From Yuukianura sp. NJ FZ-2021 (lineage: Eukaryota): a stretch of 64,000 bases of DNA. Below are positions 1 to 64,000 of this stretch, one piece after another. The stretch lies in assembly GCA_046563655.1 (NCBI GenBank), contig CM102289.1, positions 2,914,001 to 2,978,000 on the forward strand, read 5' to 3'. Made by a program: the position numbers and the translations under genes. The notes under the pieces are model-generated. The model saw only the letters and a program-made list of their open reading frames with translations, had not been told where the DNA came from and made no database searches. Position 1 is the first letter of the stretch. Each line of letters begins with the position of its first letter.

Positions 1-755
1 GCCAGTCTTGGATTGGAAGACAAGGTGGAAAACAAGTAAGTATTAGGCTTTGGTTTAACCTAACCCACCTAAAATATATTAATACTTCCAGAAACTTTAC
101 TTAGGTCATTAGACTTTCTGCTCCATGTGTCACTCATCGAATAGTTCTTCACGAGGTGATGCACTCTTTTGGATTTTTTCATCAGCACGCAACTCCGAAT
201 CGAGACGATCACATAGCCATTGTGTACGATAATATCGAGCCAGGTAATAAAAAAGACGGAACAAATACTTTATAATATTTATAGTCTTATGTATTATGTA
301 TTACAGTGTGCTTATTTCCGCAAAAAGTAAAGTAACTCATCAGTTCTTAAGAAATTTAAAAAAAAAATATAATCATAGCATAAATAATAAATTTTATAAA
401 ATTTAAATCTTATGTACAGCAACAGCTCAAGGCAATTTTGAGAAAGTTCCTGACGACATGGACACTTCGTACGGTGCTCCTTATGACTTCAGCAGTGTTC
501 TACATTACAGAAAAACAGAATTTGCAAAACAAGGAACAGTGGCGTTTTATCCTAAGGTAAAGTTGAAATTTCGATGGGAACATGGTAGTAATGTCGTACA
601 TAAAATTTATTACATTTTTTTGTTTCGTATTTTTTTTTTGCTTTTAAAACCAGAGTGAAATCAAAGTTGTAATTGGTGAGCGTCCAACCTTGAGTTTTTG
701 GGATATTTACAAAATTCGTCGACTTTTTGGATGCAACTTTGTTCGACAACTTTGA
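1..755 (+). CDS. Astacin-family zinc metalloprotease, 3' part (exons ~1-35, 105-243, 420-555, 653-755)
   Basis: Spliced translation gives QSWIGRQGGKQ/VIRLSAPCVTHRIVLHEVMHSFGFFHQHATPNRDD (HExxHxxGxxH zinc motif), PYDFSSVLHY (Met-turn region) and IGERPTLSFWDIYKIRRLFGC; GT-AG introns keep frame. Confidence 0.92.
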
Positions 756-982
756 CTACCCTTTAATGTGTATATTAAATATGGCGGTTACTGATTAGCC
801 ATAGTAGTATTCAGATAATAAGGCTGGTACAGTGCTAGCAAATAAGTCTATGACTTACTTCAACAGTTTACATTGATAGAAAAAGTGAAAATAGAAAGTA
901 CTTTAGTTTTAATTTTTTTTGAAATTATTTGATTAATAAGATAAAGATTTTTGTTTTGTATAGTAGCCCACTCCGTCCATTT

Positions 983-2533
983 CTACTTCTTCACACACTG
1001 TTTCTTATGTGCTTTCCAATGTGCTTTTTGACACATTTTGTCACAGTACTCAGTTTTCTTGCACAGAGCACAACTGAGTAACGTAACAGTTTTGAAATTA
1101 TACCGCAATCCAACGCTGGTTAGGGAAACAACTGGATGAGAACCTTCAATCCAACCGCAGTAGCCACAAAACCGTCTGTCCTTGTACGTCACAAGATTTT
1201 CAGTGAGGCGTGTAATAAATTTAGTAGGTCCTTCGCCTACAAATTGTGGAAAGCATAAAAGAAAGAATTAAACTTTTAAAAAATTCAAGGTTGAGGAATC
1301 TGTGTTTAGTAACTAATTTGAAGAACAAGTTTTTACCCATATAATACATCTCATCAATGTCCGTGTGAAGAACAAATGTCTTGGCTGGCATCCCATGAAA
1401 AGGTATCTGCCTTGTTGAACCAGGATACTGTGCCTTAGTAATTCGTTGAATAATTTTGCCAGGAAATCCTTTTTCGTATTCTTCCCAAGTACCGTGAGCA
1501 ATAAGTGAACCATGGGGTCCTCTGTAGTTGAACTGAACTGACGTCGGATCCACAATATACGTTCCACCGCTTGGCAATTTGGCTTCGATAACGTAGTGTG
1601 TTTTTGTCATGCCTTCCGGGAGGAGTCGACGGTGAAACAAGGCAAGAAATGGCTGAGATTTAAAAAATTCCTCGTCCATTTTCACATATGGTATAACCAT
1701 GTGCACTCCGTTTTCGGGTGTAGTAACCATTCCACCCGTTTGAATGAACCGTCGACTTTGGCCTAGGTATAAGTGCTTCGGAAGTACTTCCAGAGTAGTT
1801 GCCTTCACGTCGTTGAAATCGACCTATGGTAACAAAATGCAAATCAATAACCAACGACGAATAAAAGCTAAGAAAACTAAGACAAAATACCTCAACACCG
1901 TTTGGAAGTAACCATTTCTTGCAGTTCATTTTTTTAGCGGAATCCAATATGCCAGGAACCAAAACTTGAGCTCGATTACGGGTTTTGAGAACCCAGTACC
2001 AGATTTCCTTTTCAGAGATTTTGATGTTTTCCAGCTGCGGATCGCTCATTGAGAGCGCAAATACATGATTGGGATAGAGATTTGAATCGACAAACATCTT
2101 CCAGGTACAAATCGTGCCAATGTTGCTTGGGCCGTCCTTTAGTGTATCACAACCGAAGAATTCGTAACAAGAAATTAAATCAACGTTAGTGGCTTTGATA
2201 ACTTCCATTTCTTGGGCTGTGTAAGTGATATATCCGCTAGGAGGGACACGCTCTGGCTGTGTAATCGGTTCGAGACAAGTCACTTGTGGCATCAATCCGC
2301 TTAAAGGTACATTTCGAGAACATTTGAGCAGTACTGGTTGAATTGCTACATTAAAAAAAACATATTTGTGTTTGATTAAGTTTGTAATGCTGAAATATCA
2401 AAGACAGACAATAGACTTAAAACTTACGTGCCAACATTTGCATCTCTCCGAGTGCCCTTGTACATTGATCTAGTAGGTTCAGACACAAATTCGGTTCGAC
2501 ACTTGCTTTTGATGCTTTCGTGACCTTTGACAT
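983..2533 (-). CDS. MYND zinc-finger protein with uncharacterised central domain (4 exons)
   Basis: ATG at 2533 (MSKVTKASK); ORFs 1660-2295, 1221-1808 and 983-1192 join via GT-AG introns; C-terminal CGYC...CALC...YCDKMCQKAHWKAHKKQC is a MYND signature. Confidence 0.8.
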
Positions 2534-3532
2534 TGTTATTGGACGGAGTTAAGCGAAGAAATCGATGTGATTTTCAATCTTAACACTCTTACTTAAAAGT
2601 GATGCGAGTCCGGCTAATTCTCTGAATAAACTAAAAGACTAGAGTCAGAAAGTCACGGTACAAGAAAAGAATGAAATTTTGAGTAAAAAGTTCAAAGTTT
2701 AGACCAAAAAACACTATTGTTGCTTTCCAAGAAGGATTTGTTTTAAAAATTGTGTTGAAAACCCTTTTTCAGGTCATTTTTAGAAAAGATTTTTAAAATC
2801 TAAGGGAAGGTTTAGTATTTTATTTTATGATATCCATTTCTGCAGCTTGGTACAAAGTTCTAAAAATATTTTCAATTGTCTGAGGAAACTTCGCATACCC
2901 GGCGTGTCTAACTTTTCAGAAAAAAAAAGTTTGAAATATTTTGTAAAGTCTTTGTGAGGTACAGGTCAAAGGTTTGACCTTAAGTGGGCTTATGCAGTTC
3001 CAATTTTAAGACAAATTGTTAAAACTTGGTTGCGTTTTAGAAAGAAAAAATAATAATTAAACTATCGTAAGTTTTTTTTACCTAAGTAAATGGAATTGAT
3101 TTTTGCAGAGTTGAGAACATGAAAACCTCGGAAACCACAATTTGCTTAACCGGAATTTGACATTGGTCACAAATTAAAAGTTTTTTTTTTCTCAAAAGTG
3201 AAAACAATTAATTAATTTTTCACCAACGATGGTCTGCCAGGTTTGTCTGAACCACAGATTGGTTTCAAATGTCAACAAGGAAGTTTATGAAAAAAGTAGG
3301 ACTTTTGTCAAAAATGTTTGTCTAGATCTTTTCAGATATCCGGACATATAAAATATCCTGGTAATTACGGGACTCACAATTTGTTCAATGAGCTTTTTGT
3401 ACTAACACAAAGGTTAATACACAAAAGTTAATTGAATACGATAAATCTGCAATTCTTTGAAGCTAAAACAAAATCAAATTAACTTTCACAACATTGCTGA
3501 ATTGTGAATTGACTAACTTTAAAGTCTGCAAA

Positions 3533-6500
3533 ATGAAGACATGGAATTCATTTTTACTGTTCATACTACTGATTCAGCTTACAATTTCAGAAGCACGGCG
3601 CAAGGGCAAGGTAACCTTTAACAACTAAACGTAATACTAAAATTACTTAAATATTTAATTGAGTTAAGAATTCAACAGTATCGTCATGGGCTGAACTTAA
3701 AAATTATGGGAAGAAGCAAGCTGTACCCACTCGAAGTTTTTGACGGCCTTCAATTTGCAATTGATCCGCACACAGTTTCCATTGACATCCAAAATGTTAA
3801 CTTGGACCCAGACAATCTTCTGCAAGCACTTGAAGGGCTCAGGCACCTTGAGTCCATTACACTGAAAAATGTCGATTGGACAGGAAACTTTACTAGAAAA
3901 TTGAATTTGAGACGTCTACGCTATCTGCATGTACGTCGACTCGAGTGGGACTTTGACTACGGCTCTCCAGAAGAAATCTTTTCAATGGTCATTGTTCAAA
4001 ATATGACTCAAATGAGTGAAATTCGGATCGAGGGAGAGGCAGAAATGGGCGGCAGCTTAATATTCTATCCAGCAGAGGAAAAACTTGTTCTTGCAGAAGA
4101 TCCGCATAACCTCTACCAGTACTTCAACGTTCGTGCGCTTGATCTGACTTATTGCACACTCAACGTAAGCTTGTTCAATGGAACTGGAGTGACAAGATTT
4201 TCTGGAAGAAGACTACTTGGCCTAAAAGATGGCGTCGTTTCTGGGCTTCTCGAGACGCTTGATTCCGTTGAGGAGTTGGAACTACAAGCTGACACGCAGT
4301 TCCTTGTTGATTTGAACATGTTGCCATCGCCATCGGTAAGAAAAGCCTAACAGAAATATAGCCTAACCATATGCTAATCCACTTTAGTTTGGAATTCCAT
4401 ATTTATGATAGTTTTTCAAGATATTTTTGAACTTAGATTTTGACGCGCCTAGTCGTGCGAAACGGAAACGTAACTTCATCGTTCATATCCGATGCGCTTC
4501 GTTTTCCAACGTTGCAACAACTAATCTTATATTACAGTACTGTCGATATGGCGTCAATCTTGCTAACACAAGCGTCACTCAAAAGCATTGTACTGGACGC
4601 AGTTCAGTTCGCTGGCGGCACTTCAGACCAATTTTTTCTTGAAGCCACAAATTTAACTTCAGTCAAAATTCGAAACTTTCCAATTTTCGACATTTCCAAT
4701 TTGCTTCCAGCTGCTCCGACAGTATTGGACTTGCATCTAGAAAACGTCGAGATTTTCAGAACAACTGAAATTAAATTTGGAAGTTTGGAAATGCTAATAA
4801 TGTCAAACTGCACACTAGACTCGACATTATTTGAAACCTTTGATGAAGTTTTCGAACGTGTTGGACACATTACTATTGAAGGGCGCGGAGACGTCGTCAG
4901 CGGCCCATTTTTAAACAAAATTCTGAACACGTCTGTAACATGGCTGACATTTCTCGGCTTCACATACTGGCAAAAAACTGAAGTTGTCGAATTCGTTCAA
5001 CGCGCCGGCGCACCAACCTACTTGGATCAGATTGAGCTTATCAGAGTCAATGAATCTTGGAACTTGATTCCACACCGAATCGGAACAAGATATAACACGC
5101 GTTTGCGTGATGTATTGATCTATGCATACGCAATCGCCGTATTCTCCGTTATAATTCTCGGTATCATGGGCACTCTGACAAGCATGGTTGTCTTGGTACA
5201 GAAGCCTATGCGCAGTTCAACGAGTTGTTTGCTATTTGCATTAGCAAGTTTTGACACTCTTGTACTCGCGTCGTACCTTCCGTTTGTTCTGATTGGCGCC
5301 GTGTCAATTGTTATGCTGAAACTAGGGTTTGCGGTTTACTACGACGACTATCAATTCCTTTGGTTACATTTCACGTTCAACGATGCCGTTAAAATTGACA
5401 CGCATCAACGTTTCTTTTTCTACCCTCTGTGTAAAACAGGTTAGCTACAACATTTTTCAAAATCATTACTTTTGGGCCAAGGTGCCTTGACAATCGAAAT
5501 ACAACAAATTGCATTTCCTGAAACAGGTTGTCCAATAACTTAGGGTTGCAAAAATCTTTCTGCCAACAATGTATCCCCCTAATTCCTATTAAATTGCATT
5601 CAAATCATTGCCATAAAAAGGCATAGCAACGCAAGTTTTGCAAACTATTTCAAAAAATTAACAGCGTCGAGTTATTCGACAACCTGGTGTAGAATAAACA
5701 ATTTGTTTGTTTACGAACTTTGGTTTGGGATGTTTGAACTTTTTGTTGCAGAATTGGTATTTTTGTATTTAGTGTATACGGGATCGGTGTACATGACGGT
5801 TCTACTGACGGTAGAGCGATACATTGCAGTTTGTTGGCCACTGAAGGCAAAAACGTGGATAACAATGAAAAAGTCTATCATCGCATCTTTTAGTGTGTTG
5901 CTGTTCACCATATTTTTGAATCTCCCGCGATGGTTTGAAGGAAACCAATCCGTTTTGAAAATGTCGCGAGGCGCGAGCCACCTTAAATTTACTCGCTACT
6001 ACACCAAAGGAAGTTGGTTGCGACGTAGACTGTACATGGAGTACTACCAAGGCTGGATTTGGGTGGCATTCCTCTACGTCATCCCGATGTCGATTTTGGT
6101 CGTCTTGAACATACTCATATGGAAGCAGGTTAGCTTAAATTTGCGCCAAAATCTAGAGTTAACGTGTACGTTAGCATGAAACTCGGAAATACTTAATTTG
6201 CAAACACTTTATAGCTAACGAAATAAGCATATTTCATTAGCTCAAAATTCAGACAACCAGAAACGTAGTGAAATTTTTTATTTTACAGATTCGTGCCTCA
6301 GCAGCCACACGACGACAAATGATGCGTTCGTCGAACCAATCCGGCGCAGAAGCATACGACGAAATGTGGGGAATCACAAAAATGCTTCTGACTGTGGTTG
6401 CTGTATTCCTATTGTGCAGTGTTGTAAATTCTATTATTTTCCTAAATTATTTTGGAATTGAGCCAATGGGATTTGAATCCATTGCCTGTATTCCCTTGAT

Positions 6501-6657
6501 TTTCAATTCCTCTGTCAACTTTCTTATTTACGCAATTACAGGTGAAAAATTTCGACGAAATTTGATCAACATCTTACCATTTTGCTCCAAGTTTACGAAA
6601 ATCTATGTTAACGAAAGGTCAGGCACTGTGCGAAGAACAGAGAGCAGTGGTGCATAA
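3533..6657 (+). CDS. Class A GPCR (FMRFamide-receptor-like 7TM) with signal peptide and LRR-like ectodomain, ~820 aa; exons 3533-3610, 3679-4335, 4437-5439, 5773-6128, 6289-6657
   Basis: Signal peptide MKTWNSFLLFILLIQLTISEA; LxxLxL repeats; TM motifs MRSSTSCLLFALASFD, TGSVYMTVLLTVERYIAVCWPL and FNSSVNFLIY; the ectodomain runs into TM1-2 within one ORF (4440-5444); all intron phases are compatible. Confidence 0.85.
5478..5722. mobile_element. MITE of the CAAGG...CCTTG family, in GPCR intron 3
   Basis: Termini CAAGG / CTTTG, internal inverted pair CAGGTTGTCCAATAACT / AGTTATTCGACAACCTG, degenerate 8-bp flanking repeat (TTTTGGGC/GTTTGGGA); similar copies elsewhere in window. Confidence 0.6.
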
Positions 6658-6910
6658 ATTTCTGCGCAAGTGCATTATGTGTGACATTTAAGCGTACATT
6701 AAACATATACGTATACATAATACAGAACTATAAGAAGTACAGCTCGGCATGCTAACTACCGCTTTTGAAAAATTTGTAGGTAATGGCCTCAAGTTAACGG
6801 TAAAGCACAACTCAATAAAAGTTATACTAAGACTAAGCACAAAACCTTGATGTACAGGTTTTAACGTTTACTTAAATGTAAACGTTACATGCAATTGTAT
6901 TATATTTAAA

Positions 6911-8268
6911 TTATGGAAATGTTAAAACTAAATTAACGACAGTGTTAATTACAACAGTAAAGAAAATGTTGATGCAGAAGTTTCGACTGGCAATTTTGAA
7001 CTGCGTTCCGACGTAGACTTCTATTGGTTTACAGGAGTTCCAAAATTTTCGATCAAATTTGGAACAGGACATCGCATTTCTAAATTTTGATTTGGTACAA
7101 TACTCAGAGTTTGCTCGAATATTAACACAGAGTTGATAAATAAATCCGCCTACTATTGCAAATCTAACTGAAATGGTAGTAAACAGCATTAGAAGGAATG
7201 GGTTCAGAGTCGTATTGAATTTGATGAGAGTGAACAACATTGTGATCAAATTCAGGTTTCCGAGATAGTGTGCATAAAATATCCAATTTCCAAGGCTATT
7301 TCCAATAGCCTTCACTGCCAGTTTTATGCAAAGGTAAAACAGCTTGTAGTCCCGCACAAAGCCACGGGCGGGCATTGGGCGGGTCCTGAAAAAAAAAATA
7401 TCCGTTTTTTCATCAAAAAATTATGACAATTTACAAAAAGCATCAGGAAAACTTTTTTGGAAATTGATATTAGAATAGTAATGTAAAATGTCAAAATGGA
7501 TAAACATTTTTAAAAAAAGTGAAGCTACCAGACGCGTTTGAGCAAAACATTTGTTAGGAGAAGGTCCATGATGATGATATTGATTGTGATGACGAGACAT
7601 AGAGCTCCATGGGCAACAGCACCTCCAAATAGCACAGTTTTAAGCAAATTTGCAATTAAATTTTTTCGTGAGCGTAAGATAAAAAATGCTCCATTGACAT
7701 CCGTTGCATAGTGAATCAAAATGAACGTTACAGGAAATACTATTATGGATGTAACGAGCCCAAATGTATTCAAAGGAATGAAGATTCTGGAGTTTTCATA
7801 TTTCTGAACTGTTTTGTCTCCAAGTTGTTTTCCTTCAAAAAAATTCAAACATGAGGAAATTTCTTTAAAAGAAGTTATTTTAAACGTTTTTTTTTTAAAT
7901 TCTTAGTGTATAGATTTACCTAGTGTATGGAAAAGTTGAATGAACTTGTTATGTGTGCAGACCAATGTGTCAGTTGAAGTCAGAAGATAAATTTGTGTCA
8001 AAAGAAAGTATAGAAATGGAGACAGAACTGCCAGGGTCAAAATCCGACTCGAAATTTTCATTCCTCCGATCAAAAGTCGGTACAGTAGCAAACCAACCAA
8101 AAAGCTATTGACAGTTGCCGATACTATTCCAAAAGTGAGCCATATCCATCGAGGTTTTGAAATTTTTAGAAAACCAGTATCACTATCCAGTGTAAAATTG
8201 ATTATTCTGAGATTTGTGCTTGGATAGAACGTCAACTTCATGAACTTTCTTGATCTTTCCGAAAGCAT
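6911..8268 (-). CDS. Gustatory-receptor-like (insect chemoreceptor superfamily) multi-pass membrane protein, 3 exons
   Basis: Three hydrophobic ORFs join in phase (8268-7920, 7862-~7529, ~7385-6911); C-terminus FWNSCKPIEVYVG...TVVINTVVNLVLTF resembles the divergent GR TM7 region. Confidence 0.7.
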
Positions 8269-9296
8269 TTCGACAATACTTTGCTTTATATAGTCACTAG
8301 TTTAGTTTAAATTACGTTGGTAATACTTCCTGTAATTTGGTATTGCCCGGTGTGAAGTGATATTTCTCGCAAGTATAGTAAGTAGTAGTAAGTTAAGTCG
8401 AAGAATTATGAATTTTGTTTATTTGAATTTTTAAAGTTGTTTTTAAAATAAATTTAGCTTTAAGTGGTTTAACTTGTAGTATTCGTTTTGTAAGCAAACA
8501 AAACAAAACACACCTAAAAGCTTAACTTAACAAACTTATACTTCCAAATGTTTTCCAGAAAGAAACTAAAGAAAAAGCTCAGAGTTTCTTTTTCTTGGAG
8601 CGCTACTTGAATAATTGATTATTGTTACGTGCTTGCCCGTTTTTTTGTGAAACTTAAAAAGTTGGAAGGTATAATCAATCACATAAAAGGATTTTTGTGT
8701 TTTCCAAATTTATTGGATTTGAAAATGATATATGAGTAGGCTGAATATGCTGATATGCTGATATGCTTTCAATTGTAATGTATTACGTTGACACAAAATT
8801 AAGCAAAACTACCTATTTGTAATGGCAGGAAATGGCGGAAATACGCCTTGATAGAACAAGAAATTACTTTTAGCTAAGGGCAAAAATCGACCACTTTTTG
8901 GTGTGTTCAATACAAAACTTTAATATGTGGGAAAAAATTGCCAAACAATTTGTGCTAAAATATTTTCCCCATTTTTCTTCTGAATTTTTTCTTTTCTGAA
9001 CCTAACATGTGCCTTCTGCTGCATGTTCGCTTTGAATGCCATGCCTACGTTGTATACGTAGAAATAAAAAAGTTTTAACAAGAACAGATATCTAACAAAC
9101 GGCTAGGTATATAGATTTTAATAACCGTTTTTACTAACAAGACGGACATATAAGTAAGTATTTACCGACGATTTGTAACCTCTTTTGTAACAATAATAAA
9201 TATATCATAACTAAGTATTAGCTATTAAGGCTATATAAGGAGACGATAAATTATCGCGTGCAGACATGGATTTGTTCACAAAACCGGAAAATATAA

Positions 9297-12200
9297 CTAG
9301 ATCTGATTTGCGTACTCATTTCGCACCTCACACTCTACATCTGCGTCATCATTTTTGTTGCAATTTGTTTCTCTTAGCATTTCAATTTTTCCGTCAGTTT
9401 TGGATAATTTGGAAAATGCGGCAAGTGTTTCTCGGATGCTTGTAAAAGAAGGACGTTGACTTGGAATTTTATTCCAACAGAGAAACAGCACGTTCACGTA
9501 AATGGCCTCAGGCGTACGTTTCGGGCGGGACATTCTCAGTCCGTTTTCTAATTCATCTACAAAGTCAAATGTCCATGCCATACCTATGACCGAACAAAAT
9601 TGAAACAAAGTTTAAATTATATTACTAAATTGCATACATGAAAAATTAAAATTTTAAGTTTTACCGGGGTACGGAACTTCGCCAAGTGAAAATATTTCCC
9701 ACAATAGAATTCCATAAGACCACACATCAGACAGAGTTGAGAAGGACAAGTCACGCAGAGACTCTATTGCCATCCAACGCCATGGCAACGGTTCGCGATT
9801 TTTCTTAACATAGGAGGCATAGCCATAGAGTTGGCGCGAAAGTCCAAAATCTGTGATTTTTGCTTGTTTTGTTTCGGTAAGCAAAACGTTTCTGGCAGCC
9901 AAGTCACCATGAATCACCTGTTCAGTCAATTACTAATCAGAGAAAAAGGTTTTTTGAACAAGATTTTTAGCAAAATTACGAAACCTACTTTCCGACTAGC
10001 CAAATACTCCATTCCATCTGCAACCTGCATTGCCCAAGTCATCAAGTCTTGGAAACTAAGCACTCCATCTTCAACATTACTGTACTCTCTGCCGGTTCTT
10101 ATTATGAAAATAAATATACACATAAGTATTTTTTTTTTTTATAAATTGTGTATACAATGTAATTTGGTTTTGATTTAAATTCTAAACATACTGATTTGTC
10201 GTTTCTTGGTATAGGTGACGGTTCACTCTTAAATATTTTTGAAGGTTTCCCAGAGCACAAAACGGAACAAAAATGTACACAACTCCTAAAATTTTGAAAA
10301 ATTTTACAATTTGTGGAAAACTGATTTTTATCATTCTGATGTATACGATTTTTTACATTACCGATTTCCAGGCATCTTGTACTTGCTCCAATAAGTTGAA
10401 CAATGTTTTCATGTGCACCCAGATAAATCATAATTTTGAGTTCAGAAAGAAGAGCTTTCAAGTAAGCTTTGTCTGCATCTTTTCGTGTTGTTTTGACGGC
10501 AACTGGTGTACCGTCGACGCTTCCTTTATACACAACTCCGTAGGCACCAGAACCCAAAATACAGCTTTTGTCTGTTTTAAATTGAAAAATCAAAACAGGA
10601 AACATTGAAAATTTTGAAAGTAATTTTACCAATTTGATATTGGCTCTCGCTCAACTCATAACTTCTGTCGTAAGCAGTGAGATGAACAAATTCGTGAGCG
10701 TATGCGTTTGAATTCCGCTCGGCATTTGCATGGGCTTCGCCGGCCAAAAATTCTTCAATTTCGGCAGTTGTAAACTACAAAAAAAGAGCATGAATACTTT
10801 TTTTAGATGAATTTTTCAAATTTTTGAAAAAAAAAAATTAAAAAAAATAGCTAGACCTGTTCACGTTGATTAAATTTGAAGTAAACAATGGCGCCAATGA
10901 GAATGAAAATGAAAACGACAATGAGGATGCCGAAAAGAATGCCGTAGTTGTTGGCAGTTGATTCGTCGGCTTCAGTTGTATACGTGAACGTTTTCTGATC
11001 AGTACCGTAAATGTTCTCTGCTTTGCACACATATTCTCCGCCGTGAGAACTTTCAACTTTTTGAATTTGGTGTAACAAAGTCCCGTTGGGAGTAAGTATA
11101 GTGTACAATTGATTTCCGCCTTTGTAAAATGAAAGTTTTGGTGTCGGTTGGCCGGTTGCACTGCAAAAGATTCCTTGATTTTTTGCTTCAATGCGTAAAA
11201 CTGTGTCTCTTGAACTTGAGTCGATTTTCGGTGGTTGACCAGCTAAGTTTTTAAAAAATCCTTCAAAAATTGCTATAACAGTTTATACTTTATTAAAGAA
11301 GTGGCTAACATTTGACTTCAAGCGGTAAGGTAATGTGGCGCCAAAAACTTGTGTGAAAAAATGTTGACGCGCATTCGATTCCAACTAGGTCACTGTGCAT
11401 CTGCATTGTAAAATGGGAAGTATCATGGCGAATACCAATCCAGTCGTAGTCAATTCGCTCTGAACAACAAATTTTGACAATTTTATAGTAAAAAATTTCA
11501 AAATTTCAAAAATACTTAAAACAAGTCAAGCTTACCTTCATTCCTACTCCCATTTCGCCAAATTGAAGTCCAAATTGCTGGTTTAACTGCGATGACGGTA
11601 AGAAATTTACATTCAAACGTCACCTTGCTACCAGCATAAACTTCTTTTTGTCCTAAAAGTTTTAGTTTGTAGTACATTCGGGAATCAAACCTTCTGTGAT
11701 CAAATTCAGCCCATTCTAATAAATAAATAAAAAACAGATATAGTTTTAAAAAATCTGTAACAAATTTTGAAAAACAAAAAACAATAAAAAATTTTTTGGA
11801 ACTTACTTGTATCAATGCCTCGAGTTGAAATGTCCCCAAGAAACGGAACTCCAAATTCCACAATTTCCACGTGATCCCCAGATTTGCAAAAAGTCACGCC
11901 ACCTTGCGGATTATGAAGCTTTTCCTCCAATCGAACTTCAAATGAAAGTTCATTTGCTGGAGCCTTTTTGAAAAAAGTCGTGTAGCTTCTGGATACAAAT
12001 TGCTAAAAAAATGTTTTTTCAAAACACTTCTCAAAAGCGTTTTTGTGAATTACTCGTGCTGATGCCCTGTTCTGTTGAAACATTTTTTTCGATTTACCGG
12101 AAATGTGAATTCTCGTCTCATATTCAGCATTGCATAGTTTTCAATTTCAATTGTATTGAGTTGAGATGAAGCTTCGAGGTCATCGACCTTACACGCAACT

Positions 12201-13669
12201 GAAATTTCTACGCCACCTTCACTCGTTTCTTTTGCGTAGTACCGAATTAGTGAGCTTATACCAGAAGGCATCGTGTCATTCAGGCCAAATCGAAATTCTA
12301 CAAATTATTTACTGTCTCAAAATGTATTTAATTTTTAAAATTCCAAAAAAAAATTGCTTTCAGAGCTTACGTTTTGGATCGCCGTCGAGTTTTAATTCCA
12401 GCCGATCACTTTGGTTTTCGTTCCAAATGCAAGTGTAAGTACCGTAGTAAGTGCTAATTTCAGTATTTTCTTTAACTTGGATTTGAAGTCCCTCGCTGGC
12501 GTTTGTAGGTAGCAAAAATTCAATGGATTTATTAACTGTTGAGTCGCTGTTTGTAAATTCGACACTGACATTCCTTCCATAATGGGATAAGACGCATGGC
12601 AAGTAAATTTTTGCGTCACGCACAGAAATCAACGTTTGTGGATTTCGAAGAAAAGATGGCGCTCCGGAATCTAATCAAGGTCGAGCAAACGTTAAACCTT
12701 TTCTAATTCCCAAATTAACAAAAACTTTAATTAAAAAATGTACCTTCCAAAAAGATAAACAGTTTCAATTGAGTTTCATTTCTGTAAATTCCGCGAAACA
12801 CAAAATTTCCAGATCTCGGATAGTCGTGTTTCACATGGGGTGGTTTACCGTTTGCCTTGTTTACGTAATATTTGTATAGTGCTTCAACACTACGAACTTG
12901 CACGTCAACTCCAAACTCAGAAACTGAGCCATTTGTAAATGGAGTAACATTTTTGTACCACTCTACGCTGATGGCTTCAGTTGGCTAAATTTTAAAGTTT
13001 GTTATAAATCAAGGTTTCTATAGCAACAAAATAGCATTAAGAGGTTCAGCAATAAGTCCCGCTTCAGAAAATCTCTCCCCAAACTTTTTTTCACCCAAGT
13101 TTCACCCAGACTTGTTTTGTGCATGTAAAGGTTTGCACCAAAATTAACGTTCAAAATGAATGAAAAAAATTCGGTTTCCAAAAATCGCCCAGCAAACTAG
13201 ACTTGCCGTGATTGTCTTTTCATTTTTGCAATTTTGGGGGAAAGATATTAAAAAGCGACTTATTGCTTAACCTGTCAAAGAGAACTATTTTTTTGTTTAC
13301 GAACCTTGGTTATAAATGTTAAACCTTTTCAATAAAACATACTTAAGTATTTTTTATGAAATATTTTTATACTTGTATTCCATAGTACTGAAAGTCCAGT
13401 GCGTTTGGCGAGGAGCAAATGATGCGTACGGTGTCGTACTCCCCAACGATTCTGATCACGTTAGAGACAATGCATGTTGTGTCAACGTTCGCCGTAGTCA
13501 GCTTGTACAATGCACACGAGATTTCCGCATCGGGAGCAGGATTTACGCATGCGTCGAGTTCACTAAGCCTTTGAAAAGGCTGGACATCTTTGTAATAGAA
13601 TTGAGCAGTTACACCACCCACAAGAGCGGTGAAAACGCAACACAAGAAGACTTTTGTAAACTTCGCCAG
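9297..13669 (-). CDS. Ig-domain receptor tyrosine kinase (PDGFR/VEGFR-like), copy 1, ~14 exons, no in-frame ATG (candidate CTG start at 13669)
   Basis: Signal peptide, ~5 Ig-like domains (e.g. CSATGQPTP...[14 protein letters not shown]), [23 protein letters not shown], kinase motifs [32 protein letters not shown]; all traced exons splice in frame. Confidence 0.9.
13010..13308. mobile_element. MITE of the CAAGG...CCTTG family, in RTK copy 1 intron 1
   Basis: Termini CAAGGTT / AACCTTG flanked by perfect direct repeat GTTATAAAT (13001-13009, 13309-13317); absent from the short equivalent intron of RTK copy 2. Confidence 0.8.
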
Positions 13670-14083
13670 TTTGGAGCTTGCTTAAACCTCTGGATTGTAG
13701 TGGAAATGCTGCCTTTGAGGGTGTAGTGAATTGGCAAGTTGAATTTATCTTAAATTAACACTACCCTAAAACCGTTGTTATTTTGAGAATTAACGTGTCA
13801 CGTCCTTGAGGCTACAACGCATGCTCATATGCCTTCCAAAAGGAAACCAAACAACCGCATCCCTTCCTATTTATTTGTGTTTCCTTGTGCTAAATTTGCT
13901 TCTTACATAATTGGAAAAAAAATGTTGAGTGAAATAGGCTAATCGAACACCTAATGTTAGAAACTCAAATGTTTGCTTTTGTTAGGAATTCAATAATTTA
14001 CTAAGCATTTTTCGTTTTATTGGCCTTTAAACGAACAAAAACTGACATGATTGTCTGTACGGCATTTCTTTTTAAATGAAATT

Positions 14084-17000
14084 TTAATTTCTGTTACTGT
14101 AGACATTTCCAGCAGGTTGTTTCATGTTCATCTCATCTAGAGAGCAACTTACTTTTTCGGTTTGTTCATTTGCAGTCGCAGTATTTGAACAATGATGCAA
14201 CTCAGCAAGCGATTCCTTAATATCGGCAAACGAAGGCCGTTGTGCTGGATTTTTGTGCCAGCAGAGGAACAGAATGTTGACATAAATGGACTCTGGTAAT
14301 CTTTTTGGCCGAGACATTCTGAGTCCATTTTCCAATTCATCAACGAAATCCACAGTCCATGCCATGCCTATAGACACAAAAGCAGTAATTATGTCTTGGA
14401 TTGTGGGAAATTTACGTAGGAAATTTGAAAATTTTACCGGGATAAGGAACTTCGCCAAGTGAAAATATCTCCCACAAAAGAACTCCGTAAGACCACACGT
14501 CAGACAGTGTGGAAAATGACAAGTAGCGTAGAGACTCAATTGCCATCCATCGCCAAGGGAGTGGCTCCTGGTGCTTCTTGACGTAGGATTCGTAGCCATA
14601 AAGTTGGCGCGAAAGTCCAAAATCAGTAATTTTTGCCTGCTTCGTTTCGGTTAGCAAAATGTTTCTCGCAGCCAAGTCACCATGAATGACCTACATTTTC
14701 GAAAACAGATTCAAAAATTTCCAAGCTTACAAAAAATCTAGAATAGAAAATTAACCTTTCGGCTTGCCAAGTATTCCATTCCATCGGCAATCTGAATTGC
14801 CCAAGTCATCAAGTCATTGTAACCGAACATTCCATTTTCCAAATTTTTATACTCCCTGCAATTACAATTTAATATCTTTTTAAACGTGAATGCAAAATTT
14901 AATTTTCATATTAAAGTTAGATGCCAATCAAATTACATATCTGCGGATTCCGCGTAGAGATGACGATTGCTTCTCAGAAATTTTTCCAAGTTTCCCAAAC
15001 CGCAGAACGGAACAAATATGTAAACAACTCCTGAAAAATAACATAAATGTTATAAAAATTTTGCATCAAACTGTTTTTTTTTATTTTTTTTTTTTAATTT
15101 TCAAGCAACTGTGTTACCAATGTCCAAGCTCTTTGTGCTTGCTCCAATGAGTTGAACAATGTTTTCATGCTGTCCTAAGTAAATCATAATTTTCAGCTCC
15201 GAAAGCAGAGCTTTCAAATAAGCTTTGTCTGAATTCTTCTTAGTCGTTTTCACCGCTACCGGTTTACCGTCAACAATTCCTTTGTACACGACACCGTAAG
15301 CGCCAGTACCCAAAATGTCGGTACTGTCTGTAAGACAAAATTTACATGTAATTGCGTTTTAAAATACATTTTTCTGAAAATTTAGCACAAAATTTTGTCT
15401 CTATATTCATAATTTTTGGAGTAGAAGAACATTTACCGATTTGATATTTGTTGTCACTCAATTCGTAACTTTGGTCATAGGGAGTAAGATGTGCAAACTC
15501 ATGTGCATAAGCGACAGAATTCCTTGCAATCTCTTTATCTCCCGCCAGAAAATCTTCTATTTCAGCTCGTGTTAGGCCAACCTGTTACAAAGGAAACAGT
15601 TTTCCGGTTGTGAAGAAACAGTTTTAATATTTTGAAGAATTAGCCTAAAAATTTTTGACTGGTGAAAACAAAAGTGAAATCAAAAGTACTTTTCAAATGC
15701 GATAATGCTTACTTGTTCCTTTCGAATAAATTTGACGTAAATCGCGGCTCCAATTAGAGTGATGAGGAACACTACAACTGGAACTCCTATGAGAATACCG
15801 TAGTTGTTCCCAGCTACTTCGTCTCCTTCAACGGTATAAGTGAACGTCTTTTCGTCAGTACCGTAAATGTTCTCAGCTTTACAGACGTATTCTCCACCGT
15901 GAGAACTTTCAACTTTTTGAATTTGATGCAACAGCGTTCCGTTGGCTGTGAGCGATGCAAACAGTTGACTCCCGGCTTTATACCAAGAAAGTTTTGGTAT
16001 CGGTTTCCCCGAAGCACTGCAAGTGATTCCTTGATTCAGAGCTCCAATTCGTAAAGTCAGATCTCGTGATTGGGAGTCAATTTTTGGCGGTTCACCAGCT
16101 GAGGTACAAAATTTCAAAAATTTGTTTAAGTTTCCATACGCAGGAAAAAGTTTAAAAACTGTGGGTTACATTTGACTTCGAGCGGTATAGAAATATGGCG
16201 CCAAAAGCTGGCGTAGTAGAACGTAGCAGAGCACTCGACTCCGACCAAGTCTTGGTGTATTTGTATTGTAAATTTGGAAGTATCTTCAAGCGGTCCCGTC
16301 CAGTTGTAGTCAACGCGTTCTGCGTGTAAAACAAAATTCCAAATTGTAATGTGTTTGAGAATTTTTACTTTTTGCAAAATTCGATGGTTGTAATTTCTAT
16401 ACCTTCAACTCGAGTTCCGTTTTGCCAAATCGTAGTCCATATTGCTGGTTTCACAACAATTGCAACAATCAATTTGCATTCAAACGTCCGTTTTGTTTCT
16501 GCGTACACTTCATTTTCAGATAAATCTCCCAAAAGTTTTAGTTGAAAATGAATTTGTATATCCGACGTTCTTCTGTCGAAGAATGGCCATTCTAAACACA
16601 AAGTCAAAGAATTTTTTTTTTTTGCAAATTTGTTTTAGTTACTCGTTTTTTACGTTTACAGATACTCACCAGTATCAAACACTCTTTCTGATACTTCCCC
16701 GACGAACGGAACGGCAAATTCCACAATTTGCAAATCGTTTCCAGATTTGCAGTAGGTGGCGCCACCGTAACGCGTATAAAACTTTTCGCCCAAGCTGACT
16801 TTGAAAGAAAGTTCACCGGAAGTTCTTTTTGAAATAGCCGTGTAACTTCGATTTGCAAATATCTTTAAAAGGTTTGAAAGAGGAAATATTTTTCTCAATG
16901 TTGAATTTACTAAAAACTTTTACAGATAATTCTGTAGAAGAAATAATATTACCGGGAAAACAAATTCGCGTTTAAGATTCATCATAGCGAAGTTTTCGGC

Positions 17001-18280
17001 TTCAATTGCAACCAGTTGTGTTGTAGCGTGAAGGTCGTGAACTTTACATGAAACTTGTATTTCGACGCCATCCGGAGTGTCTTTTAAGTAGTACCTGATG
17101 ATAGACCGAGCTTCAGTTGGGATCGTACCATTCAGGCCAAATCGGTATCCTGAAAATCCGACATTAAAAAAATTGTGGAAAACAAAAAATTGAACAATTT
17201 TTTAAGCTCATCAGTGAAGTATTTAGTCGTGGTGAAGAATTCTGGATTATGAAAAATCGGAATTTGGAATTTGCGTTTCAATTTCTCACCTGTTGCAGCA
17301 GAGTCTGCATTGAATTCCAGAGTTAATCGATCAGTTTGTTGATTTTCGTTCCAAATACAAGTGTAAACTCCATAGTAATTGCTGATTTCAGTTGTTTCTG
17401 TAACTGGAATCCGGAATCCACGAAAAGCGTCAATGGGTGGTGCAACGTCAAGGGACTTAACTGTTCCCTCGCTGCTGGTAAATTCTACGCTCACATTCCT
17501 TCCATAATGAGACAAAATGCAGGGCAACTGTATTGTGGAGTCACGCGAAGTGACCTTCGTTTTCATATTACGAAGAAACGACGGAATTCCAGAATCTGTT
17601 CACGCATCAGAGCACAGTGACTTGAATTTTTTTGAAATGAGTGAATTTAAAAAACAGTTATGTTTAATAATACCTTCGAGATACACAAAAATGCTCAGCT
17701 CCGTTTCATTTTTGTAAATTCCGCGAAAAACATAATTTCCAGATCTCGGATAGTCGTGTTTCACATGCGCTGGTTTAGCCTTTCCCTTGTTTGAATAATA
17801 TTTGTACAGTGCCTCAACACTGCGTACTTGCACGTCAACGCCAAACTCAGAAATCGATCCATTTGTAAATGGGGCAACATTCTTGTACCACTCTACTTTG
17901 ATGGCTTCAGTTGGCTAAATTAGACAAATAATTTTTGTTGTTAAAGTATATAACTCAAATATGGCCAAATATTTTGTTTCTACTTGTATTCCGTAGTATC
18001 GAAAGTCTAGTGCATCTGGTGACGAGCAAATTATGCGAATTGTGTTATACTCTCCAACAATTCTGACGACGTTGTTGGCCAAGCATGTTGCTTCGATGTT
18101 GACCCCTGTGACCTTGTACAATGCACAGGTAATAACACCTTCCGTAGGAGGTTTGATGCACGATCTGAGTTGATCTAATGCCTCAAATGGTTTCAAATCT
18201 CGATAGTAGAATTGGGCCTCTACACCAAGCAATGTCAATGCCACTGCACAATATATATACATCCATTGAAGAACGCTCAT
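14084..18280 (-). CDS. Ig-domain receptor tyrosine kinase (PDGFR/VEGFR-like), copy 2, tandem paralog
   Basis: ATG 18280 [22 protein letters not shown] signal peptide; same exon structure as copy 1; [35 protein letters not shown]. Confidence 0.92.
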
Positions 18281-19082
18281 TTTTAAAAAAAGAAATAAAC
18301 GTACACGGAAGCTGTCTATTTTGGAAGCAGTTAATGTTGACTAATTCACACTGATTCACAAAAATTAATGACAGCTTTTTCGACAAGCCTTTTACTGTGA
18401 CGTCTTTTGCATTTTAATTTAACATATTTAAAGGCATGCGCAAAGGTTTACTGCGGTACGCAAAAATAAAACAAGAAACCGCACAACCAATGACTTTAGT
18501 CACCTTATGTTGTTTTGGCTTCCTCAAATTTCATTTCAAGCGATGAGAAAGAGAACGGAAGTGGACTATCCTTTTTCCGAAAAGGAAGATGAGATTGATC
18601 GGTTTTAGCAAAAGTCTCTGGATCTTTTAGAAGAGAATTTAAAACTACAACTTTAGAACACCAAATCAACAGTTTCTTTAAATTTTAAAGTTTCTTTCAG
18701 AGGCAAAAAAAATCCTTTGCAGGTAGTAATTATATAGTGAATAATAAATCGTTTTTTTTAATTTGGATTCAATGTTGGCTTGATACTGATATAAAGAAAA
18801 TGCGGTGAAGGTTTCCTTTAATGCCATTTTTTAAACAGCTTGTGAACAGCATGTTTGTAAATACAGTTTATGTGCTACGTTTAACTTCTGCAATTGGATC
18901 ATCTGGACGCCAGTGAACCAGGTACAATCAAATGTGAGAGTTCAATTTTTAATTTCAACTTTCAATACAATTTTTGATGGATTTTTTTTTTTGAAATTAT
19001 AAGGAGGTTGTCAGATTTATTTCCAAACTAATTTTAAGTTCAAAAGCAAAGCTTCCACAGGAACATTCTTTTTGATGTCCTT

Positions 19083-19476
19083 TTACTTGCGAGTTCGATT
19101 TCGGTTATGGCAGTAGTTCCAGGCACTGCAGTAACGGTGTCGGTCGCAATCGCTGTCAGAGAAGCAGCGGTGCGAATCTCGCTTTCGAATGAGCATGCGC
19201 ACATCTCGGACGCCATCGAAATCATCATCGTCGTTGTCTCTCAGGTCAGACGCATCTTGTTCCTGATCTTGGTCTTCGTTGTCTTCATCTTGGCAGGCGG
19301 CCTACAATTGACAATTTATTATTAATTATTTACTACATTGTGTATTGAAACAATGTCAACAATAAAAATTAATGCTAAAATTTTACAATGGGGATTCACA
19401 ACAGTGAAAAATTAAATATTCAAAAACTTACGTAGGCCACGAGGCAAAGAATACCGAAAATAATAGCATACTTCAT
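19083..19476 (-). CDS. Small secreted Cys-rich prepropeptide, 87 aa (exons 19476-19432, 19301-19083)
   Basis: MKYAIIFGILCLVAY/AACQDEDNEDQDQEQDASDLRDNDDDDFDGVRDVRMLIRKRDSHRCFSDSDCDRHRYCSAWNYCHNRNRTRK*; GTAAGT donor, TAG acceptor, TATA-like TATATAAA ~90 bp upstream; missed by the ORF track. Confidence 0.8.
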
Positions 19477-20354
19477 TTTGCAGTTTTGAGGAGCTTGGCA
19501 GCGAATGTGTCGTCAGAAAAGTTTTCAAAAACTTGAACTTGATTAGCGATGTTTGCAAACAAGCCATTTATATATTTTGCTGAGCGGGAAATTTGAAAAA
19601 TTTATTTGTTTCCTTCAATTGAACTTAAAAGTGACCAACATTTCCAGGATACACTTATTGATTTTTTTCCTCAACTAACGGAAATATTCCTTCCGTTTCT
19701 TTTTCCTCAAGTGTCAAGATTCCAATTCAGAAAACCAAAAAGTAAAATAAAACACAAAGAAAGCACTGAAGAGTAAATCAAAACTTAAAAGAATACATGA
19801 AAATAACTTGCATCAGCAGATTTCAAAAGGAAGGATTCGGTTTTGGCTGTGAATTGGACCCGCAAAAAATGTAGACCTATGCATTACAACATCATGAAAG
19901 TTTAGCACAACTTCAAAAAGTAGAGAAAGCGCCAGCGTGCCAAACTTGCAGCGATCCGAAGCGAAGTGAAATCAAACTCAAGTACACATGCTAACAAAAC
20001 GACGAACAAATTTGCATACCTTCATCCCCTCCCGTGAGTGACGCTAATCTGCCATAATTGACCTTTGTAATTAAATTTCAGCAGAGGTCACATAAATAAG
20101 GACGTTTTCCTAAATGACTATGTCAAAACCAATAACTCTCCTTATCCACAAATATTATGCAAATAACTCGAAATAGTTAAGCTACTTAAACATTGCAAAA
20201 TTAGTGCCGTGCACGCAAAAATTTCTGAAAGACTACAACTCCTGTCGATATGCTATATTTGAAGGGAAATGTTTCATTTTAAGGAAATAGTGATGACAAA
20301 GCGGATGCTGACCTCCCCAAGTATTGCACAGCATCACCTACATAAGTTTCCGCT

Positions 20355-20535
20355 TCAACTTCAGCATGAACTGCATTCGTTTCTGTCTCAACTTCAGCAT
20401 CAACCGCATTTGTTTCTGTCTCAACTTCAGCATCAACCGCATTCGTTTCTGTGTCAACTTCAGCATGAACCGCATTCGTTTCTGTGTCAACTTCAGCATG
20501 AACCGCATTCGTTTCTGTGTCAACTTCAGCATCAA
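20355..20535 (-). repeat. 33-bp coding tandem repeat (~5.5 copies) encoding (D/H)AEV(D/E)TETNAV in the IR C-terminal tail
   Basis: Unit CAACTTCAGCAT(G/C)AACCGCATTCGTTTCTGTGT on + strand; in frame with the last IR exon on - strand. Confidence 0.85.
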
Positions 20536-22892
20536 CGACACCCGTTTGTGTTTGAACATCACTTTTTGCAGGACTTGGACCTTGTTTACGCTGTTAATAA
20601 ACAAGAAAACACATTGAGTATCCTAAGTTGTGGAAACGTAAGATCCACATGACAATGGCGCTCACTTCTTTAACAGCCAGTTTTAATTTTAGAACTTTGT
20701 TGGTAAGTACAGCATAGTTTGGGATGAGTACCGCTTCCACTAATGCAGAAATAGTTGCCAACAGACATCCAATTGGCAGCAGCAAAAAGATGATCAAAAT
20801 TCTCGAGCCCAAACTTAATCTTTTTGCCGCGTTCAGTTGTTCTGTCGTCTGTTTCCTTAGGGATGTAATCAGACGTAAATATGCGATTTGTGCATAAATT
20901 CCATAACGGCTGATCATAACTCCGGACTGCATGAGGCGATTAATGCTTGCGCCAAAGTCAAAGCCAGCCTTACCTTTCACAAGATAACCTACAAATTGCC
21001 CATGGGCCAAAATCGTCTTGTCTTCAAAGTAGTATGCCCTTACAGAAATTTTTTTTGAAAAAATCAGAGCGCGATACGCTTGAATGTTCTTCCTGAAAAC
21101 ATTAGCGAATGTGGAATCTGGCAGCAGGAGTCGCTTCTGACAATCCCGTAATCTCGACTTAAAATTCGAGCCACATGGTGGGATTTTAAGATTTTTCAGA
21201 AACTTGTAGTCTGCTCTTTCATTTTTGCCCTGAGCTTCCATTTTATTGAACAAATTGTTCATGTCGTCTGTCACATACAGAGGCAAGTTTCCCTCCAAAA
21301 CCCAGTGAGAGCCTTTAAGCCGTCTCATCCAGTAGTACTGTGCCCATGAGGTAATATACTCTCCGCAACTTTGTCCAACTTTTCCAAATCCAAAGTATGC
21401 ATTGTCTGCTTCGTTGATGAGCTTCTTTAACTGTTCAGGATGACCGCAACACTTCTTGTATAATGGAAATGTTGTAGATAATGTATCAAAGAAAGTGATG
21501 TTTTTGTCCATCGCTTCTTCAATCGACCTCAATTCGTTTCCTGGGAATGGCAAAGCAAGCGACGTTGTAACAATTCCTTTGTAGCAATTAGATATAACGA
21601 GAGCCATGAGGAGGAATGTTACGGTAAATGCTTGAAGGCCTTTCCCGCGCATGCCTGGAACATTCGCCAGAGGAAACCCGATTTCCAGAAGGGTGAGGTA
21701 CATAAAAACCGGAACCTGAAGCGCTACGGCGCGGTATTGTGAACATCCGGCAAAGAATAGGTAAGACACAACAATTGAAATGACAAGGCAAAGCCATGTG
21801 ATTCCAGTGAATGGTCGACTGTAGTCTTCTAGTCCAAATTGTAATCCGTCTCTGTAGCATGTGAGGCCATATGTAGACTGCCATGTGAGCGGGAAATGCC
21901 AGCCTTCTGCCCAAGCTTCTCCGGTGAATGAGAAATACGTATACCGTACATCTATTGTATCTAAAACAAATAGTTTCACTTAGTTGCTTAATTCGTGCTT
22001 TAGTTTTAAAATGAGCTTAAACAAATAAGAAAAGTATTTGTGGATATTGTAATAGTACGCAAATTTACCTATTCCTTCAACAGATTTATTTTGGTTGTAC
22101 GGTGCCGAAAGGAACTGTGTCAACGCTGGTATAGTGAAGTTCCCCAAAAACTTGACATTCCACATCTCCGCCTTTATCCTTATTGCCATTGTTTTCAAAA
22201 CTTTCTTTTGAAGAGCTTCAAAGTCAAGTTTGAGCGGCAATGCCACGACATTTAAAACCTCTTGGGTCAACATTTTGGATGCAAGAACTCCAATTGTAAT
22301 TTGGAATTTGCTGCTCATTGCTCTAGCACCACATTCCTTGTAGATTATTCTAACAAGCAGTCTGTTCTTAAACAAAGCATAGTCAGTCTTAAGTGTTAAG
22401 TATTTGAACGTACGCATGTATCCATCCGCTCGTTCGAAAATACATAAGTCAGTGACTACCAGCAGCCGAGTGCGTTGTAGCCAGTAGGTCGTTTGGAGTA
22501 CAGGTCTTCGTATCACAGTTTCTGGACGTCCGCTTTCCTCCCTCTTGTAAATCTCCGGGTTATACCAGTAGTCCGATAAGTACTTCAAAATATCCTGTTC
22601 CTCTCCGTGCAATTGAGAAAAAAGAGCGATGACTCCAATGCAGTCTACCGTTTTGGTTGTGTAGTGCGGATTGTCCACACCACAAAATGCTTGAGCTGTA
22701 GTTTCAGTAACATTACTTCGTCTTGTGACCTTTCGACACGAGCTGCCTTCGTCCCGCTTCGGTTGGGCCATTTTGCCAAGTTGGCCCAATGTTAAGGCAT
22801 AGGAACTGTAGACATCAGTCAATGCAGAGTACATGATCACATGATTGTAGCAACTGGCCAAACTCCCGCCCAAGAATAGATCCAAGTTCACA

Positions 22893-23126
22893 CACGGCTG
22901 AAGCTATGCTTCGGAGAGCATAGAGATTGCTTGAGACAGCTATCTGGTGGATTTTTTGTGTATAACTAGTTTCCCCTTCTCTGAGAAGAGAGGGAGGGAC
23001 TGCGCCCTTAACAAAACAGTGCCTCCCTCTCTTCTCAGAGAAGGGGAAACTAGTTAAACACAAAAAATCCACCAGATAGCTGTCTCAAGCAATCTCAATG
23101 CTCTCCGAAGCATAACTTCAGCCGTG
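22893..23126. mobile_element. 234-bp fold-back MITE with 8-bp TSD (hAT/P-like)
   Basis: ~110-bp inverted arms starting CACGGCTGAAG with ~4 mismatches and ~14-nt loop; perfect TSD AGTTCACA at 22885-22892 and 23127-23134. Confidence 0.95.
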
Positions 23127-23617
23127 AGTTCACATATTGGATTGTCGAAGAGTTGACAACTTTGACTCCAACGAAAATAAAAGCATAAATAGCAACTGAG
23201 CGAGTTTGGGATGCATGTTTAACTGTAAATTTAAAAGAAATGTTCGTTTGATTTAACAGCTTTAGTAATCAAAACAGCACCGATAAAATTTACGATGCTG
23301 ACTGCTCGCTACTGAGGTGATGGAATCGAATAAAACTGAAAGCGAAGCAGCGAAATGAAATCAACCGAGATAGTACGCAGTGGGGATGGAGGCATATAAT
23401 GACATGTCGAAGCACACTTGGCCTGAAGTTTATTATTTACAAAGCTCGTTGCTTACGAAACATAAACGTCGTATGTAAGTAGCGACATCAACACGAAGCT
23501 GTGTGACGGTGAGGTACTTACCGTCAAAGCAGTATGTTAAAAGTGACGGACGCGAAAGCCGTTAGTGTACAGTATTAGCAAAGGTCATTTTGTCGAGTTT
23601 TGTAAAAAAAAAAAAAA

Positions 23618-24606
23618 AGGTTTTTTGACCCGGAAGTATTCAGGTCTTACCGGAAACCGGTTACCCAACCTCAGACCATGAGAAATTCATCTATGAAGCC
23701 AGATATTGAAAACGAGTGAAGTGGTTCCACAGTAGGCTATCAGCAGGAACAAAAAGTAAAGTCTTCCCAAGTCTTACCCCATAAAAGTGTTCCAGTATAT
23801 GAAAGAAAATTACACTAAAATTTTCGGAATTTTTTTTCAACTCTAAAGGGTGCCGCAGACATGTTACAGATTAGCAATGGACGCCCTATTAGAATGTACG
23901 CATCTAAGCCCGTTTATTCTTATTTATTGTTATTCGCTGTAGAGTAGCTTTTTTCGTTTCAGTGAAAGAAACTGAAATAAATGAAATAAACTGAAAATTG
24001 AAAGAAACTACAGCTGTTTTGTTTCAGTCCATAAATTTAGGTTGGGAAAGCAAAACTTCGTTTCACCTTAAAGAAATGAAGAAAATTGAAATTAACTGAA
24101 ACTCAAATACCCACAACATACCCACAACATACCCACAACATACCCACAACATACCAACAACATACCCACAACATACCAACAACATACCCGCAACATACCA
24201 ACAACATACCCGCAACATACCAACAACATACCCACAACATACCAACAACATACCCGCAACATACCAACAACATACCCGCAACATACCCACAACATACCCG
24301 CAACATACCAACAACATACCCGCAACATACCAACAACATACCAACAACATACCCGCAACATACCAACAACATACCAACAACATACCCGCAACATACCCAC
24401 AACATACCCACAACATACCAACAACATACCCGCAACATACCCGCAACATACCCACAACATACCAACAACATACCCACAACATACCAACAACATACCCACA
24501 ACATACCAACAACATACCCGCAACATACCCATAGTGACCAGCAGACGGACAGACAGATTCGGGGAGAAACATAAAGCAGCGAACGACGGTAACTCCTGAA
24601 TAAGTA
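23618..24606 (-). mobile_element. Putative DINE-1/HINE-like non-autonomous Helentron carrying the 11-bp minisatellite
   Basis: Subterminal inverted repeats TATTCAGGTCTTACCG (23637-23652) / CGGTAACTCCTGAATA (24587-24602), 14/16 match; (CAGA)n-like microsatellite at ~24542-24558; central tandem array; abuts an A/T homopolymer. Confidence 0.5.
24105..24531. repeat. 11-bp minisatellite, ~38 copies (ACATACCCACA / ACATACCAACA / ACATACCCGCA)
   Basis: Directly visible head-to-tail array of three unit variants. Confidence 0.97.
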
Positions 24607-25102
24607 ATTCAAGCCTCCAAGTGAAAATATAAATGCTTATGTGTTGATTCTTTCGTGTGAAATGCAATCTAGACATCCAAAAGCCTTCGCCAAAAAATTC
24701 ATAAATTAATTCCGTCAAATCGACTTTTGATAAAAGTATTGAACAATGCATAATGAAAAGAAAAAGTTCTGAAGTTTGCAAAAGTCTCGTCGAAAAACTT
24801 CCAGAATTTTTTAGTTTTCTTGCTATGGAGTTGTCGTATTCGTGAGACGCTGAGACGGATAGCATTGAATTTTAGCAACGGCAGTGTTCGTGTTTGAGAG
24901 AAATCTTAAAGTTTTAAATTTCTCACCAAACTTAACTGATTCAGCTCTTTCCAAATCCTTTTCCCCTTTTAATGGAGTTCTTCGAAATCGTGTATATATA
25001 AATTTACATGTATTTACTTTTTATTTCGAATGTTGATAATTATTTTATTCTTATTTTGCGGGAGTTAATTTAAAACATAAATAGCCTTTATAAAAAATAT
25101 AT

Positions 25103-26329
25103 TTAAGCTCCGTGCGGTTGGCTAAGCTCGACTGCGTAGCCAATTGCCAATTTCGTAAATTCTACAACTTGTGGCAAATTTACATTTTCTACAACATCGT
25201 TCTTGGTGTGCATGTATGGATCAAAAATGATTGCTGCAGGAAACGCCGTAATGAAGTTAAACTCATAAAATGATGCGTGATCTGAGCATGCGTAACCACA
25301 TTCCATGTCAGCCCAAGTAAACTCCAAGTATGACTCAACCAGAGTTCGCAGAAATGCAGTCAGATTTTCCTCCACGAAGTCAGTCATAATTCCAATTTCG
25401 GTTTTGCCCTCAAAGTACCCGGGAACATCCAAGTTGATCATACTCACAACATCAACGCCAGACTTAGAGTACGATTCTGCAATATCTCCTGATCCACGGA
25501 GTCCTACTTCTTCAGCAGCATACCACTGGAATTCAATTGTTCTTTTGGGAACAAAGTTGGCTTCCAGAAGAGCTCGGAATGTTTCTAGCAGAACAACAGA
25601 TCCACTTCCGTTGTCATCAGCTCCTGGAGCAGGCTGAATTCTAATGAAATTGTACGAATCAAGATGAGCTCCGAGAATGACGACTTCTGATTGGAGCTCA
25701 GGGTCTGCGCCTTGGATTCTGGCGATGATTGAAGGCTGTAGCCATGAATGATCAAAAGTTTGAACAGAAGCGACGCCAGAGTAGGCAGTATTGTCAACGT
25801 GATCTTGAAGTTGAGATTGGAGCCAAAGCGCCGACTCTTTTCCGGTGTCGTCCGAGTAGTACCGAGTGAAGTAGCTGCTAAAATGAACAAGGAATTCATG
25901 TTGTCTGTCTGAGTCGATGTTTTCAATTACAGCATTGACGATGTCGGAGTACTGAATAGCGGATGGAATTCCTGAATTTAAAAAAAAAATGAAAATTAAT
26001 TTTGTTTAGTATTGGGCAATTCCTAGCTATAAACAAAGTTTTTATTTTTGCTTTGAGCTTTTGTCTTTTATGTTTTAAGTTTTTGACTTAAACTTACGTT
26101 CAACTCCAACAATTTTGTGTTCGGTTGGGAAATTATGTCCAGTGATGTCCATGAAATGTGTTTTGGCTTTCTTAAGTTCTCGAATTTGGTCTTCATTGAG
26201 CCAGTGACCAGGATCAGTTTCACTGGTCTTGATCAATCGTTTTCCATTTTCTGCTTGTAGGCTACGAGCAGATACTTGAGATCGAACCAGGGCCAATGCC
26301 ACCACAACAGCAATTACGAGGAACTTCAT
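25103..26329 (-). CDS. Secreted M28-family leucine aminopeptidase (Vibrio AAP / fungal LAP1 type), 2 exons
   Basis: Signal peptide MKFLVIAVVVALALV; propeptide ending FMDIT; metal-binding motifs GAHLDS, APGADDNGSG, YAAEEVGLRGS, CGYACSDHAS. Confidence 0.92.
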
Positions 26330-27258
26330 CTTGCTCAAAAAACCAAAATTAAAATTGATGTGAGTTTTGATTTTGGATTTCCGTCATTTTATAGCAATAA
26401 AGTGACAGGTTCGAGTGGATCCTGATTTAATCCACAGTCCTAATTGAAGTGGTTATTACAATGGTATTCCTATGTATTACACGTTTCTGGGATGAAGTCA
26501 TGTTCTTTGCTAAAATTTTTGGCAAAATTATAATCACTAAATTTTTAACTAACCTAGCTTTAAATTTGTCAAATTTGAGTAGCAAGGAACGCTTGAAAAC
26601 GAGGAAGAATTAATTTTTATTTTAGATTTTTATTTGTTAATTTTGTGCACATTGGCGTGCACAAGTTAAGATATTTAGATTAATTTCATTAATTAATTGA
26701 TAGATTGATTCATAGTTAACCTAGGTCAAGTTTGGAATCATTGTAACAACCTATTCGAACGTGTCGTTTCACATGTAATCACTTGACAATTTTGCCATAT
26801 GTGCTTAAAAGCACAATGGGAATTCAGAAGTTTAATCATAGGTGGGAATTTTGATTTTGTTAGAACATTGCTCTTGCGTCACAAGAAATTCCAGTTAAAA
26901 TTAACTTGTTGGACAAAGCTCCAACAACTTGCTTGTTTTGTGTTAAAATGTGATAGATTCATCAAGATTATGATGTAGTACGTGGACACCGACACCGGTG
27001 GTGGATAGCATATCATATACATATGTCCAATGTTCTTGACATTGAAGTTAAAATATTACTTTAGTACATATCGAAGGTGTCTATTAGTGCCTGTAATTAT
27101 AATTTAACACAAGGATTGCTTTAAGTTATGACAGCTTTTAGCGCTTTTTATACAAAGAAAGCAAATACATTTGCAAAATTTCAATCCAAAAGTTTGAAAT
27201 TTCGAAACATTTTTTATTTGGTCATAGTTGATCACATTATGTTGAAATAGCTGAAACG

Positions 27259-28421
27259 TTATAATCTAACTTCAATTGGATCCATAGTGTTCAAATATTC
27301 TATTGACTTTGATAATACAGATTTTTGAAATTTTGGAAAATATTTCAGAATCACGGGAATCATTTCTTCATAAGTCTCAAATGACTTGACATCTCTTTTA
27401 GTTGCACTTCCAAATAAAATATGTTTTCCAAATACAAGAATAAATTGAAGTTCAATTTGACCTTCAACTTCCTCATCCACTTCATCCTCATCCGGAATAA
27501 TCGAATCAGGAACTTCGACATGCGCAAAATAATGTCGAAATAAAAACAGATTTCGACAGAATGGAGAGGTAGCTTCATCAGTCCACACTTTTGTCATTCC
27601 GACATCAAAGTGACGCAATTCCACTGGTTTCAACACGAAATGGATCAAAGTCCTTTCAGTTTCGCCGTGACTCTGTAAAGCAAACAAAAAAAAAATTACA
27701 AAAAGGTGAAAAATTGATTAAAACTGTTGCCTTCATACCAAATCTTTTCTAAAGAATCCTCCGCCTATTTGTATTTTGGCAAATTCAAATTCGCCAATTT
27801 TACGGAACTCGCTGATTGTTCCGCCACAACATGGAGTTGTAAATGGCAAAGCATGCAATGGTACAGGAACTGCAGTAGGGCATCCGCAGGCGACATCTAT
27901 TGCATAGGATTCCTGCTCTGAAATTTTGACGACATTCATCACGTGATTTTCAGCATCAACCGGTCCAATTTTTGCAGCAATTGTAGTAACGTTGTATCCA
28001 ACCGAGTCGAGTAAAATCTTCATGAAGTAATTGATATGTAAACAGTTTCCACCTTCGCCGCGTAGATTTGTTGAAACAATTTCGGATTCTGTCGGAACTT
28101 TTCTTTCACTCAACGGAGTCGAAGTAATTTGTAGATTCTGAAAAGAAGAAAAAAAAATGTTTTTTTTAGTTGTGCTTAATAAAGCTTCTTTGTTTGTAAA
28201 AATTTTATCTCGTAGTTGTCAAAATTTCATAATTTTCTGAAATTTTGAAAACAGGGTAAGGAGATTTCGAAAGTCCTTACATTGAAATAAACCCGTGTAA
28301 CTTGTCGAATCACAATTTTGTGAAGGAGGTTAACTGGCCTACTTTTAAAGGCATTTTTCCAGTCGCCAATTCCTAAAATTTTGGTGAAGTAAGATTCCAA
28401 CTGGGCTTCATCGAGTTTCAT
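27259..28421 (-). CDS. Arylamine N-acetyltransferase-like protein (exons 28421-28281, 28137-27739, 27672-27259)
   Basis: FNNL (cf. PFENL), RGEGGNCLHIN...LGY-like segment, ENHVMNVV and YAIDVACG give the Cys-His-Asp triad of the NAT family. Confidence 0.85.
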
Positions 28422-28703
28422 TTTTTTTTGTTCAAAACTCAAGAGAATAATTTAGCTGCAAATTTACAAAAGCTGTGCTAAATAAAAAAAAGTTTTATCA
28501 CAAAGTTTAATTGCACTTCGCTTTAAGCCAGAGCAACAAAAAATCAATCTATAGAAAAAGTAAAAATTCAACTTCAAGACAAAATTGGGTACAGAAAGCC
28601 GCCGTTGCGGGTTTAAATTTTTTTTGTATGAGAAAAAATGATGTAAAGGCACTTACTATAAAACATAAGTGTTAAGTAATGCCACTCAAAACTTTGCCTA
28701 GTA

Positions 28704-29309
28704 CAGTGGATTCTCTAAATAAGGGAAAAAATCACTATTGGAGGATTGGTAGTAGGCGCCTCCCCCAGTACCGTAAGATTTCTGGTAAACGGTCAGTTTG
28801 TGCGCAGTTGCGCAGTTTGTGCGCTGTTGCGCAGTTTGTGCGCTGTTGCGCAGTTTGTGCGCTGTTGCGCAGTTTGTGCGCTGTTGCGCAGTTTGTGCGC
28901 TGTTGCGCAGTTTGTGCGCTGTTGCGCAGTTTGTGCGATGTTGTGCAGTTTGTGCGCTGTTGCGCAGTTTGTGCGCTGTTGCGCAGTTTGTGCGCTGTTG
29001 CGCAGTTTGTGCGCTGTTGCGCAGTTTGTGCGCTGTTGCGCAGTTTGTGCGCTGTTGCGCAGTTTGTGCGCTGTTGCGCAGTTTGTGCGCTGTTGCGCAG
29101 TTTGTATATTTTATATTTTACATATATTACCTATCTAATTACTTTTGTTTCGCACCAAAAACAATTATCCAAAAAAAAAACAATCGTAAAAAATTAGCCG
29201 ATAAACTGAAACATACGTTCCCTCCAAAATTAAAACTTTACGGTACCGCTACTTCTAGTGAAAGTGAGAAAGAGGAGGAGCTCCTGTCCCTTATTTAGAG
29301 AATTCACTG
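28704..29309. mobile_element. Tc1/mariner(pogo)-type MITE, 606 bp, containing a 19-bp minisatellite
   Basis: 23-bp TIRs CAGTGGATTCTCTAAATAAGGGA / TCCCTTATTTAGAGAATTCACTG (1 mismatch), TA on both sides (28702-3, 29310-11). Confidence 0.9.
28794..29104. repeat. 19-bp minisatellite CAGTTTGTGCGCTGTTGCG, ~16 copies
   Basis: Near-perfect tandem array; explains the 19-aa periodic ORFs in all three + frames. Confidence 0.97.
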
Positions 29310-30202
29310 TACTTATGTGCCTCAAGGTTGTTCTGTTTCCATCTTCAGCTTGATAATTATGATTATGAACTTGTAGTGCGTCACGCTCTCTTTTGTTGAT
29401 TAAATTAAAAAAGTTCAGGTTTAGGACACAGTGTCATGCAAGAACAAAATTTTCATCTTTTATTTGCTACACTCAACTTTGAATCAATGACTTCTGTCAT
29501 AGTTAAAAAAAAGTTGTGCAGAAATTTTTTAAAGGAATCTAAAGGCTGCTGATGAGTTTAGATTAATCCCAATGTTTACTTTTATAATTTACTTTTATCA
29601 TTCTTCACCATCGTAATCTTTTCAATTTGCTGGATGTTGTAGCTAGAAGTATCAGACCGCCTAAAGATGTAAATTTTTCTAATCCTAATAATGCAGCTTT
29701 TCAAGAAAAAATTAATATAGTAACTTATCAACCGTAAGCATTTGTTTCTCCTGATAAAGTTTTGTTAAAGTTTTTATTTTGTTTATTTTCGCCGCATAGT
29801 TATAAATAGTTCTCGAACTAAGCAGAATGTTTATAAATAAATGTACTTTGCTTAAAAAACTACTAAAGCTAATAAAATTGTTGTTTTGGCATGGTTGCAC
29901 ATAATATTTGCAATTCAAAAATTTTACAATTGTCCATATTAGGACATCGTCCTCGATCTAAAGGAAACCGAGGTTTTCAAATAAAAGTTTCAAAATAAGC
30001 ACGACGCACTGCCAAAAGGTCCTTCGAATGAATTTCAGAATACTTCCGTTGACGACGACCGGAAAAATTGACCGCAAATCGTCAATACATTTTCATATTT
30101 TGAAAGACTAGAATTGAAATCATGTTTTGTGCATTGATTGAATTAGTCAGAATTAGTTTAAACTTTTCTGGCTGTGCACTGAAATTTTGGTAATAGGTTA
30201 CA

Positions 30203-31780
30203 ATGATTCCAGAAGCATGGCAAAAAGCGTGTTCAGTGGACTTGACAATGGCAGGGTCAAGTAATGTCACATTGCCTGTTCCGAAGTTTATCCCAGGTGA
30301 CATTGCTTGGACCTTGGTTTGTTCGGCTCTTGTTTGGCTAATGGTTCCTGGCGTTGGATTCTTCTACAGTGGACTTGCGCGGAGCAAAAGCGCTCTTTCA
30401 TTGGTTTCTCTTTGCTGTTGGTCAATTGCTGTCGTATCAATTCAAGTAAAAAAAATAAAAATTATGATTTGGAAATTAAAATTTACTAAAATTAAAAGTT
30501 TAAGAAAAATGTTTCAAATACCTAAATCTCTTAACAGTGGTTCTTGTTTGGATATTCATTGACATTTGCTAAACATGGTACAATCTTTATTGGATTTCTG
30601 GACAACTCCTTTTTCATGAACGTTTTGAAGGATCCTAGTCCTTCGAACGAGTACATTCCAGAAATACTTTTCTGTATTTACCAAGGAATGATTGCAGGGT
30701 AAACAAGAATTTTTTAAAAATTCAATATATTTTTTAAAGTTTATACTTCTTAGTAACACAAAAAAATTTTTAGAATTACGCCAGCACTTGTAGTTGGAGC
30801 TACAGCCGAAAGAGGTCGTTTTCTGCCAACACTGATTTTTATGTTCCTCTGGACTACTTTGGTTTACGACTTCATTGCACACTGGACTTGGAATCACGAT
30901 GGATGGAGTCGAAGATTTGGCGGTGCGACTTATAAGATTTATTAAAAAAAAATTTGAAATAAAATTTTTTTTTCTTGTTTTGTGTTTTTTAGTTTTGGAT
31001 TTTGCCGGAGGTACACCAGTCCATGTGGCTTCAGGTGCCGCCGCGCTTGTGTACGCTTATATGCTTGGAGAACGAGAAGGCAGTATCACTGAATACAAAG
31101 CTCACAACATCGTACAAGTCGTTCTCGGAACATCGTTGATGTGGTTTGGCTGGTTCGGATTCAACGGTGGTTCTGCGCATGGCGCCAACACTAGAGCCGC
31201 AATGGTCATGGTCGTAACAAATCTGTCTGCCTCTACCGGCGGAATTGTGTGGGCCGTTTTGGATTACAGGCGAGAACGAAAGTTCTCCGCGCTGAGCTTT
31301 TGCTTTGGAGCTGTCACGGGATTGGTCGTGGCTACTCCTGGATCTGGCTATATGCATCCATACGCAGGCGTTGTTCTGGGTTGCGTGGGAACAATTCTTT
31401 GTCGGAAAGCCATCCACCTCAAACATGCAATCGGATTTGATGATGCTTTGGATGTCGTAGCGGTTCACGGAATCGGTGGAATTGTTGGAACTCTTTTGAC
31501 GGGAGTATTTGCGTCAAAAGAAATCGCTTTCCTTGACTGCGTTACAGTCATTGAAGGTGGATGGATTGACGGACATTGGATGCAAGTGGTGTACCAGGCG
31601 GCCGGAGTTGGCGCAGCAGCACTCTGGTCATTGGTTGTCACGTACGTTATTTTGGTTGTCATGGACAAACTACCTTACTTGTGGCTCAGAGTTGACGAAG
31701 GAACGGAAAAAATGGGAATTGACAAAGCCGAAATCGGGGAATCTGCTTACCAAGTGCTCAAAAACAACGCTGGAACGTAG
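30203..31780 (+). CDS. Ammonium transporter, Amt2/MEP (fungal-like) type; exons ~30203-30445, 30538-30698, 30774-30923, 30993-31780
   Basis: GDIAWTLVCSALVWLMVPGVGFFYSGL, GATAER, LDFAGGTPVH, WFGWFGFNGGS, DDALDVVAVHG. Confidence 0.93.
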
Positions 31781-32035
31781 AAAAATTGTTTAAAATACAT
31801 TTATTAATGTTTAAACATGATATTTAAAGAATTAAAACATAAAAATTGTCAAACATTAAGTCGAAGTACGGTCTGTCCTCACGTAATTGATCATCCATAA
31901 CCAAATTATTGTTTTAACAAATCTGACTACCCGCATATTTTGTAGCTCATTACAAATTGTAATTGTAATTCTAATCTACAATCTAGGTACTCCAGTAGAA
32001 ACGCAAGATTTGTAGGGAATGCATTTACAATAGAT

Positions 32036-33558
32036 TTAGAACGTAAGCAAAAGGTTAACACTATATTCAACAATTTTTTCGGTGACTGTGATAGTCGTGG
32101 TGCGTCCGAAACTAAAAAAATGACCAACGTTTACTCTTGGATCTCGTGCAGAACGTAGAAATTTTACCATATGAGTCGTTGTTGCTTCTGCGTAAAGTTT
32201 TGTCTCCGTTGTGTCGTTGCCATCCTTGCTGATTACAGATGCATTTTCAGTAGTAAGTGCATTTTGCTTTAGAATTGGAATGGCACTTTTCAAATTTTCA
32301 TTTGTGACAATTTCTTCAGATCGTTTTGGTGAATTTTGTATCTGTATTTGTGGGCATTCCGAATCCTGTGTCTCCGTCAACGGATACGATCGATTCCTCC
32401 ATGAGCGCCTAAAATTTTCAGCGTCTGTACTAAAGACCTTGCCTCTGTGGTAAGCCAATTTAACAAAGCCAACGGTAGACGTTGAAACAATTGGAAACAT
32501 AAGGTAGGCCACAGGATTCATCGTATTGAAAAAGCGAATTGTACCGTAAAGACTTAGAACTGCCATGGCCGACATTGCCACCATTTGTCCTTGCATGGTA
32601 GAAAAGTTAAGTGAAGTGTTACACAATACCTCGAGGAGTTGAATAGCTCTGTAAATTTTGGCAACGTTTTCTTCCGTCTGAATACTGTCGTAGCTCCTCT
32701 GCGGGTAACGCAATAAGCGCGGTGAAATCAAATTCTCAGGTTGAACAGCCCTACAAAATTGATAATTATTGGATTATGCCGGCAGAAGATAAAAACGTTT
32801 GAAATTTTTAGGTTACTCGAGTTGACGTATCCAGAAACTCATTGAAGTTAAAAAGGTCATTGCGTAGCACATGTAAATCATTCCGTTGATCCAAGAGTTG
32901 AAATACGGGTACATTTCAAAAATTACAAACACGTATTTCCAAGAATCGGGGATCGGCAATAACGAAAAATAAAAAATTCGTATTCGTGGTATTGCGAAGT
33001 ACAGAAACATCAAAGCCAGAGTATGACCATACTGCATTCCTATAAACATCCAGCCAATGGGACCAAAGTAATCAGTCACATGACCCTGCTGAAACTTCTC
33101 TAATTTTTTTTAAGCAATTATATTATTAGAAATGTAGGGAGGGAAATAATAAAACTCATTTAGCATGTAAAGGTCAAAAATTGTAGGATTTGAATTTTCT
33201 TACTAGTCAAATTCTGTTCAAAGTATTTCATTTGCTCAATTATTTGCACAATTTCTTCTCTGCAAACGTATGTATTTAGTTGAAGAATGAAATTAAAACA
33301 CGACTGACAAATGAAGGCACATTGTAGCAAAAATGATGACGCAGAAGTTGCATAACAAAGTAATCCCTCCAGAGCACGCCAAGAAACAAAAACGAAGTGG
33401 CAAAAACAGAAAACTGTCAAAAGTTTGAAAATAATTTTCGTCCGCGGTTTGTTGTCTACTCTCCATCGACCAGTTACAAACTCAAAAGGTGCTGATTTGA
33501 AAATGGCGGCTGTAAGCAGTGAAAACTGAAGCACATTTAGCGTTACTTTTGAAATCAT
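32036..33558 (-). CDS. Gustatory-receptor-like multi-pass membrane protein, 3 exons
   Basis: Hydrophobic ORFs join in phase; C-terminus FLRSARDPRVNVGHFF...KIVEYSVNLLLTF parallels that of the gene at 6911-8268. Confidence 0.72.
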
Positions 33559-34366
33559 GTTAAAAATTTTCAAAAAAAAAATTGTAATTTCTTAGCAAAC
33601 CTGACAAACAACGAGGCGCCGCGACTTGTGACTACTCATGCTTCTTTCTAAAAAAAACTTTTTTTTTGTCAAATTTCGTAATTAAAAAATCAGCCGCTTT
33701 TCAATTACGCCTACAATTTATAGTTAATAACTTTTTGATTGAAAAGTTCACTGACAATTCAAAAGAGTTTCAAAGAAGTTCTTTCAAATTCGACGAAAAG
33801 AGTAATACAATGAAAAAAAGTGTGTCCTGGCTAAGGTTAATTGAGTTTTGCGGAAACCAATTAACATAAAATATTAACAGTTAGTATGCAGGAGACTTAG
33901 CGGTTAGTAGTTTACTTGGAGAGTGAAAGCAATATACCCTGATGGAGAATTTTTTTTTGATATTTTTTAAAGGTGAAGAACAAGGATTTTCTTTGCAACA
34001 AAGATTACAAAACGGTCTTATAAAAATTTCATTAAAAAAGAAATATATACTACTTTACAACTTTTCTCAACAATTTATTTTTGCTAAAAATAACATTTTT
34101 TTAATTAATCATGTCAAAGCTCGCAAATGACAGACGGGCAATGAATATATTTTTCTACTCATTAGGCTTGTCCCACTGGATTGACTGACAGAGGACACGT
34201 TGTCATTCAAGTGTCCCAAATTTTTAGGTAACAAGAAGCGATTGACAACCATGATTTTTGTTTAATCTATTTGAAATGCTGTTTATTTAAGACGAAACGC
34301 TGAATTTTTTTGCCACATCAGTCGTAAAAAGAGTTTATCAGAATTGATTCATTTTTGCACATAAAC

Positions 34367-35530
34367 ATGAATACGCTTTGTGTGCAGCTACTTCTGATTT
34401 TTGCACTGACAGGTTGTTCTTTCGGGGTTACCTACATTGACCTCAGTTATCCAATCAACAACGATACCGTGTTTCATCCCAGACATCGGCGCTATGAAAA
34501 ATTGATTGACTTTGAAGGTTATACGCCTGAAGGCATTTGGTAATTCACATAAAATAAAAAAAAACAAAGTGCATTTTTTAACTACTAACTCGCTTTTGTT
34601 AAAAACCTTTGTGATACTATTTAGGTTTGCAACTCACTCCATGTCGACGTCTGAGCACACAGCAAGTAAGTTAATTTAGTAGTCAAAAAACTTCAACTTT
34701 CATGTTAAAATTTCTGAAAAAAAAATTTAGCGCATCTCGATACACCATTTCACACTAACGAGCATGGATGGAGCTTGGACCAAATTCCAACGGACAATTT
34801 AATAAACATGCCAGCCGTTATGATTGACATGTCCGACAAGGTTACCGTAGCAGGCACAACGAACTATCAATACACTGTCAATAAAATTGACTTGGTCGAG
34901 TAAAATTTTCAAAATTATTGACAACTTTTTTTTAGAAACTGAAAAAAGAAAAAACGTTTTGACTAACAAACACTAAGAATTTTTGATTAGGTGGGAAAAA
35001 ACGCACGGCATTATACCGCAGAGGGCAGTGGTTCTAATCAACACGGGATGGGGTCAACGGTGGCCCAAAGCTGACTACTTGGGGGAAGACGGTTCAGGAT
35101 CAATGAATTTCCCAGGTAAGGTCATTGAACTTGACCTTTGAAGTTTTAGCGTGACCTTTGACTTTTTTGATTTGAGGCTTTCATATTTTGTAATACGCAG
35201 GACTGGAGTTGTGCGGTGCTCGGTTTTTGTCAACGGAAAGAAATGCTGTGGGTGTGGGGATTGACACGGCCAGTATTGATGCCGGATTCATGCACGTACT
35301 GAAAATAGCGCAAAATTTTGAATTTTAAATTGGAATTTTATTTTTTCCCGCGCTTTTCCTAGGAGCTTATGGCACACAATCAATTGTCGTCAAAGAACGT
35401 TTACATTCTGGAGAATGTTGCAAATCTTCACTTGTTGCCGCCAACCAACTTCAACGTGTGGGTCATGCCTTTGAAATTGGAAAAAGAAACAACTGGAGCA
35501 CCAGTGCGTCTCATCGCAGTTGTTCCATAA
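34367..35530 (+). CDS. Secreted cyclase-family metallohydrolase (kynurenine formamidase / isatin hydrolase-like), 6 exons
   Basis: Signal peptide; YIDLSYP, SEHTATHLDTPFH (HxGTHxDxPxH variant), VLINTGW, GIDTASID, ILENVANL, GAPVRLIA. Confidence 0.9.
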
Positions 35531-35770
35531 AATATAACCGTACATACGTGTATGTATAAACATAAACTTATATTACATGCCGTAGTCGAACAACCAAAAA
35601 TGTTTGGTTTTATGCTTATAAATAAAGAAAGAGGTAAAAAAAGTTAAAAAAAACATCATACGTTTTTACTGCATAATCTAGTTGCAGAAATTGACGTGAA
35701 GTTTGAAAATTCTGTAAACATATTTTGAAAATTTCGAAAATATGATAAACGAGTAATGGGGTGCCAAGCT

Positions 35771-38700
35771 TCAATTTGTTAACTCAACATAATGCCTGTC
35801 TTCTATGTCGGATTGAGCTTTCGGGGTCAAACCATGTCCATATGGAGTTGGTCCGTTGATGACATGCGTATCGGTCAATTCAATTCGACATGCATTGTCA
35901 AACGTCAGTTTTTCACCAGTGGCTGTGGGAATACAAGCATCCGGCGGGGCTTCAAGTTCAAAAAGCATAAAAGTGTTGGTGGCTGGCGGTGGCTTTAGAA
36001 GTGATCCTGGAAGGTAGAGCGTCTGCTGAGGGCCTACAACAGGCCAGTACCTACCCAAATTAAATCCATTTACCCAAAGAAGGCCCTGAAATAATTTAAA
36101 AAAAAATCAAATTTCATTAGAAGCATGATATTTGGAAATAAATTTTGATCTGTTCTTAAAAACGTTTTCACATTCACCCTTGTCCATCCGTCGAATTTCA
36201 CAAAAGTGTCAAGTGGGGATCCAGTGGCATCCATAGAAAGAGTAACATTCCCGACGTAGAACACATTTAAACCACGAGTGTCTTTCAAATGAAATTGATT
36301 CAGCGTTTCCGTCCGTGCAAGTTTTTCGAGTACTTTGAAATTGATTTCTCCGAGGCGATAGTGTTTCCATCTGTTGAGTGACCTTGATCCGAGAAGTACG
36401 ACAGATCCAATTCCCTTGAGAAAGTTGTCGAATTAACCAAATTTTGAAATGCTTGCTACTCCACTAACATCTTTCATTTCGGATTGTAAAATTTCACACA
36501 TGCTTAAAAATGCTTACTTTGCTTTCTCCAATGTCATGGCCAAAACATGGTCTGCCCTGATTCTCAACCAGAATGCTCAACTTTGAATCCTTTTTGATGT
36601 AAATAGGAATTGCAGTGATGTTTTCAGTTCTTGAGAGAATTCCAACTCTAACCTAAAATACATACAGTTGTTTCTTTTTTTGAAAATTTCATTTTAAAAG
36701 TTTTATGAAAAATAGATTTTTAAATTGGAAGTAGGAACTTTTACGTGATTGATGGAAACATAAGCTCGATCTTTAAGACCTGGAACAGAGAGGATTACAG
36801 GGTCAGAGGTCAAGAAGTCAACCATAGTTTCGTACAAAACAAATCCAGAGCCTAATTTCAAATCTTCAAAGGAAAGCGGAGTTAGCCTGTTTAAAAATTA
36901 CAAATTAACTTCTGAAGCTCTCCAAAGTAAGTTAAGTATTTGAAAATCACTTACGAGTACACCGGAGAAGCATCAAGAAGTGGAAGAAGATGAGGGTGTT
37001 GTAAGTATGCAAATGGCTTCAACTGCACAGTACCATAGTTTCCTTTTGGCGACACTACTGGTTTCTCTTCCGGAACAGGAACAAACTATGGCAAAAGTCG
37101 AAGGCCAATTACAAATTTAATTTTACTTTGAATAACAAGTTACAGAAGACTCTCTAACTTAGAAAATGTGCAAAATACAAAACAAATGGCAATCCAGAAT
37201 ACAAAACTGGCAAGGTTACCATTACTGGGGTAGGAAAAAATTAAACCAAAATAGCAAATGGATGAATTTTGCAGTGACAATAAGACTTCAGAGTAGCAAA
37301 TTTCCTGTCCCCGTTTGTGCAATTGCCATTTGTTTTGTATTTTGCACTTTTTTTAAATTGGAAAGTTTACTGTGTAGCTTTTCAAATTTACAGTGGAGAT
37401 AAGACTCCGGATTGCCCAGTACTTTTCAGTTGGGTCCCCTGCTTCGTTGAGCGGGGCGTCGTAGTCGTATGATGTTGGGCATGCTTCAAATATACTGTAA
37501 ATTCAAAATTTTATCCAATTTGACTTTTGTTTTAAAATTTTTGTTTTGTTTTAAGTTAAAATAAATTGTCCAACTTTTTAAAATCTGCTAAACTCATGCG
37601 CGGTTTACTTGTTGTCAATGTTAGCTCCTGCAGAGTACCCAAAGGAAGTACCACCGTAGAACATGTACATATTTACATTCCCCTGATACCAAAGGATGGA
37701 CCTTAACGTGTCAATTACATTGCTTACACTTTGTGTGCTGTGTGGTTGCTGCCAGTGATCTGCTCAATGAAAAAAATTTGCATTTAAACATATGATTAAA
37801 CAACAATTCTAGACAGTATTACAGTATTGACAACAATAAGAAGTCTGATTTAAAATATAAATATTATTAGCAAATAGTTGAAGCAGTTTTTACCTAACCA
37901 CCCCGTGTAGTACTCAGAGTTAACAGATGGACCTTGACCGTTATTAAATTTTTTCTGAAGAGAAAATGCTTTCCCGACATCTCCGCCTTTTAACAAAAAA
38001 ATAGCTGTTAAACTTTAAACTTAAACATAATAATAAATATTAAGGTAACACGCAAGAATCTAACAGTTTGGAAATAATTGCGTTCAAACTTACCTGGACC
38101 GAAGTCAACTGGAAAAATAAAATGTATCAATTAAAGTAAACTTTGCTTACTTTTTGTAATCAGCAGCTTTCATTTCTAAATTTTGTAGCTTTTTTAAATT
38201 TAAAAAAAAATTTGTTGCCTGTCGAGAATACTTCTGGCACTGAGCCACATTTTAAGTATTGTTCTCCATTCCCATCTGTTGTAATCAATGTAACATTGGA
38301 TCCCAAATGCTTCCGGATTAAATCCCTCAAGAACATTGTGTAATTTTTGTCACATCCGAAACTTCCGTATTCATTTTCAACCTTGAACCGTTATAAAAAC
38401 TAGAATTAACGGAGCAAAAAATGCTAGAAATGATTCATGCCAGCTTAACTATATAAAATGTTACAACGTGAAAACATTTCCGACCATAGGATATGTAAAA
38501 GTTTCTATGTTAAATCTAATTAATAATAAATTTATATAAAATTAATTGGTGTTTTAACATTAAACTTACTTGGACCAGTATAATTGGTCCTCCATTTTCG
38601 TAAAGGTAAGGCACGAGTCGCGGTAGAAGGTGATCGAACCAACGACCGACGAAGTAGTTGTATTCTGAAAACAAAAAGTTGGTGTAAAACGAAATAATTG

Positions 38701-39573
38701 TGCCATGTTTTTTTAATATCATTTCAAAAATTTTCAAAATTTTCTAAATAAATTGAAAATGCTGCAAGAGAAGTAGTCCATTCTCACCCAAGTCGGACGT
38801 TCTAACGCGCATGTTTCTGCTTTGCCATAGAAGCCATGACGGGAGTCCGCCCATATCCCGCTCTGCGTCAATATAAGGTCCTGGTCTTAGAATTACCAAA
38901 AGATCATTTCGTGCTGCTTCGTCAAGGAATTCAAATAAATCCAAATTTCCGCTAAAATTGTACTCTTCTGCTGGAGTCGGCTGATGTGAAGACCATTCGA
39001 CATAACTTTAATTCAAATAAGAAAAAAAGACAAGAATTTATGTTAAGCAGATTTGCAAGTAAGCCAGTGTCGCCGTTTCCTGTTGAGTTCAAATATTTAT
39101 TTTTGAATGTTCTATGCTGCTTACGTTTGCACAGTATTTAAGCCCGCCAATTTAAATTTGTGCAAAATGTCAGCCCATTTTTCGCGAACTGAGCGGAAGT
39201 AGTGGAACGATCCAGAAATGTAACGAAATCGCCTGCCATCTTTAACGAAGTTGTTTCCGTCTATTCCAAAACTCCGAGAAATCGGAGGTATTGTCGTAGT
39301 TGTCGTAGGTGCTTGCGTCGTGGTTGTCGTAGTCGTCGTGGGTGGTTGTGTCGTAGTTGTCGTGGGTGGTTGTGCCGTAGTTCTCGTGGTCGTAGTTGTG
39401 GTTGTGGTTTTAGGCTTGGTTGACCACTGGAACTGAGTCGTTGTTGGTTCAGTTGAGGCGACCGAAGTAGGCCAAAAACCTGGCCACTGACGACCATTGA
39501 CCGTAGCAGCAAAATGTTTGTTGCAAACGGCAATAAGCGTAAAAATTAAAACCATCTTTTCCCAAACTTCCAT
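35771..39573 (-). CDS. GH35 beta-galactosidase with N-terminal Thr/Pro-rich segment, multi-exon
   Basis: [78 protein letters not shown]. Confidence 0.95.
37141..37376. mobile_element. Old MITE-like inverted repeat in a beta-galactosidase intron
   Basis: Perfect 26-bp inverted pair GTGCAAAATACAAAACAAATGGCAAT (37168-37193) / 37322-37347, extending imperfectly outward. Confidence 0.65.
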
Positions 39574-40420
39574 TGTCAAAAGTGTGGATGCAAATAAATG
39601 TCAGTTTGAAAAGATGATTTCTATTAAACTTGAGAACTCATCAACTCTAGCTACTGAAGTTGAATAATATCAAAAGATTGACTCAAAGTTACAGTTTTTT
39701 ACTTTATCAAGACAAAGGCTTATATGCTATACGATTCTCTGGAGTTACACCCTAACACCAGTTGTTATATCCTTGTTATATTAACTTTTGATTTATCATC
39801 TAAAGGACACTGACGAGACGATGATTCATTTTCAACGCAAGATAAACTCAGCATCATAGTTTAAAAAATCTACAGGGTTTGCGGAAATTAGCCTAAGTTG
39901 CATAACAAAAATTCCAATTTGCATTGCAAATACGAATTGTTTAAAATGAGAATCAATTAGTAAAGGTAATCCATGACCAAAAAAGTCCAAAATCTGAAGT
40001 ACAAACTACGCGTTTTACCTCACTGGACATAACTGCGTTGTCTTAAATCATAAATATCAGCATATGTATATAATTTTGTATATATGTGCATATTTTGTTG
40101 ATACACATAATATATGTGTATATATGGCCATAAACGGCGATTGGAACTTTTTTGATATTTCAAATGTGCCCTCTAAAAAAATACACACTATAGGCCTTAA
40201 TACGTATCAGCAACTTTTTGAACTAATTTGTGTTTACCTCAATTGACGTAGTTATTTATAATAGTCGGCACGTTTAAAATTCTAATTTGTTGTATCAACA
40301 TCAAGTTCAATTAGTAGCTGCAATTATAGAACAAGTACTAAAAAATACATTATTTTTAATCTGTTAGGATTAATGATCGTTAACGACCATTTAATATTGT
40401 AACACCTACAAAAATTTTTG

Positions 40421-40427
40421 TATAAAA
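40421..40427 (+). promoter_or_regulatory. TATA box of OBP-like gene A
   Basis: TGTATAAAA ~90 bp upstream of ATG; the same motif lies at similar distance upstream of paralog B (43760-43766, - strand). Confidence 0.5.
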
Positions 40428-40510
40428 TCCATAGCTAGGACCTGAAAAAGTCATCACAATCCAAATTCAGGTTTCACTCAACCTAATACTTTGAATTTGA
40501 AATTTCGAAA

Positions 40511-41444
40511 ATGCTGCGATTTCTTGCTTTGGCTGCAGTTGTCACTGTTTGCGTTGGTCATACAGCAGACAAGGTACAACAATGCTACCTTGTTTTTTTT
40601 ATAATTGTTTAAATAAATTGTACACATTCAAATGTGTATTTAATTTTTACAATTTCTATGTTCAAATAACAGTCAAAGTGGAAATCTCCAGTTTGTACTG
40701 ACAAAGGAGTTTATGGACCAGCGCCAGAATTTGAAGACGCACTCAAAGCTTGTGGTGATGGAGAGGTACTTATTAAGTTATTGTCCCCATGGTATTTTCC
40801 TTTTTAATAAATTGAGTAGCTTTTGTAGAACATTTTATGAAACACACATTCTAAGTTGGCTATGTATTAAATTTTAGTGTGTTTTCAACTGCCAGGCTGA
40901 TGTTTTGGGTTGGGTAAGATTTTTTAAACTTGCGTCAAAAAAATTTATTTTATTTTACGCTACTTTTCACTCTGAACGACAAAACGAAAAAAGATTATTG
41001 TTAACAACACTTTAGAAAAATGCCGATGGAACTGTGACGCTTGACATCTTTGAAGATTACATTCAATCCTTTGTTGGACCAGACTTCGAAGAGTTTTGTC
41101 TTGGACGTGTACGAAGTTGCTGGGAATCATTTGGTAAATTACTACTATTGAGTTAGAATTGATTCATCATACATAGTTTAACGTATACGAAGAAAAAATT
41201 CTTAAATATTTCTTATTAGGTAAACATATTGGAGTTGGTGACGAACAGTGTCATATTTCTAAATCATTTACTGATTGCCTTTGGAGTTCCATTCCACTGA
41301 TGGTAAAAATTCCTTAATTACAAAACTGAAACTTAGTGGTTTTAAGATATATTCTTGTAGAATATAATCCAAAAATATCGTCCTGCTGAACTAGTTTGTT
41401 AATTGTGATTGAATTTTTAGCATTGCAAACCACCCGGACTATAA
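40511..41444 (+). CDS. Odorant-binding-protein-like secreted protein A, 6 exons
   Basis: MLRFLALAAVVTVCVGHTADK/SKWKSPVC...ALKACGDGE/CVFNCQADVLGW/KNADG...RSCWESF/GKHIGVGDEQCHISKSFTDCLWSSIPLM/HCKPPGL*; C-x3-C and C-x8-C OBP pattern; not in the ORF track. Confidence 0.78.
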
Positions 41445-41814
41445 TACTCCGATACCAGACAACTCAACCTTGCTGCCGGATTTGGGCTTGAACATTTTTT
41501 CTCTTTTAATTTGGAAATTCTTTTAGTATTTTTCTTTTCATTAAAAATTGTCGGCAAAATAAAACTCTTTTAGCATCCAAATCGGTATTGCTTGCTTTTA
41601 TTCAACTCCTTTGTCACAAAAATTAAATTAAGTAACACAAAACATGAAGTCACTTACTGATCATGCCAAACAAATATGCATAATATCAAATGTCCTTAGC
41701 ATTCGGTACGATTACTATTGAAATCAGGGTGTTCGTGGATGGGCTCGACTCGTTATTACAAATGTCAGAAATATTAAAAATGTCTATTACAAGAGCAAAT
41801 AAAGTATAGCATGA

Positions 41815-42090
41815 GGAAAATAAAGTAAAATTTATAGTCAAGTGAAACTAAAGGCACCATCAACATGAGGTTAAATTTTTCACTCATGCGTTTGCATCAG
41901 GGACATAAAGTAAAATTTTTGAGGCAAGTGGTTGTTCGCACCAGAAGTGTTTACAGTAAAATTTCTGTCAAGTGAGCCTTTAGCATCAAAACATAGTGTA
42001 AAAGTTTAGCCTCGAGTGAGGGTTAGCACCAGGAACGTAAGGGACACTTTTAGAGCCCAATGAGACTTTTAGCACCTAGAACATAAGCGC
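41815..42090. repeat. Degenerate ~44-bp tandem repeat (~6 copies)
   Basis: Recurring TAAAGTAAAATTT...CAAGTG...TTAGCACCA pattern between the convergent OBP-like genes. Confidence 0.55.
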
Positions 42091-42746
42091 CAGAAGCTTT
42101 TGGAAACCACATCTCAATCGTTGGAATTTAAATTTTTGAAGAATTCGTGTAACTATGCATGTGCAAATACACTCAAGATTTAAAAATATTTCTTTTTGTC
42201 AATTCTTTTTTCAAAAATAGTTTTCCGTCTTTTCGCGATTTACCATATTTCAAGCCATGTCCAAAGTCTACCGAAAAAACTTTTATTGTCTGCATGTTTT
42301 GAATGGAAATTTATCTCATAATTTTTTTTTCACTTTCATTCCAAACCACAACTTACTTAAAGCCCAGCCAATGGCTTCAATGATCTGTGTAACGTTTTTA
42401 TTAATTCTTTGACAAAAGTAAAATGTTTTTTACTCAACAACAATACGCAAGAATTTCGAAATCAGTAAAAAAATTGCGGTCCTTAAAGTGCAGTATCTGA
42501 TTAACACAGACACAAAATGAAATCCAACAGTAGTATTGAAAAGAGTAGGCACTAAAGGATTCGAAAATGGAATAAACAAACTAGTTCATACATGGTCGGC
42601 AACATTTTGATGCTAAAAGTGTTTATTCGAATTGCAGAACTTTGTGAAAGACAAAAAATGAAGTTTAGAAAAAAACTAAAAATAACAGAAATGAAGAAAA
42701 GCATGAACTCAGCAACCAGTAGTCAACGAGAGGCCTTTTGTGCACC

Positions 42747-43671
42747 TTATTGGTCCGGTGTACAGTGCTATAAAAAAAAATTGAAATTATACATTCAGTT
42801 TAAAAATTGCTCAACCAAAACGAGCTTTCCATTAACAAGTAAAGTTGTTTTCTAGTTTTGTGACATTACAAGAAGTGGAAGAACGCTCCACAGACAATCT
42901 GTAAAATCCTTGGAATTTTTACAATCCTCCTTGTCATCCTTAATTTTCTCGCCTAACAATTTTGAAAGCTTAGTAAATTTTATCCACATTTTAGTGAACA
43001 CTTTTTTAGCCACTTTTGGAAAACGATTAATCAACAAAAACTTATATCAATTTGAATTACCAAACCGTTTATAGCATTCTTGACCTCGATGGAGGATAAG
43101 TTCTTTGTAGTCTGGAGGAGAATATTCTCCAAGAAACTCGTCGAAAACGTCTTGACTGTATGATCCATCCTCGTTTACCTATAACACACCGTACAGAATT
43201 TTCAGTATACAAAATTACATAATATAAGTACTAAACTAACTTATATTTATTATATTATAACAAATTATTTTGAAATTTACGTTATAAGTTTCTTACCCAA
43301 CCCAAAATTTTAGCCTGACAATGAAATACGCACTGAAAAGCAATAATAATGTAATTCAAAACTTAGAATTCCAACACCATGCTGTTTAATATTTCTAAAA
43401 TTATGTTTTTAAGCAAAGTGCTTACCGGACCATCACCGCACGCTTTGAGAAGAACGTCGTGCTCAGGAGCAATTACAAACTTTCCTTCCTTAGAACATTG
43501 CAGTCTTTTCCATTTCGTCTGTTTTAATTTAAAATGGAAATTAAAAAGTAACCTTATCGAAAGTATTCCGAAATTGGTTTTACTTCGAATAACAAAAAAA
43601 CAGGTTACCTTGTCAGCGGTATGTGCTGAGCAGGCAGCAACAAGTGCGAAGGCAACAACAAACCGGAGCAT
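42747..43671 (-). CDS. Odorant-binding-protein-like secreted protein B, 6 exons
   Basis: MLRFVVAFALVAACSAHTADK/TKWKRLQC...LKACGDGP/CVFHCQAKILGW/VNEDG...ECYKRF/GEK...DCKNSKDFTDCLWSVLPLL/HCTPDQ*; same intron positions as A. Confidence 0.78.
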
Positions 43672-44392
43672 TCTGGATTTTGAATTGGATTTGATCGTTA
43701 GCAAAGAAAATAGAAGTGAAAATAAGAATATGATGATTTTTTTCTTTTAAATACGGCTTTTTTATACAATATTGTACAGAGTACCAAAAACATTAAATGC
43801 TCATTAACTCTCATCGAGAAGATTCAATGCTTACTAATTGTTTTCTAATTTAAATCAACTAAAAGTTTTACTTAATTTAAATGCATCTAGTCATATCAAA
43901 TGTAGTATATGTTAACATTTTTCTTCATGTTGATAGGTTTGTTAAATATTTTGTGTCGTTAGGCTTACAAACCAAAACAACGAATGCTGTATTTTTAGAA
44001 ACTTGGAAATATTCTGAACCCGTATAATTGCTGCAGTATTTGTGGTTTTATTTTTTAATCGAATTTTATTTACAGGTATGAATTGGTAAGATTACACATG
44101 TTTTCAATTGTTCTTTGTAACGCTGGAAGAAGACGAAAACGTCGGAAGTCGCTTACGCTCCATTATAATTTGGAAGTCTAAAACAAAAAAAATGTTTTAT
44201 ATCTCCATGATTTTATGAGGACTTCTTTTTCGCAAAAATTTAGTAAAATGCATTTCACAAATACATGTATTTACGCATACGCATTTCAAAATCTACGCGA
44301 ATTTTGAAAAATCCTAATCCTGCTTGTCAAATAATTTTACCTTTTTTTGAATTTTGACGCGTTTGATAATGCACGGAATGTATGAAAATGAC

Positions 44393-45320
44393 CTAACTTT
44401 CGTACCAGATTGACGAGGTGCTAGGAGCGGCCGTAAGATCGAGTCTTTCCAGGTGCGATTCCAGCTTCCGAACCTCCTGCAAATAAATCGATTATGACTT
44501 TTTCCATTATTACTGTTGACAGCCCTTGCATGCTCAATGTTCACCTTAGGTTTAGTAATGCTGTTTTTCAGAATTAGGTTATGTAAGGCTAGTTTTTTAA
44601 TTAGGTTACATGAGGCTAGTTGTTTTTATATTGCGTTATGTACTGTACTATAAAAACTGTAACAAGGAAATAAGTGAAAGTGGATTTTAAGCTTGAAACT
44701 TGAATTGATTCCAGTTCTTAATCCGATCATAACCATTTGGACCCCCCCCCCCCCGTTCGTCATTTCCCGCAGAAAACTTTCTCTTGGCCCAAACTTAATT
44801 CTGGAATAATGTTCATCTTTAATCTATTTTATTCGGTTGCTGATCCGAGATGCCAAGTCCACTTAAATTTACTTTCCCAGAAACCAACGCTGGCCTAGGG
44901 AAAGTTGCATTCCAAATCCCATGAAAATGAAAGTGAGCAGACAGATTAACCCGGAGTTTATGGGGGAAAAGGCGAAGGTTAGATCAGGTTGATAATTTAA
45001 CGTTAGGCTAGAGTTGGGTGTGAGATTAGGTTAGAGACGTACCATCATCTCTTGTTGCAACTGTTTCATGAGGATGGCTCTGTTTTTGTCTTTACAGCGT
45101 TTGTTTTGAAACCAAACGCGGATGACCCTAGGTGAAAGTCCAGTCATTTCTGCCAATTGTTCCTTCATAAGAGCATCAGGCCTTGGATTGTGATTGTAGA
45201 AGTTACGCAGGGTGTGAAGTTGTTTTTCATTCAGTACGGTACGAACGCGAATCGGTTTCCCTTCACCGGATCCAAGACCATCCCCGATTTTATTAGGAGT
45301 CACTCCGGATTCAGGGGAAT
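44393..45320 (-). pseudogene. Islet/tailup-type homeobox fragment, copy 1 (exons 45320-45043, 44476-44393), no LIM exons or clear start
   Basis: [58 protein letters not shown] is an Islet-class homeodomain; following exon EVRKLES resembles Islet EGRKLG; coding vs pseudogene status uncertain. Confidence 0.7.
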
Positions 45321-48300
45321 CTACAATTAAAAAAAAGAGAATGCTAGTTACAGTTTTACATAATTTGGAATTCTCTCGGGTAAAAAATAATTAAGGTAAG
45401 CAAAGGGGACTTGGAGAGTGACAGTTTCGTGTCAAAGTGAAAGTGAAAACAGGAACATGTTTCTTTCTACATCGTTTTCCCTCCAGGCCCGTTTGTGCGT
45501 TCCACACGTCCCTTAACTGAAGAAGGTAACCCCTTAAGGGTACACTCTGACTCACAGAAGCACCACCGACTCCGGTCCATTGCTCTTTGGTCACTTTTAA
45601 CCCTAGAGTTTGGGTTAACGCTTAAGTTGAAGCTGAGCTAAGTGTTGGCAGAAGCAGACACGTAGGTCGTCGTCTCCTACAATCCTAACCTGAACAAGGT
45701 CCCTGATCTGTCCCTTGGATCAAAGTTGGAAGAGGGAAAGTCTCTTGTAATTACCCTTAACGACCATTGACAGACAGGATCAATGGAGACCCTTGAAACA
45801 ACGACAAGACAGAGTGGACTTGTCCATAGCTTCACAAAGTCTTCAAGATGAGGCTCCTTCCAAAAAATCCTTCTGCTGGCATGGACATGGACGACAACGA
45901 GGTCGTCGAAGGAAACAAAAAAAAAACGGAGCCCTTCAATGGAAATTTCCGAGTTCCCTTGGAACGGCCAAGGACGTTTCTAAGTTTCCATAGAATAGGG
46001 TTAGAAGGGCCTCGGCCTCGTTTTGTTTGCTTCTGCACAAAAATTTCGAAAAATAATTTATTTTTGTTCAATTCTTGAAACCAAAATTGGTACATTTTGA
46101 TTCCCTTTTACAAATTTTATCATAAATGCAAGAAAAAAAACCATGCCTTGTTTGACAAGAAAGTTCAATACATTCTTTGTCGGAATTGAATTTGGGAGGT
46201 TAGAAGAATTTCGCGAATTTTCATATGAAACTAAACTTTTTTTTCTTACTTTGACTTCTTACAATAATACAATGATTTGAAATACTAAAAATATGGTTTT
46301 TGAACGTTGAGACAATTTTGAACTTTTTTTTAGCCCAAAAAACATGAGGTTGAGGAACTCATTGTTGTGATTCCTGTTGTGATGTGACTCACATTTCTAC
46401 TTGTTTCTGTATATTCTCCCAATGTTTAAGGTCCACTGTCCCACAAGCACCTTTAACAAAACAATTTTGGTGTAGCTTTTTCCAATGTGTGAAAACTCAA
46501 TGACTTTTCTAAAAAATTTTCTTGTCTTTTAAACAATAGAACAAAAATACTAAAAGTTAAGCCCACTTCACACCTGGAATTGACCCAAATCCAAATTTCA
46601 ACAAAGCTGTACAGATAAAGTGACCTGTAAGAAACAAAAGCAACTCGGTTTTTTGTCCAACTTGAAGTTTTGAATCTTGTAAATTCAGAAACTTAACGCG
46701 GAAACCCACAAAAAAAATGCGAATTTCATTCGAAAACGCTAACCCAGAATTGTGAAAAACGCCATAAAAAAATTTCAGCGATTAATCAATTTAAATTGAA
46801 TTTGCTTTATGTTAGATGTTTCAGGGATGCAAAAGCAAAGTAATTTGTATTTTGGTAATGTTAGGTTTTCCTTTTTTTTTTGTTCAACATTTTGTTTACC
46901 AAAATTGCTTCGACTGCATTCGTCAAAACCTAACTTTTTGTTAACTTAATATTGGATTTATCAACTTTAGCTTAAAAATTTGACAATGAACTTGAAAACG
47001 TACTCAACTGCTGGTCTGTCATGTCGTCTCCCTTTGACGGTGAAATATTGACGATCGCTTCGAACAACAGTGGCGGCGAAGGGGCGAAGATGTGTCTTGT
47101 ACTGGCGTCTGGTTCTGAATACTTCAAGTCAACAACTACTTCACCACTAGCTTTGCAAATCCAACTGCAGCAAAATGCAGTTTCAATTTCGTCCAGCCAA
47201 CCTTAAGCCTTTGGCGGTGGTTGTCAGACTGGTATGGAATTTTGGGATGGAATTTTGTTGAAATCTTTTGTTGAGACTAGGTTATTAGTCTGAAGCCAAC
47301 CCAAGCCAAAAAAAATTAGTGTGAACAAAATGGCTGGGACGCATGGCAGGGGGCTCTTACGAGGTCGAGTCACGTCTAATCGGCTGGCAGGATCTTAATC
47401 GAACCGTCGAATTCGGAAAAAGCTCTGTACAAAACCCCTGGCTTCCAAGTCCTTCCTTGGAAAAGCAAAGTAACGTAGGGAACATAGGCTAACTACCTCC
47501 TCGGAAACACTTCGAACAACGTCTCCCGAAATGATCTAGAGATTTGAGCAGAACCGAAGAACTTATGGCCACTTCCGTCCCACCGTACAACACTACCTAC
47601 TGGAAACATCTCACCTTCAACCTCGAACTGAAAAACGGAAATCAGCCCTACACAGAGAAACTTTCACCCTGGCAAATTCAATTTGTCATTTTGTGCAGAA
47701 AAGGGAAAGGAATGCCTGGCTCCGAACTTTCTCCACATCATTGCTCAATCATCAACTCTCATCGAGAAGATTCAAGGCTTACTAATTGTTTTCTAATTTA
47801 AATGAACTAAGTTTTACTTAATTTAAATGCATATAGTCATATCAAATGTAGTATATGTTAACATTTTTCTTCATGTTGATAGGTTTCTTAAATATTTTGT
47901 GTCGTTAGGCTTACAAACCAAAACAACGAATGCTGTGTTTTTAGAAACTTGGAAATATTCTGAACCCGTATAATTGCTGCAGTATTTCTGGTTTTATTTT
48001 TTAATCAAATTTTATTTACAGGTATGAATTGGTAAGATTACACATGTTTTCAATTGTTCTTTGTAACGCTGGAAGAAAACGAAAACGTCGGAAGTTGCTT
48101 ACGCTCCACTGTATTTGCAAGTCTAAAAGAAAAAGATTGTTATATATTGCTACAATTTTATGAGGATTTCTTTTTTCGCAAACTGTTTACTAAATTTATA
48201 AATTTAGTAAATAATAATTTAGTGAAGGCATTTCGCAAATACATGTATTTACGCAAACGCATTTCAAAATCTTACGCCAAATGCCGCTCAGAAAAATGCT

Positions 48301-49032
48301 AATCCTGGTCAAAAGCTGTTATGAAATAATGATCGTGGGTTACGAATGATGGTCGGTTATGAATAATGATCGGTTATGAAATTATGCTTTATATCCGGTT
48401 GGGGAAATATTTTTCAAAGTTTAGAAAAAAAGTAACTCGTGCTATACTATCACAGTTAGCAATACTGATGACGTGTGGCTAGCTGAGTAAGCGGTACCGC
48501 GTCAAAGGCGCGGCTTAGGTTTGGAAAGCACGCCACAAGGATTACGTCCGTAGGTTCTATTGTCTAAGTCTGGCCTATTAAATTCTCAAAATTTAAAAAA
48601 AAAATTCTTATTTCTGTTCTGTTGGTTTTTTTTTTCTCAAAATTTGTAAAGAAAAAAAATATTTCCTCAGATTTAAAAAAAAACCGATGCCACAAAAAGC
48701 AAATGTGCGCATGTTTGTATCGAATTTGTGATACACAGGCAGATGCTTTCGAGATTCAAGTTTTTTTTAAAAACTTTAACTTTGTTTTTGAATTTTGACG
48801 CGTCAGAAGAAGCTAATCTCAGTTGAAGCAGAACACGCAAGGCAGACTTATGATAAGACGCCAGGAAGCGGAGACTGATCTTGCGTTGTTAGCTAGTCCT
48901 CAAGCTGTTAATGAGCTATTCCGAACGTGCTTGTGTTTGGTAATGCTCAGGATGTATGAAAATGACCTAACTTTCGTACCTGATTGACGACGTGCTGGAA
49001 AGGAAGGTCCGAGTGATCGAGTCTGTCCAGGT

Positions 49033-50126
49033 CTAGCCCAGCCTCCGCCCCTCCTGCAAATAAATCCATCTGTTTAAATCAGTTTACAACTGCCAACTAA
49101 CATCAGCGCAAGTGCAGGAGACACTACTTAGTGACTAACCTAATCTAGATTAGCCTAATTCAACTTTAACATAAATAAACTTAGCCTAATCCAACATTAA
49201 CTTAAATATAACAAAACTTTATTCGATGAGAAAATCGTAGAAAGTTGCCGTTTGCCGTAAAATTTGAATGTTGACCAAAAATGAACAAGTTTGTTTCGGA
49301 TTTGTGGGATTCGCGGCGCGAAAAAGTGAAAGCACGCGGATTCACGCTTCCAATCGTCATATGTGGACTTGAAAAAGTTGAGTTGCGGAGTTAATGGGTT
49401 TAAGAGCTGCCAAGGAACTCATGACAACTTCTGGCCTTAACTGGCCTCATCCAGAACCGATGCCGCGACAATGAAGTTTCTCCCTCTACATGTACTGTAC
49501 TGTAAAAACTGTAACAAGGAAATAAGTGAAAGTGGATTTTAAGCTTGAAACTTGAATGGAATCTTAATCCCATCATAACCATTTATGCCCCCTGTTTGTC
49601 ATTTCCCGCCGAAAACTTTCTCTTGGCCACTTGGCCGAAACCTAATTCTGGAATAATGTTTGTCTTTATAATCTGTTTCAGACTTCGGTTGCTGATCCGA
49701 GATGACGCCCCGCCCCCTTAAATTTACTTTCCCAGAAACCAACGCAAGCATAGGGAAAGTTGCATTCCAAATCCCATGAAAATGAAAGTGAGCAGACAAA
49801 TTAACACTGAGTTTATGGGGGAAAGGCGAAGGTTAGATTAGGTTGATAATCTAACGTTAGGCTAGAGTTGGGGGTGAGATTAGGTTAAAGACGTACCCTC
49901 TGTTGTCGTTGCAACCGTAGCATGAGGATGGCTCTGTTTTTGTCTTTACAGCGTTTGTTTTGAAACCAAACGCGGATGACCCTAGGTGAAAGTCCAGTCA
50001 TTTCTGCCAATTGTTCCTTCATAAGAGCATCAGGCCTTGGATTGTGATTGTAGGAGTTACGCAGGGTGTGAAGTTGTGTATCATTCAGCACGGTACGAAC
50101 GCGAGTCACTCCGGATTCAGAGGAAT
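49033..50126 (-). pseudogene. Islet/tailup-type homeobox fragment, copy 2 (exons 50126-49897, 49053-49033)
   Basis: [33 protein letters not shown]...[10 protein letters not shown]; in-frame 48-bp deletion relative to copy 1; next exon EGRRLG*. Confidence 0.7.
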
Positions 50127-53100
50127 CTACAATTAAAAAAAAGATAATGCTAGTTACAGTTTTACATAATTTGAAATTCTCTCGGATAAAAAATAATTAA
50201 GGTAAGCAAGGTAAAGGGACTTGGAGAGTGACAGTTTCGTGTCAAAGTGAAACTGAAAACAGGAATGTGTTTCTTTCTTCCTGGAATTTCCCTAATGGCA
50301 CCCACATTAAAGTTCAGTTTCAACACAAAAACTTTTGTAGAACATGTTTCGACTTTCACGTTTTTACGCTTTCTTGCTGCAAATGACGTAAAAGTTATTG
50401 AAAAAAAATTACGTAAAACGTACAACATTTGCCTATTTGTGAATGGGTTCAATTAATATTGTTTACTAACCTTAATTAGTTTTTTGTAGCAAATTTAATT
50501 AACAAGTTCTGCTTAGCTTAATTCCAGCTTTGCATTTAATTGGCCAGATTTTGACAAAAAAAACTTGGAACCAGATTTTCATTGTCTCCCGTAAACTCTG
50601 TGAATCTGGACATCTAAACAAAGGGCTTTTGGCATTTGGCGTTTAGTTGAATAGAGTTTGAGTGAAGCCCTTGACATGTGACTTTTGTGACCCGAAAATC
50701 TCAGTTCAGAGTTCGACAAAACATGTAAAGGTCAATGACCTCAGAAAAATTTTTTTGTCCGATAACTTCAACAGCAAACGCTAAACATTTTATTGTGAAC
50801 AAAAATTATGTGGTGGGCGGACATATCTAACCCGGCGAACGGATGACGTAATTTGTGAAACAACATTGTACTTTGTATACAGTCAGCCTCGCAAACTAAC
50901 TCTCTTTACTAATGACAAGCTAATCCGCATCCAAACTTCTATTTTTTTTTTAGTTTGTCTTAGTTTTTTTTTAAATCGCAGCCGCGAACACCCTGCTTCA
51001 GTTCGATTCTTCCAGGCGTTCGGAAACCTCCGTTTTCCGCTGCTCTTTTCTTGTTTTGTTGCTCTTTCGGTCAGAAGATGTTTATTTCTCTTTACCCCAT
51101 CTAACCTAATCTTATCTTCCTCCCTAATGCAGTTCCTTCTACATCATCTTCCCTCAAGGCCCGTGTGTGTGTTCCACACGTCCCTTAACTGAGGAAGGTG
51201 ACCCCTTAAGGGTACACTCTGACTCAGAAGCACAACCGACTCAGCTCCCTTGCTCTTTGTTCACTTTTAACCATAGAGTTTGTGTTAACGCCTAAGTTGA
51301 AGCTGAGCCAAGTCTTGGCAGAAGCAGACACGTAGGTCCTCGTCTCCTACAATCCTAACCTGAACAGGGTCCGTTATCTGTCCCTTGGATCAAAGTTGGA
51401 AGAGGGAAAGTCTCTTGTAATAACTCTTAATGACCCTAGACAGACAGGATCAGCGCAGACCCTTGAAACAAGGACAAGACAAAAGTGAATTGTCCATAGC
51501 TTCACAAAGTCTTCAAGATGAGCCTCCTTACAGAAAATCCTTCTGCTGGCATGGACATGGACGACAACGAGGTCGTCGACGGTAACAAAAGAAAAAACAG
51601 AGCCCTTCAATGTAAATTTCCGAGACCCTTGGAACGGCCAAGGACGTTTCTGGGATTCCATAAAATAGGGTTCGAAGGGCCTCGACTAATTGTTTTGTTT
51701 GCTTCTGCACAAAAATTTTGAAAAATGATTTTTGTTCAATAAATTCTTGAAACCAAAATTGGTTGAAGACGTCATTGTGGTGATTCCTATTGTGTGACAC
51801 ATTTCTACTTGTTTCTGCATATTCTCCATACTTTTCAAATGAAGAATACAATGTTTATGGTCCTCGGTCCCACCTGCATGCACCTTTACCAAAACAACTT
51901 TTGTGTAGCTTATTCCAATGTGTGAAAACTCAATCACTTTTCTAAGACGTTGTCTTGTCTTTTAAACAAAAGAACAAAAATACTAAAAGTTAAGTCCATT
52001 TCACACCTGGAATTGACCCAAATCCTTTCAACAAAGGCTATACGGATAAACTGACCTGTGACCTCTATGTCAAGAAAGAAACAAAGCAACACGGTTTTTG
52101 GTCCAACTTAAAATTTTGAATCTTGTAAATTCAGAAACTTAACGCGTAAAGCCGCAAAAAAATTGCGAATGTCATTTGAAAAAGCAAACCCAGAATTCCA
52201 AAAAACGCCGTAAAAAGTTTCAGAGATTAATTCATTTAAATTGAATTTGCTTTATGTTAGATGTTTCAGGGATGCAAAAGCAAAGAAATTTGTGATTTTT
52301 TGGTAATGTTAGGTTTTCCTTTTTTTTTCAACATTTTGTTCATCAAAATTGCTTCGACTGCATTCGTCAAAACCTAACTTTTTGTTAACTTAATATTGGA
52401 TTTCTCAACTTTAGATTAAAAATTTGACAATGAACTTGAAAACGTACTCAACGGCCGGTTTGTCATGTCGTCTCCCTTCGACGGTGAAATATTGACGATC
52501 GTTTCAAACAACTGTTTGGCGCCTTTCTGGAACAACTTTTCAAAACTTTAAAAAAATTAGCAAAGGGGCGAAGATGTATCGTGTACTCAGCCCTAAATGG
52601 CTTCTGATTCTGAATAATCCAAGTCAACAACTACTTCCCCAGTTGCTTTACAAATCCAACTGCAGCAGAATGCAGTTTCAATTTCGTCCAGCCAATTTTA
52701 AGCCTTTGGCGGTGGTTGTCAGACTGCTTTGGGATTTTGGGATGGAATTTTGTTGGAATCTTTTGTTGAGACTAGGTTACTGTGAAGCCAGCCCATGCCA
52801 AAAAAAAAGATAGTGTGAACGAGAGGGCTGGGACCCATGGCAGGAGGCTCCTACGAGGTCGAGTCGCCTCTAATCGGCAGGCAGGAACTCAAATCGAACC
52901 GTCGAATTCGGAAAAAGCTGTGCACAGAACCCCTGGCTTCCAAGTCCTTCCTTGGAAAAGCAAAGTAACGTAGGGAACATAGGCTAACTAGCTCCTCGGC
53001 AATACTTCGAACAACTTCTCCCGAAATGATCTGGAGATCTGAGCAGAACCGAAGAACTTATGGCCACTTCCGTCCCACCGTACAACACTACCTACTGATA

Positions 53101-53631
53101 ACATCCCGCATCTTCAACCTCGAACCAAAAAAGGAAAATCTGACCCCTACAGACAAACTTTCACCCTGGCAAATTCAATTCATTTTGTGCAGAAAAGGGA
53201 AAGGAATGCCTGGCTCCGAACTTTCTCATTCATTGCTCAATTTTTTGAAATTGAGAGAGGAATTTTTTAGAATTTGGCGGATATGTAGTGCCTTGCAAGC
53301 TTTCACCGATCTATGAAGAAACGTTGAAGGAGAAGTTCGAAATACAATTTATATTTTTTAAGAATAGATTTTTCAGCTTTGGGAATTAATATTTTTAAAT
53401 TACGCAACGCCAGAAGAGCCAAAACTTAAAATTAAGGAAACAACGTATTTTGAAAATGCTCGTTTTTAAAAACTGAACATTCTGGGAATATTCTGAACCT
53501 GTATAATTGCTGCTATAATTCTGGTTTTATTTTTTAGTCGAATTGTGTTTGCAGGTAACAATTGGTAAGATTGCACATTTTTTCAATTGTTCAGTGTAAC
53601 GCTGGAAGAAAATGGAAACGTCTGAAGTTGC

Positions 53632-54501
53632 TTAAGCTCCACTGTATTTGCAAGGCTAAAAGAAAAATATTGTTTTATATTTCTACAATTTGATGAAGAC
53701 TTTTTTTTTTCCGCAAGCTGCCCTTTCACTTACCATCTTTGGAACAAGTGCCCAAGTGCAATCACCGTATGATTTCGACATCTCGCATTTTGGATCGCTC
53801 AAATTAATGTTTTTGCCTTTGTTCAAAAAGTAACTCAGAATTAAACTTTTTGCCTAAGTTTTAAAAGAATTAAGCTCTAAGTTCTTCAAGATCAATAATT
53901 ACCGAATTTTTCATAACAGTCAGCTATGTGTTTTGTTGCAACTTGTTTATATTGTGCCGGGAAAACCTTATTGATCCATTCTCTGTAAATTTCCATTGAA
54001 GTGGATCCGTCTTCATTTAGCTATTGAAAGAATAGTAATTTCTTAGACACTGAATTTTGCATTAGTAAAAAAATCCGACTTTCTTTTTATACTTACGAGG
54101 CCCAATGCCCTTGCTTGACAAGCAAAATTGCACTGAAAACAATCAAAGTAAATCAATTTGAAATTATCCGAGGTTCAGCATTATATATAAAAAAGCTACT
54201 AAATTGCAGATGGGGCAACTCACTTGATTTTCTCCGCAGGCTTCTACATCCACGGTACGTTCAACATTTGGTGCGAAAACTCCGTCCGGTCGACATACAA
54301 GTGGCGTCCATTTCGTCTGAAATTTTAGAAAGAAAAGTCGCGCTTTAGAAATTTGGCAATTTTTGCACCTTAGAATTTAGTTGAGCAAAATTTTAAATGA
54401 GGTAGTTAAAGGAGCGTGACTGAATGTTCTACCTTGTCAGGAACAGCAAAAGCAGCGGCAATGCAAGCCAGAACCACAATGCTGACGAGTGCTGAGTTCA
54501 T
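53632..54501 (-). CDS. Odorant-binding-protein-like secreted protein C, 6 exons
   Basis: MNSALVSIVVLACIAAAFAVPDK/TKWTPLVC...EACGENQ/CNFACQARALGL/LNEDG...DCYEKF/GKN...KCEMSKSYGDCTWALVPKM/PCKYSGA*; same exon phases as A and B. Confidence 0.78.
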
Positions 54502-56058
54502 TTTCGTAAGAATTTGAAAACTGATTTTGACAAATTAACGTTTAGGGCAACGACGAAGTCAAGCGACTGCAGTTTTTGTTACACCTTTCTGGTTTATATA
54601 CTTTCCAAGTCAATTAGGTGCGCCTGAAATTTTATTTTAAAAAAAATTATGACTTTAATGTATTATAATTCCGACAAGCTTTAATCTGTTCAAAATGAAA
54701 AATAAACTAATTAGGGCTGTGGTTTAATGGGATTTTCTTCTTTCCAGAAAAAAAAGAACTTGTTTCGAGCATTTGTGTTGACCTTGAGCTCCAGAAAAAA
54801 ATTCTATTTTATACATTTGGCAGCAAATTAGTACTTCACAACAGAACCTGTCATGCTGCCTGTACAAACATAGTAAGTTTGAATTTACCGACTTATGAGA
54901 TTAGGTCGTACCTCAATTTGAAATTTGTTTCTTTGGAAAGAGTTCTTTGGAAAGGTGAGTTGTGACTCGCGAGTATTTAATGTTGGAAATTGGCTTCAGA
55001 TAGCTCTAACTAATTGAGTTGAGGGAAGAAATTCAAAAAACTGGCTGTTAGAAGTTACATTTTAAAAAAAAACGATATTTAAAGGGTTAGAAAACAATGA
55101 ATTTTGAGTAAGAGGAGTAACTTTTTACTTCTTTGGTGTTTTAAAAGTAACCCTTAAAAGTAAGGGGCCCTTATGAACGGAATTAAAAAATGAAGGGCAG
55201 CAAGGACAATGGCTAAGACAAAAAATGAAGTTCTTGAAAAAACTGAGAATTTTAAAATAGTAGGCCAATGGCCCTTACTTCTTGAGTAGCCAAACAAACT
55301 TACTGATTTAAAATATTTTTAACAAAACAACATTCTCAACCGAAAGGAACAAAGTTCTTCCATAAAATATCGAAGTTATGGACATAAGTAAACTAAAATA
55401 GTTTTTCGTACCTTAACCTGAAGTCAATATAGTTTGTTCGGATCCTATAATGCGAGAAGTCAATGGGTTAAATACACCCAAAGGCAAAAATAGACTGAAG
55501 TTAACTAATGCCCAAGTGTAACTTTTTCGTAACTTAAACTGCAATCATCATAGCTTAATTAAACATTGTCTGCGGTGCGGTATGTTCTTGATTAACTATA
55601 AATTTCGTTTAGTTGTAGTGTTCAAATTAAACGAAACTGGGTTTTCCGCATTAATTGCTGTAAGTTTACTTGATGCTTAATCTTGTCTTTCCTACACCAC
55701 GGACCGTGTGCCGTTAATTTATCTAGCATAAAGCAATCGCCTTGACAACGCGCTGTACTAAATTCGTCATTTTAAAAATTTAACTTTATTTGGTAACAAC
55801 GAACGTGCATTTTTGTACGTCAACCAACCGTAAGAACAAATCCAAAGATTACTTTGGCAAATTCTTCTTTTCCATTGTGGTTTACCTCATAACTAGTCTA
55901 ACCTTTCGTTTTTGTTCGGAGTGCCACGTATAATAGTCACCTCTACTCTGTGGCGATAAGATAGGTAATTCATAACATGAATTTCGTTAAGTGAAGTTGT
56001 CAAGTCAAGGTTAGCAGCGTTGGATAAGACAACGACAATGAAGAATTCTTAAGTAGTT

Positions 56059-57247
56059 ATGGTGGTGAAAGGTCAAAGCAGTAAAGACACGCCTTATCCA
56101 AAATTATACTGTTACACAAAATTAGTTTAACTTCTTCCAAATTTGAAAATATCAAACAAATAAACCAGTTTTGTTTTAAAAGATTTGATTTCTACATTTT
56201 AGGACGTAATTGGACTTGGACAAATTCCTCAAACGTTCGATTGATTTGTGTTGCTCTCGGGATGATTGCAATCACCTGTCCAATTATCCTGGTAAGTACT
56301 TGTCTGGTTGCCTGGCAACAAAATTTCCTATATCGCCATTAACAAATTCGGCTTGATTTTTAACGTGTGCTTTAAGAAAGACACTATAAAAAAGTACGAC
56401 TGATTTTTTTTTTTAGATTTTCGGATTTTGCGTGTCCAATGTGCTGAATTCCCCAGTGGACGACTGCTACCCAGCCATTAATCCAACAATGCCGCAGCAT
56501 ATTATTGGATATGGGTCTCTAATGAATAATAAGTCCAAGTTACGCACAGATTCCACGGCAGGTCCCTCCATTCCTGTCAGAATCCGCGGATTTCGTCGGA
56601 GGTGGGACTCGCAAGGTGACAGTACTGTCCAAAAGTCACCCACGACGTTTCTCGGTATGCAACGTGACCCTGCGTCATCTTTCAACGCAGTCAGTTTCAC
56701 TGTGTACCCCTCCAGGACAACGCCAAATCCCGTTGCAGCTTATGACTTTCGAGAAGACTGGTACTGTCGACAGAGGGTGGATTTAGATCAAATCGAATTT
56801 CTAGCAGTGCCAAATTCTGCAGAAGACAAGTCTACGCAAGGTGAATTCTGGATCTACGTAACAAGAAAGGAAAAGTCAAAGGTTCCAGATGAGCAGCATC
56901 CAATTCGTTTAAGTTACGTTGATACATTTCTGAGTGGGTGTCTGGAAGTGGAAGATCAATTTAAATTGAATGGATTTGCCGCCGAATGTGTCAAATCTAC
57001 TTATGATTGGGGAGATCATTGGCTCAGCAACCGTGAACCACTAGTCACTTCTCAGAATGGAAACACATCAATTGAAAATGAAGAAAAGACGCGGGAAAGA
57101 GTGGATGCGTTACTTCGTGATGGTATTCCTGGATATTCTGACATAAAATTTATTACCGCCAGCAGTACTGGAAGCATAATGTACTTTAACATGTTTGGGC
57201 ATTTGCTGTTCTTCTACAGTCTGACGATCTGCTTGTCAAAATACTAA
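56059..57247 (+). CDS. Gamma-glutamylcyclotransferase (GGCT/AIG2-like) fold protein with hydrophobic N- and C-termini; exons ~56059-56080, 56203-56291, 56417-57247
   Basis: IIGYGSLMN, VRIRGFRRRW, TFLG, YDFREDWY typical of GGCT-like fold; first exon assignment tentative. Confidence 0.75.
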
Positions 57248-58263
57248 ATTGGATGTGCAATGGCAATAGACGGATTTGATGACTAAAACTCTAGTTTTCT
57301 TTGTTAAATTGTTGATATAATTCAAACAAAAAATTGTTTTATCGTTCTTCATTTTTTCGGTGCCAAAATACGGAGTATACTCAAGTGTTAAAAGTTATTA
57401 TATCATCCTTTTTTCAAACTTTCAAAATCATGTTAATTCCTAGCCGAATGAATTGTGAAGTTATACATGGGCTAAAGTTTTCAGCCATGGAGAAGTAAAC
57501 TGAATTTTTATGTCGTACTAATTTTCAGACACTTAAATTTCTTCAACCCAAATTGTCACAAACTTGTTTTTTAATATGAGTAAATTTAGTGTTTGTAGAT
57601 TTTTCTACCATTTTTTGTCACGATTTTTAAGTTGGAAAAAGTTACGTTTAACATAAAAAAAAGGCGAGGTAAATTCATTTGAAAACCTGACAGAATATGT
57701 CTATAGAAAATATTCCAAAAGGATTTTTCATTTAATTTTTCACTATGAATTCCAGTGAAGGAAATGATGTTGCACTGAAACTTTTTTTTTGTGAGATTTA
57801 TGCTGAAATTATGATTGTACAATTTACGCACCACGCTTCAAAATTACTATTGTAAACAAAGCTATTGCAGAGAGGACTTGCGAATTCTGGAATAATTTTA
57901 CGTCAAGGTCAATACTTGAATGACAGAATGGCTGTTGAGCTAAGTGGTTTTCTATAGAACTTAGTCACTTTATAGAGCTTCTATCAGAGTGACGTGTTTC
58001 GCAATCACATAAGAATTTCGATCGAAGAGAAACAAAAAAAAAAGCACGGTAATTGTTTGTTATTCATAGTTGTAGTTTAACTTTGAAATAAGATAAATAT
58101 TCGAGAATCAAAATCTCCCAATACTTACTGCTAGAGGTGAAAGCAAGTAGGTGATTTCCGTATTTTTGCCAAATAGTCATTTTAGTTTCTAACACAGTAA
58201 AAAAAATTACAATCGTCAAACGTGAAGAAAAATCGTGTTGATTTTGTTGTAGTTTCAAGAGAC

Positions 58264-59112
58264 ATGCAGCAAAATAATATGCCAGGCGACATTCATGGCT
58301 ACACTAAAGAAAATTGGAACCAAATGGCTCATTTCTGGATTAAAAATCACGGTGACCATGGCAACGAATACCATCAACAACTCGTTTCTCCAACGGCCGA
58401 GAAATTACTCGATGTTCAATCCGGCCATGACAAAATTCTCGAAATTGCTTGCGGAAGCGGAGTTTTTGCTAAAAGATTGCACGAGCTTGGAGCAAAATCG
58501 GTTGTAGCCACGGATTTCAGTTCTGAATTTCTGGAAGAAGCAAAACAAAAATGCAAAGACCTCAAAAACATGGATTTTTTCCTGTTGGATGCAACAAATG
58601 AGGAGGCAATTTTAAACATGTTTGGATTAGAGCGTTTTGACAAAGCCGTATGCAATATGGGCATCATGGATATGAGCAGTATTGAGCCATTGTTCAATGG
58701 TTTGTTCAAAGTCCTGAAACCAGGCGGGACTTTTGTATTTACCATTTTGCATCCATGTTTCAACGGACTTGATCCCGTCTTTGGTGTGGAGAAGGTGGAT
58801 GATCCGTATACCTTCGAGAGAACTGACGTTTCGTATGTTAAAGTGACCAAATATTTAAACTGGGAACCGTGCTGGGGAAAAGGAATGCCGAATCAACCAA
58901 TGAAACAACTCTATTTCCATCGGCCACTCCATGAACTGTTTTCAGTGATTACTAAAGCGGGATTTGTAGTCGACGGATTTGAGGAACCTTTGATCAGTGA
59001 AGCCAAGCGAAACCTAGGTTTACAAAGGGGGAAAGTGGCTCTGTACTACTCTCGAGAATTTCCGTCGATTCTAGGAATACGCTGTAGAAAAAGTGAAACG
59101 ATTAGGCAATAA
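58264..59112 (+). CDS. Class I SAM-dependent methyltransferase, intronless, microbial-type
   Basis: Motif I ILEIACGSG, VVATDFS, FDKAVCNM, VLKPGGTFVFTILHPCF, YFHRPL...AGFVVDGFEEP. Confidence 0.9.
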   Translation: MQQNNMPGDIHGYTKENWNQMAHFWIKNHGDHGNEYHQQLVSPTAEKLLDVQSGHDKILEIACGSGVFAKRLHELGAKSVVATDFSSEFLEEAKQKCKDLKNMDFFLLDATNEEAILNMFGLERFDKAVCNMGIMDMSSIEPLFNGLFKVLKPGGTFVFTILHPCFNGLDPVFGVEKVDDPYTFERTDVSYVKVTKYLNWEPCWGKGMPNQPMKQLYFHRPLHELFSVITKAGFVVDGFEEPLISEAKRNLGLQRGKVALYYSREFPSILGIRCRKSETIRQ

Positions 59113-59223
59113 TATTTGATTTACAAGAAAAAAGTTGCAAAGTATTTGGCTTACAACTAAATTAAATAAATGTTATAAACCTATCTAATTAATATTCAAC
59201 TTTTTGCAGAGAAATGATGTAGA

Positions 59224-59484
59224 TAAGGTTTGTTGGCTTTGATTTCCTTTAACAGGTCGGGTAATATATAATATTTTTTTGATTTTGCAAAAAAAAAAAA
59301 AGTAACCTTTTCAGTGCATCGTAGTCATAAGAATAGAGCCGAACTTTTGCATACGAATTTGTACCATTTTTGGATTGGTACCTACTAAAATTGGTACCAA
59401 TTTTCTTTTTCGTTTTTTTCTCAACAAGAGAGGTAGTATCCAACCTGTTAAAGAAAATTCGGTTTTCGTTGTCAAGGGACCTTG
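59224..59484. mobile_element. MITE of the CAAGG...CCTTG family, intergenic
   Basis: Termini TAAGG / CCTTG, internal TTTAACAGGTCGG / CCAACCTGTTAAA inverted pair, degenerate 8-bp flank (GATGTAGA/GTTGTAGT). Confidence 0.55.
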
Positions 59485-59647
59485 GTTGTAGTCATCTTAT
59501 TCAATTTTTTTAGAACAATTTAGAGCATAGAATAACAACGCCAGCAAGATGCTGCTTTACAAGGAGTGCATTTAGGTGCATATTCAGTGTGATTGTGCGG
59601 TATCAAATTCAAATTTAAAACAAAATGGAGCTTAACTGCCAACATTT

Positions 59648-61217
59648 TCAAGAAGCTACCCTACAAAGAATCCATTTCGGTGAATCATTTTCACAGTCGT
59701 TGCAGTGCGATTGCGAAGGTTTATGAAACGGGTAATCTGTATAACCTTCTTTCTCGTGCGTGTAGAACGTATTAAAATCGGGAGGATTTAGCGGCAAGTT
59801 TTGAAAAAGCCGAAGTGGTAAGTCCGGATTTGCAAGAAAGTCTCTTCCTATTGCCAGCATATCTGCTTTGCCCTCTTCGATAATTTGAATAGCCTTGTCT
59901 CGGGATACCCGATTTATGTTGAGTATAAGTGGGCCGATCCATAACTTCTGTAGTTGCGCAATTCGGTCTTCATTGGACACAGAAGCTGTAGGACCGCAGT
60001 ACTCCGTAATATGAATGTACGCCAATTCCGGAAATTGACGACTCAGTGTTCGGAAGAGGTGCGAAAAAAGCGCAACCGGATCTGAGTCTTCCATAGAGTT
60101 GAAAGTTCCGAATGGATTGAACCGAATGCCGACTCGGGAAGTTCCAATGTTCTCCGAAATCCGTTGAATAATATCCAGTGCAAACTTGCATCGTTTTTCA
60201 ATTGTACCGCCATAACTGTCCGTTCTTTTGTTCACTCCGTCTCTAAGAAATTGATCTACAAGGTATCCGTTAGCCTATAAAGTAATTCAGAAATTAATAT
60301 GAAAAATTTATCAAAACTTTTTGTAGGAGTTAAATTTTTTATAATGAAGATGAAAATTTTGTTACCGCGTGAATTTCAATTCCGTCAAATCCGGCACGAA
60401 TCACAGCATTTTCGGCGGCCGTCACAAATTGTTCAACGATTCTTTGAACTTCATTTTCTTCCAGTGCTCTCGGAACGTCACTTTCCCGCCGTCCAATTGC
60501 GTCCATGTATCTTCCTCGAACTGGATCTTTCATTTTGACTGCACTGCTCGACACTGGCGACTTTCCGTTGAGAAGTGAAGAATGTACAGTTCTTCCTGCG
60601 TGCCACAACTGCATAAAAATCTTGCCACCATTTGCGTGGACCCTACAATCTCAATGGGAAGCATAATGTTTTAAAAGTCGGTTGATTTTTTGCAGCAAGG
60701 TTCGTCAACAAAAAGAAACCTTTTTCTACACCAGGTTGTGCAATAACTCGAAGTTTAAAATTTTGTTCGAAAGTGGAAAATCTGCCTTTCTTTGGTAATT
60801 TTTGCATGTAATCTAAATGGGATTGGTGCTAAATTCGTGCTAAAAGTTGTTTGAAGCAAAATTTTTGAAACCCCTGAGTTATTGAACAACCTGTTGTAGG
60901 AAATACAATTCAGTTATCAAGGAACCTTGTTTTGAAGTTAAGTTACCCTACCGTTCTACGATACGTCGCCATGCTTCGATTTGTTCTTCGCTGTAAATGC
61001 CAGGGGTGCCTTCAAATGGTGCTGCATCATCGTGAATACTGGTGGCTTCTGTGATGAGGAGTCCTTGACAAGTGGCTCTTTGAGAATAGTAGTCCCCTAC
61101 AATGTCCTTTGGCACTTGGTCTTCGGTGGCTCGACAGCGAGTAAGTGGGGCCAGTACCACCCGATGTGGCACTGTCACCTTCCCCACCGTCAGTGAAGTA
61201 AACAGTTTGTGAACCAT
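59648..61217 (-). CDS. Old Yellow Enzyme family FMN ene-reductase (NemA/OPR-like), 3 exons
   Basis: HRVVLAPLTRCRA, LITEAT, QLWHAGR, GFDGIEIHA/ANGYLVDQFL, NKRTDSYGG, GRDFLANPDL, GYTDYP. Confidence 0.95.
60696..60929. mobile_element. MITE of the CAAGG...CCTTG family, in OYE intron 1
   Basis: Termini CAAGGTTC / GAACCTTG, internal CAGGTTGTGCAATAACTC / GAGTTATTGAACAACCTG, 8-bp TSD TTTTGCAG/TTTTGAAG. Confidence 0.75.
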
Positions 61218-62594
61218 GATTTGTAACTTATGGGGTGGAATTGTGTGTACTGCTTTCGTATAAAGCACGAGTGTGGTAGTGGTTGTAGCAAGTGCTGTAA
61301 ACGAGTTTTCAAGTCCAATTTTAATTGAAGTTGGGTATGTTTCGCCTTCTAGTAGGTGTGGCAATTGAATCCCGTGATGCTTATTTCAGCTAAAAACTAC
61401 ATTGCATGTGGAACGTGGAAGAAGAGTGATCATCTACAGTTTTTTTTGAAAATCATTATCACTCGTACTAGTAGTACTTTACTAACGTCCACAAAAAATT
61501 GACAGAAAGTCATGATGCCGCCTCGGTTCTTAATTCAGTCAGATGCTCCAACAACTGTAGAGAAGAAAAAAAAAACGCGTTCCAGCTAAAGACACAGAAC
61601 CATTTATTAAAAAAAAATTATCAGTTATTTGGCGAAAATTTCTTGGCTTTGTCCACTTTAGCTGCTCTTATAAATAAACTCGACTTATTGCCAAACCTGT
61701 TATAGCAAAAGTATTCCGTTGCTATAGTAACCTTGAGCTGCTCTTGTTTCTATTTTCAACAATATGAAAAAGTTAAACATTATTCCCACAAAAATCGGTT
61801 CATGCCGTGTTTTATATAAATTTCACCTTTTTTTTTTGACAATTCGCAAAACAACGTAGTCAGTGATGATTTGATGAAAAAAAAATGTAAGTTAACGTCT
61901 TCAATTCAAAGTTGGAAATTACTCTTCTAATACTTAAGTTCAAATTGGATAAGAAAAAGATGGGTATGGTATTTATCATAGTCATAAACATAAGGTGAGT
62001 GACCGCATCATGTAATAACGACTTCCATTTTCTTTAAACTCGAATAAGCAGCTTATCTTCCAGATTCGTTTCAAAACATCATTTCCATTTGTGCTAGTTA
62101 ATACGGATAAACATAAGCCGCCGGTGTCTACTGCGCGTTCAGAGCTGAAGTTGACTTGACGCTTGTAATTACTGTTCCATGAATTATAAATTCAGACAAT
62201 TGAAGTAGCGACGGTTAAGCCAAACAGATTATTTTCACATAGGCAGCATTAGTCCATTGTTCTTGCAAACTCAAATCAAGTTTAACTGGCACGAGTGACT
62301 TTAACTAGACGCTTCATTTCCCGCCCTATTGTCAATTCGCAAAAGTCATCTTGACTTTTGAAGGACGCCCGGTTTAGGCCCTAAAGGCAACCTTCTATCA
62401 AGTTAACAAGTCAACATCAAAAGTTTCCCTCTTTAGATAGTTAGTCTTAACGAGAGTAAGGTAGTGGCAATTATGTGAAACATAGTTAAGAGTTAAATGA
62501 GGTAATAGATTCTCAAGGGGGAAATGCTTATGCTTTCCTAGGAATTGCTGACTCAAAATATACCATGACATTGGATGTGTTGATTTTGAACGAC

Positions 62595-62704
62595 ATCTTC
62601 AGACTGTAACTTTTGAGACTGTAAATCTTCAGAGTGTAACTTTGGAAACTGTAAATCTTCAGACTGTAACTTCTGAGACTGTAAATTTTCAGAGTGTAAC
62701 TTTT
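62595..62704 (+). repeat. 30-bp tandem repeat (~3.7 copies) immediately upstream of the SLC22 ATG
   Basis: Unit ATCTTCAGACTGTAACTTTTGAGACTGTAA. Confidence 0.85.
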
Positions 62705-62712
62705 AGCCAAAA

Positions 62713-64000
62713 ATGTCTTCTAGTGAAACTTTGAAGCCAATAAAGTTGGACGATATTTTGGAAATTTTGGGCAAATTTGGAAAGTATCAGAAACGGGTCT
62801 TCGTTCTCCTTTGTCTTCCAGCAATATGTTGTGCAATGCATGGCCTTGGATGGGTTCTACTGGCGCCGAAAGTGGCTACACGGTCAGTATTTTTAAATTT
62901 CTTCTAAACAAAAATTCAAAAAAAAATCTTTCAAAATTTTCAAATCTTATACGTTTTAGTATCACTAAGCAAATTTCTTAGCATTATATGCTAAATCCGC
63001 TAAATATCTTTCTGATCCACAGATGCCAACTGAATGTAGAATCAGAAAATTCAGAATTTTCAAATTTCCCGCCAGGAATTGCTATGAACAGTAGTATTCC
63101 CCTCGAGATTTCAAATGGCGAGTTTTCGCAATGCGAACGTTATGACATCGATTACATGGAGAGTACAGACGAATTTGGAAATACAACGTTTGTTACCAAG
63201 GTTGACTCCGCTAGAAACGCGTCAAGCAAGGTTTCGTGTAGCGGGAAATATTTGTACGACAAATCAACTTATAGCAGCAGCGCTCGAATTGATGTGAGGA
63301 TAATTTCAATTTTCAACCGAATTTCAAATATTGTCTTGAGAAACATACTCCTGTTTATTTTCTGAAAGTTTATGCTTAAATTGTCTTTTTTTTTTTTTCA
63401 AAATTTGATTTTGAAATTTTAGTTTGAATTAGTGTGTGACCGGAAGTACTTATATACTCTGGAGGAGACAGCATACAAGGGTGGAGTGCTTGTTGGTTCA
63501 TTGCTTTTTGGTGACCTGTCAGATCGATTCGGTCGGCGTCCAATTCTCCTTTCATGCATTTCACTACAATTGTTTGGTGGAATTGTAGCTTCACTGGCTC
63601 CAAACTACGACATTTTTGTTTTTAGTCGAGCTGCTGCGGGTGCTGCAAGTATGGGTGTATTTCTGGTAGCATTTGTCATGGGTAAGAATTTAAAAAAGAA
63701 AAAGAAAAAAAAAACAACTGAAAACATTATATACTGATTTCCACTCACAATTTCTAAAATACGGATGAGAAAATTTTTTATTATTTTTGAATTTCTTTAG
63801 CTGTCGAAATGGTTGGACCGTCAAAACGAAAATTTGTGGGCGTTATGCTTGGCTTTTTCTGGACTTTGGGTTATTTGGCCGCAGGCGTTCTGTCATACTT
63901 TATAAGAGACTGGAGAATGCTTTATCTATCATTTTCACTACCATCGGCTGCTTTCATATTCTATTACTGGATTCTACCAGAATCAGTTCGATGGTTGCTA
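62713..64000 (+). CDS. SLC22 organic cation transporter (Orct-like), 5' part, runs off window
   Basis: DDILEILGKFGKYQ, Cys-containing extracellular loop, FELVCDR, LFGDLSDRFGRRP, EMVGPSKR, WILPESVRWL. Confidence 0.93.

What the first reader, a model, noticed from the sequence alone, without database searches (positions are those of the whole stretch)
3533..6657. LRR-like ectodomain fused to an FMRFamide-receptor-type GPCR: not an LGR
Seen: one in-phase gene model encodes a signal peptide, ~470 aa of LxxLxL repeats (LRHLESITLKN, LRRLRYLHV, VRALDLTYC, FPTLQQLIL, NLTSVKIRN, SLEMLIMSNC) and a 7TM with TGSVYMTVLLTVERY and NSSVNFLIY; the LRR/TM1 junction lies inside a single exon, so the fusion is not a gene-model artefact. 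Known: established LRR-GPCRs (LGR/glycoprotein-hormone/relaxin receptors) have a different 7TM clade and Cys-capped hinges; FMRFamide-type receptors have short N-termini. Inference: an independently evolved LRR-GPCR, possibly a pattern-recognition or protein-ligand receptor.
Basis: partly seen in the sequence, partly recalled or inferred. Interest (0 to 1): 0.8.

Follow-up and report, generated by a model that had tools for sequence, protein, structure and literature searches.

The report
LRR-capped peptide-type GPCR, not LGR
This is a real five-exon animal gene for a cell-surface receptor that joins a large leucine-rich-repeat outer domain to a seven-helix receptor of the FMRFamide/peptide-receptor kind, a combination otherwise known only from the unrelated hormone receptors called LGRs.

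Summary
Window 3533-6657 (+) carries a five-exon GT-AG gene. It encodes a signal peptide, an ectodomain of about 440 aa and a rhodopsin-class 7TM. I move one acceptor to 5773, which gives 820 aa.

- **Fusion:** the ectodomain/TM1 junction lies inside exon 3, and the same fusion sits in single ORFs of at least 17 divergent relatives, all unnamed metagenome fragments.
- **LRR fold:** counting the LxxLxL motif is no better than chance. AlphaFold2 models (pLDDT 87.7 and 82.7) give about 17 strand-turn repeats. The 50 best entries for each model are almost all LRR proteins by title (Z up to 12.6). A family profile also hits LRR proteins (E = 2e-7).
- **7TM type:** it aligns end to end, at 28-32% identity (E down to 1.6e-44), with short-N-terminus receptors that databases name 'FMRFamide receptor(-like)'. 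The best solved relatives are TRH, neurotensin and vasopressin receptors.
- **Not an LGR:** LGRs never appear in the sequence searches. The ectodomain has two cysteines, no Cys caps and only about 10 residues before TM1.
- **Selection:** a second haplotype differs mainly at third codon positions (26 of 34 listed changes), and all 12 listed indels lie outside the coding sequence.

Ligand and function are untested, and no LGR sequence could be put in a tree. I rate it a new variant of a known kind.

The parts
3533..3610 (+). Exon 1: start codon and predicted signal peptide (residues 1-26: n-region MK, 12-residue hydrophobic core, small residues before a likely cleavage site near residues 19-21)
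   Evidence: Sequence read directly. GT donor at 3611. No signal-peptide predictor was available, so this is inferred.
3679..4335 (+). Exon 2: N-terminal half of the LRR ectodomain (residues 27-245), about 8-9 strand-turn repeats with one irregular hairpin insertion
   Evidence: AF2 with 12 sequences: pLDDT 82.7, pTM 0.77, but the other four models score only 62-68. VIA-align: best 50 entries are LRR-type, Z 7.5-10.1. Aligns with the N-terminal part of relatives' single ORFs. In the listed variants, 18 of 20 differences in this exon are synonymous.
4437..5111 (+). Exon 3, first part: C-terminal half of the LRR ectodomain (residues 246-470). Eight regular repeats with strands every 21-25 residues, then a helix plus beta-hairpin cap that ends about 10 residues before TM1
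   Evidence: AF2 with 24 sequences: pLDDT 87.7, pTM 0.79. VIA-align Z 10.1-12.6, all 50 best entries LRR-type. The Foldseek rows shown are LRR proteins, but none reaches E <= 1e-3. Profile hits to the phytosulfokine-receptor LRR (E 2.1e-7) and to LRRC8C/D.
5112..5439 (+). Exon 3, second part: TM1, ICL1 (MRSSTS motif), TM2, long ECL1 and the start of TM3. It ends in a phase-1 donor after ...YPLCKT
   Evidence: Same open frame as the LRR. AF2 helices at residues 466-498 and 506-540. Profile hit to the TRH receptor TM1-2, E 2.7e-10. The donor G|GT is conserved in 6 of 6 family genes.
5773..6128 (+). Exon 4 (revised start): rest of TM3 with YTGSVY...ERY (ERY at 594-596), TM4, ECL2 without cysteine, TM5
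   Evidence: Pfam 7tm_1 36.9 bits against a cut-off of 30.5. 33% identity to P0019, E 6e-17. The AG acceptor directly before two bases plus the YTGSVY codons is present in 6 of 6 family genes. The revised model scores higher against P0045 and P0019 with fewer gaps.
6289..6657 (+). Exon 5: ICL3, TM6 (FLLCSVVN, no CWxP), TM7 (NSSVNFLIY, an NPxxY variant with F), helix 8 (GEKFRR), C-tail and stop codon
   Evidence: 36% identity to P0019, E 2e-10. The same TM7 motif type occurs in L005, P0026 and P0027.

Best explanation
The locus is an intact gene under purifying selection. It encodes an 820-aa class-A (rhodopsin-type) GPCR. Its N-terminus is a secreted, glycosylated, cysteine-poor leucine-rich-repeat solenoid of about 17 repeats, placed about 10 residues above TM1. 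Its 7TM belongs to the FMRFamide-receptor / Srw-like peptide-receptor clan, not to the LGR clade. It is one member of a divergent multigene family, so far seen only as unnamed fragments of eukaryotic DNA in metagenomes. All members share the LRR-TM1 fusion and two intron positions.

The architecture therefore arose by a separate fusion of an LRR domain onto a peptide-type receptor, which makes it convergent with LGRs.

Inferred mechanism, not shown: the concave face of the LRR captures an extracellular protein or peptide ligand. Because the linker is so short, binding would be passed directly to the long, conserved ECL1 and the helix bundle. The bundle keeps ERY, the TM7 N..NF..Y motif and helix 8, so it probably signals through a heterotrimeric G protein.
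For: **Gene model**
- Canonical in-phase introns.
- The acceptor at 5773 and the donor at 5439 are conserved in 6 of 6 family genes.
- The exon 2/3 join gives a protein collinear with relatives that have no intron there.

**Selection**
- A roughly 5% divergent haplotype contig spans the locus.
- Of the 34 listed coding differences, 26 are at third codon positions (binomial P = 3e-7), and 24 are synonymous against 10 non-synonymous.
- 12 of 12 listed indels fall in introns or the 3' UTR of the revised model.

**Family**
- phmmer of exon 3 against 1.84 billion representatives gave 23 hits at E <= 1e-3. Seventeen carry the ectodomain plus TM1-2 (best E 4.8e-30, 30% identity). Six are ordinary short-N-terminus GPCRs.
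- In loci L003, L004 and L005 the TM3-5 exon follows the LRR-TM1-2 exon in order. L005 and, in part, L004 also show the TM6-7 exon. In L001 a single match runs from the LRR through TM5.

**LRR fold**
- AF2 models, VIA-align and Foldseek.
- The profile search hits LRR proteins.
- Pfam LRR_At5g56370 is above its cut-off in 1 of 20 family rows, and LRR families appear below cut-off in 4 more.

**7TM type**
- The spliced 7TM aligns over about 330-340 residues with P0045 (32%, E 1.6e-44) and P0019 (33%, E 2.8e-38).
- P0019's relatives are named 'FMRFamide receptor(-like)' in molluscs, annelids, nemerteans and a brachiopod.
- Pfam 7TM_GPCR_Srw hits TM1-2 in 15 of 20 family rows.
- PDB searches rank TRH, neurotensin, vasopressin V1a, NMU, motilin and GPR139 receptors first.
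- The family forms one clade (SH-aLRT 100) beside a collembolan 'FMRFamide receptor'.
Against: - No transcript evidence is available, so the splicing, the signal-peptide exon and expression are all inferred.
- No LGR sequence could be included in the tree. The tree is a quick, midpoint-rooted search with a long-branch warning at exactly the join that places the family.
- The language-model look-alike search put LGR, TSH-receptor and 'GRL101-like' clusters nearest to exon 3 (scores 0.77-0.80, which is the lead-only range).
- The N-terminal LRR model matches TSHR, FSHR and LGR4/5 ectodomains at Z 9.1-9.5, tied with decorin and tubulin cofactor E.
- TM6 lacks the CWxP tryptophan and proline, and TM7 has NF instead of NP, so canonical activation is not assured.
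- The names 'FMRFamide receptor-like' are automatic annotations, not tested functions.
- Four of the five AF2 models of exon 2 were of middling confidence.
Confidence: 0.78

Rival explanations
1. It is an ordinary neuropeptide receptor for an FMRFamide-like or other small amidated peptide that binds in the helix bundle. The LRR domain would be an accessory module for ligand capture, dimerisation, localisation or cell contact, rather than the primary ligand-binding site.
For: The 7TM is collinear with peptide-receptor relatives at 28-32% identity. ERY, TM7 and helix 8 are kept. TM1-TM2 is conserved more strongly than the LRR: median pairwise identity 39% against 20%.
Against: The LRR sits about 10 residues above TM1 and would cover the entrance to the bundle (inference from the model). 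TM6 has lost the CWxP motif. The ectodomain is conserved in length and repeat register across at least 17 family members, which suggests it does essential work.
Confidence: 0.25
2. It is a very divergent member of the LGR family (the glycoprotein-hormone, relaxin and GRL101 type) whose 7TM has drifted beyond recognition.
For: The overall architecture is the same. The language-model search lists LGR, TSHR and GRL101-like clusters nearest (0.77-0.80). TSHR, FSHR and LGR4/5 ectodomains are among the tied best structural matches of the N-terminal half (Z 9.1-9.5).
Against: LGR-type chains carry both LRRs and a 7TM, yet none is in the best 60 of 228 matches of the LRR+TM1-2 profile, nor in the best 60 of 137 or of 404 matches for TM3-5. 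None of the 23 hits of the exhaustive search carries LGR-type Pfam domains. The ectodomain has only two cysteines, with no LRRNT, no Cys-rich hinge and no LDLa. There is positive full-length similarity to FMRFamide-receptor-like proteins.
Confidence: 0.05
3. The gene model is an artefact or a pseudogene: two neighbouring genes, or dead exons, that happen to read in phase.
For: No RNA evidence could be obtained.
Against: The LRR-TM1 junction lies in one open exon in the window and in single ORFs of relatives. The splice positions are conserved. Variation between haplotypes is biased to third codon positions, and the listed indels avoid the exons.
Confidence: 0.03

Closest known systems
LGRs: leucine-rich-repeat-containing GPCRs of types A, B and C (glycoprotein-hormone receptors, LGR4-6, relaxin receptors RXFP1/2, snail GRL101)
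   Same: A class-A 7TM preceded by a large N-terminal LRR solenoid. The LRR halves are structurally as close to TSHR, FSHR and LGR4/5 ectodomains as to other LRR proteins (Z 9-10.8). By analogy, the LRR is the likely site of macromolecular ligand capture.
   Different: The 7TM is not LGR-like in any sequence search. There is no Cys-capped LRRNT, no Cys-rich hinge and no LDLa module, and the linker to TM1 is only about 10 residues. It has about 17 repeats; a review read in passages (PMC3510462) gives 7-9 for type A. That review describes LGRs as 'the odd ones out' among rhodopsin-like GPCRs because of their large ectodomains.
FMRFamide receptor (Drosophila FR, CG2114), the 'FMRFamide receptor-like' expansions of lophotrochozoans (for example Platynereis orphan GPCR 28), and the nematode Srw family as defined by Pfam PF10324
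   Same: The 7TM is collinear from TM1 to helix 8 at 28-32% identity. Shared features are the T-x-S-x-Y...ERY-x-AVC-x-P block in TM3, the N-S-x-x-N-F-x-x-Y motif in TM7, and Srw-type TM1-2.
   Different: Those receptors have N-termini of a few tens of residues. In the sequences read (P0019, P0023), 40-100 residues precede TM1. This family has about 440 residues of LRR instead. It forms its own long-stemmed clade. Its ligand is unknown.
Ciona intestinalis orphan 'LGR-like' receptor ci0100151424 (Kamesh et al. 2008, PMC2396169; passages read)
   Same: [quoted passage not shown] That is a precedent for LRR-bearing class-A receptors outside the classical LGR groups.
   Different: The paper still files it within the LGR-like cluster and uses it as an outgroup. 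No FMRFamide-receptor-type 7TM is reported. I could not compare sequences.
Adhesion GPCRs with LRRs (ADGRA2/3 = GPR124/125)
   Same: LRRs in the extracellular region of a 7TM receptor.
   Different: These are class B2 receptors with GAIN/GPS, Ig and HormR domains (recalled, and from listing-level titles). None of these domains was found here.

Membership tests
Leucine-rich repeat (LRR) solenoid fold | Tandem units of 20-30 residues, each giving one short parallel beta-strand, stacked into a curved solenoid | tested here: met
   AF2 exon 3: strands at 4-8, 28-32, 50-54, 75-79, 98-102, 119-123, 144-148 and 169-173, then a cap; pLDDT 87.7. AF2 exon 2: 8-9 such strands, pLDDT 82.7. VIA-align: best 50 entries are LRR-type, Z 10.1-12.6 and 7.5-10.1.
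Leucine-rich repeat (LRR) solenoid fold | Sequence consensus LxxLxLxxN/CxL detectable above chance | tested here: inconclusive
   The regex count is not above shuffles. The window's exons fail Pfam LRR cut-offs. However, the family profile hits the PSKR1 LRR (E 2.1e-7), LRRC8C/D, APL1B and FBXL2, and 1 of 20 family rows passes Pfam LRR_At5g56370.
LGR (LRR-containing GPCR, rhodopsin delta group) | The 7TM clusters with glycoprotein-hormone, LGR4-6 and relaxin receptors | tested here: not met
   No LGR-type chain is in the best 60 rows of three PDB sequence searches. No LGR-like protein is among the 23 hits of the exhaustive search. The best similarities are to FMRFamide-receptor-like, TRH and neurotensin receptors. 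Caveat: no LGR sequence was available for an explicit tree.
LGR (LRR-containing GPCR, rhodopsin delta group) | Cysteine-capped LRR (LRRNT) and a Cys-containing hinge between the LRR and TM1; LDLa module in type C | tested here: not met
   The ectodomain has only two cysteines (C185, C370), both inside repeats. The cap ends about 10 residues before TM1. No LRRNT, GnHR_trans or Ldl_recept_a hit in Pfam.
Rhodopsin-class (class A) GPCR | Seven TM helices with an E/DRY motif at the end of TM3 and an NPxxY-type motif in TM7; match to Pfam 7tm_1 | tested here: met
   Seven hydrophobic segments. 7tm_1 at 36.9 bits, above the 30.5 cut-off. ERY at 594-596. TM7 reads NSSVNFLIY, with F in place of P, as in its nearest relatives.
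FMRFamide receptor clan (FR / frpr / 'FMRFamide receptor-like' / Srw-like) | Full-length 7TM similarity to members, stronger than to other GPCR groups | tested here: met
   E 1.6e-44 with 32% identity to P0045, and E 2.8e-38 to P0019, whose relatives carry these names. Srw hits on TM1-2 in 15 of 20 family rows. In the tree it sits beside the Orchesella 'FMRFamide receptor' (long-branch warning).
FMRFamide receptor clan (FR / frpr / 'FMRFamide receptor-like' / Srw-like) | Orthology to a receptor shown to be activated by FMRFamide-type peptides, and activation by such peptides | not testable with these tools
   No deorphanised reference sequence could be brought in. The names are automatic. A ligand assay is needed.
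FMRFamide receptor clan (FR / frpr / 'FMRFamide receptor-like' / Srw-like) | Short extracellular N-terminus | tested here: not met
   About 440 residues of LRR lie before TM1, against 40-100 residues in P0019 and P0023.

The most novel reading that the evidence does not exclude
A lineage of small invertebrates has built, independently of LGRs, an expanding family of LRR-GPCRs. In this family a fast-diverging LRR surface (median 20% identity between members) sits on a conserved peptide-receptor signalling core (39%). The family would serve as a diversified recognition system for microbial, food or conspecific macromolecules: a G-protein-coupled counterpart of Toll-like or variable-lymphocyte-type LRR receptors.
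Probability: 0.15. Interest if true: 0.85.

Novelty: new variant of a known kind. Interest (0 to 1): 0.62.

Why it matters
Until now, LGRs have been treated as the one exception among rhodopsin-like GPCRs in carrying a large LRR ectodomain. A second, independent LRR-to-7TM fusion on a peptide-receptor scaffold would show that this architecture is evolutionarily accessible more than once.

It also gives a natural comparison for how an LRR domain can drive a class-A bundle without a hinge or a tethered-agonist region. And it points to a receptor family that is missing from annotated proteomes and visible only in metagenome fragments.

If the family proves to be large and its LRR surface under diversifying selection, it would be a candidate for a new type of invertebrate recognition receptor.

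Tried and rejected
- **Word-indexed protein searches.** Exon 3 with 'longer' lengths found nothing. Exon 4 with 'longer' found only 2 proteins. The index is too coarse for this family.
- **Own genome.** None is held for this window, so paralogues could not be counted. tblastn of the model against the window found no second copy.
- **Metagenome loci.** A narrower alignment, A2, gave 5 loci.
- **Expression.** No RNA holder is listed for the locus, so splicing and expression could not be checked.
- **Motif counting.** The LRR motif count is not above shuffles.
- **Foldseek against PDB.** The rows shown are LRR proteins, but none reaches E <= 1e-3. The VIA-align search was used instead.
- **LGR-type chains.** None appears in the best 60 rows of the PDB sequence searches. 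The lower rows were not visible to me.
- **Careful maximum-likelihood search.** It did not finish in 300 s, so the quick tree is reported.
- **Earlier findings of this scan.** Look-ups by place, by sequence and by words returned nothing relevant.
- **Literature.** Eight full-text searches found no paper describing an LRR ectodomain on an FMRFamide-receptor-type GPCR. 'FMRFamide receptor' together with 'LRR domain' returned 0 papers. Subscription journals are outside the library.
- **First exon-4 acceptor.** My original choice (exon start 5752, 827 aa) is rejected in favour of 5773.
- **Source organism.** It could not be named. The neighbouring genes are those of an animal.
Full report
**1. What is at the coordinates**

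Reading window 3400-6800 and the stop-to-stop frames gives a plus-strand gene. Its exons are 3533-3610, 3679-4335, 4437-5439, a fourth exon ending at 6128, and 6289-6657. All introns are GT-AG and all joins are in phase.

I first took the AG at 5750-5751 as the acceptor of exon 4, which gave 827 aa. Comparison with five related genes changed this. In all 6 of 6 genes (the window and L001-L005) an AG lies exactly two bases before the codons for Y-T/S-G-S-V-Y. In all 6, the upstream exon ends with G|GT after Y/F-P-x-x-K/R-T/I. The conserved phase-1 intron therefore ends at 5772 and exon 4 starts at 5773, giving 820 aa.

Three results favour the revised model:
- It aligns better with ordinary relatives: 147 against 140 bits for P0045, and 129 against 124 bits for P0019, with fewer gaps.
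- The 21 bases it removes translate as ELVFLYL, which would be an insertion inside TM3.
- A divergent haplotype has a 22-base plus 2-base deletion over just this stretch.

**2. Is it a live gene?**

No RNA run holds the locus, so expression is untested. DNA contigs from public runs include a 15.8-kb contig that spans the whole stretch with 160 substitutions.

The tool printed 40 of the 300 differences. Of these, 34 lie in coding exons:
- 26 are at third codon positions (P = 3e-7 under equal use of positions);
- 24 are synonymous and 10 are not.

All 12 listed indels lie in introns or after the stop codon of the revised model. This is the signature of a translated frame under purifying selection.

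**3. The fusion is real and is a family trait**

The ectodomain-to-TM1 junction lies inside exon 3, in one open frame.

An exhaustive phmmer search of exon 3 against 1.84 billion representative proteins gave 23 hits at E <= 1e-3, 12 at E <= 1e-10, and a best hit of 4.8e-30 at 30% identity. By sequence:
- 17 hits carry a homologous ectodomain followed by TM1-TM2;
- 6 are ordinary GPCRs with short N-termini.

The 8 family proteins looked up are unnamed ORF calls on short metagenome contigs. All 15 family ORFs that reach the end of the exon stop shortly after ...Y-P-L-N-K-T-G. The G is the last exon base read together with the GT donor.

Several relatives (P0002, P0004, P0010, P0024, L002) hold the equivalents of the window's exons 2 and 3 in one uninterrupted ORF. 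The window's exon 2/3 join is collinear with them, without an indel.

Five related loci came from one metagenome. In L003, L004 and L005 the TM3-5 exon follows the LRR-TM1-2 exon in order. L005 and, in part, L004 also show the TM6-7 exon. In L001 a single match runs from the LRR through TM5.

The window holds only this one copy. The genome is not held, so paralogues there could not be counted.

**4. The ectodomain is an LRR solenoid, shown by fold and profile rather than by motif**

Motif and single-sequence tests fail:
- The window's exons do not pass any Pfam LRR model; the best is LRR_RPS2 at E = 0.05.

Structure prediction succeeds:
- AF2 on exon 3 with a 24-sequence family alignment gave pLDDT 87.7 and pTM 0.79. 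It shows eight short strands spaced 21-25 residues apart, a helix plus hairpin cap, and then two long helices, TM1 and TM2.
- AF2 on exon 2 with 12 sequences gave pLDDT 82.7 and pTM 0.77, again with 8-9 stacked strands and one irregular hairpin. The other four models scored only 62-68.

Structure comparison agrees:
- Aligning the exon 3 model to 48,161 PDB representatives gave 171 chains at Z >= 8. The 50 best entries are LRR-type (FBXL17, Skp2, TOL-1, internalins, TLRs, SDS22, LGR4/5 and others) at Z 10.1-12.6, with 157-199 aligned residues in all but one row, which has rmsd 17 A.
- The exon 2 model gave Z 7.5-10.1, again LRR-type. Its best matches include decorin, tubulin cofactor E, TSHR, FSHR and LGR4/5 ectodomains, all tied.
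- Every Foldseek row shown was an LRR protein, but none reached E <= 1e-3.

Sequence profiles agree too:
- The family profile matched the phytosulfokine-receptor LRR (E 2.1e-7), LRRC8C/D, APL1B, FBXL2 and ANP32A.
- One of 20 family rows passes Pfam LRR_At5g56370, and four more have LRR hits below cut-off.

The ectodomain (residues 27-465) has nine N-x-S/T sites and only two cysteines. It therefore has no LRRNT or LRRCT-type caps. A 26-residue first exon looks like a signal peptide, but this is inferred.

**5. The 7TM is of the FMRFamide-receptor / peptide-receptor type**

- Pfam 7tm_1 passes on exon 4.
- The best non-family hits of the exhaustive search are complete short-N-terminus GPCRs (P0019, P0023). 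P0019 matches exon 4 at 33% (E 6e-17) and exon 5 at 36% (E 2e-10).
- The spliced 7TM aligns over about 330-340 residues at 28-32% identity with 142 of the 145 stored proteins. The best are P0045 (1.6e-44) and P0019 (2.8e-38).
- P0019's relatives are named 'FMRFamide receptor' or 'FMRFamide receptor-like' in molluscs, annelids, nemerteans and Lingula, and 'Orphan GPCR 28' in Platynereis. These names are automatic.
- Pfam's Srw model hits TM1-2 in 15 of 20 family rows, 7 of them above cut-off.
- Among solved structures, the nearest by sequence are peptide receptors. TM1-2: TRH receptor (2.7e-10), CCR1, nociceptin, NMU2 and NPY1 receptors. TM3-5: neurotensin-1 (7.8e-6), vasopressin V1a, TRH, GPR139 and motilin receptors.
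- A quick maximum-likelihood tree of 56 rows puts the window and four locus-derived relatives in one clade (SH-aLRT 100) on a long stem. Next to it are a collembolan 'FMRFamide receptor', P0027, a midge protein with P0026, and a nematode protein. The tool warns that long branches meet there, and the careful search did not finish.

**6. Why it is not an LGR**

LGR-type chains (TSHR, FSHR, LHCGR, LGR4/5, RXFP1) are present in the PDB and carry both LRRs and a 7TM. None is in the best 60 of 228 matches of the LRR+TM1-2 profile, nor in the best 60 of 137 and of 404 matches for TM3-5. None of the 23 hits of the exhaustive search has LGR-type domains.

The Cys-rich caps and hinge that define the LGR types are absent, and the cap ends about 10 residues before TM1. 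The defining role of ectodomain and hinge comes from the review PMC3510462, read in passages.

Evidence pointing the other way:
- the language-model search listed LGR, TSHR and GRL101-like clusters nearest, at 0.77-0.80, which the tool itself rates as a lead only;
- LGR ectodomains are among the tied structural matches.

Both are expected from shared architecture. I could not place an LGR sequence in a tree, and that remains the main gap.

**7. How it probably works (inferred)**

The conserved parts are TM1-ICL1-TM2, the ECL1 end Y-P-L-N-K-T, TM3 (Y-T-G-S-V-Y...E-R-Y), TM7 (N-S-S-V-N-F-x-x-Y) and helix 8. TM1-ICL1-TM2 includes the M-R-S-S-T-S motif and has a median pairwise identity of 39%. 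The LRR is much more variable, at a median of 20%.

The most economical reading has three steps:
1. The concave face of the LRR binds a protein or peptide.
2. The short linker and the long ECL1 couple that event to the bundle.
3. The receptor signals through G proteins.

TM6 lacks CWxP, and there is no ECL2 cysteine. The cysteine at 577 is an asparagine (N-K-T) in most relatives. Activation details may therefore differ from textbook class-A receptors. A rival reading, at about 25%, is that a small peptide still binds the bundle and the LRR is accessory.

**8. Novelty**

Eight full-text searches found no description of this architecture. The nearest precedent I read is a Ciona orphan LRR-GPCR whose TM region is unlike relaxin-type LGRs (PMC2396169, passages read). 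The amphioxus repertoire paper (PMC2246102, passages read) reports LRRs only in adhesion GPCRs.

The family is absent from named proteomes among the hits I obtained. I rate it a new variant of a known kind: LRR-GPCRs exist, but this is an independent fusion on a different 7TM clade with a different, uncapped and hinge-less junction.

Noticed in passing
window 5448-5780 (intron 3 of the gene), and 60696-60910 (-): Contig depth in intron 3 rises to 5,000-29,600, against about 200-400 over the exons, in all four runs, and many contigs break off here. This marks a high-copy interspersed repeat of about 250 bp. A 69%-identical copy lies in an intron of the flavin-oxidoreductase gene.
   Followed up: partly
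window 10102-18340 (-): Receptor-tyrosine-kinase-like gene or genes with Ig I-set domains (Pfam PK_Tyr_Ser-Thr and I-set). Two very similar Ig-plus-TM exons at 10851-11282 and 15680-16165 suggest a tandem duplicate.
   Followed up: no
window 24063-24871 and 28676-29298: Two tracts of short tandem repeats that are open in several frames on both strands, for example PTTYPQHT(H/N)NI units and CAVAQFVRCCAVCALLRSL units. They look like minisatellites rather than genes.
   Followed up: no
window 27733-28218 (-), 56417-57247 (+), 58201-59112 (+), 59648-61385 (-): A cluster of metabolic genes that is unusual for an animal: arylamine N-acetyltransferase, an unassigned intronless 276-aa ORF, an intronless class-I methyltransferase, and an Old-Yellow-Enzyme-type NADH:flavin oxidoreductase. 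Acquisition from microbes is possible but was not examined.
   Followed up: no
window 6911-8301 (-) and 32036-33591 (-): Multi-exon ORFs rich in hydrophobic helices with no Pfam match. The first lies immediately downstream of the LRR-GPCR gene on the opposite strand. They may be lineage-specific multi-pass membrane proteins, possibly chemoreceptor-like.
   Followed up: no
window 20594-22903 (-), 25103-26005 (-), 30197-31780 (+), 35771-39600 (-), 45031-45390 (-): Ordinary animal neighbours: a large two-ORF membrane protein without a Pfam hit, an M28 peptidase, an ammonium transporter, a GH35 beta-galactosidase with a Thr/Pro mucin-like linker, and an Islet-like homeodomain exon. With gene spacing of about 4-5 kb and introns of 68-333 bp, they point to a compact invertebrate genome.
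   Followed up: partly
loci L001-L005 and window, TM5/ICL3 boundary: A second intron position is shared by the window, L001, L003, L004 and L005, the five genes aligned there: phase 0, directly after ...I-W-x-Q, followed by a GT donor that reads as V. L002's contig ends before this point.
   Followed up: partly
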